From: Basidiobolus meristosporus CBS 931.73
Taxonomy: Eukaryota; Fungi; Basidiobolomycota
Assembly (NCBI GenBank): GCA_002104905.1
Contig: MCFE01000027.1
Coordinates: 124,001-188,000 of the forward strand
Length of the DNA: 64,000 bases
Direction of reading: 5' to 3'
Shown one piece after another: positions 1 through 64,000 of the stretch (position 1 is its first letter; each line of letters opens with the position of its first letter). The notes beneath the pieces are model-generated. The model saw only the letters and a program-made list of their open reading frames with translations, was not told where the DNA came from and did no database searches. The position numbers and the translations under genes are program-made.

Positions 1-1017
1 TTAGACCTTTGGCTAGAATGTTCAAGTTACATTAGGTTTAATCAAATCAATTAGCTTTGTGCTTAACCTATCAGTATTTCAGTGTTTTCTATCAAGTCCA
101 TAATATTAGTTAGCAGATGAATCAGCAAATCCTTATCAAACCAAAACTGATATACTAAGTAAGACCTAATTGAGTGAAGATGATGCACTCAGAGAAGTCA
201 GCAGTAACAATTTACATTAGAACATACAATTAGTCAGCAATTGATATGGCAAAATGTGTTTAAGGAGCTGTTGGAGCCTGAATAAAAATCAGCTCAGGGT
301 CAGTGAATACAATACTAGCTAGACTTTCCATTCCTCTTCAACACTTTTATCAAGACTTGTAACAACTTTCTGTAATGCTCCAGAAGCATTTCTCTCCATA
401 GCTGTCTTATTGTATTAGTATAATGGACATCAGAAAGTGTCTTGACCATTTCCTATTCTGCAGTTTTATCCTATGATAGACTTTCCTCAACATATATCTG
501 CTAATATACTGAATCTCCTGAGGTATACATCAGTAGGTTCTAATCTCACTATGAAATGATTGAATAACACGCCATAGAGCTTCTACTGCTTGCCAAGCAC
601 AACATTTCTTGGCTTCTATCAGCTGCTATACATCCTAGTCCCTGACAATCCTCCTTTGTATAAGCTAAGCCTCCCATACATTTCTCCCCTATGAAAAAGT
701 ATTGAAATGATCCCATCAAAAGGTCTTCACATATCTAAAGTCCCGTGACTAAGAGGCACCAATACTGTCAGGACACAGTCTAGAGACCATTGAACAGTAA
801 TTGCACCCTGGATTTCACAAAAAACTTGGTCAAAATGTTTCATCATAACAATGTATAAGTAGCTTTTCATTAGTTCCCTGCCAATTTGCTCACTCTTTGA
901 TCCCAGACACTCAATTGCCTCCTACATTTGTGTGCATTGATTGACTATTGCCTCTTTTTCAAATTTCTTACTACTTGACTCAACTGTTGCTCTTACTTTT
1001 CATGCATACAAATTGAT

Positions 1018-2876
1018 TTATTTCCGTAGAAACTTCAGTTGTACATCAATTGCCAATTGTATTGGCCTATGCAAGTCCCTATACACTACACTAACATTAA
1101 GACCAACCCCGCACTCAAAAAGTAACTCCATTAAGATTCCCCACTCAATAAGTGTTTCTGCTGTAACACTCTGGTTCCACAACTCTGGCAGGAATGCAAC
1201 AGCTTTGTGCCACAGTTCATTCACTGGTTCCCACACATCCTGGTCTTCAGCTGGTGCTGCAAGGTCTAGCACCGCATCTGCCAGTCTTTGCAGTAAATCC
1301 TTGCAATATTCCAGTGTGTTTTCTTGAGCACTGCTCTTGAAGAAGTGCTGCAACCACTTAGTGTGCTAATTAATGCTCCAAAGTTCCACTGAAGGTATTG
1401 TGATAGTTGTTCAAGCTTGTAATATTGTAGCCTTATCTGTCAGTGGGATCTCCACTCTGTCAGCAATGGACAATGTGGAGGCTGTGGTAGACAAGTTGTC
1501 TTTTCAGCAAACTCATCTACCTTGCAAGAGTGTGGCTCAACTGGCTGCGCTTCCAACTCTTGTGAGAACAGCTGTTTTCTTGTTGGTAATTCTTCTTGGC
1601 TATGATGGGATTCAGTCTGTTCTGGGCTTGCATAGTCAACTGGCAACACCTGCAGTTTTTTTTGCTTGCCTCCCTGTCTCAGGCTTGGGAAGACACTTTT
1701 CCCTATACCTTTTCCTTTATCACCACTAAGTCTTTCACTGCTACTTTGTCTGAGTGCTTCTTGTACAGAACTATGTTCTCTCCTGGATAAATTCTGCTCT
1801 GGCGCATCTGTTTTGGCCTGCCTGTTTCTTGCTGCCACTCTTCTGGCAACCTGACATTTCTTTTCCCCTTGTTTTGGGCTCTCAAATATAGTTGTGACAG
1901 GCGCCTGTAAAAGCAGCTGGTTTTTATCACTGCCAGGTCCTTCACTGCTACTTTGACTGGGTGCTTCTTGAGTGGTGCTGCACTTTTTCCTTGATAAATG
2001 TTGTGCAGGTTCATCCATGTCTGCTTGCTTGTCCCTACTTGTCACTCTTCCAGCTACCTGACATCTCTTTGATGCTTTTGTGGAGCTTTCAGCCCTGCAT
2101 GTAACAGGCTCTTGAGGAAGCCACCGGTTTTTAGCCATGGCACCCTTGTTCTTCTGCCTTTGATAGTTTCTGCTACTCTTAAGATACTTTCTTGGCACAC
2201 CAATGCTGGCCAAAAATCCATTTGCCTGTTTGAATCCAGGATAATGCTCATGGACCAAGTGAAGTGCATTTTGCTTGGCCTTGAGTTTCCTGATAATCCC
2301 ATGGTATGCCAGCCTTAAGGTGATGGCATGCTAGACTTTTGACGGACTCTTGTATATTAGCCTACTCTTCATTATTGCACTCAACAGCTTCATGGATCTT
2401 CAATGACTTTTAATTTTTAGGCACTGATATAAACACCATGTTGTCTCCCTCCCATGCTGTGATAAGTTTTTCTGTGTGCTTTATCTTTGGGCACTGTTGT
2501 TGTGTGCTAAAGACTGTACAGTATTCCTCTGCTGTGACATTGGGAAATGGCTCAATTCTTGGCTGTGACCTTGAGCTACTTGAGTCCTTCTTTGCAGCAA
2601 AGATACTACTTTCTCTACCTTAAATAATGATTGCTCTACACATATTATCCACTCATCCTGTTACTGGACAATTTCCTGATTTCTCTGGGCCATTGCATCT
2701 ATCCTATCAGTCACTGCCCATAATTGCTTCATTAATGCTTTGGTATGAGCTGACAACATACTTGCTAATATTGGTGGTGGTGATGTTATCACAGACACTT
2801 GCTGGTCTTCATCTGAGGGTACTGTGTTTGCTATATTCTCATCTGCCTGAGCATAACAGTCAGCTTGTGGCTCCAC
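1018..2876 (-). pseudogene. Transposon ORF2 (unknown accessory protein), copy 1, fragmented
   Basis: ORF pieces 2661-2876, 1440-2258 and 1018-1353 are collinear homologs of the + strand pieces at 9541-11426 (e.g. FKQANGFLASIGVPRKYLKSSRNYQRQK; QHFFKSSAQENTLEYCKDLLQRL). Confidence 0.8.
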
Positions 2877-3308
2877 AGAAGTTCTTCATTGCGTACTTGA
2901 CTGAGAGCCTGAGGAGTCCGCATTATTACCTTCAATGGGCACACTATCCACAGGGCCTTTTTTGGATGTAGCCCTGCTTGTTGCACTGAATGTCAAAGTA
3001 AGCTGTTGTCCAACTGTTCCTCTGTTGCCATCAGTGTTGAGGTTTGGTTGGGATCCAGACAATTTTGCTTTAATTTATGGTGGCATAAATATGGAAGCAA
3101 GTCAAACCAAAGGGGAAATAGTGTTACATATACTTGTATATGTGGTGCTGCAACTTTATTTATCATGCTTACTATGGCAGGTTGTCATTGAATCTTACAT
3201 TGATGTAGATGCAAAGTCTCAAATACAAGACTGTCTTAAGTTCACATGAATATTGACCAAAAGGTGATATAATAGCATTACATTGTTGAAGGTCAAACTG
3301 TTTGCCCC

Positions 3309-5330
3309 ATGGACAAGGCTACTTTGACTCAACACCATAAGAGAAGTGAAAAAAGACCATGTGGCTATTGTGGCAAGCCTCTCAGCCAAGAAGCACACAG
3401 ACAGTATAGGTGGTATTACAAGGAGCATTGCCTGTGTTTTGCCACCCAAGTGATATTTGACCATTAATTGGTACTATTGTACCAACATTATCTTGCTGGC
3501 CAGTTGATACTTCAGCATTGGCACCTGGCCATCTTTGTCACCTTAAGCAAACTGAGTCAGGTGATCTTGTGATGCCTTTATGCTCACCTCAGCCTTCTCA
3601 ATATGGCATGCAGAGTGATAGCTCTCACAAAGAAGGTTCACTGATGGATTTGGAGCATATCTCCTGTAACAACAGCTCCACATATGAGCCCAGTCAAATC
3701 CCTATATGCAATGAGACAACACTGGTTGAAACAAATGTCAAGGATACTTTATGGAGCCAAGCAAGCCCAGTAGTCCATCTACTGGTGAAGGATGTAATGT
3801 TGTGGCTAGAGAAGTGATGTGTTTCTACTAATATCAGTAATGGGGGCTTTGAGGATTTATTACTACCTCTTGCAAAAATCATACCGGGATGCAACTTACC
3901 ATGTACATGGTACAAGTGGACAGCTGTCATGCAGCTCGCAACATATTATCCAGAGACTGTCCAGATTCCAGTATGTGTTAACAGTTGCATGGCATTCACA
4001 TCCAAAAATGCTACCATTGCAACATGTCCAAATTGTCAGAAATCCACCACCATTGAGGGAAAACATTGTTCACACTCCGGATATATTCTGGTCATACCCT
4101 GTCTGAGAAACCTGATGCAGTCCAACAAATATTGCAAAGCTGTAGAGTACCTCTCTCAGTATCAATCAGGTGCAAACATATCTGACATATTCAATGGCAA
4201 ACATTACAAACAGCTAAGAAGCTGAGGCACAATCTTAATTTTGTTGATACACACACTAAACCAACAGGTTCAGTAATCTTTATTTATATTTATCTGATCA
4301 AGTGGAATTAGTAAATGTCAAGGGACTGGACTAATTGAAATCTGTTGGGGTGTTGATAGGTGCATAAGATAAGTAAAAAAAATTGCATCATTAATCAGTT
4401 GATGTCTTGGCAATTACTAAGTGGTTGGGTAGATCTCAGAAGACTAATTCTTTGGAAAGGCTTGGCAGATCAATAGAGGACATAATGAACACTTGAGAAT
4501 TGATCAGATGTGACAGCTAAAAATAGATTCCAAGAAGTGAAAAAATAAATCATAACTGGGATTAGTTATGTTTGGATTAGGGAAAATCAGTTAGGGTACT
4601 AGATTTCTAATGGAGTGAAATTGACTAAGTTTTAAATGTTGATGCACAACAGCCAGAATATGGAATCAATTGAAAACTGGAGATACTTAAGATACAGGGT
4701 ATCTGTTGGAGCAAAAGCTTTGCACTGAGAGCAATGCATTTGCTTTTCAACAATATCCCTATACTGATGACCAAGTTGTACATGGGGCATTTCAAGTTAA
4801 ATAAGCCCTTTGAGATACTGGAGAAATTTGAAAGAATTGGCAAGATATTACAGAGTATCTGCTACCCTAGGTACTTCTCACAGGCTCCAATTAATATTCA
4901 TTAGCATATGCAACAATAAAATGCAATGACTGGATGAACTGGATATGTATTTTTCCAAGTAGTGTTCTATAGCCATTCCTACTAAGAGTACATTGGAAGC
5001 ATTGGGAGTCATATGTGGGCATTGTAGGAATATTCATCCAGAAGCGGATCACCAATGCCAACTTGACGCATCTACAGCTGTTGTGTGAGGAGTTTGTGAC
5101 AGGATTTAAGCGGCTATACTACAAACATAAAGCTGAATGTGTAGATCTCTGCTGCTACAGTATTCATTCTTGACTCCATCTTGCATGGTGTGTGCAGAAT
5201 ATTGGGCCTTGCTTCACCTGTTGAGAGTTTCCTATAAAGCGTATGTGTGGAGAGATAGGAGGACAAGTCAAGTTGCAGGTACTACCATATCCTAATCTCA
5301 TCAAGAATATTACCTTCAAGTCCATCATGG
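3309..5330 (+). pseudogene. CMC/EnSpm (Transposase_21/tnp2-like) transposase, copy 1, disrupted
   Basis: ATG at 3309 (MDKATLTQHHKRSEKRPCGYCGKP), then CVNSCMAF..CPNC and SDIFNGKHY. Interrupted at 4225-4650 by unrelated sequence, then resumes with the C-terminal region (EYGIN..SFPL.AMHLLF..GPCFT.EFP). Contains stops and frameshifts. Confidence 0.85.
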
Positions 5331-5931
5331 ATGTGATGCTGTCATGGATGTAATGAGTTGGCACATGGAGGTCAGCCAGGAAGAGTTGGAAAATACTGAG
5401 GACAAATGTGCACATGGAGACACCTATGCCTATGACATTAAGAGCTAAGCAGCCCCAATGTGTGTGTAATTAGTTAAGTAATGCAGAGTTGGGTTGGGTG
5501 CAACAAGCAGCTAGTTTTTATCAGGAAAACTCTACCAAGCTATGCCAAATTTGTCATGGTCACAAGCCAATTTCTACACCATTTAATATGGAATTCACAC
5601 AAACAAAATCCAGAGTGCACCTATAAGGGGGACTAGAGTCCAGCAGGGAGAAGGGATATATTGGCTCAGTACCAAGAAGCTTGTTGCGGATATTCAGGAG
5701 GTATTCATGGCCAAAGTGGCAACAACCAAGCATATGTTTGCAAGATGTATATGTTACCAGCAGTACAAGGTATATGGCACTTTGTAAGTATCATACTAAA
5801 AAGTCATAAAGTTGAGGTGATAGAAGTATGTCAATTGTGGCAGGTGTGTGCATTTGTAGAGGTAGGTAAGCAGGAGGCCATAGTTTTTCTGATTCAAACT
5901 ATATGTGGAATACCTAAGGTAGAAAAAGGAA

Positions 5932-6135
5932 TACCACTTGATAAATTGGTACAGTAACATTATACAGAGCCAGCTGTAGGCCATCATACTGCCAATATAG
6001 TGCCATCAGAGTCTTGCTATGAGGCCATTGCATTACCACTTGGTAAATTGGTACAGTAACATTATACAGAACCAGCGGTAGGCCGTCATACTGTCAGTAT
6101 AATGCCATCAGAGTCTTGCTCTGAGGCCATCAAAA
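5932..6135. repeat. ~102-bp tandem duplication in the 3' subterminal region of copy 1
   Basis: TACCACTTG(A/G)TAAATTGGTACAGTAACATTATACAGA...GAGGCCAT starts at 5932 and again at 6034. Copy 2 has only one unit. Confidence 0.9.
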
Positions 6136-7349
6136 TACCATCAAGTTTCTTGTTATATAAGGCAATTGGATGTCCTGGCTGACTGGATTTACTTAAAATA
6201 GTTATAGAGTGCTGAAAGACTGCAACAATACCATGCAAACATTGTTATAGCACCAATTAAATCTTGTCAAGTTTACCCTATGAAAAATAATTTGGTCCCA
6301 TGGATGGTTCCATTCTGGATCAGCCATCAAGATCCCATTTAGAGACCATCATAATAACAGCAGCTTGGAATTAGTGACCCTCCTAACAATCTTATAACAA
6401 GATCATGATGGTGCTTTGCTAATTTTACAGCCAAATAAAGGGTAATATTTTATTGATGCTGTAACAATATTTGCATGGTATTATTGCGGTCTTTCAGCAC
6501 TCTATAACTATTTTAAGTAAATCCAGTCAGCCAGGACATCCAATTGCCTTATATGACAAGAAACATGATGGTATTTTGATGGCCTCCAAGCAAGACTCTG
6601 ACGGCATTATACTGACAGTATGACGGCCTACCACTGGTTCTGTATAATGTTACTGTACCAATTTACCAAGTGGTATTTCCTTTTTCTACCTCCCCTTGTG
6701 CACTTCATATATTCCACTGTAGAATCACCTTTCTTTACTTGCTTACCCACCACTACCTTGGGTATTCCACATATAGTTCAAATCAAAAAAAACTATGGCC
6801 TCCTGCTTACTAACCTCTACAAATGTGCACACCAGCTGCAATTGACATACTTCTATCACCTCAACTTTACGGCTTTTTAGTGTGATACTTGCAAAGTGCC
6901 ATATACCTTGTACTGCTGGTAACATATACATCTTGCAAACATATGCTTGGTTGTTGCCACTTTGGCCATGAATACCTCCTGAATATCCGCAAAGAGCTTC
7001 TTGGTACTGAGCCAATATATCCCTTCTCCCTGCTGGATTCTAGTTCCCCTTGTAGGTGCGCTCTGGATTTTGTTTGTGTGAGTTCCATATTCAATGGTGT
7101 AGAAGTTGGCTTGTGACCATGACAAATTTGGCATAGCTTGGTAGAGTTTTCCTGATAAAAACTAGCTGCTTGTTGCACCCAACCCAACTCTGCATTACTT
7201 AACTAATTACACACACATTGGGGCTGCTTAGCTCTTAATGTCATAGGCATAGGTGTCTCCATGTGCACATTTGTCCTCAGTATTTTCCAACTCTTCCTGG
7301 CTGACCTCCATGTGCCAACTCATTACATCCATGACAGCATCACATCCAT

Positions 7350-9247
7350 GATGGACTTGAAGATAATATTCTTGATGAGAATGGGATTTGTTAGTACCTG
7401 CAACTTAACTCATCTTCCTATCTCCCCACACATCCGCTCCATAGGAAACTCCCAAAAGGTGAAGCAAGGCCCAATATTCTCCACAAACCATGCAAGATGG
7501 AGCAGTGACTGGATACAGTAGCAGCAGAGATCTACATGTTCAGCCTTATGTTTGTAGTATAGCCACTCAAATCCTGTTACAATCTCCTCACACAACAGCT
7601 GTAGATGCGTCAAGTTGGCATTGGTGATCTGCTTCTGGATAAATATTCCTACAATGTCCACATATGACACCCAATGCTTCCAATGTGCTCTTGGTAGGAA
7701 TGGCTATAGAACACCACTTGAATAAATGCATATCCAGTTCATCCAGTCATTGCATTTTTATTGTTGCATATGCGTATGAATACTAACTGGAGCCTGTGAG
7801 AAGTACCTTGGGTAGCAGATACTCTGAAATATCTTGCCAATTCTTTCAAATTTCTTCAGTATCTCAAAGGGCTTATTTAACTTGAAATGCCCCATGTACA
7901 ACTTGGTCATCGGTATAGGGATATAGTTGAAAAGCAAATGCATTGCTCTCAGTGGAAAGCTTTTGCTCCAACAGATACCCTGTATCTTAAGTATCTCCAG
8001 TTTTCAATTGATTCCATATTCTGGCCAATGGCTTATAGCTTGTCAACTTCAATGCAGATTACAATATGTGCTTTTACATGATGGCCATTAACCATAATTG
8101 CACTGGAAAGCTTGCAAAATTCTTCCAGCAATGGATACAGGTAGCTATCCAGGTCGGACAGTGACTTAGGACCAGATACCGGTGCAACTACCATTGGATT
8201 ATTGCTCTGATACCGTATGATGGGCAGCAGATTCAGATTGATAAGAATCAGTGGTGAGCAGGATTTGCTGGTAGAGTACTTGTTTAATGAGAATCCATCT
8301 AGTGCTAAAACAAAGGCATGGTCATACATACCTTCAAAGTAGCCCTTGCTTCTTAGCGGTTTGTAGTGTTTGCCATTGAATATATCAGATATGTTTGTGC
8401 CTGATTGATACTGAGTGCGGTACTGTATAGCTTTGCAATATTTGTTGGACTGCATCAGCTTCCTCAGACAGGGTATGACCGGAATATATCCGGAGTGTGA
8501 ACAATGTTCTCCCTCAATGGTGGTAGATTCCTGACTAGTTGGACACATTGCAATGATAGCATTTTTGGATGTGAATGCCATGCAGCTGTTAACACATGCT
8601 GGAATCTGGACAGTCTCTGGATCATATGTTGCCAGCCGCATGACAGCTGTCCACTTGTACCATGTACATGGTAATTTGCATCCTGGTATGATTTTGGCAA
8701 GAGGTAGTAATAAATCCTCAAAGCACCCATTACTAATATTAGTGGATATGCACCACTTCTCTAGCCACAACATTACATCATTCACCAGTAGATGGTTTAC
8801 TGGGCTCACTTGGCTCCATAAAGTATCCTTGGCATTTGTTTCAACAGGTGTTGTCTCATTGCATATAGGGATTTGACTGGGCTCATACATGGTACTGCTG
8901 CTAGGGGAGATAGGCTCAAAATCCATCAGTGAACCTTCTTTGTCAGGGCTATCACTCTGTGTGCCATATTCAGAAGGCTGAGGTGAGCCTAAAGGTGTCA
9001 CAAACTCACCTGACTCAGTTTGCGCAAGGTGACAAAGATGGCCAGGTACCAATATAGAAGTATTAACTGACTGGCGAGATAATGTTGGTAAAGTAGTGAC
9101 CAATGAATTGTCAAATATGACTTGGGTTGCCAAACACTGGCTGTGCTCCTTATAATACTTCATATACTGTCTGCATGCTTCATTGCTGAGAGGCTTGCCA
9201 CAACAGCTACATGGTCTTTTTCCTCTTCTCTTACAGTGTTGAGTCAA
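7350..9247 (-). pseudogene. CMC/EnSpm (Transposase_21 + DUF4218-like) transposase, copy 2
   Basis: 404-aa ORF 8033-9247 has CVNSCMAF, SDIFNGKHY, LALDGF (first catalytic Asp region), LINLNLLPIIRY and SGPKSLSDLDSYLYPLLEE. Downstream frames give MHLLFNYIP, KCNDWMNW and LLHLAWFVENIGPCFTFWEFPMERMCGEI. The GDxPA/GH/CxxC core expected in this family is missing. Confidence 0.9.
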
Positions 9248-9540
9248 ATTAGTCTTGTCCTTGGGGCAAACAGTTTGACCTTCAACAATGTAATGCTATT
9301 ATATCACTTTTTGGTCAATACTCATGTGAACTTAAGACAGTCTTGTACTTGACACATTGCACATACATGAATGTAAGATTCAATGATGACCTGCCATAGT
9401 AAGCACTATAAATAAAGTTGTAGCACCATGTATACAAGTATATGTAACACTATCTCCCCTTTAGTTTGACTCACTTCCATTTATATGCCACCAAAAAAAT
9501 AAAGAAAAGTCATCTAGTTCTCAACTAAACCCCACAGCTG

Positions 9541-11426
9541 ATGGCAGCAGGTAGGGTTGAGAGAACCTTTGTGGAGCCACAAGCTGACCATTATGCTCAG
9601 GCAGATGAGAATGTAGCAAATGCAGTACCCTCAGCTGAAGATCAGCAAGTGGCCATGATATCATCACCACCACCCATATTAGCAAGTATGTTGTCAGCTT
9701 GTACCAAAGCATTAATGAAGCAATGAGGTGCAGTGGCTAATAGTATAGATGCAATGGCCCAGAGAAGTCAGGAAATAGGCCAGAAATAGGATGAGCAGAT
9801 AATATGTTTAGAGTAATCAATATCCAGGTAGAGATAGCAGTATCTTTGCAGCAAAGAAGGAACTCAAGTAGCTCAATGTCACAGCCAAGAGTTGAGCCAT
9901 TTCCCATTGTAACAGCAGAAAACACCGTACAGTCTTTGGAGCACAACAATGGTTCCCAAAGATAAAGCCCACAAAAAAACCTATTACAGCATGGGAGGGA
10001 GACAATATGGTGTTTATACTAAAGTCAAAAAAATCAAAAGACATTGAAGATCTGTGAAGCCATTGAGTGCAATAATGAAGAGTGGGCTAATATACAAGAG
10101 GCTGTCAGAAGCCTGGCATGCCATCACCTTAAGGCCAGCATGCCATGGGACCATCAGGAACTCAAGGGCAAGCAGAATGCACTAGACTTGTTCCATGAGC
10201 ATTATCTTAGATTCAAGCAGGCAAATGGATTTTGGGCCAGCATTGGTATGCTAAGAAAGTATCTTAAGAATAGCAGAAACAATCAAAGGCAGAAGAACAA
10301 GGGTGCCATGGCTAAAAGCCAGTGGCTCCGTCAAGAGCCCAGTACAAGCAGGGCTGAAAGCTCCAGACAAGTGTCAAAGAGATATCAGGCAGCTGGAAGA
10401 GTGCCAATTAGGGACAAGCAGGCTGACACAGATGCACCAGCACAACATTTATCCAGGAAAAGTGTAGTACAACTCATGAAGCACCCAGTCAAAGTAGCAG
10501 CAAAGCACCTGGCAGTGATAAAAACCAGCCGCTTTTACAGGAGCCTGTCACAACTATGTTTGAGAGCTCAAAACAAGCTGAAAAGAAACATCAGGTTACC
10601 AGAAGAGTGCCAGCAAGGGACAAGCAGGCCAAAACAAATGTGTCAGAGCAGAATTTATCCAGGAGAGAACATAGTTCTGTACAAGAAGCATGCAACAAAG
10701 TGGCAGTGAAAGACCTGGCAGTGATAAAGAAAAAGATAAAGGGAAAAATGTCTACCCAAGCCTGAGACAGGGAGGCATGCAAAGAAACTGAAGTTCTTGC
10801 CAATTAATGCTGCAAGCCAGGAACAGACTGAATCCCATCATAGCCAAGAAGAATTAGCAACAAGAAAACAGCTGTTCTTACAAGAGTTGGAAGTGCAGCC
10901 AGTTCAGCTACACTCCAGCAAAGTAGATGAGTTTGCTGAAAAAGGCAATTTGTCTGGCACAGCATCCACAGCCTCCATTGTTGACAGCGTGGAGATCCCA
11001 CTGACAGACAAGGCTGCAACATCAAGAGCTCAAAAGACTATCACAATGCCTTCAGTGGAGTTTTGGAACATTAATTGGCACACTAAGAGGTTGCAGCACT
11101 TCTTCAAGAGCAGTGCTCAAGATAACACACTGGAAAATTGCAAGGATTTATTGCAAAGACTGGAAGATGCGGAGCTAGACCTTGCAGTGCTGGCTGAAGA
11201 CCAAGATGTGTGGGAACCAGTGAATGAACAGTGGCATAAAGCCCTTGGGTTCCCGCCAAAGTTGTGGAGCCAGAGCAATATAGCAGAAATACTTATTGAG
11301 TGGTGAATTTTAATGGAATTACTTGTTGAGTGCAGGGTTGGGCTTAATGTTAGTGTAGAGTATAGGGACTTGTATAGGTCAATACAATTGGCAATTGAGG
11401 TACAACTAAAGTTTCAACAGAAATAA
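9541..11426 (+). pseudogene. Transposon ORF2 (unknown accessory protein), copy 2, fragmented
   Basis: Pieces 9541-9726, 10044-10709 and 10797-11306 continue to a stop at 11426. Homologous to 1018-2876. Start codon uncertain. Confidence 0.8.
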
Positions 11427-11929
11427 ATCAATTTGTATGCATGAAAAGTCAGAGAAACAGTTGAGTCAGGAAGTAAGGAGTGTGAACAAGAGGTAATAGC
11501 CAAGCAGTTTGCAGGAATGTAGGAGGCAATAGAGTGTCCAGGATCAGAAAGTGAGCAAATTGGCAGGGAACCAATCAAAAGCCACTTATAAATCATTGTG
11601 ATGAAAAATCTTGACTAAGTTTTTTGTGAAATCTGGGGTGCAATTGTTTTTCAAAGGTCTCTGGACGGTGTCTTCATGAGATCAGTACCTCTTAGTCATG
11701 GAACTTTCACTTTGTGACAGCCTTCTGACAGGATCATCTCAATAATTTTTCATAGGGTTTATCCCTATATTTGGTTGTAAAATTAGCAAAACACTGTCAT
11801 GATCCCATCAAAAGATTGTTAGGAGGGTCACTAATTCCAAGCTGCTGGTATTATGATGGTCTCTAAATGCAATCCTGATGGCTGATCTGGATTGGATCCA
11901 CCTGCAGGACCAAATTATTTCTCATAGGG

Positions 11930-13339
11930 GAATATTGCCTTTGAGTCTGTGATGGATGTGATGAATTGGCACATGCAGGACAGCCAGAAATAGTTGGAAA
12001 ATACTGAGGACTGATGTGCACATGGAGACACCTATGCCTATGACATTAAGGGCTAAGCAGCCCCAATGTGTGTGTAATCAGTTTAGTAATGCAGAGTTGG
12101 GTTGGGTGCAACAGGCAACTTGTTTTTTTTTGCAAAGCTCTGCACAAGTATGCCGCATCTCTCTTGGCAACAAGCCAGTTTCAACACTATTCAATACAGA
12201 ATTCACACAAACAAGAGCCAGGGTGCACCTATAAGGTGGGCTAGAATCCAGCAGGGAGAAGGGTTCCATTGGTTAAATACCAAAAAGTTCTTTGTAGATA
12301 TTCAGGAGGTGTTCATGGCAGAAGTGGTGGCAACCCAGTATATGTTTGCAAGATGTATATGTTATAAGCAATACAAGGTATGTGACAACTTTCCAAGTAT
12401 CACACTAAAAAGCTGTCAAGTTGAGGTGATAGATTTATGTCAGTTGCAGCAAGTGTGTGCATTTGTAGAGGTTAATAAGCAGGAGGTCATAATATTTTTT
12501 GATCTAAACTACCTATGGAGTACCTAAGGTAAGAGAGGATAAGCAAATAAAGAGGGGTGATTCTACAATGGAATATATGAATTGTGTAAGGGGAGGTATC
12601 AAAAGAACTGCCATTTGGTAACTTGGTACAGTAGTATTATACAGAACTAGCTGTAGACCAGCATACTGCTGTGATAATGCCATTAGAGCCCTATGAAAAA
12701 TCTCAAACTTGGAATTCATCTGATTTTTAGCTGGCATTCTGCTTGTATTCTGATGGTATTTTGCTGGTATTCAGCCGGTGTTTTGTGTTCAGAATTTCAA
12801 ATGCAATTTTTGGTGGAAGTAATGGGCAGCTAATTACCTAATTTGGCAGGGATGCTAGTTTGCTTAGTCTCCTTGTGGAGAACTGTATGCTGGCCTGCCC
12901 ATCAGCTCAGAAAAGAGATACTGAGAGTTGTCAATTATGAGAAACTTGGAATTCAGCTGCTACTATGATGGTATTTTGCTGGCCTTTTCTCGATTTTTAT
13001 TAGGGTGAGCCTTGCAATGAGTCTGTCAAAACTCCATCTAGTACTTTGCCATATAAGGCAAATGGACGTACTGGCCAGTTAGATCCACTCAAGTAGTTGC
13101 AGAGTGCACAAAGACCACAACAATGCCATGCCACCACTGACATATCACCATACAAGCACTGTAATGTTTTTAGCTTTATTTTGCTGTAAAATTAGCCCAA
13201 ACTCTGTTGTGATCCAGTCATAAGATCATGTAGATGGTCATGGATTCCAAGCTGCTGGTATTATAGTGGCCTCCTGATGGGATCTTGATGGCTGATCCAT
13301 ATTGGATCCACCCATGGGACCAAATTATTTTGCATAGGG
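11930..13339 (+). mobile_element. CMC-like transposon copy 3: 3' fragment only, carrying a MITE
   Basis: 11930 onward aligns to copy 1 from about 5306 (GAATATT.CCTT..AGTC..GATGGATGTGATG). Ends with the 3' TIR TTTTGCATAGGG at 13339. Confidence 0.85.
12689..13005. mobile_element. 317-bp MITE with CCCTA termini
   Basis: Left end CCCTATGAAAAATC, right end reverse complement CCCTAATAAAAATC (12/14). Flanks AGAG / TGAG (3/4 match). Removing it and one flank restores the host sequence CCATTAGAG-CCTTGC, collinear with copy 1. Confidence 0.85.
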
Positions 13340-13490
13340 AATGTGCCTTGTAGTTCAGCTGGCACTACAAGGTCCAGCACCTTATCTGCTAGTCTTTTTA
13401 TTAGATTCTTGTAATATTTAGGCAAGTATTCTCAAGCACTACATTGAAGAACTGCTGCAGCCTCTTGGTGTGCCTATTGATGTTGAGAAT
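13340..13490 (-). pseudogene. Further fragment of transposon ORF2
   Basis: Aligns by eye to ~1240-1385 (TTCAGCTGG..CTACAAGGTCCAGCACC..ATCTGC.AGTCTTT). Confidence 0.7.
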
Positions 13491-13842
13491 TCAGATCAGA
13501 TCCATAGTTCTGATTAGACTGGCTGATTACTCCCACTGAATATGAGATATCTGGACATGGTTCAAGCATGATATATATCAGACTGCCAATCATAGATTGA
13601 TAGGGGAACTCTGGGCTCTCAGATAGCACCAAGCTCTGTTGATTTAGTTCAATTTGACCATGTAAGGTTTGTCTCCATTGGGGTAGCTGCAGGTTTACAG
13701 TCTTCCATTTGATACTTCTTTAGTATGTCTTGAGTATACCTGAATTGGCCTAGGGTGCTGGTCTGGGTACTTCTTTCTATGGAGAACCCATCCTAAAGTA
13801 GCAGCTGAGCTCTTCCAGATTGGACATCTTGTACTCCTTAGA

Positions 13843-14193
13843 TGTGGTAAGAGTCTTGGAGATATTGGAAGTGATTGGGAGGACAAGTGGATTATGTGGG
13901 TTTCACTTAATGATTTACTGAATGAAAAGGTAGTATTTGTACTTTTACATGGTCTTGGCATTACAAACATGTAGAATTGGTTAAGGAAGGTCCCAAGAAC
14001 ATGTGTGCAAAGCTGGGGGCTGTTTGGACAACTTTGAGAATTTTCATGTTCTAGGTACCTGGTATTTTGGTGAAAGTATTCTATGTAAATCCCCACAAGG
14101 AATTTTGGTTAGTATTCTCTAGAATTTGAAGGTAATGATCTAAGTGAGTAAGATAGATCAATATTTAGGTGGAATTCCAAATTTTTTACAACA
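13843..14193 (-). repeat. Solo LTR (copia family), 351 bp
   Basis: TGTGG...CAACA, homologous to the intact LTRs. Perfect 5-bp TSD TTAGA (13838-13842, 14194-14198). Confidence 0.93.
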
Positions 14194-15679
14194 TTAGATA
14201 GGCTGGATTTAGTCTCCTCTAATGTTTCAAGGCTATTGATGGCTATAATGAGATCATCTACATATATAGCTAGTAGAACTGGATTTGCTCTATGTGGCTT
14301 ATAGTATATACTATAGTCAGCATTATTCCTTTGCAAACTCAAAGATTTCAAATAAGAATCTATCTTGCAACTCCATGCTCTTGGTGTTGTTTGAGTCTAT
14401 ATAGAGATTTTTTAAGCTTGCTGGCCATATGGGAGTTATCTTGGTCAGCAAATACACCAGGCTGGCACATATACATGTCCTCATCAAGCTTTGCATTTAA
14501 AAATGCAGCCTTTAGATCCAAATGAGGTTTAAAAAACTGTTTTTTTTGCTGCAATAACCAATATTAATCTAATGGAATTAAACTTGGCTAACAGTGCAAA
14601 GGTCTCAATATAGTCAAGCCCTTTTGTTTGTGAGTATCCTTTGGTCACAAGTCTTGCTTTGTATCTTTCAACTCTACCATCAGCCTTGTATTTGACTTAA
14701 AGGCCCTTCTGCATCCAATTGATTTTCAGTTAATGGGTAAATTGACCAAGTCCCAAGTTTAATTTTCCATCAGGGCCTGATACTCCTCAGTCATTGCAGA
14801 TCTCCAAAGCTTTGTCTGAGGGCTATTCAGGGCCACTTTTACAGTCTGTGGCTCATCAATATGGACTTAATAGGCATAGGCTGAGTGTGTACCCTGATTG
14901 ATATGGTAATTTGACCTATTTTTTGACCAGTTGGATCTCCTGGTCTATGATACTAGAATGACCACTTCTGGGTTATTACTTGGCACTGATTCAGACAAGA
15001 CTACAGTTGCAGAGTTCTATGGAGTGAAAAATATTTCATTGTTTTGCTCTGATTCAACCCTGATTATTGGTGGACCTGAAATCCAACTTTTGTCTGCATC
15101 TAATGTCAGTTGTTGTGAAATTTGGATTTTCATCAATCAACACAGCCTTGATGCTTCACTCTTATAGCAGTAGCCCAAAAATATGCATTTTACACTTTTT
15201 GGCTCAAATTATGACTGATTTCCAGGCAGTTTCTTGCATATGCTGTGCACCCAAGTATTCTTAGATGTTCTGCACTTGGTCTGTATCTACACCATGTCTC
15301 AATGGAGTAGAATTGCATCATGCTCTGTTATAACCCCCATATTAAGGGTATAGAGATGTTGCAACTGATTTTGCCCAAAAAACATAGGATAATTTTTGAT
15401 CATGCATCATGGATCTGGCTATATTAATTATTGATCTGTTTGCACATTCTGCCACTCCGCTTTGCTGTAGGGAGTATGGTAAAGTAGTCACTTGCTTTAT
15501 CCCATGAATTTTGCAGAAGTGGATGAAGGGTATTGGGTATGTTCTCCTCCATTGTGAGAGTATATTTTCTTGCTATTTTCACCAGCTTCTTTCTCCACCT
15601 TAGCTTTAAACTTGCTGATCTTGAACAAAGCTTCTTCCTTTCTTTCCATGAAGTACACCCACATGTATTTTGTACAATC

Positions 15680-15970
15680 TGTTGTAAGAGTCTAGGAGAT
15701 ATTGGAAGTGATTTGGAGAACAAGTAGATTATGTGGTTTTCACTTGATGATTTATTGAATGTAAAACTAGTATTTATACTTTGACCTGGTCTTGGCATTA
15801 CAAACACATAGAATAGGCTAAGGAAGGTCCCAAGAGCATGTGTGCAAAGTTTGGGGCTGTTTGGATAACTTTAAGAATTTTCATGTTCTAGGTACCTGGT
15901 ATTTTGGTGAGAATATTCTAAGTGACTAATTTAGGTGAATATTTAGATGGAAATACAAATTTTTACAACA
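15680..15970 (-). repeat. Solo LTR (copia family) with ~60-bp internal deletion
   Basis: TGTTG...CAACA with perfect TSD CAATC (15675-15679, 15971-15975). The deletion joins two CTAAGT microhomologies of the full LTR. Confidence 0.93.
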
Positions 15971-16548
15971 CAATCATCAATAAATGTGGTTAAATACTTC
16001 ATCCTACCTAAGGGTAAGTTTTGCATAGGTCAGTAAAGATCTCAGTGAGTTAAATCTAATTTTTTCTTAGTTTTGATTAGCACAGAGCTCTTGAGTGGTT
16101 GTCTGGCTTGTTTCCCATATATGCAGGATTCACAGTGCTCCAAAATAGCTGGGGCATCAGTTTTTACTCCAGAAGTTAGCTGAGATTTGACCATTTTGTA
16201 CAAATGATCAATGTGAATGTGTCCAAATCTCCTGTGCCAAAGCATTGGTGTTTCTTCACTTAAGTTACTTATATTGGCAGCCAGATATGATGGAATATAA
16301 GTCAGTTTGTATAGATTTGGATCTCTGATACCCAAGGCAATATGGGTGCCATTCTGATCAGTGATCCTGCATCCAGAACTGTCAGAGCTGAAACTGAGTC
16401 CTTCTACAGTGGCCTTGCTCACAGATAGTAGGTCCTTGGCTATTTCTGGTACACAGAGTACTTATTTCAAGGTAAGTATATAGATTCCTTTACTGCTTCT
16501 AAGGTTGACTTGGAAAGTGCCTTCTCCCACTGCATCAAGTGTTCTATT

Positions 16549-16898
16549 TGTTGTAAGAGTCTTGGAGATATTGGAAGTGATTGGGAGAACAAGTAGATTA
16601 TGTGGTTTTCACTTAATGATTTATTGAATGTAAAAGTGGTATTTATACTTTTACCTGGTCTTGGCATTACAAACACGTAGAATAGGTTAAGGAAGGTCCC
16701 AAGAACATGTGTGCAAAGTTTGGGGCTGTTTGGACAACTTTGAGAATTTTCATGTTCTGGGTACCTGGTATTTTGGTGAAAATATTCTAAGTAAATCCCG
16801 ACAAGGAATTTGGTCAGTATTTTCTAGGATTTGAAGGTAATGATCTAAGTGACTAAGTTAGGTGAATATTTAGGTGGAAATACAAATTTTTTACAACA
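16549..16898 (-). repeat. 3' LTR of the intact copia
   Basis: 350 bp; identical to 20886-21235 except at offsets 251 and 335. Confidence 0.98.
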
Positions 16899-16909
16899 CT
16901 CCCACTCAG
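16899..16909 (-). other. Polypurine tract of the intact copia
   Basis: Minus strand reads stop codon TAG, then CTGAGTGGGAG, then the TGTTG of the 3' LTR. Confidence 0.85.
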
Positions 16910-19900
16910 CTAAATGTTCACACTGACTAGTCCTAATTTTGACCTAAGATATTCAAACTTGTCTCTAGCTAATGGTTTGGTAAATATGTCTGCAATCATT
17001 TCATCTGTAGGACAGTAAACTAATCTTACTAAGTTACTCTCTATAGCTTCACGTATGAAATGATGTCTAATATCTATGTGCTTGGTTCTAGCATGAAAAG
17101 TTGGATTTCTACCTAATTGTATACATCCTTGATTATCTTGAAATAAAGTAATAGGCGTTTTTTGACATAGGCCTAAATCTGTAAACAGCTTTCTTAACCA
17201 CATTGCTTCTTTTGTAGCCTCACAGGCTGCCATATATTCTGCCTCTGTAGTAGAAAGTGCTACGGTTGGTTGCTTTCTTGAATTCCATGAAATTGCTCCT
17301 TTACAGTAAAGAAAGGTGTATCCTGTGGTGGATCTTCTGTCTTCTAAATTTCGTCCCCAATCAGCATCAGAGTATCCCACAAGATCCTGTTCTGAATCCT
17401 TATAAGTGTATCTTAAGCAGATATCAGCAGTTCCTTTTAGGTATCTAAAAATCCGCTTAACTGCTGCAATATGATCAGATCCATAATTCTGATTATGTTG
17501 GCTGACAACTCCCACTGAATATGAGATATCTGGACGTGTTCCAAGCATGATATACATCAGACTGCCAACCATAGATTGATAAGGAAAGTCAGGGCTTTCA
17601 GATGGCACCAAGCTCTCTTGATTTGGTTGAGTTTTGACCAAGTTAAGGTTTGTCTCCATTGGGGTAGCTGCCGGTTTACAGTCTTCCATTTTGTACTTCT
17701 TTAGTATGTCTTGAATATACTTGGATTGGCTTAGGGTAATAGTCTGGGTACTTCTGTCTATGGAGAACTTAATCCCTAAGTAGTAACTGAGTTCTCCTAG
17801 ATCGGACATCTTGAACTCCTTAGATAGGCTGGATTTAGTCTCTTCCAATGTTTCTAGGTTATTGGTGGCTATAATAAGATCATCCACATATAGAGCTAAT
17901 AGAACTGGATTTGCTCTATCTGGCTTATAGTATATACTATAGTCAGCATTACTCCTTTTGAAACTCAAAGATTCCAAATAAGAATCTATCTTGCAATTCC
18001 AGGCTCTCGGTGATTGTTTGAGACCATATAGTGACTTTTTAAGCTTGCAGACCAAATGGGGGTTATCTTGGTCAACAAACCCATCAGGCTGGTCCATATA
18101 CATGTCCTCATCAAGTTCTCCATTCAAAAATGCAGTTTTTACATCCATTTGATGAATAAAAAACTTATATTTGGCTGCAATAGCCAATATTAATCTGATG
18201 GAATTAAACTTGGCTACCGGTGCAAAGGTCTCAGTATAGTCAAGTCCTTTTGTTTGAGAGTATCCTTTGGCTACAAGTCTTGCTTTGTATCTTTCAATTG
18301 TACCATCAGCCTTGTACTTTGTCTTGAAGACCCATCTGCATCCAATTGATTTTCGGTTGATTGGTAATTTGACTAAGTCCCAAGTTTGATTTTCCATCAG
18401 GGCCTGATATTCCTCAGTCATTGCAGATCTCCAAAACTTTGTCTGAGGGCTATTTAGGGCCTCTTTTACAGTCTGGGGTTCATCAATATGGACTGAATAG
18501 GCATAGGCTAAGTTTGTACCCTCATTAATATAGTAATTTGGGCTATTTCTTGTCCGATTTGATCTCCGGGCATTTGATACTGGAATGATCACTTCTGGGA
18601 TATTCCTGGGCACTGATTCTGGCTGAACCACGGTTGTAGAGTCCTCTGGAGTGAAAAAATTTTCATTGTTTTGCTCTGATTCAATCCTGACAATTGGTGG
18701 ACTTGAGATCAAATTTTTGTCATCATCTGATGTCATTTTTTGTGAAAATTTTGAATTTTCATCAAACAACACATCCCTGGACTTGATCAGCTTCTTTGCT
18801 TCGGTATTGTAGAGTCTGTATGCCTTACTCTCATTGCAGTAGCCCAAAAATATGCATTTTACACTTTTTGGCTCAAATTTTGACTGATTTCCGGCCAGTT
18901 TTTTGGCATATGCTGTACACCCAAATATTCTTAGATGTTCTGCACTTGGTCTGTGTCCATACCATGCTTCAAATGGAGTAGAATCACGAAGTATTCTGTT
19001 ATAACTCCTATTTTTAAGATATACAGCAGTGGCAACTGATTCTGCCCAAAAATCATAGGATAATTTTTGAGCATGGATCATAGATCTTGCCATATCAATT
19101 ATTGATCTGTTAGCTCGTTCTGCTACTCCATTTTGCTGTGGGGAGTATGGTACAGTAGTCTCTTGCTTTATCCCATGAATTTTGCAGAAGTGGATGAAGA
19201 GTTTTGAGGTATATTCTCCACCATTGTCAGAGCATATTTTCTTGATTTTTTCACCAGTTTCTCTCTCCACCATGGCTTTAAACTCCCTGAGCTTAGACAG
19301 AGCTTCTTCCTTTCTCTCCATGAAGTAGACCCATGTGTATCTTGTATAATCATCAATAAAAGTGATTAAATACTTCATCCCGCCTAAGGATAAATTTTGC
19401 ATAGGTCCACACAGATCTGAGTGAATTAGATCTAATTTTTTCTTAGTTTTGATTAACCCAGAGCTCTTGAACGGTTGTCTGGCTTGTTTCCCATATATGC
19501 AGGCTTCACAGTGCTCCAAATTAGCTGGGGGATCAATTTTCACACCAGAAATTAGCTGATCTTTGATCATTTTACGCAAATAATCAAAATTGATGTGTCC
19601 AAATCTCCTGTGCCAAAGCATTGGTGTTTCTTCATTTAAGTTACTTATATTGGCTTCCAGATATGATGGAATATAAGTCAACTTGTATAGGTTCTGATCT
19701 CTGATGCCCGAAGCAATATGAGCACCATTTTGATCAGTGATCCTGCATCCAGAATTGTCAAAACTGAAACTGAGTCCTTCTGCTGTGGCCTTGCTTACAG
19801 AGAGTAGGTTCTTGGCTATTTCTGGTACATAGAGTACTTCTTTAAAGGTCAGTGTATGGCTTCCTTCACTGCTTCTAAGGTTTACTTGGATAGTTCCTTC

Positions 19901-21013
19901 TCCCACTGCATCAAGTGTTCTATCGTCACCCATGAAAACCTTCTTAATTGGGATTTCTTGATATTGGGTAAAAAGTTCTTTTTGGTGTGTAAAGTGTTGA
20001 GAAGCTCCAGAGTCAATATACCACGTCTGAGAATCCTTGTTTGTGGTCATATTTAGTGCAGATATGAATAGTCTATCTTCAGTTGTTGCAGCATTTCCAT
20101 ATTCAGGCTTCTTTTGCTGATAATCTCTCTTTTTGAAACACTGGTCTGATGTGTGTCCTTTCCTTTTGCAGTAGTTGCAAAATAGGTTGCTGTTGCCTTT
20201 GTAGGGTCTTGGGTACCTCCTTTGTTGGTTATCATTGCTTATTAAAGCATTTTCTTCTTCCTTCTTATTGGCGCTTGATTTTCTTAATTCTTCATCCAGG
20301 AGCCTTCCATATACGTAATTTAAGGTCAAATCTTCAGTTCTGGACTCTAGGGCTGATACAAGGCCCTGAAACTCGTCTGTCAGGCTATTCAGGATGGTAA
20401 CTATCACATCCTCATCAGTAGTTGGTACGCCCACAGATTCCATCTCATCTACCAGCAGGGTAATTCTGTTAATTAGATTTTTCATTTCTTCTCCTGGCAG
20501 CATCTTTGTAGTAAAGAATTTTCTTCTCAGATACATTTTCTTGGCAGCTGAACATGACTGGTAGGTGTCTTCTAATGCTTTCCAGGCATTTTTTGCCGTT
20601 TTTGCTCTTGAGCATTGAATTAGCAATTTGTCCTTGACATTAAGGCAAATGCAGTTAAAGGCACTTTGTTCTTTCTTCTGGTACTTTAAGGCTTCCTCTC
20701 CCACGTTTTTAGGAGGGCATTCTTCTCCCATGACAATATCCCAAAGGCCTCTTTCTTGCAGCAGCATCTTCATCTTCACCTTCCACACTTGGTAGTTAGA
20801 TCCATCCAACTTTTCAGCAGAGGGAAAAATTCCAGTAATAGCAGTAGTAGACATTGCAGAGAGTGACAGCTCGGGGCTCATAACCTGTTGTAAGAGTCTT
20901 GGAGATATTGGAAGTGATTGGGAGAACAAGTAGATTATGTGGTTTTCACTTAATGATTTATTGAATGTAAAAGTGGTATTTATACTTTTACCTGGTCTTG
21001 GCATTACAAACAC
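16910..21013 (-). CDS. Copia gag-pol polyprotein (gag, Zn knuckle, protease, integrase, RT, RNase H)
   Basis: 1,367-codon ORF with LDGSNYQVWKVKM, CNYCKRKGHTSDQC, WYIDSGASQH, WHRRFGH..CEAC, HSDLCGP / SDNGGEY / QNGVAERAN, KARLVAKGY, MDVKTAFLNG, YVDDLII, YSDADWG and ADIFTKPL in copia domain order. The true start may be the ATG in the PBS or MSTTA. Confidence 0.97.
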   Translation of the reverse strand: MFVMPRPGKSINTTFTFNKSLSENHIIYLFSQSLPISPRLLQQVMSPELSLSAMSTTAITGIFPSAEKLDGSNYQVWKVKMKMLLQERGLWDIVMGEECPPKNVGEEALKYQKKEQSAFNCICLNVKDKLLIQCSRAKTAKNAWKALEDTYQSCSAAKKMYLRRKFFTTKMLPGEEMKNLINRITLLVDEMESVGVPTTDEDVIVTILNSLTDEFQGLVSALESRTEDLTLNYVYGRLLDEELRKSSANKKEEENALISNDNQQRRYPRPYKGNSNLFCNYCKRKGHTSDQCFKKRDYQQKKPEYGNAATTEDRLFISALNMTTNKDSQTWYIDSGASQHFTHQKELFTQYQEIPIKKVFMGDDRTLDAVGEGTIQVNLRSSEGSHTLTFKEVLYVPEIAKNLLSVSKATAEGLSFSFDNSGCRITDQNGAHIASGIRDQNLYKLTYIPSYLEANISNLNEETPMLWHRRFGHINFDYLRKMIKDQLISGVKIDPPANLEHCEACIYGKQARQPFKSSGLIKTKKKLDLIHSDLCGPMQNLSLGGMKYLITFIDDYTRYTWVYFMERKEEALSKLREFKAMVERETGEKIKKICSDNGGEYTSKLFIHFCKIHGIKQETTVPYSPQQNGVAERANRSIIDMARSMIHAQKLSYDFWAESVATAVYLKNRSYNRILRDSTPFEAWYGHRPSAEHLRIFGCTAYAKKLAGNQSKFEPKSVKCIFLGYCNESKAYRLYNTEAKKLIKSRDVLFDENSKFSQKMTSDDDKNLISSPPIVRIESEQNNENFFTPEDSTTVVQPESVPRNIPEVIIPVSNARRSNRTRNSPNYYINEGTNLAYAYSVHIDEPQTVKEALNSPQTKFWRSAMTEEYQALMENQTWDLVKLPINRKSIGCRWVFKTKYKADGTIERYKARLVAKGYSQTKGLDYTETFAPVAKFNSIRLILAIAAKYKFFIHQMDVKTAFLNGELDEDMYMDQPDGFVDQDNPHLVCKLKKSLYGLKQSPRAWNCKIDSYLESLSFKRSNADYSIYYKPDRANPVLLALYVDDLIIATNNLETLEETKSSLSKEFKMSDLGELSYYLGIKFSIDRSTQTITLSQSKYIQDILKKYKMEDCKPAATPMETNLNLVKTQPNQESLVPSESPDFPYQSMVGSLMYIMLGTRPDISYSVGVVSQHNQNYGSDHIAAVKRIFRYLKGTADICLRYTYKDSEQDLVGYSDADWGRNLEDRRSTTGYTFLYCKGAISWNSRKQPTVALSTTEAEYMAACEATKEAMWLRKLFTDLGLCQKTPITLFQDNQGCIQLGRNPTFHARTKHIDIRHHFIREAIESNLVRLVYCPTDEMIADIFTKPLARDKFEYLRSKLGLVSVNI
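20873..20885 (-). other. Primer-binding site, half-tRNAiMet type (GGTTATGAGCCCC)
   Basis: Abuts the 5' LTR. Complementary to the anticodon arm of fungal initiator tRNA-Met (GGGCTCATAACC), as in Ty5 and Drosophila copia. Confidence 0.9.
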
Positions 21014-21235
21014 GTAGAATAGGTTAAGGAAGGTCCCAAGAACATGTGTGCAAAGTTTGGGGCTGTTTGGACAACTTTGAGAATTTTCATGTTCTGGGTA
21101 CCTGGTATTTTGGTGAAAATATTCTAAGTAAATCCCAACAAGGAATTTGGTCAGTATTTTCTAGGATTTGAAGGTAATGATCTAAGTGACTAAGTTAGGT
21201 GAATATTTAGGTGGAAATACGAATTTTTTACAACA
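20886..21235 (-). repeat. 5' LTR of the intact copia
   Basis: 350 bp, TGTTG...CAACA, followed by the TSD CTATT. Confidence 0.98.
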
Positions 21236-21540
21236 CTATTGTCACCTATGAAAACCTTCTTGATTGGAATTTCTTGATAATGGGTAAAAAGTTCTTTTTA
21301 GTGTGTAAAGTGTTGAGATGCTCCAGAGACAAGTTACCACATCTGAGAATCCTTGTTTGTGGTCATATTTAGTGCAGATATGAAAGTTCTATCATCTGTT
21401 ATTGCAGCATTTCCATATACAGGCTTCTTTTGTTGATTATCTCTCTTCTTGAAGCACCAGTCTAATGTGTGCCCTTTCATTTTGCAGTAATTGCAAAACA
21501 TGCTGCTATTGCCTTTAAGGGGTCTTGAGTGCCTCCTTTG

Positions 21541-23172
21541 TGTTGTAAGAATTTGTTTTTCCACCTAAATATTCACCTAACTTAGTCACTTAGATCATAC
21601 TCTTGTATCCTAGAGAATACTGACCAAATTCCTTGTCAGGATTTACTTAGAATATTTTCACCAAAATATCAGGTACCCAGAACATGAAAATTCTCAAGGT
21701 TATTCAAACAGCCGCAAACCTTGCACACATGTTCTTGGGACCTTCCTTAACCTATTATATGTGTTTGTAATGCCAAGACTATGTAAGTGTATAAATACTA
21801 CATTTTCATTCAATATATCATTAAGTGAAAACCACATAATCTACTTGTTCTCCCAATCACTACTAATATCTCCAAGACTCTTACAACAGGTTATGAGCCC
21901 CAAGTTGTCACTCTCTGCAATGTCTAATACTGCTATCACTGGAGCTTTTCCCTCTGCTGAAAAGTTGGATGGATCTAACTATCAAGTGTGGAGGGTGAAG
22001 ATGAAGATGATGCTGCAAGAAAGAGGCCTTTGGGATATTGTCATGGGAGAAGAATGCCCTCCTAAAAACGTGGGAGAGGAAGCCTTAGAGTACCAGAAGA
22101 AAGAACAAAGTGCCTTTAACCGCATTTGCCCTAATGTTAAGGACAAATTGCTAATTCAATACCCAAGAGCAAAAACGGCAAAGAATGCCTGGAAGGCATT
22201 AGAAGACACCTACCAGTCATGTTCAGCAGCTAATAAAATGTATCTGAGACAAAAACTCTTTACTACAAAGATGCCGCCAGAAGAAGAAATGAAAAATCTA
22301 ATTAACAGAATTACCCTGCTGGTAGATGAAATGGAATCTGTGGGCGTACCAACTACTGATGATGGTGTAATAGTTACCATCCTGAAAGCCTTACAGACAA
22401 GTTTCAGGGCCTTGTATCTGCCCTAGAGTCCAGAACTGAAGAATTGACCTTAAATTACATATATGGAAGGCTCCTGGATGAAGAATTAAGAAAATCAAGC
22501 ACCAATAAGAAGAAAGAAGAAAATGCTTTAATAAGCAATGATAACCAACAAAGAAGGTACCCAAGACCTTACAAAGGCAACAGCAACCTGTTTTGTAACT
22601 ACTGCAAAAGGAAAGGACGCACATCAGACCAGTGCTTCAAAAAGAAAGATGGTCAGCAGAAAAAGCCTGAATATGGAAATGCTGCAACAACTGAAGATAG
22701 ACTATTCATATCTGCACTAAATATGACCACAAACAAGGATTCTCAGACATGGTATATTGACTCTGGACCATCTCAACACTTTACGTACCAAAAAGAGCTT
22801 TTTACCCAATATCAAGAAATTCCAATAAGATGGTTTTCATGGGTGACAATAGAACACTTGATGCAGTGGGAGAAGGAACTATCCAAGTCAACCTAAGAAG
22901 CAGTGAAGGAAGCCATACACTGACTTTCAAAGAAGTACTTTATGTACCAGAAATAGCCAAGAACCTACTATCTGTAAGCAAGGCCACTGCAGAAGGAGTC
23001 AGTTTCAGCTTTGACAATTCTGGATGCAAGATCACTGATCAAAATGGTGCCCATATTGCTTTGGATATCAGAGATCAGAATCTATACAAGTTGACTTATA
23101 TTCCATCATATCTGGAAGCCAATATAAGTAACTTAAATGAAGAAACACCAATGCTTTGGCACAGGAGATTTG
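21541..23172 (+). mobile_element. Oppositely oriented, 3'-truncated copy of the same copia (5' LTR 21541-21888, PBS 21889-21901, frameshifted gag-protease)
   Basis: LTR is followed by GGTTATGAGCCCC. ORFs 21761-22426, 22444-22896 and 22830-23180 are near-identical to the intact gag/PR. Breaks at WHRRF. Confidence 0.93.
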
Positions 23173-23521
23173 TGTTGTAAAAATTTGTAATTCCACCTAA
23201 ATATTCACCTAACTTAGTCACTTAGATCATTACCCTTAAATCCTAGAGAATACTGACCAAATTCCTTGTTGGGATTTACTTAGAATATTTTCATCAAAAC
23301 ACCAGGTACCCAGAACATGAAAATTCTCAAAGTTGTCCAAACAGCCCCAAACTTTGCACACATGCTCTTGGGACCTTCCTTAACCTATTCTATGTGTCTG
23401 TAATGCCAAGACCAGGTAAAAGTATAAATACTACTTTTACATTCAATAAATCATTAAGTGAAAACCACATAATCTACTTGTTCTCCAAATCACTTCCAAT
23501 ATCTCCAAGACTCTTACAACA
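23173..23521 (+). repeat. LTR of the same family, with no PPT before it and no PBS after it (recombinant solo LTR)
   Basis: TGTTG...CAACA, 349 bp. Flanks ATTTG / GTTTA do not match each other or the 21541 flank. Confidence 0.9.
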
Positions 23522-23852
23522 GTTTAACCTTACTATACCATTAGCTTAGTAGCTGTGATCATCTATTGTGTACTATAGAATATCTTAGCTGAATTCCTTT
23601 TTGGGGGTGTATTGGATTAACTTTTCAAAGCATCAGGTGCCCAGGACATGAGAGACCTTATAGCTGTCCTAAGGCCCCCAGACTGTGCACACATGCACTA
23701 AGGACCTTTCCAAATATATTCCTTGTGCTTGTTTTGTCAAGGCAACATAAAAGTACAAATATCACTTTGACACTCAACAGATCACTAATTGGAGACCTCC
23801 TGATCTACTGATTCCCCCAATAACATCCAATATCTCCAAAACTCTTACAACA
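23522..23852 (+). repeat. Older, diverged LTR of a related subfamily, 5'-truncated
   Basis: Ends CCAATATCTCCAAAACTCTTACAACA and shares GTGCACACATGC and GGACCTT blocks with the family LTR. Followed by GATTATA, possibly a decayed PBS. Confidence 0.7.
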
Positions 23853-24606
23853 GATTATATATTACCCATTTTGTGACATTGAATGCAGAATTGTTCTCAC
23901 ATCTATACAAGGTCCAGGAAAAAGGCATAGGAAGCAAGTTTCCAAAGGTCTTGCAGCCACTTGGGAGGTAGGTCGCATTAACAAGCCTGGGGCCCTTGAG
24001 AGTCAAGAATGACCATTGGCCATTGAATCAGTGAGGGGTCCAATTGATGCAAAGAGTTCTCCCGATTTCAAGCACCGTCAGTTGTTAAACAGCATTCTGA
24101 ATCATCAACAATCCCCCCCCCCAATTCTGCACGAAGTTTTTACGAATCACCAGTGTAAATATATTCCCCCCATACACATACGACCGCAGGGTTGGTTTTG
24201 TCGAGGACAGTTGGATACGTGGAGGCACAAGGCAGCATACCAAGCCACACCTTTGGATGCGAGAAAAACTGGCGATCGGGATGGATTGGTAGGCCATCTG
24301 TATCTGTACCACCTAAGAAAGGTGAATCGGGGAAATCAATACCCTGCACCCGCGAGAATCACCATCGGCCTCCACGCTGATGAGCGGGGTCAGGTACGGT
24401 TGGCCATGGAGCTGGCGCCGAATGGGAGAATGCGATGGTTTTAAGGCGCATTCGTACCGTCGACCACTGAATGCCATGATCCATGAGCGGGTATGGGTGA
24501 CGTTATCATGCTTTCATTTGCTGGTCATGGTTGGATGACGTGCATCTCCACGCAATATATAAGCCGCAACGAGGTGGCGAGGAGTGAGAAGTATACTCAC
24601 CTCATC

Positions 24607-25694
24607 ATGCGTGGAACCACCTTGTTCGCAGCCAAACGTCTTGTCGCCACCAGATTCACCCCAGGTCTTGTCCGGCCTATGTCCACGTACCCTCCGGTGG
24701 CGGCAAACGCTCGTCTCCATCCCATGCTCAAATTCACTAGCTACGCAGTGCCGCTGACCGCTATGGGAGGTAAGTTCCACACGTGTCGATCCTCGGCTAT
24801 CCAAACTAACCTAACGAACCTCCCCCCCCCCCACACACACACACATATATATTTATATCAGTCGCCTACTACCAATACTCCACACTGGTGGAGAACGCAG
24901 GAAGCGAGACGGATGGGGCGAAGAAGGCCCTGGACCCCAAGCAATTCATCGATTTCAAATTGAAGGAAGTTGTGGAGATCAATTACAACACGAAGCGGTT
25001 CCGGTTCGAGCTACCCAAAGACACGGTTCTGGGGATGTCCGTGGCCTCCTGCATTATGACCCAGGCGCCCAAATCGAACGGCTCCGAGGAGATGGTCGTA
25101 CGTCCATACACCCCGACCTCCGACGAGGACGCCCCCGGTTACTTCGACCTGGTGATCAAACGGTACAACGGGGGCCCAATGTCGGAGCACATCCACAGCC
25201 TCAAGCCGGGGGATACCCTCGCGGTGAAGGGGCCATTCGCCAAGTATCCCTACAAGGCCAACACACTCAAGCATGTGGGCATGATTGCCGGCGGTACCGG
25301 CATCACCCCCATGCTACAAGTCTTGAGAAAGATCTTCAAGAACCCCGAGGACCACACCAAGGTGACCCTGATCTTCGCCAACGTCACCGAAGAGGATATC
25401 TTACTGCGCAAGGAACTTGACGAACTCGGCCAGAAGCACAAGGGACAGCTGGACATTCACTACACCCTGGACAAGCCACCCAAGAACTGGACCCAGGAGA
25501 CGGGTCGTGTCGACAAGGAGAAGATCCAGAAGTACATGCCGAAACCGGCCAAGGACACCATGGTGTTCATCTGCGGCCCGGACCAGATGCTCGCGGGTAT
25601 TTCCGGCACCAAGAACCCTGACAAGTCCCAGGGCAAGGTGGGCGGGATCCTGAAGGAACTGGGCTATTCCGAAGACAATGTTTATAAATTCTGA
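24607..25694 (+). CDS. MCR1: NADH-cytochrome b5 reductase, mitochondrial (Mcr1-like)
   Basis: Presequence-like MRGTTLFAAKRLVATRF; intron 24770-24861 (GT..AG); motifs RPYTPTS, LVIKRYNGGPMS, KGPF, MIAGGTGITPMLQ and FICGPDQM. Confidence 0.92.
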
Positions 25695-26062
25695 TGAGTT
25701 CGCCCCGCCGGTTTTCCGATGAGAAATAAATCGAGTACATATTTATTATCACCCTATAGGGATGCGCTGCCTCAATTCACCACATACTAGCATAGTACGT
25801 TGGGCAAAGGACAATCGACCCGATACGTGAGGTTGGTTTGGGATGGTGAATGAGGGATCAGGGATCAGGGATGGAAGATTCCAGAACTACCTGGTACTAA
25901 AAGGCAAACCAACCGAGTTTTCTGAACACTCTTTCCATGAACTTTTCCATGGCCCAAGAGCATGGGTCAAGCGAACTTGGGAAACGCTGCACCAACAAAT
26001 CTGCTAGTGGCACCGGCTAGCTTGTGGCCCACAGCTAGATATGTTCGTATCATCTCTGGAAG

Positions 26063-26887
26063 TCATTGACGATAGCGCATTTCACGTAATCTTCGAAGGC
26101 GTTGTTGATCCGCATAAGTGAATACTGGCTGACGCTGGTTCGTTTCTTCAGATGGGAGTTGCGGCTTGGGTTTTCTAGGCTGGTTATGTTCCTGGGTTGG
26201 CAGTCGGGGGTCAGGGGTAGGAAGGATAGGAATCTTTTGATGGACATGCTTCCTGTGGGCTTGTGCCAACTGCTTGACATCGTGATGGTCGATGGGAGAC
26301 TTCTTTGTGTGCGCGGGCAACGGCAGGTTTCTGCTTGTCGCCTTCTTCGAGGAGGTTTCCTGTTGTTGTTGACCATGGTGAAATTTAGGCTGGGCCAGGG
26401 GAAGGGTTCCAACCATGGTGAACGGTTCCCTCAAAACCTCGTCCACCTTTTTAAGTAACGCATCCACTTCCCTCTCCTCAGGCGCGTTCAGCTCCAGCTC
26501 ATTGTCCCCCAAGGCGGCGTTGACTTTAGCGAGTAGCACCTGGGTATCATTGTACTCGGATAGGTACCCCTGGCCCCGGTCAGCTTGGGGAAATGGGCGA
26601 CCGGATTCTTCGAGCTCCAGCTCCAAGAGAGGATGGAGCCTTTTCTCTGGTTCAGAATACACCTCCTTGCTACGTTGGTCCCCTCTGGCGGCCACCTTCC
26701 TGCCCGCTGGCTTGGGGTTTGTTTTGATCTTGGGTGTAGCATTAGCCTATGAAAAAACCACCCTGTTCGTCAGTCTAGAAACTTCCGCCAGCTGTGGGCT
26801 ACTTCATACCTGGAGCTGAGCCTGGAGCCAATCCAACTGGCCCTCTAGTCCCTGAAGGGAAGCTTTGCGTTCCTTCGAATGAGCCAT
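26063..26887 (-). CDS. Hypothetical protein (probably multi-exon; 5' end unresolved, possibly up to ~27480)
   Basis: 210-codon terminal ORF 26063-26695, preceded by a candidate coiled-coil exon (LTVFMAHSKERKASLQGLEGQLDWLQAQLQ) ending at a GTATG donor. No family recognised. Confidence 0.45.
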
Positions 26888-28174
26888 GAAAACGGTCAAC
26901 TGCAGAGATAGTGAGGGAAGTCACACCACAAGGAGTGTTTACAACGAGCAGCTCCACCGAGCCAATCAAACGATCACCAAAAACCCGCTCATAAAAACCA
27001 TGTTGGATAAATTTTAATGATTGATGGAGATCACGTGATTCACCGACACCGTAACTTCCCAGGGGGTATCCGCCATGCTTGACCTGAAGCTTGAGGGAGC
27101 CCGGTGGAAAGGGGATGGATTGGTGTTGGGGGGCGTGGTGTAAGCAGAAGGGCACTGCAATATTTACACGAGGGCATATTCTATTTGGTCTATTGTAGTT
27201 AGAGAGTTAAAAATACGGGTGGTTTTAGGGGGAATCTTTAGATAACGATTAGAGTGGCTTAGTAGACATGGGCTGGGGAGGTTGCACCGACTGGCCAGAG
27301 GGCCTCCACGATCGCGTTCCGGCGTCTAAAAGCGAATTCAGGGATGGTCTTATCTAAAGACATAGTTAACCTTTGCTCGTTGTAGGTATGAACCGGCATA
27401 CAAGAGCCCATGGGACGACTGATGGGGCCGCTGAACAGCACATCCAAGGAGGAAGTCGGGGCGGAGTTATACGAGTTCATCTGAGCTTTGGGGATTTTTA
27501 GGGAATTGGTGGTTTGTCGAACAATGCTACCGGGGGACCACTTTTATCGCTAGCCAGAAGCCAATTTAGGCGGGACTCATGCACCGGCTAAAATTCCCAC
27601 CTCATTTAAGGATCGCCGTACAAATTCCCATTTCATTTAAGGATCTTCACCGAGTGAATGTCGTGGAGATAGGAGACACCGTGAATTGGAGGGGTCCGCG
27701 AAGACCTGTTCACGAGGTACTATGATACCACTTTTGCTTTGTCACATCCAGAGTGTCATGGATAAACAGATCAGTCAGGCAGAACGCCGTCGTGATCCGG
27801 GATCCGCGTCGAGAACATGCGGTCAGCCAATCAACACTCTCATTGTGTTCGAGGATTTCCGCCTCCCTGCGACGTCCCTTTATTGCCGAGGCTGGGATGA
27901 AGAATTATGGGATCGAGGTGCAGGAATATTCGTGACCTGATTCGATCGGTCATCATTTGCTTTGGTGCGATTTTTCACTTGTTCCGGTGGGTGTGGATCA
28001 TACGGTTTATTTATGTACAAAATTATCTGATGCAGGAGAGCGCGTGGATGTGAGTGTATGTGTGCATGCGTGTGTGGGAGTGGGAGTGGATGCGGACTTG
28101 AGTTGGCTATGGATGTGAGTGAGTGCAAGTGAGTGTGCGGGTGCGGGTACGTGGGTGCAAGTGGTGGTTCCAAT

Positions 28175-30151
28175 CTAGATGCTAGAGGGCCTTCGAGGTT
28201 TGACTGATTTTGAGGGGAGCTTCTGACGCTGCGACATGACCTCTTTCACTCGGCCGATCTGCTGTTTTAAGGAGGGGCGCTTGGGAAGGTGGCGTATGCT
28301 CTTCATGTAGTTCAGCACTCGTGCGGCCATGAGCGTCTCCTGGTGGCGCAAGAATCCCTCCATCAAGATATAGAATGTGTCGTCGTTGGGACGGAACTGG
28401 GGATCCGAGACCATGTTCTTGAACAGTTGCTTTGCATCGGGAAGGTGCTTGCTGTTGAGATAGCTCTTGGCTACGACGTTGTAAAGGTAGGTGTCCGGAG
28501 ACACTTTGAGATTCAGCATCTGGTGATACACCCATTTGACCCCAAACACATCCTTCGCCTGGGCATATCCCTGGGCCACAATGCTGAAGAGGATATGGTT
28601 CGGACGTACACCGGACTCGATCAACCCTTCGAGGATGTTGCGTGCTGCCTCTACATCTTTGTGGTTCACAAACGCCTTCATAACCACTCCGTGGATGGCT
28701 AGGTCCATCTTGGTGGGGGATTCTTCTAGCTTTGAGTAGAGCTTCATTACTCCGGGGAGATCTTGCCTCTTCATCAACGAGGTCATGAGAAACAGATGGG
28801 TGGCCAGACTGGGCACCAATCCCTCTCGAGACATGGAGTCCAGGAGATCGAGGGCATCTTGAATGGATGACACCGTGGTTGTATTCTTGGTGATGACATT
28901 GAAGGTATCGGTTCTATGCTGTATGTCGGGGATGGTGGAAAGAAGCTCGGAAATGACGAGCTTGTGCTTTTGGTCTTTGCAGTTGAAAAACGCATTGATC
29001 AGGCAATTGAATAGAACAGTGTCGAGTGCGATATTAGAGTCAACAGCTTGTTTCCAGGTGGAGACCGCCTTCTCTAAACGGGCGTTCTTGATGTAGCCGT
29101 GAATCAGGATGGTGTATGTTACAATGTCTGGGGTCTTCCCGTCCAATGTCATCTGTTCCAATGCTCGCTCGGCGGCGGACACATTCTTGCTCTTCATGAA
29201 CCCGTCGATGACGATGTTGTACGTGACTAGGTTGGGCTTGAGCTGAGCAGCCAGCATGTCTAGCCAGACCTCTTGGACCAGTGCGCGTCGACGATTTTTG
29301 AACAGGCCATCGATGATGGTAGAGAACAGCTGAATGTCGGGTGTGACTTCGTGGCGCTTCATCTGACGATAGATCTCCATCGCCTCGTCTATCTGGTTTA
29401 GGTTTGCCAAACCTTTGATATACACGTTGTAGGTGGAGAGGTTTGGTTGCAGTTTGTTGGCGTATATCTCGGCAAAGGTCTTCTCGGCTTCGGCGATTTG
29501 ACCATGCAGTAGGTAACCCTCAATCAAGATGGTGAAGGTGGCGATATCAGGGACAACCCCAGCCTGCCGGAAATCCGCTAGAATTCCCTTCAGCAAGGAA
29601 AAGTCCTGGAGCTTCACTGCAGCATTGAGCGCCACATTATACGCTAGCTTGTCTGTTGGTAATTCAGACGAGGAAAACGTACGAAAGATGTCGACTGTTA
29701 GATGATAACACGAGATGTTGGAGGTAAGTAGCATAAGATCTATGCGGTCAGTGTGGGGGAGTTGTAACTTTGCATCCAAGAGATCCTGCACAACACGAGC
29801 AATATGGTTGGTGAATTGGAATCTGGGGGTTTGTCTTCGAAGCTTGTTGAGCAGGCTTAGATACTCCTTGAGCGATATATTCTTCCGGGAATCAAAATCA
29901 AGCGAAAGGTAGGCCTCGAGAACGCTGGCGATATTTCCATTTGGCAGCATCTTGGGGCCATGTCTCTCGTTAGTACATATGCTCGTCCCAATAGACTTGG
30001 GAGCTACGGTGGTGACAGAAGTTCGCACCCATTGTAAATGTGACAACCGAGTGTTTTGTAAAGCCAAGGCCAAATGGGAAGGGCGACTCCTTGAGGCTTG
30101 GGTGATATGAATATGGCACCAGTTCGCACTAAAGCGCCGTATATAAAACAT
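28175..30151 (-). CDS. Pentatricopeptide-repeat (PPR) protein, likely mitochondrial, intronless
   Basis: Tandem 35-aa P-type repeats (PDIATFTILIEGY, PNLSTYNVYIKGL, PDIQLFSTIIDGL, PNLVTYNIVIDGF, PDIVTYTILIHGY, etc.). First ATG at 30151. Confidence 0.95.
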   Translation of the reverse strand: MFYIRRFSANWCHIHITQASRSRPSHLALALQNTRLSHLQWVRTSVTTVAPKSIGTSICTNERHGPKMLPNGNIASVLEAYLSLDFDSRKNISLKEYLSLLNKLRRQTPRFQFTNHIARVVQDLLDAKLQLPHTDRIDLMLLTSNISCYHLTVDIFRTFSSSELPTDKLAYNVALNAAVKLQDFSLLKGILADFRQAGVVPDIATFTILIEGYLLHGQIAEAEKTFAEIYANKLQPNLSTYNVYIKGLANLNQIDEAMEIYRQMKRHEVTPDIQLFSTIIDGLFKNRRRALVQEVWLDMLAAQLKPNLVTYNIVIDGFMKSKNVSAAERALEQMTLDGKTPDIVTYTILIHGYIKNARLEKAVSTWKQAVDSNIALDTVLFNCLINAFFNCKDQKHKLVISELLSTIPDIQHRTDTFNVITKNTTTVSSIQDALDLLDSMSREGLVPSLATHLFLMTSLMKRQDLPGVMKLYSKLEESPTKMDLAIHGVVMKAFVNHKDVEAARNILEGLIESGVRPNHILFSIVAQGYAQAKDVFGVKWVYHQMLNLKVSPDTYLYNVVAKSYLNSKHLPDAKQLFKNMVSDPQFRPNDDTFYILMEGFLRHQETLMAARVLNYMKSIRHLPKRPSLKQQIGRVKEVMSQRQKLPSKSVKPRRPSSI

Positions 30152-30384
30152 GACATCGTCCACTGGGTATTTTCCAAATACTCAGTAGTCGTATATTCCT
30201 GTGAATGTCAATACACCGGCTCGCCTCAAAAAAACCACGGCCTTGGTCCAGCGGCCTAATTTTATTAAAATCTTTTCGAGCTGCATGCTCGGAACTATCC
30301 GACAAATGTGAATTTTTTGAAGGAAAATAATATGGGGAGTTGATTACCCCACATATTTACCATTCATTTTACTAAACAAGTGGT

Positions 30385-30788
30385 TTAGCGGAGCACGCTT
30401 AACTTGCGGAATAGCTCCTCTGAATGTCTACGTCCGAATGCCGGGCTGACGGTCAGTAGTAAGCTATCCATGGTTTCGAAGGTAGTCCCCACAGTTGCTT
30501 TCATTTCCACATCTGAGCCTTCTGGGCTGTCCTCGAGCGACCTCACTGCAGCGATCTGAAGAGCTTTATTAGTAAAGAACAGGTGGTTGGGAGGGGGCGA
30601 GTTGGCCTCTCTACCGTAAACCCACGATCAGACAGCTCTATGAGCAACTCCACTTTTTCTAGCAATTCAAACTTCATCACAGCGCTCTCCCCTGTCTTTG
30701 AAACCACTGTGCCTTCTGCCGCTAGGCCGTAGGTGTAATTTTTGGTTGCATCAAGCAGCTCCTCCTCGAGGAACGTTTGGGGGCTCAT
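30385..30788 (-). CDS. GSKIP: GSKIP-domain (DUF727) protein
   Basis: Two exons (intron ~30556-30614). C-terminus TFETMDSLLLTVSPAFGRRHSEELFRKLSVL resembles the GSKIP YETxxSLLxxxSPAY motif. Confidence 0.75.
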
Positions 30789-30979
30789 TTCGGCCTAGGT
30801 TGCGTTGGCTTGATATAATATTAGTGAATAAATGGCAGAATTCGTTGAATCACCAGTAAATATCCATATTCGTGAGATGCGGAATGTGGCACCCGATATA
30901 GGAGAGGAAATTTTTGTGTGGTAGAGAGTGAAGGTGTTGCTTAGGTTTCGGTCTGTTTCGAGTAATATATCCAGTAACT

Positions 30980-32371
30980 ATGAATACTCTGACTATCACT
31001 GGTCGCGCCAGCCTTTTCAGGAGCCCGTACGTATACTGCCTTTCTGTCTCCTGAGCGAATGACTAATTCAAGGGTTTGGATTTCTCAGATTTATAAGAGC
31101 CTACTCACAAACCGCTCGACAGGTATGTCAGGTAGCTATTACTTGTGCTGGGAACACTAATGTCTTATTTACGTCCCAATTTTTGAACAGAACTCGGGCT
31201 GGAGCAGTGTTTCCGTGTCCACGTCTCGTCTGAATCTTCCAAGAGCCAATTCCACGCTTGTCCAGCGTACCGCTCTTCCTGCTCTTTTCAGCATCCCGAC
31301 CCTGCGTACACATGGGTTTTCTTCCGGATTTACCAGGTTCAATTCGACCTCTACCAACGTTCCCGTACTTGATAATACCGCGAGCTTCACAAATGCCTCC
31401 GACAGCAGCCCAATTATGACAACCATCAGCGAAAACATTGACACCAGTTCTATTGTTGACGCCGCAATGAAGGTTGGAGACCTTAAAGCCCTAGGCTTGG
31501 TTAATTATACACCAGTTGGCTTTCTTCAAGGCGCCATGGAATTTATCCATGTTAGCACCGGGATTCCCTGGTGGGGGACTATTGCAGCAACCACGATCCT
31601 TATTCGGATCGCCTTGTTCCCCTTTGTGGTCAAACTCCAGAAGAACGCAGCCACCCTTCATAACATCAAGCCCGAAATGGACCGCCTCACCGCTCAGTTG
31701 AACAAAGCCAAGGCGGAAGGGGACTCAGCAGCGATCACTCAGTATGCCCACGAGTTTAAAAACTTGTTCGAAACGCACAAGGCAAATCCCATCAAGATGT
31801 TGGCTCTCCCGCTCATGCAGGCTCCAGTGATGCTCTCATTTTTCTTTGCCTTGAGAGATATGGCTCAGTTGCCTGTTCCGCAGTTCCAAACCGGTGGCAT
31901 AGCCTGGTTCACTGATTTAACCGCTGCTGACCCGTATTACATCTTGCCTGTGCTCTCTGGGCTTGGGTTTTTGACCATTCTGGAAGTAAGTAAGGCTCAA
32001 GCAATCTACATCTTGTTTACAAGGATTAAGACTTTTGCAGCTCGGCAGTGAAGCAGGCACCAATGTAGGCCAGCCCAACAATGCCAAATGGATCTTTAGG
32101 TTTATGTCAGTTGCCATGGTGCCGTTGACTGCTAGTTTCTCCTCTGTAAGTGATTGATTCTTGGCATGGCGAGAGCTCTCACTAACTGCCCTCATCACCA
32201 CAGTCCATCTTTGTCTACTGGGTCACTTCGAATTTCTTCTCAATTGGTCAGGTGCTCGCCTTGAAGAATCCAGCACTTCGGAAGAAATTAGGCATCCCGC
32301 TTCTGATGAAACATCAAGTCAAGGCTGTCAAGTCCGGCAGCCCCAAAAAGTCAAAGCCCAATAGAAGGTAA
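30980..32371 (+). CDS. OXA1: Mitochondrial inner-membrane insertase Oxa1 (YidC/Oxa1 family), multi-exon
   Basis: TGIPWWGTIAATTILIRIALFP, PLMQAPVMLSFFFALRDMA, WFTDLTAADPYYILP, FVYWVTSNFFSIGQ and a basic C-tail. Confidence 0.95.
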
Positions 32372-32458
32372 CCGACTCACTTTATTGCATAGATATATAT
32401 ATATATACATGATTATATATAGAATCAAATTAATAAATCAACGGCACGTTAGAAGGGA

Positions 32459-35400
32459 TCACCAATAGTTGTTTCCGGCCCATGAGAGCTGCTCTTTGAT
32501 GCTTCTCGCACCTTTGTTGACTTCCTCAATCACTTCGATTCCCTCAGTATTCAAACTGTCCAACACTGGCTTATAGATCTCCGAAATAGTAGGCGAGAGT
32601 ACTCCGCGAGTACTTACCTTGCCTAGAATGGTGTTAGCATATATACAACTGGTACAATTGTGGGAACATACCCTTCAGCAATAAATCGGCGGCAATTGCA
32701 GCAGGGAGAGCAACGGTTTTAGCCATGCCAGAATATCCACCAACCGTTCCATATGTTATAAGAGTCGATTTGTGAATTTCCTAAGCAAAATTTAACGTTA
32801 TGAGTACACATAGATAACACCAACTAGTTGCCTTTATCCCAGGGATACCTTGCTGCCATCTGATCGTTCTACACCAAATTCGTGATGGAGCGCCACCATA
32901 TCACGTTCGTGAGCTCCATATTGTAACTGATTTGAGAGTATAGTGCAGAAGCCATCAAGAACGGTGGGAGCTCTAATCTTGGGCAACGCTGTCGAATTGG
33001 CCTCTTTCGTCATTTGGAGCCTATTGTTCAAGGCTGCTTAGTTACTTTGCTTGGAGAAAGATGTTGAAGATTCTACCAACCATGACAGACCGCTTAGAAC
33101 TCTCCCAACCATTGGGTGGTTTTGAGGTAGTTCTAATTTCTGCGAGATCTTACTCAAGCGCGAATTATGGTCGCCGCTATTATTTCCTAATACCGAATCC
33201 AGGAAAGCAACCTGATGAATGAGAAATGCTCGATTAAATAGCTCTTTCACACCACACACGGGACTTTATAGACGTACCCAACTATCGAACTCCTGAGGAT
33301 TCGCCTTTTGTGAAAGCATTCCAAGTTTTCCGAATGCGTACATCAAGTCGGAGTAGCCCTGATTTTATTGAGCATCGGATTAGAAAGGCAAAGACAGTGC
33401 TGGCCTCATGAATTACCTTGAATCTAAGTGTTCCACGGAACATAGTATCCAATTCTTCCACTGGCCCCAAGCCGTAAGTGTCCACATATTGTAGAGAGTC
33501 ACGGTTGGCCAACCCTTCGAATGCGAAGCCAGGGAAGATTGGCACCGATGGGAAATAGCTGGCTAGAAGTTTGCTCCCTGGAATAGTATGTAACTTGAGA
33601 AAAAATCAGTCGCTGACGAAAGTTCAATGTACATAGTAAATGCTGCAGTACCTTGCCATTCATCTTGAATTGGGCATCGTTTAAACCAGCAGTTAGCACA
33701 CCACGAGGCGACCAGCTGAACTTATATCCTAAAGGATTGTCCGAGCATTCGGGTGCGGGCAATCCACCGCACCAGGAAATGAAGGATGTGACCTAGATTA
33801 AATTGTATTAAACCATTGAATACCCATATTCTGCCGATGTTGAAATACATACCCTGCCGCCCTTCTCTTTAACTTCATCAATAATCTTCATGGCCGTCAA
33901 ATGATCGATTCCTGGGTCAAGACCAATTTCGTTGATGATGCTAACTCCAGCCTGCTTCGCTCTGGCATAGGTAAAGGTCAATCTTAGAGTATTTCACAAT
34001 CTCGTTTTCTGGATAGTTACTGTTGATCAAGTGCCTTCATTGCTGGAGATATGTAACTGGCAGTCACCATGTTCTTTCTCTGCGCTATACATGCTTGGGC
34101 AACTGCAGGATGAAAAGGTGCAGGAACAAAGCTTATAAAACTATTAATATAACGCACAAACAATTCCAATGCGTATAGATATACCTGACTACGACATCCG
34201 AATCATTGACCAAGCCTGCAAGCTTCTCTGGGTCCTGAACCTGAAGATCCTTTACTCTGGTGTTCTCGCGGCCTTTAGCCAAAGCAGTGGCCTCCGATAG
34301 CTGGTTACTAGCTAAGCTTTATATGAGCCACGCATCCAAACTTCAATCATGGCAAACGTTTACCCACCTATGGTCACCTCGGTACTCTTATCCCGGAGGA
34401 AGTAATCTATCAATGGGGCAGATACAAACCCTGATCCAAGTAGCAAAACCCTTCTTTTTTCGTTTGACTTGACTACAATACCAGAGCTGCGAAAACGCTT
34501 AGTGACTGAAACCAATTCTTCATCTTCCACGTAAATCACTTACCCAGAAGTGAGTTTCTTCTGCAAGTGCTTGTGCTTTGGAGTCAACTCCCCATTTTCA
34601 GCAATCGTAGCTCTTTCTAGAACTGGATGATCAAATTTCCCCATGACCTAGCACATCAGATATGTTAGATCGGTCCAGGCACAGGGTGGTCATCAACCTT
34701 ACCAATTCTTTGGCGAATGGATAGAACGCTCCACTGAAATGCTGGCTACTCTCTGCAGGAATCTCTGTGGGTAGATTGTCAATGGACATGATCTGTGTGC
34801 CGGTATGCTCAATACTTGTGAGTGACGATTAGTCTCGGATAAAACGGAGCGGTCTAGAATGGACTTACTCCTGATGCTCGTTACTGTTGATTGCATCATA
34901 ATAAAAGAATGGCTCATCAATGGTGGTTGTCTTGGTTGTGAACTCCAAGCTTCCCTACATGGTCGTTAGTATAGATCTAGAGTCTTGTTTACTATCATTG
35001 CATACACCAACCTCAATGTCACAACTGATGTCAGCAATCGACACGAGGCGATACTTGTTTGCATCGTCAGCTTGAATCTCGGCAAGTTGCTGGTTGGTCA
35101 GAAGACGAGGGTACTCATTCGACCAGAATAGACCGTTCACTAGAGCTGTGGTGTAGGGTGCGACACTTTTGTGGAAGTTCGAAGTATAATTTTCTGGATT
35201 CTTGAAATAATCATCACGCTCCACAGGGCCACCATCCTTTTTCTGGATGTAGTCGGCAAATGTCACTTCGCATGCGTAGATTTTCTTATTGTCGAAATCT
35301 GGAACGAACTCGGTTTGAGTGAAAGTTGTTGGAATGCACGGCGCTCAATCTGGGGTACCTTTGGATTTGATCAGCTTTTCCAGCTCACTTGCTTTGACGT

Positions 35401-36381
35401 ATTCATGTGGAAGACTGGCGAAAACATCTTGGGCTCCCTGTATGGGTGAGTTGATAGATTAAACTAGGCCAATAGAAATAAACAAAAGGTTCACCCTGTA
35501 CCTTTGACACGCTGCCGCTTCCAGTGAACGTAAACACGACCGGCCCGAACTCTCTTGGTAGTCCTTCCTCGGCTATAATCTTGCCGACTTTTTGAATGGT
35601 AGACTTCGCATCAGCGAGTGACTGGTAATTATGGGCCATTCCAACATACTAGAAGCGACGTGGTGGTTAGCACATGAGCAAAACACAACCTTTACCAATT
35701 CACGGGGTATTTACCAGAAAAGGCGTATTGTAGCCAAAACCTAGCAGGCGTTGTCCAACTCCATGCAAACAGTTGATCATTCCCGCATAGCCAGCATGAG
35801 TGCCGAAGAGAACCAGGCGAGCACCAGCATCGTTTGTTATCAATTCATAGTCGATCAGGCGAATTTTCTTTCCCAAAGAATTAGTCACTTCTTCGCCCGG
35901 ATAACGTCACACCAAAACACCCTTTACCTTATCAAGAACGTTCTGTAACATGGGCATATTGTATGGTTGCCCTTTATGTGTATGTGAGAAATAGACGTAA
36001 GTCTTCCCAGCGATCAGTTTGCTCTGTGGAACTTCTTTGATGCCCAAGATAACATCGGCCTCAGAAAGGTCGTCTTTCAGGATAGCACCGGCCTATTCAA
36101 CAGGGACTATTAGGTTAATGAATACTATGAGTTGGGGTTCAGTTTGAGCCAACCTTCTCATATCTAGCGTTTGTGAACACTCGATTATTCGAGCGTTGAA
36201 CCAGCACTTTGGCCCCCGTCTCTTTGATTAGCGACTCCACGTGCTGCGGCGTCAGCGCCACTCTACGTTCCCATCTATTCTTGTCCTCACTGCGAATCCC
36301 CAGGGTCTTTAAGCGAGAACTGGCTGTGCTTAGAAAACGACGTTGCCCCAGCAAACGAAATCCGTGCAGTTGTGAGAACAT
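32459..36381 (-). CDS. AASS: Bifunctional alpha-aminoadipic semialdehyde synthase (LKR + saccharopine dehydrogenase), mitochondrial, multi-exon
   Basis: Presequence, then [47 protein letters not shown] and ISCD (LKR). After a linker come SDH motifs [55 protein letters not shown] and the end [18 protein letters not shown]. Confidence 0.93.
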
Positions 36382-37092
36382 GTAGGTAGCCAACAGAGTA
36401 AAATGCAAAAACTATTGATACCAATAGTCTGACCTATCAATCAACTTCCCTACGCAGCGAGGAGGTTTTATACTCTGAGTCAATGCTAACAAGTACGTGG
36501 TTCTCACCAAAAATCGGTAAGGCAGGAATCCATGACCGTGGGAATGAAAGTCACTTGATGACGCTCCAATCATGCAGTCACTCAGTAGCAGTCCAACATG
36601 AGAACGATCATTCTGAAAGCGTGAGATTTCCCTGATGACTTCTGCAAATAGGATGGCCTCAGTGTGCTTTTGATGGAATGAGCCATGATACAGTAAGTGA
36701 CACATCCGTATGTCATATTCGTTGGTTCTTGCTGCCAGGATTCCTTTGTAACATACACACTGCTTAATTGATGTTTCCCATTTCCCTAGCCAACCCCTTT
36801 TGTGCTTCCTGGTGCAACCAAGACCGTGAGAGCTCAGGAGTCGCTTCTTATTAATGTCTGCTTTCATCACCAATGGGCGCACTCGTTTAACCAATGGATG
36901 CAGACGGTTCCAATTAAACCAACCTTCACCGAAACAGCATTAGAGATTTATTTGTGTATGTTCTGGGTAATGTCGGTGAACAAGTCTATTATGACAAGGA
37001 AGTGTTTCATGTGTGTATACGTGCATACACACCAGCACAAATATATATATGTGTGTGTACATATGTATGTTTGTATTGTGAAGAACGGCCCA

Positions 37093-38465
37093 TTACTTTG
37101 TTAAGTGGTAAAGATCACCAAGGCTAGAAGCAAGGAAATCAGGTCGTATTTCAGAAGTGGAAGCCTCCGATTCACTCGTAACACCTATTTGAGATAACCT
37201 GATCAGCTCATGATGGGATCATTCATGAGAAAAGCAATATTTACCAGTAAGGACAAGAAGGGTACTCAAGCCTCCGTTGATCCCAAACAGAATGTCAGTG
37301 TTCAACCTGAGATGCAGCATCTGATTAGACGGGCGCTTCGAAAGCCATTGCAAATAATAGTTACCGATCTCCAACCATACAGGTTTTCTCTTTCTCCAAA
37401 TGATACTTGAGCATAATGCAGTCAAGCATAGTTTGTTGCGGCTTGCCCATATAGATGGGCTCCCGGCCTAGGGCGGTGATAATAGGTGATATAAGGGCGC
37501 CAGCACCTGGAGTTAACAAACAGTCAACACGACGTCTCGCGAGCTGGCCACATACAGCACAACATACCAGGATAGACCGTTCCGCCAATTGGATAGGTAG
37601 CATCCTCGTTCGTGGCAATAAACACGCATTCAGGGTTGTGGTAAAGATAAGTAAATGCTCTAGCGTATTTTCTGTAGGTCAACTCTACATCGAATCCCAT
37701 CACCACAGCACCAATCTGAGTTTAAAAGCCACCGATGAGTCACCAGATCTAGGAAATTCAAGGAAATCTGGGTGAAATACCTCAGGATTCGGTTTGATCG
37801 TGTGCAAGATATCGAAATTGATTGGATCATTGTCTTCCTGAAAGATATGAATCACTATTATTAGTGTGCAGAAAGGTGGTCACGTTTCCATTTCACTAAC
37901 ATCGATTCCTCGAACTGGGATGCCCTCAGCCTCCAGCTCCGTTCTCAACCCCCCCTCACCAAAAGCGTAGACCTTCTTATCCGCGGGGAGCTTGAGGATA
38001 TTTTTTATGTAGTAGGCCGAGGCATAAGCTGAGCTAAAGATCTCGTCCTGTAACCAATGTGCGCTTTGTTAGCGCCTATTTTCTGTCGAGAAAAAGGAGT
38101 ATTGGTTACCCTGGTAGCAGTAAGCCCTAGAGACTTGAACTTTGCAGCATACTCATCCCGGGATTTCGTGCTGTTGTTTGTAACAAAGAATAGACGTTTG
38201 CCTAACCTAGGCTTAATGTACTGGATGGAATACTGAATGACAAACACCACATTTCGTACCTCTTGAGCGAAGAAGGTCAAGCGTCTCACGGATGCCCTCC
38301 AAAGCATGTTTCCCTTGCCATAGCACACCTATTCAGAAGACAATAAGCATCCATGCCGTATGGACATGATAAACAGTGATGAAACATACCATCACAATCG
38401 AAAAGGAAAGTATCGTAACGGTCAATGAAGGCTTGAGCCTCCTGAGCAGTGGTAATTTTGAGCAT
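37093..38465 (-). CDS. PHO13: HAD-IIA phosphatase (p-nitrophenyl/phosphoglycolate phosphatase, Pho13-like), multi-exon
   Basis: FLFDCDG, FVTNNSTKSR, FIATNED, GKPQQ and MVGDR/LNTDILFG motifs. Confidence 0.93.
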
Positions 38466-39009
38466 TGTTGGCAGATCACTTGATAAGCGCTTAGCAATAT
38501 TTATATAGATTTTAAGGTTGACCCATCGTATTTCCAAGGAATGTGGATCGCTGAGCTCCATTGGAATGAAAAGAAAACGCTCTGGATCTCAGGCCCTTAT
38601 CAGTAACTGCCTTATTTATCCGCATTTCCACCCAAATCATACATCGAGGAATAGTTCATCAAGTTGCTAAAACCAGCCCCAACCGACCCGCCATACCACC
38701 ACTCTACAATCTGGAGCTATCTTACCATAGTTGGAAACCAAGTCCAGGCAGTCATTAACCACCGGTAAACAGCACCAAACCAGATGAATTTCAAAATTTT
38801 TATTCGGCAAATACATCAGCTAATACATTTTCTATACAACATGCCTTGTTTATCTAAAACATCTCGTTTCGGCGTACGTGGTTTTTACATCGGTGATCAT
38901 GCGTGGGGAATACTCCACGAGTCTGGCAAGAACAATCCAGTGCTTATTGTCGTGGCTATATGCGGTGGGTTATTGGTGTGTGGAGAGTGGAGGGTAGCAT
39001 GCGGTTGAT

Positions 39010-39339
39010 TCAGTTCTCGCTGATCAAATCATCCCAAAGGTCCTCAATGGGTGCCTCGGAGTGGTCAATCATAGGATTAACGGGGGCGAGTGGGTCAAGT
39101 GTATACATGGCCTGGTTGTTCCAGTCAACGTCATCCGCGTTAAGAACCCCTTTCATATATTCATTCTCAGCACGCTCGAAGACAACACGTTCATGGTCTT
39201 CCAAGGGGACGGTAAAAAGATTGGTAAGGTTACGTGAGCGAACAGTAGCCATGGGAGCCGTGCGCATGGCAACACGCTTGAGACTAACTAAGCCGGAAGC
39301 TTTGGCAAGGGTGGTGAAGGCAGCAATACGGGCAGACAT
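39010..39339 (-). CDS. Small hypothetical protein with a mitochondrial-presequence-like N-terminus
   Basis: 109-aa single-exon ORF with a good start context (ACACAATGTCT), an R/A/S-rich acid-free N-terminus, an acidic C-terminus and C-ending codon bias. Confidence 0.7.
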   Translation of the reverse strand: MSARIAAFTTLAKASGLVSLKRVAMRTAPMATVRSRNLTNLFTVPLEDHERVVFERAENEYMKGVLNADDVDWNNQAMYTLDPLAPVNPMIDHSEAPIEDLWDDLISEN

Positions 39340-41032
39340 TGTGTTCGAGGTTCAACTGAATATGAGTTGTATCTATGGAGACCGTCACTCTTTTATATTT
39401 GTCAAGCAAGACTTCATCAGACTACCCCAGCCAATCGGGATTTCGCGAGTTGGAAAAATACAGAGACTAGCGATAAACCTTCAGCAGTCATGTGGGTAAG
39501 GAGTTGATCCAGAATACCGCTGACCTAGCAAACCTGACTCTATGCATCCACAATGGAGTCGACTCAAAGGCCAAGATCGAGTCCATGTTAATCTGGGTCT
39601 CCGAAAAATATTCGCTCAGGTGAGCTGAATTCGGAAAGTTCCGTAATGATAAGGATAAGGACATGTGAGGAGGCTACAGATAACATGCTAGATCTAGATC
39701 CATACTACATGGATATCACAGACATCGCTTTGTAACCATACTAGAACTTAATTGGCCACAGCTGAAAGTGATCAAAGGCAAATCATCGATTGATCGAATT
39801 ACGTCATCGTTAATTGGTATCATAGAACAATCTCCCACATTCGAGAGGTAAGAATCAGTGACATATGGCTGAGTGATATTCAGATAAGGAGCTACCATGT
39901 TCGGTGACACCTGATGCCTGTTTTGTGACAACATATGGTAGCAGTCATCAGAGAAAAGACCCTCAATCTGGGAAAAAAATATACCCTGCTGTACCCCGGA
40001 ACATTCCGATAGCGCGATAATGTGCGAGTACAATCGTTTATGTTATGTTAAGTTGCTCAATAATTTGCTATGGGAAGGGTATTTGACCACGAACATCAGG
40101 AGGTCCCTTTCAGCAGAACTGGTTTCTCTTGCATAAGCAATTTAGAATATTGCTTTTCTGGAGTTCGCTTTGCATGGGTTTGTTCCAAAGGCCCACAGGT
40201 AGGGAGAGAATATTTGCAACTCCATATTTAGAAGAATCAAGCCAACTGTCGCTGTTAGATTAGATTGTGCTCTATGAGTTTGGTGATGGACTGATTTGAG
40301 ATGGGCAAATATCCTTTCTGCAGTCTGAAGAAAATCTGACCTGGTGAAGGGCAGAGAATTTCCGATTTTCTTCAAAGAATATTCACCCAACCTCACACTT
40401 ACCAACAATACTCGGTAAGCATACGAGGATTGCTTATGGTATCTGCCCCATGAATCTCTTTATCTCGTGGCATTTCGCGCGGCGGGTCTTTCCTATTTCG
40501 AAGCTTTGGCTAAACTTTATGATGGTTAGACGACCGCACTATCAGATTGAAAGCATGGCTGGCGCTTGTTGGCTTATACAGCGTTGAATAGAGTCGAACC
40601 ATCAATTTTCATGTTGAATGGCGACAAGAAGCCACTAGTACAGCAATAGAGGTAACATGTAATACACGATGGATGGGTTACATCATTAGGCAAATCTATG
40701 ACATTAGCCATGTTGTATAAACTAAGCACCGCCGGTGCGGGCCTGTTGTACCACATGGTGCCTACTGGGAGCTGGGAATAATACCAAATAGTTTTGAGAG
40801 TGATATGGTCAAGTGATTATTCCATCATCAATTTCAATGGGGCGCTAAGATAGCCAAAAACATCTCTTTATAGAAAGGTGGGTTTTGCGTCCATCAGTGG
40901 CCGAATAATCTAAAGTCGTCTGTTCTCGCTAAAATCAATTTGGTGAGGAGAGCAGAGAGATAGCTATAATACAATATTTAAGGTAGGAAGGGCGAGTAGG
41001 AAGACGGGCTATTTATGAGCAAAATTTCGGCG

Positions 41033-42529
41033 TTACTCTGTCCGAATAACCAGCTGCTGTTCCTGGAGGATTTTCTTGATGGCTCTGGCCTTGGCGTGGG
41101 TTTCCTGCTTTCTATATTCAATCGAACTAAGGGGAGTTTAGTGGATGGCCACCAATCGACTTTCTAGCGCAATGATAAGCAAACTTACGTGTACCAAATC
41201 CCTATAGAGAAACCTGGTTAGTAAGATGATTGGTCAGTGTTGATGCCAACTATATGATAACTTACCACCCACTAAGGTCAATGCAATCCCAATCGCGTTC
41301 ATGGCAGATATCTCCAAATTGAATATCAGGAAGGCAAAAGCAATGGAGAGCACCTGTTTGACGTTGCCTTTAGTGATAAATGGGTTAATGGTCGAAGGGA
41401 CGACAAGATTGGATACAAGGTGGTAACACCAACCGGCGACTGTCATGGTTAAAGCGGATGTTTTCTTGTTTGCCGTGAAGCTGACCACATTTAGAAAGAA
41501 CGCCAGTACTCCATTGAACAGAAGCGCCAATCCCAAAGGCCAGGTCATCGATGTTTGGACAAACAGGGAGACATACTGCAGCTCTCCGGTCATGTAGGCA
41601 TACATCAGTGTTTGGACGAATGCTAAGGGGGACATGCGGTACAACAGGTCCAAAGGGTGAATCTTCAGGCCACTTGTTTGTACCTTGTTGGTGACCACTG
41701 TCTTGAACGCAGCAAGAACCGTCCCTAGAATGGTGAGAAAGAATCCTACGTGGGAAGAATGCCTAGGGTCAGGAAAATTCTCATTGTGTAGTAGTGGTTG
41801 AATGGAACCTACCCATGGGGGTAAAGTAGTAATCGCCAAAGGTAGCAAATGCTACTCCGAACACAACCTATCAAAGCTCGTGAGTACAGGACACGAGTGG
41901 AATTAGAATAACAAACACCTCCACTAACAGGCAGAAGGGAAATGTAGACGGCCAAAGGAAATGAGGTTTTCAGAAACACCACTGAGAGGACAATCGTAAA
42001 CACTGGGGTCATTGCTCGTACCACTTGGTGGAACTAATTGAAAACAAAGTTCATTGAGTTTCACAAAAATCATAAGATTGACCAAATCAAGGAGTGTACC
42101 GGAACGGTTACTAGGTGGCTGGTGAAGGAGATTCTGAGTGTAAGTAAGTTTGTTCCCAAGAGCCCTCATTTGTGCTACTTACAGCGAGACATTGCTGATG
42201 GCAATGTTCAAAGTGTACAGCACCGAAAAGGCAAGCATGACTGTGTTTTCTCGCTCGCCAAGCTTACGTGGTTTGAAGATTCCAAGCAGATAGAAGATGT
42301 AGGAACCGATGGCACCGCATAGGGTATGAAGACCAGTCAAGGTCCAAGGGAATTTGAAGGAGAAAAATTGCATAAGTGCTTTACTGTGCAAGGTCAAGGT
42401 GAGGTTAAAGAAGAAGTATAGGATTAGCCAGACGGCGGAGGAGTTCAAGATATCCGTGAGGGATATGGCTCGAGTTGCTCGGCAAATACGCCGGTACACG
42501 GGCAAGGATTCGCTTGGAGGTGAGCCCAT
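41033..42529 (-). CDS. Triose-phosphate/nucleotide-sugar transporter (TPT/DMT family), multi-exon
   Basis: YFFFNLTLTLHSK, FPWTLTGLH, NIAISNVSL, VRAMTPVFT, KTVVTN, LLYRMSPLA and KKTSALTMTVAGNVKQV. Start uncertain. Confidence 0.9.
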
Positions 42530-43243
42530 TGGGAGATTCTATGCCTTACACGGTGCTACGTAACGACAGAGGGTGCAAGGAGCAAAACAAGATGGCCAAA
42601 ATCCAGAGTCAAGGCGCTAGGGCAGTAGAGAGGATGGTTTTCAAGATATCAAAAGTATCCAGCAGTGCCCAGAGCTCACTAAAAAGGAGAGTAAATATAT
42701 TGGGGCACCAGAGCTGCAGCTCGTAATAATATTAGGAGAATAGTTGGATGTTCGTATAGTTGTATGAATAGGGATACACACAGCTTGGGAGCAGAAAAGT
42801 TCGAGGAGAATCCAATAGTATGCAGCGGATATATATACAAATAAAGAGGGGGCCATATCAGGACAGCGGAGCTATTTGTAGAAAGTAATGAAGGACACAG
42901 CTTTAAGGGGTGTCATGTACGGTTTAGGAGGCATATGAGTGTTAATTTCAATGAATGAAACCGGCCATATTATGGCATATTTATTCAGCCAGATGGGAGA
43001 GAAACTAGTTAATGTGGAGTAGCAACTGACAAACATTCTAAATATAAGATTAGAGTTCACGATGCAGGTCGAATCAAGATTTTCCCAGCTAAATCTAGGT
43101 AAATTTGTGCATAACCAATGCAGTAACTTAATTACTAATTCGTGCCAAGATTGTTTTGCTGGCCTGACGTCTGCACTTGAGGATTTCGATATTACCAGTA
43201 AAAGCACGAACAAAGGAGCATCCTTCTTTGTTTAATAACCATC

Positions 43244-43991
43244 ATGGTATGTTGTCTCAGTTCACTTAAACACAGTAGGTGTCCTTACTCAGAAATATTT
43301 AGTCGGTCAGTGTCACCTGTACTATTGACGATATTGTCGCCAAGAACGTGCGGAAATTCCGTTTTGCAAAGACTCTCGAGAACCCCTCAGCATACCTCAG
43401 TACGTTCTCGCAGAGCCTCTGTTCGTGGTCCTTGTGCTAAAAACAATTTGAATTTTCAGTCAAGATCGATCGTAAGAAGTTCTTGATCGAGGAAGATGAA
43501 CTTTTCGAAAACATTGCTTTCGAGGACCTTGTTGAAGAAATCCCCGACGACTCACCAAGATATCCTTCTGTCTCTTTATTTCATCTTGATATTTATCACA
43601 GCGGGAAAGATACTCCTCCTTAACATAGACGTACATATATCGTTCTAAGCTTCAAGTTCGAGCATCAGGATGGAAGACTCTCTTATCCACTTGTATTTAT
43701 CTACTACACCCCCGATGGCTGTTAGTATTTACAACATACTTTTCGTGCCGCCCTTAACGTTCACGTTATCTTACCATTTGTATTGACAGGCTCTACTGAA
43801 TTGAATATGCTTTACGCGAGCAATCAACCCTACTTCCAGCAGAAAACCGATTTAGGCAAGGTAAATGAACCAAATTTCCCTAAACAAATGTCCATCAGCA
43901 CACTTATGAACAATACTTTCAGGTCCTTGAGCTTCGCGACAAAGAAGATCTCACTTTTGAGTGGTTGAAAGAGAGATTGAACTTGGTATAG
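43244..43991 (+). CDS. AIM7: Glia maturation factor (ADF-H family, Aim7/GMF), multi-exon
   Basis: Spliced product contains KFRFAK, IKIDRK, EEIPDDSPR, YIVLSFKFEHQDGRLSYPLVFIYY, LNMLYA and ELRDKEDLTFEWL. Confidence 0.92.
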
Positions 43992-44055
43992 AGGCACCAT
44001 ATTGAAAAGCAATAAACGTAGCCAATTTTACCACACGCACCTGCTTCATATGGAT

Positions 44056-45287
44056 TTATTTCCGAGGCAAATCAATGGGAACAAACACGACTTTGGTACA
44101 ATTGTCCAGCTTCTTATCGAACAAATGATAAGCTTGATTAGCCTCCCTCAAAGGGAAACGGTGCGATATAATCTGGGAGATATTGTATTTCTTTTTCTCG
44201 AGGATTGGGATTAATTTGTCCATCATTGCTCGTGCCGGACATCTCCCGGAGATGTACGTCACATTTCGGTTGTATCCTTCTGCTGGGGAGAACGGGAAAT
44301 CTGCTGAATTATGAACCCCAATGGAAGATATGATTCCACCTGGCCTCATAATATTGAACGCAGTATCTAAAGCGGAGGTATTCCCCACCGCCTATCGTGT
44401 ACAACAACATCAATGGATGATCAGCCACCGAACAATGATGCACTTACCTCGAGCACCACATCAACACCTCTTCCAGCAGTTTTTCCTTTCAAAAACTCTA
44501 TGGGGTCGTTTTCTGATGATACGGCATCAGCTCCCAAGGAGCGAGCGATCCCAAGGCGCTCTGGTACAGAGTCAATAGCGTAGATTTTGGTAGCGCCTAG
44601 TTCTTTTGCTCCGATGATAGACATGAGGCCCACAGGACCACAACCAATCACTGCAACTGCAGTATCAGCCATATCTTCAGGCTTGATTCCCGATAATCCA
44701 TTGCGTGCGCAATAGAACCCGGTGGGAAAAACATCGCCTATCAACAATCCCTCTTCATCTGAGACGATCTCTGGCAGTTTGAGTAAGGTTGTCGATGCTA
44801 AAGGAACACGCACGTACTCTGCCTGGGCACCGTCGATGCTTGTTCAGAATCATTAATATGTGCTCATCGTTCAAACCACCAAGCTACTTACTGCCAACCA
44901 AACAACTGACTCTTTTCACAACGGCAAGTAAGCCCTTTCAAGCAGTAGAAGCACTCACCGCAGGATGTTGTAAAAGCGCTAGAAACTCTATCATTTACTT
45001 CGAAAGCGGAGACTTCGCCACCCACTTCGACAATACGACCCATGAATTCATGCCCTAGAATACGATGTGGGGCACAGCCGACCTCATCCCCACGATAAAC
45101 TAGAGGCGATAGTTCAGCAAAAGATAACGACGGCAAGAAAGGGAGAATAGGAATCACCATGCAAATCGCTTCCACACAGGCCTGCAAGATGAACTTGGAC
45201 AATAACGTCGGTTGGCTCGAGCAGTGTGGGCCTAGGGACGACTTTGGTTAGGATTTCGAAGTCTTGTATGAATGTGACTGCTTCCAT
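44056..45287 (-). CDS. Zinc-dependent alcohol dehydrogenase (MDR, FDH-like subgroup), multi-exon
   Basis: GLCGSDLH, LGHEFMG, CGECFYC..C, GAQAEYVRVP, GDVFPTG, VIGCGPVGL and GRCPARAMM. Confidence 0.92.
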
Positions 45288-45583
45288 GCTGTAGATACAA
45301 GTGTGGGTGGTGGATGTTATATACGATTTGACCTGTGGGAAAGAAATATCGGTGCTTTGCGTACATTGATTTAATCTACCCCCACCCTGATTACAACTAG
45401 CATACACTCGCACCAACAAATGCTGCCCAAATAGACGTGAGAGCAGATATGATGGTGAAACGACTGTTCAATAGTAACGAAACATATGACGTGGTTTCAC
45501 TGCATGGCCCCGAAGCTATTGCGTCAGCCCGATCCATACGGATATTTAAAGGGATCAGGCTCACTCCGCCTACTGTACTCGAA

Positions 45584-46875
45584 ATGTTTGGAAACCTTAC
45601 AGAATCTTTAAAGAAACAGGCCGGCGCTTACCTTCAGAATCAAGCGCAGAGTTTGTTCAGCGGCCAGTCACAGCCACAGGACGATGGTCAGGGCCATTCG
45701 GTTGCTCCAGCTGGCACCGATTATGTGCAGAGCCCCAACCAGAATGCTGGCTCCTATGTCGGTCAAGCTAATGGAGAAGAGTTCTCCATCTCCGATTGCA
45801 GGTTCGTATGCCCTTCTCTTCGTACTATCGTGGTCCATAAAGTAACCCTCCTGCCAGGGGAAACAAAAAAGCGCTCTTTGTTGGTATCAACTACTTCAAT
45901 ACAAGCGCTGAGTTGAGAGGTAAGTCACAGCCTCCATTAAAGTTTCGAGCCGCCGTCTAACCACTGGAGCAATATCAGGCTGCATCAACGATGTGAAAAA
46001 CATCATGAACTTCGTTACCAATAATTTTGGTTTCAACCCACAAAACTGCCTTGTGCTCACCGACGACCAGCAAGACCCAAGCAAAATCCCCACCCGAAAC
46101 AACATTCTGCTGGGGATGAAGTGGTTGGTCGAGGGGGCCCAACCTGGTGATTCTCTGTTCTTCCACTACTCGGGCCATGGAGGATCCACCCAAGATACAG
46201 ATGGCGACGAGGTTGATGGTAAAGATGAGACTATCTACCCACTTGATCATGAACAAGCTGGTATGATTCATGACGACGAGATGCACGCCCTTATGGTTCG
46301 AGACCTGCCCGCAGGTTGCCGTTTGACCGCAGTGTTTGATTCGTGCCATAGTGGTACAGTTCTTGACTTGCCCTTTACTTATAAGTGTAGTGGAGAAATC
46401 GAGGTTATTTGTGAAGATAGCCGAAAAGAAGCTGCCATGTCATTACTCAAAGCCGGGCTATCCTACAGCCGGGGCGACACTGCTGGTGCCATGAGCTTAG
46501 TCAAGGATGGACTGGGATTCCTAATGCGTCCCCCCACTAACAAGGAGGCCCAGAAGAAAACCGAGGAAACCCGCAAGTCCAACGCGGATGTAATCCAATT
46601 TGCTGGATGCCGAGACGATCAGGTATTTCCCAGCAATCTATCCACATGAATTGGTAGCTTACGCCTCTTTTCAGACATCCGCCGATGCCACCATTAACAA
46701 TCAGGCTACCGGAGCAATGAGCTACGCGTTGGTTACTGCATTGGGTCAGAATCGGAGCTTGACATACACCCAGTTGCTACAGAATCTCAGGGACATCCTC
46801 AAGAGCAAATACTCCCAGATTCCACAGATGTCTACCGGCCGTCCTATGGATATGAAAACGATGTTCGCCATGTAA
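45584..46875 (+). CDS. MCA1: Type I metacaspase
   Basis: Q/G-rich prodomain, KKALFVGINY, LRGCINDV, catalytic FHYSGHGG and DSCHSG, and SQIPQMST. Confidence 0.95.
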
Positions 46876-47012
46876 ATTAACCTGAATAAACTTGATTTCA
46901 TTTGAATTTATTTCGTTCAAGTGTTGTGGTGGGAAGGATTAAACAATATAAACTAAGAACATGTAAGTTGATTTGAAAGAGCGGGGATTAAGGAACAAGT
47001 ACATAATTATCT

Positions 47013-48284
47013 TTACAATTGCTTCCAGGCTTCAATTAAGATGTCAACGAACTTGGGCTCGCGAACTGCCACACGGACGTAGGTATCTCTGTAGTATCCT
47101 GGTCTACCACTGCGTACGGGCACACCAGCCTCCTTCGCTTTCTGGACCGCGAGGTCAGCAGTCGCAGAATCCTTCATGTCGACCCAAACCCATGAAAGGA
47201 AATCCTTTCCGAAGTATTCCCACTGCTTCTCGGTAGGTTTGTTTGCGCAAAGCTGGGTAAGCTGATCAACAACATACTTCCTCCATACGGGGGTGATCTT
47301 CCAAGTCTCCTCAAGATACTCCGTATCTCTAACAACTGCATTCATGAAGGCAAGGGCCATAGTATTAACTGACCAAGGAACTTGGATCTTCTTCAGGGCA
47401 TTGCAGTGGTTAGCGGTGGGACAAACGATCGATCCTGTACGAAGGCCGGTACAGGACCAGAGCTTGGTCCAACTATGGATTACATATACTGAAATGTTTC
47501 TGGTTGTGTACAAGGACTCGACGAATGCCTTTTGGTTTGTTAACGAATCCTCACGGAAGTTTTCTGAATGCCATGGTTGCATCGACTCGTCTAGGGACAA
47601 AGTAGGTTAGATCAACTGGAATCACCTAACATGGCGTAAAGCGTGGGAACTGCACTTACCAACAACGACGACTCCATTATCTTCGACGTTCTCCTCGATC
47701 CACTTCTTCATGGCTTCAACATCCATGTAGTCACCAGTTGGGTTGCAAGGATTAACAATGCACGATAGGGTGGCAGGGGTTTGTTCGTTAGGGGTAAGGA
47801 TGGTGCGGCCATTAGTGACGGCAGAGCGTTCATATTCTTTGTACTGAACATCCCATGGTCCAGGCTTCCAGGTACCCTTGGGTGCAGAGCGTACCACAAG
47901 ATCAATCAACTCACTGGCGCCATTCCCCAAAAGCAACCTGTCTCTATTCTCTAAGTAGTCAACAGGCCAGATGAACTCAGCCAGCGAAGTCTTGGCTGGC
48001 TCTTGATTTGCCGGAGGATAGTGGTGGCAAGTCTCAATCTAAGCCAAAACACAAAAGATCAGTATTGAATCACAGCCCTCACCATAGCACGAACATACCG
48101 AATCCCTAGCTGCCTGCAATGCTTGTTTGGGAGTTCCGAGAGGGTTTGTGGTGACGCTGAAATCCTCAATGAAATTATCAATGAACTTCCAATCTTGTCC
48201 ACCATGGAACTGCTGAAGCTTTGAATCCCAAACGGCCTCTTCTTTGGCCACGATCTTGGTTTGTGGAGAGTCACCAGTCAACAT
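47013..48284 (-). CDS. Class I/II PLP-dependent enzyme (HisC/CobD-like), multi-exon
   Basis: FHGGQ..DFSVTTNPLG, HHYP, GNGASELI, NPCNPTG, DES, and SWTKLWSCTGLRTG (PLP lysine). Confidence 0.88.
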
Positions 48285-48899
48285 TGGGAATTGGTAGAAG
48301 CGAGAATAAAGGAAGGGTGGAGGAGAAGGAAACGGATTCATTGCTTTTAACTGAAATGATATCCTCGGAGCACCTACCAAATCCAGGAGGGTATTAACCA
48401 ACTGGCTTGTGTACCCTTTCACACAAATTAAGCGGTATCATATATAAATAAGTAGACCAATGATGGCCGCCTATACATTGATATTGAAGGTAGTTAGGGG
48501 CTCAAAAATCAGCAGCTCGCTTAAACTAAGCAATAGTGAGGCTGCTCCACACTAGACTGGCATTCAATTGCATTAAGTGATACAATCTGAATCAATCTTC
48601 TTCGCACTTTCAGATGTTCAACAGGAACTATTGCTAGTAAAGTTCAATCAGTGGACTCGCCACGTTGAAGGGGATCACAAATAGGGCATCAATGTCGTAC
48701 TGACAGGTTAGAATTAATGATTGGTGTTCAGGGTATATTGGAATTATGATGCAAGTGATTCGCGAATAGTCTGAGTATTCCACAATAATCTAACCTTGAT
48801 GGAAGATGGAAAAACAATGCATTAGTGGAAAAAAAAAGGGTTGCCATATCTCGTTGACTAGGCTGGTTTCATTACTCGAACTATATACCCCTCTACAAT

Positions 48900-49458
48900 A
48901 TGCGTCTGGTTAGTATACAAGGCACAGTGCTTATGTTCAGACACTTATTCCTTTGTTAGCTCAAGGAGGAAGAGGAGGCTGATGTGGAAGTCAACTATGA
49001 AGATCAACAGAAGATCAACTCGTTCAGTCGTTTGAATGCTCGCCTCAACGATATGGAAGACACATATGAGGGCAAGAAGGTGGCCGTCTAGCCTTTTATA
49101 TTTTCAACTCTCCATCGCTAACAAAACTCGCAACAGACTGAATTAGAATATCTTGAGGATCTCGAAACCGAGTTGGAATTGGCTGATGAGGAGGAGCCAG
49201 TCATGTAAGTAGATTCGTTTGGCGACCAAATGAACTCGAAACTAAGCAAGGTTCTCGTTTAGGTACCGTGTTGGTGATGCCTACATTTCCTTGTCTCTCG
49301 AAGAAGCTCAAGAGCGTCTCACGAAAGAACAGGAAGAGCTCAAGGCTGAAGTGGAGCAATTGAAGAGCGAGATGGACGACATCTCTGAGCAGATGGACAA
49401 ACTCAAAGTAGTTCTTTATGCTAAATTCGGAAAATCCATCAACCTCGAAAAAGATTAA
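48900..49458 (+). CDS. GIM3: Prefoldin subunit 4, multi-exon
   Basis: EVNYEDQQKINSFSRLN, YRVGDAYI and LYAKFGKSINLE. Confidence 0.93.
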
Positions 49459-49785
49459 ATACTCTGCTATACTCTAATTATGCGCATCCCGAATTCACCC
49501 TTTTCTCTATAATACAATACAGTACCTCAAGCCCGGATTGAATTTGGGGTGATATAGGAGGATATTTATATTGTTTTGCGTCATTTGGGCATAAAGGAAA
49601 GTTGCGAGTATGTGTGGGATGTGGGATGTGGCATGTGGCATGTGTTGACACTTAACGTAGTTGCTTTTCCCTAGTTCGCAGCGCTTTGTATATTTCGCGC
49701 AAATTGCGACATGACCATTTGTGTATAAAACATGTAGATAAGGCTTGATAAAGGGATTTATTCTACAATGATATTTTGGTAAAAT

Positions 49786-50679
49786 CTAATAAGCATATCC
49801 TCTAAGAATCTTGACATCTTCTTTAGGTCTACATTGGAGAGGTTGTTTAGTATTGTGTAGCATTCATGTGTGCAATCTACCTACCTATCGCTCGAATCTG
49901 TGGCAACAAGTCCCATTCTTTTGACCACTTTCATGCCTTCGCTAACTCTGCCGAATATAGTGTGTTTCCCTATTCGGAAGCGAATTTAGAATTTACCTCG
50001 ACCTTGAATACGGCAAAGTAAGCAACATACCATCGAGCCAAGGAGTAGGAGCTAAGGTGATAAAGAACTATAATCCTATGTTAGCACATGTAATCACATA
50101 TGAGTAGAGGAATAGGCGGCTTACTTGACTTCCATTGGTATTAGGCCCAGAATTGGCCATACTTAGAATACCGGCTCCTGTATGCTTGAGGCCACGAGTA
50201 ATTTCGTCTTCGAAAGACTCACTTGAGAACACAATTCAGTTTACAGGAACCATTTGAAATATATACACAACCGAGTTTACCCGTAAATACTAGCACCTCC
50301 GCGACCAGTTCCAGTAGGGTCACCTCCCTGAATCATGAAATCCTACGCAATAGCGAAGGGTAAGTTTCGTTTCTAACCAACTATTTGCTGTATATGCCTA
50401 CGGAGATAATTCTGTGAAACTTGATTCCATTGTAATATCCCCTCTTGGCCTAGATTGACAAGATACATTAGATGTAAGTGACGCGTGCGCTTACATTCCA
50501 CAAGATCTACTAACCAATTCATAGAAATTCTTACAAGTCTTAGGGGCCTCATCCCAATAAAGCTCGAAGGTGATGTTACCCTTTGTGGAAGTAGAAGGCA
50601 GTATTTTAGCACAAGTCAATTAACAAAACCATTTCTTCGTCTGTACCATTGAGGTCTCGAAAACTACACTGCGTTCCAT
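49786..50679 (-). CDS. PPIL1: Cyclophilin PPIL1 (spliceosomal PPIase), multi-exon
   Basis: [74 protein letters not shown] and HTIFGRV. Confidence 0.92.
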
Positions 50680-50866
50680 AATAATGCCTTTGGTTCGTAG
50701 AAACGTGCCTGGTTTCAATTACGATGGATTCTTATGAGTGTGCTAAATGTTGATTTGGATCCCTTTTTTTCATTGATTGATGCTTAGGGAACTGTCTAAT
50801 GTTATGAATGTGTTTTTCGATAAGAGGGCAATTGGTTTCATATTGGGATCTATTTTGCTCCTTACA

Positions 50867-51772
50867 ATGTCCACTGTCGGAAAGGCCGCTAGTTTTCTCC
50901 AATTCTTCCATATTTGCGAGAAGTTGAAGGTATCTTTCCTACTGTTTTGGCCGTACACACACATACACCGAGGTTGACAAAACATACCCAACCCAACAGA
51001 GAACCAAAAGAACAGGATGGATCAAGCGCGGCGTTAACCAGCCGGAATCCATTGCTGACCATATGCATCGTATGTCTATCATGGCTCTCCTCATCGACGA
51101 CAAAAGCCTGAATCGCGACAGGTACGCTCGCGATTCCATTGCACTATGTGCAGCAGCTTTCTATAAACTGATTCCTCTGCTCTTAGATGTATGAAGATGG
51201 CAGCCGTTCACGATTTAGCGGAGGCAATTGTGGTATGCTCTATTCTGAGCTAGACTGGTATTGGCTGTGATTAAATGATTCCATAGGGTGATATTACTCC
51301 TCATTGTGGCGTTTCTAAAGAAGACAAGTACAAACTAGAACATGTAAGTAAACGCTATGTTTCGACAAAAAATCCAGCCGAGGAAGCCAGTTTTAATAGA
51401 TGGTTATGAATGGAAAATAGGACGCCATGGTAAAGATGGTTGATACCCTCGGTAACTCCGAGCAAGCACAAGAAATCTTTGAACTGTGGAAAGAATACGA
51501 GGCAGGCCGCTCTTCGGAAGCATTGTTAGTTAAAGATCTCGACAAATTCGAAATGATCGTTCAGGCCATCGAGTATGAAAAATGTATGTCACTGCTAATT
51601 TAAGGACCTGGTTCTAGGAAATTGCTAAATCTTTCCTTTTTTAGCTGACAATATCCGACTCAACGAATTCTTCGAGTCTACTCGTGGCGTATTTCAACAT
51701 CCCCAGGTAAAGCAATGGGTGGAAGAGCTGTATGCTGAGCGGGAGGCTACATCTAGTGGTATCCAGGAATAG
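50867..51772 (+). CDS. HDDC2: HD-domain 5'-deoxynucleotidase (HDDC2/Ygk1-like), multi-exon
   Basis: [33 protein letters not shown] and [17 protein letters not shown]. Confidence 0.93.
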
Positions 51773-51956
51773 AGTTCTGGTGTAGGCCATGAGAAACATA
51801 ACCAAGCAATAAATGTTTATTTGGGTCATCAAGAAGGCTGTATATATCTTATTATCTTAATATTTCCTACTAGCAGGACATAGTCGAAGGCATATTTGTA
51901 CAGAAATAGCGGAAATAATCGAACGAACGCGTCCAAGGATAGAGCGAATTTTCCGA

Positions 51957-54900
51957 TCACGTTTCCTTCGAGCTTGATATAGCACTAGTAAACGCTTCCC
52001 GAAGGGACATCTCAGAACCTAATAAGTTTAGTTAGTGTTGGAATTGCTGTCAACTTGCATGCGTATTTGTATCCTTGATTACCATAAATCGAGCTCAGAT
52101 AACGGACCAAGTCTCGGCATAGCTTCAGTCAGAATGGAGTTAGATGGTGAATGAACCCATATGCAAACGCATATACATACAGTTATTTCATTAGCTTCGT
52201 AAGCTTTCTGAATAAGGCGCACGGAGTACTGGAAACAATGGAGTGAGCATTCTGCCTATGCGTTCTGCTTGAACCTATGTACTACGTTACCTTGCTGCTG
52301 ACGGAGACTGGTTCCAGGGTCTGTAACACAATCAGATAGGATGTGGCAGTCTTGAGTTGATCGGCATCGATGCACCGTTCAAATAATTCTCTGGGATTTC
52401 CAACCGCCGAAAATAAGTAGCCCCACAGGGCAACCTCAGTTTTACGGGCACACCTGACAACAACATCTAAATACTGTGGAAAATGATTCAAGAATTGGAC
52501 GACGGATGGAAGCTCCGCATCTAGAAACAAGGAATAAATCATTCCGCTCCAAATCCCAACGACCTATCTCAAATACCTTTGCCTGGGGTTGCTGATGCAT
52601 CTGCCTCGTCCTCTAGAACCTGGTGTAAGAGTACTTCCAAACTATGCGCGAAATATTTCAAGCGCTGGTAACAGAGCGCATATGTGACAGCTTCGGATTC
52701 GAGTCTGGGTTAAGGGTTTAGCAAAAATCAAGCATTTTTTGGCGCAGAACAAATTACCCTTTGGAGAGAAAATGACGGACAGCGTGGTGGATAAACAGGT
52801 GGCTCTAAATGGTAGAAGGTCTATCAGGTAAAGATCGACAAGGCACCTTGGTCAAGCTCCCTACCTTCGTCAAAAGTTTAAAGGAAGCAAATGGTGAGTG
52901 GGTCATGGATGTGCTTTGTTCCAAACCAATGACAATCCCTTTTTCCAACAGAATAGCTAGAGGTTTGAATGAAGTGTTATCACATGGTTGCCATTCAGTA
53001 TTGTGCTAGTGGTGCGTCCTACATCTAGGATAGAAGTCAAGGGAGAAGCGGAAAGATTCATCGCCGTCTGATTCAGTGAAGTCTAGTCCAGCGGTGGCTT
53101 CTCCTGTATTGTGACGTAATATACTGGCCCAAACCTTGAAAATGACGAGCATTAACCTCACGAGCAAAAATCCACGATTTGCTGAGTGAGTTACCTGGAA
53201 CGATTGCCCGTCATACGACCACAGGGAATTTTGCTGGCTCCCGATGGTTTTATTTGGAACGTAGAAATACTCCACGCGATCGGAGAGTTTGCGCGCCTTG
53301 TACTGAAATACACCATCGATCTGAAATGATACGGTGAGCGGCAAACGTGTGCGAAGTCAACCTTTGCTTTGCTTACCTCCTGTGGGCTTGCATAAACCAA
53401 CTTTCCAGCGATAAGAATGATAATTGAAGAGTGTCTCGGATCGTTAAACGAACCCTCTGATAGATGCCAGTTAGCTCATGATGATATCCTTCTCCGCAGA
53501 TGTGCGCTTCATACCAGCAGGCTTTTCCTGTAACCAGGTTATGCACTGGACTCTACCGGGCACGCTGATAACCCCTTCGAATGAAATTTGCTGCAAAAGC
53601 TCAACGTCGAGCGACCCATCTAACAAAAAATCAGTAAAGCAGAATCACAATACAACGTGCCAATGCCTACCGGAGCGTGTCGATATTCTGTAATCATGAA
53701 GGATATTGTCCATGGTATAGACTAAAAGAGAATCGTCCATGATGCTCAAATAAATTACAGGATTGGCTAGTTTTGCACAGGCTAGCATGTAGGAATAATC
53801 AAGATTGTTTTCTCGAGAGTAAAAGCGCAGCTAGGATACGCATTGGTTACCGTGTGTAATGGCCAAACACTATAGTGTAAAAATGACCCACCTCATGTGA
53901 GTTGTCTTCAATCAAGTCACAAGCAACAATTAGAATCTTCTTGTACCAAACCAAACCACCGTGGCAAACGAACTCTTGCTCCTTCGACGAGGATGAGCGG
54001 CTAGGTAATGCAAGGAAATCAAAGTGCTCACAATACCTGTAGCTGGTCGCCAAAGAGTTTCCACCGTCCAGTGGTAATGTTACAGTGTGCGACCCCGTGT
54101 TTACCAGCAATGGCCACATATTTCCCATCGTAGCTGATGGACACATACTAGAAGGGAATCAGTTCACGTACATATCCATCAAAATTGACACCAAACTGGC
54201 GTTACCTTTATCGGCCAATTATCCGAAATATACGCACTAGGATACTGGAATACATAAGGCTTCAGTCAGTGCATGGATCGACATAAACCAATGTTGTGCG
54301 AGGTACCTGGATTGTCTGCCAAATCACGTCTGGGTTCAATCCTTCTATCTCTTGGTCCACTTTATTGTACAAGTAAAGCCTATCGTCCATTTGGAGCAAA
54401 GCGTGTCGCACGTTGTCCTGCAATATGTCCAATGTTAGGATGATTTGTCCAATGTATGTATTACTCATGATGGTGTTACCGGACTATGGAAACCCGTAAC
54501 GGCGGACTTCACGATCGGTAATATGTAGAACTTGTCGACAACCCCTAATACACGGTGTGAGTGATGTTTTGCTTGTGATAACATCCGTCCATATCTTACC
54601 GTCCTCTAGTGATATATTTTGCAGAATGAAAAGTTCCTGGTTGCTTGGACTCCAAAACTATGCAAAGAATGTGAACTCCCCGACTACTGAATAGAGACCC
54701 TGTGTCAAGTAACAACGTACCAGCTGATGGGCTCCGTGAAAGAAAGCATCCTGGAAATTTCCTGACCTACGTAAGGATAGGTTAGCAAGGCTTGTACTGG
54801 TCGAGAAGAGAAATGAAACTGGGTATACAATAGTGTGAGGGAATCTTCGGAAATTGTACTGAAAAGGAGGCGGCCAAACACACTCCATAAGGATACCCCG

Positions 54901-56357
54901 TGGCGTTCCCAGCCAACGGCGAGCATGTATCCATCGCTGGTCCAAGAAAGAGACGTGACCTTACTAAGCTGTGTGAATCATTAAGGCCTATTGATGAATT
55001 AACTGCAATCGAGCATTGGTGGGGTGGGCGATATTAGCAAAAAGGATATCCGTTGTGTTTTTGGGGAAGAGGGTGTGGGACAGAGAAACAGAGCTTTTGT
55101 CAAGGACAGAGTAGCAGAGAACAGAGCCACTAATTTAGAGTGCAATCATGAGCAATCTATCGGGTCGCATGTATGGTAGCAATGCGTAAACCAACCCTTC
55201 GGTCCCTACAGCCACTAAGCCAAACTTCCGATTTACCGTAATAGCGGTGGCTCTACCTTTGTTCTCTTGGTCAATTTCGTTGTAGAGACAGCAGCCTTGC
55301 CATTCCTTTTTATCCTAGAGTTGTTGGGAAATGTCACGCTAATGAAACGGTGTAAGGGTTGGAAAATACGATATTACCTGCTTTGTTTTTCTGTATGCCA
55401 AGTATACTGCACCATTCGAGGCTATCCAGCAGAAGATATCCATAAATTTGTCGTAAACGATATAGTGTATGCGGCAGTCTGGGTTTCCACAGATGTGACG
55501 TATTAGTCTTGGGCTCTTGAGTATAAAACACAATTGATCAAGCCGAACCTATATCTGCAGGAATGAACCCCAGTTCATCGAAAAAGGTAGGCTCCTTGGT
55601 ATCGCTGCCATCTAACCAGCTTATGTACCGAATGGCTGCTCGGGCTTTCTCACTGACAATCAACTCCTCGTTCGTTGGAACCGCGCTGTCATAAAAATAC
55701 CGATTTTAAGCAGGACGATCATTAAGATTGACAATATCCTGAAAGTGCTCACCACTGCACACCGCTTGTTAGCTGCTTACTGTGACGAAAACGCATGCTC
55801 AACGACATGATTCCATTTCCATGGCCAGGACCGGTGACATAGGATTGCGCCGCTTCAAAGCGGTACTGGTATACGTAACTGCTATTCGACACGATTTGGT
55901 AGAAGAGAAAAAACATGTCTATAGTCTACGCAAGAAAGTTAGTCGCTAGCGGCCAGGACAGAGAAATATCCCGAAAATGCCACATCACCAATATAACAAT
56001 CGTTGTGGAGTCTGGTTTCCAGAAAACATCTTGATTAAGTCCGTGCTGCTCAATCGACTCCTCAGTTCTGATAATCTTCGCAACCATCGCAGTAGGCTTT
56101 GTTGACATCGGCGAAAGACAACGTCAGTTTCCTGATAGTTTATAAACATTCAAGTGGTTTATCACCTTTGTTGTCCAAAGAGCAAGCGATTTTGCTGTCA
56201 AAGTTGCAAATAACACTCCATTACTATTCCGTTTGATTGCCAGCAGCGATTCATCAAGCGAGCCTCCTACATTTTTCTCATCTCGATTCGCTGATATTTC
56301 CTCCTCGAAAGAGGCCTGATTTGATATGACCTTTGCAGACCCATAAACCCAATACAT
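51957..56357 (-). CDS. RIC1: Ric1, RAB6/Ypt6 GEF complex subunit, multi-exon
   Basis: N-terminal MYWVYG and a WD-like region; C-terminal RIC1 motifs FPQYLDVVVRCARKTEVALWGYLF, GNPRELFERC and LKTATSYLIVL. Confidence 0.92.
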
Positions 56358-56663
56358 ATTTCAGTCGACTATAATGGGCTCAAGAGACGTGAATAGAGAA
56401 CTAGCACTAGGAACGAAGGCGACGCGCAGTGACGAGAATCACAACCGCTGGATCATGATTCTGATTAATCTGGTTAATTTAGATAAACAGTAAATCAAAT
56501 AGAAGCTGTCACAGCAACAAAGTGATTCGCTGACGAATACACAAGTGAGCGACTTCTTCAATACTTCTTGACAGTGAAAGTGACTTTACTTAAATGTCGG
56601 GATCTATGGATAATTTAACATATAACTTATACATGTCTATGAATGATGAAGGAACAATGTATC

Positions 56664-58118
56664 CTAAGTTGCTTGATTAATGCTGATAGGAAACCTAAGG
56701 TACACTTCATAATACAAGCTGTCTAGCACCTCCTCTTTAGCCTGATCGAACATTGTCAAGGTATATTCGTTGTTGTTGATCGCATCGCGGAGACTTGTCA
56801 CGATTTCACATGGGATGTTGACTTCGAGAAGACTTCCCGGAAGAAAGAATTTCTCATAGAACCTTTGATAATATGGAGCCAAACCACTAGGCACAGCAAC
56901 ATCTTCACTTAGGCGTTCTACAGTACGCGCGATGCTAATATTCGCCGGGGTAATACACTGCTTGACGCTGGCATGCGGATAGGACAAGCAAGTTACAATG
57001 TTGGATGTCGCGGGGCTAACAAGTGCATGATTGGAGGGGAGTTGAGAGGAATTGATAGACCAGCCAGATTTCGATTCGCTCTCAGGATGCTCTGTGTACG
57101 TGCACGATTCTGAGTTTGTGATAGCAACGAGACTTAGTTTTTTCAGGTCTTGATAGGCTTCCAGGAACAGAACATTCTCAACGCACAAACACTCTGTAGC
57201 GGTTTGCTTGAACATTTCAAAAAATGACCAGTCCAGCAGTCTCTGACAGAAGTCCTCTTTGTCTTGGATATAATCAAGTCGTGATGGAGGGCTGTGAGTG
57301 GTCCACTTGAATGAACAAAATATTGGAATGCAAACAGAGACGAAATGGATAAACAACGCAACTAGAACTTGTGATAGAACCAAGTAGGGGGAGGAGTCTC
57401 TGATAAGCAATCGATAGAAAAAGTCAATCCCTACGCATAGCGCCACCATTATCGTGGAAAAATACAGGTCGCGACGAATACTATACGCATAATTCAACGA
57501 CCATAGCTTGAACATTAGTATTGGGCAGAAAAGGATTAGATAGCACAGAATCCCAAAGTATAGTGGGTAGAACTCCCAGGTGAAGCTGTGTTGGGTATAT
57601 TCCAATGCCAATGGTATTCCTGCCTGATGTTGTATGAATCCTATCCCGGCTGTGCACATCAGTAGAAACAGCAGGAATACAAGAGTAAGCAATTTGTCTG
57701 TCGAGTGTTCTCTCTGTCTTCGGCTGGCCTGTGGCATCTCCTTAACGGTCAAACATGATAAAAGGTCCAGTGTTCCAAAAAGCAAACCACAAGACCTGAG
57801 CTTGGAAGAGCTCGCCCGCAACAGGAGTATCAGTCGCAGTGCCCTCAAGCCTATGGTCCCAAGAGTCAACACAATCAGGAAGTACAGGAACCACAAGCAC
57901 AGGAAAACCGGGATTTCCTCATGGAATGGAATCCAAAGAATCAACAATGTGCTTAGCAAACCATACCCACAAGCAGACACCAAAGTGAGGATTTGACTGT
58001 GTCTGGAGCGATCAGGTATGATATCACGGCCATAATATATAGTACATGTCAAGAGGTAAAACAGCAAATTCCCTCCAGCCATCATGGAGAAAATGATTAA
58101 CTGTGGTGTATTGATCAT
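56664..58118 (-). CDS. Seven-transmembrane protein with a C-terminal RGS domain, intronless
   Basis: Seven hydrophobic segments, then a split RGS: FEMFKQTATECLCVENVLFLEAY and FYEKFFLPGSLLEVNIP..FDQAKEEVLDSLYYEVYLRF. First ATG at 58118; the frame is open from 58148. Confidence 0.9.
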   Translation of the reverse strand: MINTPQLIIFSMMAGGNLLFYLLTCTIYYGRDIIPDRSRHSQILTLVSACGYGLLSTLLILWIPFHEEIPVFLCLWFLYFLIVLTLGTIGLRALRLILLLRASSSKLRSCGLLFGTLDLLSCLTVKEMPQASRRQREHSTDKLLTLVFLLFLLMCTAGIGFIQHQAGIPLALEYTQHSFTWEFYPLYFGILCYLILFCPILMFKLWSLNYAYSIRRDLYFSTIMVALCVGIDFFYRLLIRDSSPYLVLSQVLVALFIHFVSVCIPIFCSFKWTTHSPPSRLDYIQDKEDFCQRLLDWSFFEMFKQTATECLCVENVLFLEAYQDLKKLSLVAITNSESCTYTEHPESESKSGWSINSSQLPSNHALVSPATSNIVTCLSYPHASVKQCITPANISIARTVERLSEDVAVPSGLAPYYQRFYEKFFLPGSLLEVNIPCEIVTSLRDAINNNEYTLTMFDQAKEEVLDSLYYEVYLRFPISINQAT

Positions 58119-59001
58119 TACTGCGCGAGTACAGTAATAACCAGACAATCCAGAACGGAATGAACAACTTATTTTGCGATCTTCGTCTTTTGATTAAGCG
58201 TTAAATACGAAAACGAGGTGGAACGGACTACGATGATGTGGGATGCCCAGTATTATAAGAGATTCATGCTCGGAAATATATGGATGGAAGGAAATCAAAA
58301 GAGACGTCGAGGAATAACCTACCCAACAGCTGTCGATCGTTGTCATTGTCTTTTGTCTTCATGTTTACAACAATGAGCAGCAGGCATTAATATGCAACGG
58401 CACATAACATTATCTTAGATGTTGCTTCCACTCAGGTGCTAATGCTAACAACAATATTGGCCTGAGCTTGATTGGCTAGCCAACCTCGGCTCAGCATTTT
58501 GGATTCCATTATAGACATTGAGCTAAAAATTTACCTAACAATACAGCAATGAACCGGAGCATGATGCATCGAAATTTGCCAAATATTATGAATATTCCTT
58601 CGGGTATCTGGCATTTCGATATAAAACGCGATTTTTATTTACCAATATGGGGGTTAATAAAATATCCAGTTTTGGATCGAGGTTTGATTATTTTTTTTTA
58701 TTCTGGGTGAAGAATTTTGAGCACGATTGGATTCTTGCTAACTATGGAGCAGTAATTAATCAAAATTAATAGTGGCTAATATTTTGTACTTCTCCAGCAA
58801 AGGCAAAATACCTACCAATAAGATACCAGGCCAGTCATCAGGGTTTGCTACAATTTTGAAGTTCAGGGAACGAAGCTTTATAACCTGTGTTAACGCACAC
58901 TTTTGCCTGAACATTTTTTTCGCATACCCGCCCCTTTCTACCTATCTCCCGTCAAACCCTTTGGAACGTTCACTATAACGAAATCTGCGATTTAGAGCAC
59001 T

Positions 59002-62000
59002 ATGGCGAAAGGTAAACGCGACCATTATGACGAGGAAGACGACGATCTAGAGCAAGATCGTCGCTATGATGAAGAGGACGAGGAGGAGGAAGATAATTCG
59101 GTAAGTCAATTTCCACTCTTCAGCAGTTTCTTGCTGCTGGTCTCTAAAACCTCATGTTTTCGCGCAAACAGCGCCATAAGAAGAAGAAGCCTAGAAATAT
59201 GTTCTTGGATATGGAAGCCGAAGTCGACGATGACGAAGAGGAAGATTATGATGACGATGAAGAGTTTGGCAAAGAAGGTTCGGCTCAAACTCCTTCGTGT
59301 AAATGCCATCGATCATCTACCTAACTTCAGATGATTCTTGATTTCAGACGGCTTCATTCAGGAAGACTATCATGATGAACCTAGCAGTGCTAGTTCCCAT
59401 CGCGCTGCTCGACATTTAGATCTTGATCGTAGAAATCGTAAAGTTGAAGAAATTGATGCCGAGGAAGTAGCGGCTCGCTTGCAAACCAAATATGGAAGAA
59501 GTCATACCCGTAACGTTTATCGAGGGGATACAGAGCATGTTCCTCAACGGTTTCTGGTGCCCAGTGTTGAAGACCCTAACTTGTGGATGATTAAGTGCAA
59601 GGTAAATATCCCAAGCACAATTCAAATGTAGCATGAATCATTTGGCTTATAACCATACCTATCAGCCAGGGAAAGAGAGAGATATTATCATGACGATGAT
59701 GAGAAGATGTTTCGATAAAGAGTTAACAGACAATCCCCTCCAAATCATCTCAGCTTTTGCTAGAGACTCACTGAAGGGCTACGTTTATGTTGAAGCACGC
59801 AAACAGGCTCATGTCCAGCAGGTATGCCGGTATATTTACAAATCCAAATACAGATATTTATATGCAACTTTATTAGGCGGTCGACAAAATCACGGATCTG
59901 TTTGCTTTCAAACTGACGCTTGTCCCCATTGGCGAAATGGTGGATGTCATTAACGTTCAAAAAAAGGAAGCAGATCTTATACCTGGCGGCTGGGTTCGTC
60001 TCAAGAGAGGAAATTACTCTGGTGATTTGGCACAGGTAGATTCTTCATGCGGCACATATATATATTGCGCACTCCTTCTTAAACCGTCAATTGCGATTGT
60101 GCTAGATTCTCGAGATTGCCGATACACAAGAGAGCGTGCGAGTCAAACTAATCCCTCGACTTGATTTTACCCAAGAAAAGGTATTGCTGCTGTACTTTGC
60201 TATCGCCCTGGGCGATTTTCTAACACATCTGACTCGACAGAAAAAATCCGCCGCATTCCGCCCACCTCAAAAACTTTTCAATCCGAAGGATGTGGAGTAA
60301 GTTGGCTCCACACGGACGCGTATCGAGCAAGCAACTTACCCTTTACTACTTTCAGAAAACTCGACAGATCAAAGCCAGTTTTCCCCAAGCCCAAGGGATA
60401 CTTCTTGTATGGTAACGAGCTGTTCAAAGACGGATACCTCGAAAAGGATGTGAAAATCACCAGTCTGGTAAGACTTGAAGTTGCTTATCACTTAGTTACT
60501 GCCTGTTCTAAGCCTCCATTCCCGGCCTGCAGGTTACCGAATTCGTAAACCCTACCTTGGATGAAATCACCCGGTTCTCGAATGGAGGGGTCGATGATGA
60601 GCGTGGTAATTAGATACAAGTATTGCCGACTTCAGTAGACCATGTACCCATTGCTTTTTTGCTATAGGATTGGATTTGTCTACACTGGGAAATTCTGGCA
60701 TCGTAGCCCAATTTCAACCTGGTGACCATGTCGAAGTTACTGAAGGCGATCTCATTAATTTGCATGGTGTTGTCGAGTCTGTGGAAAACGATATTGTGAT
60801 GATTATCCCACAAGATCGTCGATTGTTGGAGGTATGATTCTTGATCGCGTTGAATAACCCAAATTCAGTCTAACATTGTTGTATCTCAGGAGCACCTAAA
60901 ATTTCCTGCGAGACAATTGCGGAAACGATTTGCTCAGGGCGAGCACGTAAAAGTAATCAATGGCCGCTTTAGTGGCGAGACTGGGTTGATTATCAAGGTT
61001 GAGGATAATGTGGTGACCATGCTGTCCGATGTTAGCATGACTCAGGTAATTCATGAAAGTAGCAGACGTTTGGTCGTTGAGCAGTCCTAACCGGAGACTT
61101 CAGGTCACAGTATTTTCGAAAGATCTGCGTGAGGCAGCTGAGGTGGCCTCGGGAGTCAGTGGGGTCGGCAGTCATGAGTTGCACGATTTTGTACAATTAG
61201 AGTAAGTTCAGCTAGCTTGTTACCAGCACACAGCAGAGAATAACTCGATATACTAGCCCACAAACTGTTGGTGTAATCATCAAGATTGATCGCGACACTT
61301 GCCGTATTCTTGACCAGAATGGAAACGTCAGAAACATTCAGCCCCATCAAATCAGCTCTAGTCGCGATTCCAGAAAAGCTGTTGCTGTTGATTCACAGGG
61401 TAACAACATTCGTGTTGGTGATCAGGTTAAAGAGATCGATGGCGAGGTAAGAGTGAGCTGAAGGGATTGTCGTGGAGTGTTTGGCTGACGGTTTTTTCGG
61501 GGACTAGAAACGACAAGGAACTGTATTGCACATTTACCGCCTCTTTGCTTTCCTGAGATCCAGAGAAATATTGGAGAATTCAGGTGTATTCGTTGCTCGT
61601 ACACGTCAACTGCTTAGTACCAGCTCTAGGCCCGGACAGAGAGTAAGTCGCTATAGCACTCGAGTGTCTGCTAAATGTCGGTTCACCTTTATTTATTCGT
61701 TGGATGATCTTGTAGCAAAGCAGCACCACTCTCAACCCAAGTGTTATGAATAACTTTGCTATCCCGACCGCTCCACGTGGACGCGGGCGTGAAAGGGGTC
61801 GGGGAGGAATGATGGGACGCGGACGCGGCCGTGGCGGCAGAGATAAATTGATATCTCAGACCGTCACAGTTATTAGTGGGCCCTACAAAGGTTATCTTGG
61901 CATCGTTAAGGATACTAGTGATGACCAAGCTCGTGTCGAGCTGCATACTAATAGTAAGATTATTAGTGTCGACAAAACCACATTGGAAATCAAAGAGTAT

Positions 62001-63159
62001 GTGAAGTCTCCCTTTGTTAATTTGACGTTTACTAACTACCCGAAATAGTCGTAGTGGCACTGGAATCAGCATCACTGATTTCTACGGTGTAGGCGGACGT
62101 GGTGGTCATGCACAAAACGGTGGCAGATTTGACAACAATTATCGTAGAAACGATAGAGGTGGTTACTCGCGCTATGGAGATGGAAATGCCACCCCGATGC
62201 ACCCTTCAGGCTCGCGTACACCTGCCTGGCAATCCGGGTCCCGTACACCAGCATATTCAAGCTATTCAGGATCAAGAACGCCCATCCACAGGGTCGAGAT
62301 GGGCTCCGCTACACCCAATCCTTATGCCGATGGCTCTCATACTCCCGCTTGGGATGCTGGTAGTAAAACACCTGGTTGGAATGGCGGCTCTAGCGGCGAT
62401 GGATGGGGCAGCTGGGGTGGTGCCACTCCAAGGAAATCCAACGAGTGGGGCGACGACTGGAATACCTCTAGCCGGAGCACTGATTCTCGATATGACAGCG
62501 GGAAAGACACCAAGGATACTTCTAAAAGCTACTCTAACTCATACGATACGTATACCACTCCATCCTATGACACAATCCAGACACCAGCACCGACCGGCGT
62601 ACCAAGTACCCCTGCACCGGTGGTCAATACTCCAGGACCCAGCTCATACACAAATTCTACTCTGTCTGCACCGACCCCTGCCCCATTAGCACCCGTAACA
62701 CCGGCACCGAGCAGCTATCCACACACACCATTCATGCCCTCTGGTGGGGATTTCAGTCGTGTTCACGATGATGTTCACGACATTTTAGATCAAGACTGGG
62801 CCACAAAAGACATTCAAGTTCGAGTTGTATCGAATCGGCACACCGGCCAGAAATATCAGGCAGGTGGTTACGATCAACAGTCCGCTCGTATACGATATGT
62901 CAATCGCGGTGGCGAGAGCTGTGAGATCGTATTGGATGGATCGAACGACAAGTTATCGCTACCCGTCGACTACATAGAACCGGTCAAGCCCAACAAGAAT
63001 GACAAGATCAAGGTGATGGGAGGTGAATTCAAGGGCCAAGTCGGCACCCTGATCGGTATTGATGGCCAAGATGGAATCGTTAAGCTTGAAGGGGGTAGAG
63101 ACTTCAAGATTTTGAATATAAACGGTTTGGCCAAATTCGCCAGCTCAGGCACCGACTAA
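59002..63159 (+). CDS. SPT5: Transcription elongation factor Spt5, multi-exon
   Basis: Acidic N-terminus, NGN ([19 protein letters not shown]), KOW motifs, CTR repeats GSRTPAW/GSKTPGW, a P/T-rich region and a C-terminal KOW pair. Confidence 0.96.
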
Positions 63160-63715
63160 AATCTTACGAAACTTCCCGCCTGGGCTTTCTTGGTTTTGTT
63201 TACCGAAAGTTTGTATAATGTACAGATTTCTTATGATCGAATGTTTGCTTTTATTTCTTTATTCACTTTGACCATCATCGTATAATAGAATGAATTTCAC
63301 TGGTAGTTTCTTCAACATTCTCATGGCAACTTGACAATTTTTTGCGGGTTATATCAGACGTCCACGTGGCTCTTCATCTCTGTCGAGCATTACCCCTACC
63401 TTTATCAAATAAAAGATACAATATTTATAATTGACTAAGGACAAGTGCATGCCTGGCAGCTATCCCTTATTAGGCGATCGCTAAGTGGCTTGACCCTTGG
63501 TCCCTACAGATATACAAAGACACCCGTATGGAGGATTAATATAGAACCTACCCAATCGTATTCGAGGCTACTCCAGAATCTTTCATAAGCAGGCACGTCA
63601 GGATCCATTCAGGGCTGTGTGTTGTAGGTCTGGGTGAAAATGTATAAATACGCAACGTCTTTGTGAAGAAGCTGTCCATTGTATTGCAGCGCATAGAATA
63701 GGATAGAAACGTGGA

Positions 63716-64000
63716 ATGCATTTCGTTCAGAAGTATCGAGACTATCGCAGATCCGCAAAAGAATCCAAAGATACGCCAACAGATGTACCGCAGGACACAT
63801 CAAGCTCGTTATGCTGCGTCCAATTCATTCCAACCCGATTCCTCGCCAGGCTGTTCTCGACTCGGCAGCGCAAGCCAAAGCCCCCGGGGCCCACGAATCG
63901 AAGTGCCCTGTACACGCGATTGGAATTCACGGAAGCCAAAGCTGAGCTCCAGAAGCCCGCACATATGTTTGAGGAAATCATCGCCCATGGGTTCTCTATC
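63716..64000 (+). CDS. Possible 5' part of a gene running off the window
   Basis: Frame open from ATG 63716 to the window end (MHFVQKYRDYRRS...HMFEEIIAHGFSI). No recognisable motif. Confidence 0.3.
   Translation, partial: MHFVQKYRDYRRSAKESKDTPTDVPQDTSSSLCCVQFIPTRFLARLFSTRQRKPKPPGPTNRSALYTRLEFTEAKAELQKPAHMFEEIIAHGFSI

Follow-up and report, generated by a model that had tools for sequence, protein, structure and literature searches.

What kind of transposon lies at positions 6276 to 11757 of the 64,000-nucleotide stretch of Basidiobolus meristosporus DNA analyzed here (the window), and does it represent a CMC lineage of its own? A preliminary description had proposed a complete unit of a distinct fungal CMC lineage, which combines an EnSpm-type transposase with CCCTA ends, a 4-bp target-site duplication, and a divergent gene layout. 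Our analysis makes it likely that the region consists of decayed, nested copies of a single B. meristosporus DNA transposon family, which belongs to the CACTA/EnSpm (tnp2, Transposase_21) branch of CMC.

Copy B has CCCTA termini and is flanked by TTTA

Copy B (6276 to 11757, plus strand) is a 5,482-bp, internally deleted, nonautonomous copy of the family. Its left terminal inverted repeat (6276 to 6292, plus strand), CCCTATGAAAAATAATT, and its right one (11741 to 11757), which reads CCCTATGAAAAATTATT on the minus strand, match at 16 of 17 bases. The inverted ends follow the pattern CCCTATGAAAAAT(A/T)ATT and are flanked on each side by TTTA (6272 to 6275 and 11758 to 11761). Both the 17-bp repeats and the perfect duplication that had been described were thus recovered. 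All seven termini in the window start with CCCTA, as previously noted, and not with the bases typical of CMC elements, which are given as 5'-CAC..GTG-3' (PMC4079192, PMC6004678) or as CA..TG "in most cases" (PMC12730594). The base immediately outside the seven termini is variable (a, a, c, c, g, a, and t), which indicates that the element ends at CCC. Allowing at most 2 mismatches, we found the terminal 13-mer nine times in the window (2.7 expected), a number that none of 100 shuffles reached.

Convincing subterminal repeat arrays were not detected, CCATCA/TGATGG being merely 3-fold enriched near the ends. A CCCTA...TAGGG pair at 48104 to 48499, which has neither an extended repeat nor a duplication, was attributed to chance. 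When metagenome contigs were searched with the 17-base terminus, at least 119 single matches were obtained, about the chance expectation for 16 fixed bases. At the sole locus with a pair of opposed matches (L069), the DNA is GC rich and no duplication is present; it was rejected as chance-like.

Copy B lies within an older family member in inverted orientation

The main part of the older, inverted copy A (687 to 6275, minus strand) is the reverse complement of positions 6444 to 11757 of copy B, to which it is 86 to 94% identical, and has its right end, CCCTATGAAAAAG, at 687. Directly past copy B, the final 168 bp of copy A (11762 to 11929, minus strand) are 86% identical to positions 6276 to 6445 of copy B. 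This segment ends with CATAGGG at 11929, where the left terminus of copy A, CCCTATGAGAAAT on the minus strand, is located. The displacement of this terminus beyond copy B is explicable only by an insertion that split copy A. Copy B integrated into copy A in the opposite orientation, 168 bp inward of the left terminus of the older copy, and duplicated TTTA. Since copy B sits within the older inverted copy, its ends and its duplication are real. Copy A shows no duplication of its own (TCTC versus GAAT). It is adjoined, with no duplication at the junction, by fragment C (11930 to 13339, minus strand), a truncated remnant of the left end of a third copy that is equivalent to positions 6276 to 7371 of copy B. 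A PPR gene in the neighborhood of the nest shares 99% identity with a protein of B. meristosporus CBS 931.73.

We also considered that a single element gave rise to the 11-kb inverted structure through palindromic (fold-back) duplication, the TTTA pair being a chance product of AT-rich DNA. Such an origin would account for the near-palindromic arrangement of the two arms around a spacer of 178 bases and for their identity, which is higher nearest the center (94%) than distally (86%), but this gradient is also compatible with subsequent gene conversion between inverted arms that lie close together. Moreover, as we checked, the homology between A and B ends exactly at the two outer termini (687 and 11757) without extending into the flanking DNA, and the last 168 bp of copy A with its terminus just past copy B contradict a fold-back. 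The arms also differ by 6 to 14% and by large indels: copy A has 429 bp of unrelated filler (4223 to 4651) at the place of the first-aspartate region and a 97-bp tandem duplication at 5932 to 6130. A fold-back origin is therefore highly improbable, and nested insertion is the reading that we retain.

The first 170 bp of copy B were examined as a candidate separate MITE (in copy A, the inner edge of this segment reads CCCTAT). The corresponding sequence is CCCTTT in copy B and AGCTTT in fragment C, and the segment was assigned to the terminal region of the element.

Two insertions suggest a 4-bp target-site duplication

A 317-bp MITE with family termini (12689 to 13005, plus strand) is present in fragment C. 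It is flanked by AGAG (12685 to 12688) and TGAG (13006 to 13009), in agreement with the near-perfect 4-bp flank reported for it before. The MITE has the same 13-bp termini as the larger copies, with 2 mismatches at its right end, and inserted into the truncated copy C, with duplication of AGAG. The empty paralogous site reads CAGAG/TCTTGC in both A and B. For the insertion site of copy B, the counterpart in copy B itself and in fragment C has a single ATTA or TTTA.

With the ends set at CCC/GGG, flanks of 2, 3, and 5 bases mismatch in both events, whereas flanks of 4 bases match at 4/4 positions for copy B and at 3/4 for the MITE. Given the base composition of the window, the chance probability is about 0.004 for a 4/4 match and 0.05 for a match of at least 3/4. 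From these two readable events in the window, one of which has a mismatch, the family can be said to probably generate a 4-bp duplication. Thus, the 4-bp length proposed earlier is the only one that fits both datable insertions with CCC/GGG ends, on a sample of two events.

The 2- to 3-bp duplication of EnSpm/CACTA elements does not fit either of the two events with CCC/GGG ends. The usual 3-bp EnSpm duplication fits if the right end has one extra T, i.e., if it reads CATAGGGT and is followed by TTA (copy B) or GAG (MITE). The duplications would then be perfect in both events (TTA/TTA and GAG/GAG), and the blastn overlap at the empty site of the MITE is 3 bases (6111 to 6113 in copy A). The empty site is unable to separate the two lengths, because both predict an identical preinsertion sequence. 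However, outward of position 687, where copy A has its right end, the base is G and not T, no constant letter is found outside the seven termini, and the ends would have to be asymmetric although the inversion of their 13 terminal bases is otherwise perfect. Furthermore, it is simpler to assume a base change in an old duplication than an additional base. We consider the 3-bp duplication unlikely and regard 4 bp as the probable length.

A set of 351-bp repeats at 13843 to 23521, which was a candidate for a second MITE family, was found to consist of copia LTRs.

The transposase is related to fungal tnp2 proteins but decayed

In copy B, an ORF of 404 codons (8033 to 9247, minus strand) corresponds to the N-terminal part of the transposase and contains the first catalytic-aspartate region (LALDGF) and a probable second one (EVDKL). 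It matched Transposase_21 alone among the Pfam families (E value, 1e-5; 25.3 bits, which is under the curated cutoff of 28.6). A phmmer search against 1.84 billion representatives yielded 631 matches at E values of ≤0.001 (best, 1e-28), and the highest identity to any of these representatives was 36%. The relatives that were scanned carry Transposase_21 (E values down to 2e-27), and all named relatives that were looked up are fungal tnp2 proteins with this domain. These data bear out the assignment to the tnp2 (EnSpm) type made in the preliminary description. The Plavaka domain PF18759 was matched, at E values up to 1, neither by this ORF nor by the relatives scanned. A word search with the 404-residue ORF, in a length band that leaves out full-length relatives, found none.

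The conserved C-terminal part of the transposase (7413 to 8021, minus strand; EYGIN...MHLLF...FPMERMCGEIG) was located by tblastn with the relatives P0005, P0013, and P0026 (E values, 1e-11 to 5e-14). It contains in-frame stops, and its frame differs from that of the upstream part. The motifs DGF, MH...N, and FPMER align with basidiomycete relatives. Both A and B lack a core segment of about 90 residues that should follow the second aspartate and contain the C(2)C motif; in copy B, this gap is bordered by EVDKL (near 8045) and EYGIN (at 8021). In the alignment, relatives show GD(I/M)PA...PCRxC and IHxLLH, and it is the PCRxC segment that is deleted in A and B. At the H(3)H site, copy B has QSLLH and copy A has HS(stop)LH, and FPMER is retained. 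The deletion boundary is the same in the two copies (8025 in B and 4652 in A), which suggests that both probably derive from an already deleted ancestor element. As far as can be read from the copies, this ancestor was probably mobilized in trans by intact copies elsewhere. Substitutions between A and B are distributed evenly across the codon positions (32/32/34, 22/28/27, and 19/27/20), which indicates neutral decay.

A second gene is located head to head with the transposase gene

The second gene, ORF2 (9541 to 11306, plus strand), consists of the pieces 9541 to 9726, 10044 to 10709, and 10797 to 11306 and is divergent from the transposase gene. Its reading frame starts with the ATG at 9541, 293 bp from the end of the transposase ORF at 9247, as expected from the head-to-head ORF that had been placed about 300 bp away. 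The transposase and ORF2 were searched as separate pieces and not as joined or read-through models. No Pfam family, including Transposase_23 and Transposase_24, was matched by the ORF2 pieces at E values up to 0.01, and a word search with the 221-residue piece found no relatives. A PAS-like identity of the C-terminal piece (ESM Atlas) was dismissed, since recognition was below the threshold and few features were shared.

ORF2 is broken in both A and B. Judged by its sequence, copy B is dead and cannot move alone: its transposase is frameshifted, interrupted by stops, and about 90 residues short, and its second gene is broken. Consequently, the size and both ends of the 5,482-bp unit stand as first described, but it is not complete beyond its ends.

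Placement and meaning of the family

Homology to EnSpm/tnp2-type DDE transposases, one of the characters by which the CMC (CMCT) group is recognized, was found. In a tree, the transposase is on its own long branch within the ordinary fungal Transposase_21 radiation, and its neighbors are metagenome proteins without a name and a protein of the Pucciniomycotina yeast Rhodosporidiobolus, which is the nearest named relative. The proposal of a distinct fungal CMC lineage is supported in part: the identity is low (≤36%) and the branch is long, but the protein lies inside this radiation.

We propose that the family moves by DDE cut-and-paste transposition. The transposase would recognize the CCCTATGAAAAAT ends and join them to target cuts with a 4-base stagger, and gap repair of these cuts would give the duplication. 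By analogy, the product of the divergent ORF2 would most likely be an accessory end-binding protein, like TnpA of En/Spm.

A more far-reaching possibility, which we put forward tentatively and consider rather doubtful, is that early-diverging fungi harbor an unnamed EnSpm-related lineage with CCC..GGG termini, a regular 4-bp duplication, and an obligatory divergent partner gene of an orphan family. Such a lineage would deserve a separate name in the CMCT clade, comparable to hAT7, ESTA, and PHISTA; TE taxonomists separate superfamilies by their terminal bases and by the length of the duplication. If a tnp2-type family combines CCC ends with a 4-bp duplication, EnSpm proper would span a wider range than is known, and a name would be available for the elements behind the large CMC-EnSpm expansion that has already been published for Basidiobolus (PMC5751038). 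The CCCTATGAAAAAT termini enable clean annotation of this family, MITEs included, which litters the B. meristosporus genome. Outside TE classification and annotation, the reach is small, as this copy is inactive and its biology amounts to ordinary cut-and-paste transposition. The 4-bp duplication itself is a modest departure from the habits of the well-known CACTA/EnSpm group.

Comparison with known systems

Plant En/Spm (TnpA plus TnpD) likewise combines a DDE transposase with a second protein-coding region. Both En/Spm products are derived from a single transcription unit in a single orientation, whereas here the two genes are arranged head to head, 293 bp apart. The second product of the plant TnpA type is associated with Transposase_23 and Transposase_24, which are among the CMC accessory Pfam families of plant elements (PMC5751038); ORF2 matches neither.

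Fungal EnSpm/CACTA elements (Pucciniomycotina families, PMC12730594; CNIRT6 of Cryptococcus, bioRxiv 10.1101/2025.05.19.654958) have Transposase_21, short terminal inverted repeats, and a cut-and-paste structure in common with this family. In contrast to their CAC..GTG ends and 3-bp duplications, the ends here are CCC..GGG, and the duplication is apparently 4 bp (two events). In addition, the family has at most 36% identity to its relatives and an unrelated divergent second gene.

The family could instead belong to a named non-EnSpm CMC lineage, Plavaka or Chapaev, and have inherited its 4-bp duplication from there. Plavaka (A and B), which occurs in Agaricomycotina, is, like this family, fungal, with an EnSpm-related transposase, and is placed in the CMCT clade (PMC12730594), and the 3- to 4-bp duplications of Chapaev (PMC4079192) agree with the length found here. 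However, autonomous Plavaka elements are defined by pfam18759 (PMC8290104), which this family lacks at E values up to 1, both in its ORF and in the relatives scanned, all of which match Transposase_21. Plavaka termini also differ (TGT..ACA or CATCA..TGATG, with 2- to 3-bp duplications; PMC12730594). Chapaev, which we compared by description, invariably has CAC..GTG ends and is reported from animals (PMC4079192), whereas the present ends are CCC..GGG and the host is a fungus; the named relatives looked up are, without exception, fungal tnp2 proteins. Membership in Plavaka or Chapaev is thus very unlikely. In summary, we regard these elements as a distinct family within a known superfamily (the EnSpm branch of CMC), set apart by unusual CCC rather than CAC ends and, probably, by a duplication of 4 bp.

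Copy B is delimited by its insertion into an older family member

The element under study, copy B (6276-11757, 5,482 bp, within 6272-11761), starts with CCCTATGAAAAATAATT and ends, on the opposite strand, with CCCTATGAAAAATTATT. These inverted termini match at 16/17 positions, and TTTA directly flanks the element on both sides (6272-6275 and 11758-11761). The preliminary description of a 5,482-bp unit with inverted termini and a perfect TTTA pair was thus confirmed. With up to two mismatches allowed, the 13-base terminus was found at nine sites in the window, compared to 2.7 expected, and 0 of 100 shuffles reached nine. True termini account for seven of the nine: 687(+), 6276(+), 11757(-), 11929(-), 12689(+), 13005(-), and 13339(-).

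In a self-comparison of the window, 687-6265 matched 6444-11757 in reverse complement. The older inverted copy, copy A, has its right terminus at 687, while its left-terminal 168 bp are separated from the rest and located directly after copy B (11762-11929), ending with CATAGGG. This split shows that copy A was already in place when copy B entered it, in inverted orientation, at a point 168 bp in from its left end. The nested insertion proves the ends of the element. Furthermore, at both outer edges the A-B homology runs exactly up to the element terminus and no farther, which ruled out a fold-back duplication as the origin of the inverted pair. The site matching the insertion point (slash) reads ATTA/CCC in copy B itself and TTTA/GC in fragment C, a truncated third copy. 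Since each harbors a single tetramer, the target had one such tetramer prior to insertion.

The A-B identity is 94% beside the palindrome center (4652-6265 versus 6444-8025), 86 to 88% farther out (687-4222 versus 8348-11757), and 86% in the displaced 168 bp. This gradient looks like the result of gene conversion between inverted arms that lie close together, or of mixed ancestry of the copies. Fragment C (11930-13339), located to the right of copy A, is a left end that has been truncated and corresponds to B 6276-7371. The A-C junction (11929/11930) lies exactly at the left terminus of copy A and shows no target duplication (flanks TCTC versus GAAT), and the remainder of fragment C was not found to the left of 687 (686/687). 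We found no explanation for this junction other than a later rearrangement or deletion.

Length of the target-site duplication

A 317-bp MITE (12689-13005) in fragment C, which has the same termini as copy B and is flanked by AGAG and TGAG, provides a second readable event. Copies A and B both have an empty site at the paralogous position (CAGAG/TCTTGC). The base outside the seven termini is variable (a, a, c, c, g, a, and t), which allows the element ends to be set at CCC and GGG. With these ends, neither event has matching flanks at lengths of 2, 3, or 5 bases, while 4-base flanks match at 4/4 positions for copy B and 3/4 for the MITE. The chance probabilities, computed from the base composition of the window (G+C, 43.5%), are ~0.004 for 4/4 and ~0.05 for at least 3/4. 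Alternatively, both events would fit perfectly if the duplication were 3 bp long and the right end carried an additional T, and the empty site is equally compatible with both readings; however, G and not T follows the right end of copy A, and we regard this alternative as improbable. We conclude that the family probably makes a 4-bp duplication. The previously proposed length thus agrees with both readable events in the window, although two events are too few for a family rule.

Both genes of copy B are broken

The transposase open reading frame (ORF) (8033-9247, minus strand, 404 codons) matched Pfam Transposase_21 with an E value of 1e-5, a match that falls short of the curated cut-off; further Pfam families were absent even at E values up to 1. 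Because a word search in a limited length band revealed no relatives, an exhaustive search was conducted, which yielded 631 relatives at E≤0.001 (best, 1e-28; 36% identity). The named relatives that were looked up are all fungal proteins annotated as "Transposase family tnp2" or hypothetical, from Panaeolus, Rhizoctonia, Ceratobasidium, Mycena, Sporobolomyces, and Rhodosporidiobolus. The scanned relatives contained Transposase_21, and none contained the Plavaka domain. Together, the domain match and the relatives bear out the assignment as a tnp2-type transposase. The protein searches were run with separate ORF pieces of the broken genes. No protein with >44% identity to the transposase piece was found, though the annotated CBS 931.73 proteome was within the collections searched; the transposase of the family seems to be absent from this annotation.

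According to tblastn with the relatives, the transposase gene spans two frames, the first covering 8749-8096 and the second 8021-7413. The catalytic core of copy B was judged from an alignment with ten full-length relatives. The first aspartate region is present (LALDGF) and the second aspartate is probably present (EVDKL versus GD(I/M)PA in the relatives). The following ~90 residues, including the PCRxC C(2)C motif, are absent, with a jump to EYGIN...MHLLF. The H(3)H site reads QSLLH, the FPMER motif is retained, and the reading frame contains several stops and a frameshift. The right edge of the core gap is common to both copies (B 8025 = A 4652). In copy A, the first-aspartate region is replaced by 429 bp of AT-rich unrelated filler (4223-4651), which has no match elsewhere in the window.

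The head-to-head second ORF, described as lying about 300 bp away, was also found: ORF2 extends from an ATG at 9541 to about 11306 on the strand opposite to the transposase, a gap of 293 bp separates its start from the transposase ORF, and it is in three broken pieces. It is broken in copy A too. We detected no Pfam family in ORF2, no relative by word search within the length band, and no credible lead in the ESM Atlas. In both genes, the A-B substitutions are evenly distributed over the three codon positions, indicating neutral decay of both copies since their separation. Copy B is a dead deletion derivative; the term "complete" holds for its ends but not for its genes, both of which are broken, with ~90 residues of the transposase core deleted. 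Copy B must owe its transposition to intact copies elsewhere.

In summary, the window shows two insertions that have precise ends and duplicated targets, and one of the two went into another copy of the family. Based on established knowledge of the cutting, joining, and repair steps of DDE transposons, the transposase would recognize the CCCTATGAAAAAT ends, excise the element, and integrate it into a target cut with a 4-base stagger, the repair of which would create the duplication. By analogy to TnpA of En/Spm, the ORF2 product is a putative accessory end-binding protein.

Neighboring elements and host genes

An apparently intact Ty1/copia retrotransposon is located at 16549-21236. Its ORF (16910-21013, minus strand, 1,367 codons) harbors gag, protease-region, integrase, and RT domains, and the two LTRs (351 bp each) share 99.4% identity, indicating a young element. 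More copies of the same LTR (TGTTGTAAGAG...TTACAACA), some of them solo, are present at 13843-14193, 15676-15973, 21540-21888, and 23172-23521. The LTR at about 15680-15971 lies inside an older copia fragment and has a 5-bp duplication (CAATC), with an empty paralogous site at 19348. Ordinary host genes follow on the right side of the nest, encoding a cytochrome-b5-reductase-like oxidoreductase (24888-25694), a single-exon PPR protein (28178-30151, minus strand; 99% identical to a Basidiobolus meristosporus CBS 931.73 protein), an Oxa1/60KD_IMP protein (31215-32051), a metacaspase (45993-46649), an RGS-domain protein (56664-58148), and the SPT5 C terminus (62197-63159).

Placement and comparison with known elements

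A quick maximum-likelihood tree was calculated for the transposase N-terminal core (136 rows, 240 columns). Copy B is on a long end branch (1.15 versus a median of 0.46), part of which is due to pseudogene decay, and it falls within a 58-row clade (SH-aLRT, 95). The clade members looked up are unnamed metagenome or Logan proteins, except for one from Rhodosporidiobolus odoratus; the named Agaricomycete proteins are outside this clade. At the level of the aligned core, the tree, which lacks Mirage, Chapaev, Transib, and Plavaka references, supports a separate family inside the fungal tnp2 radiation rather than showing where this family falls relative to the named CMC groups.

When metagenome contigs were scanned for the family terminus, chance matches only were obtained. 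One contig (L069, 5105-5314) contains two opposed 12-base terminus matches 210 bp apart, but it is GC rich and has no duplication, and was judged a chance match. In a literature search, with Repbase/Dfam outside its reach, the ends, duplication, and gene layout of the family were not found described.

A large expansion of CMC-EnSpm elements in Basidiobolus has been published (PMC5751038). Among published groups, duplications of 2 to 5 bp and termini that are CA..TG "in most cases" characterize the CMCT clade; the ends and duplication lengths are CAC..GTG and 3 bp for fungal EnSpm elements, TGT..ACA and 2 bp for PlavakaA, and CATCA..TGATG and 2 to 3 bp for PlavakaB (Kojima 2025, PMC12730594). 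The defining domain of Plavaka autonomous elements is pfam18759 (PMC8290104). Chapaev elements make 3- to 4-bp duplications, and their termini are invariably CAC..GTG (PMC4079192). Of the suggested distinct fungal CMC lineage, what stands is a family that is both real and distinct, belongs to a known superfamily, and has noncanonical CCC ends.
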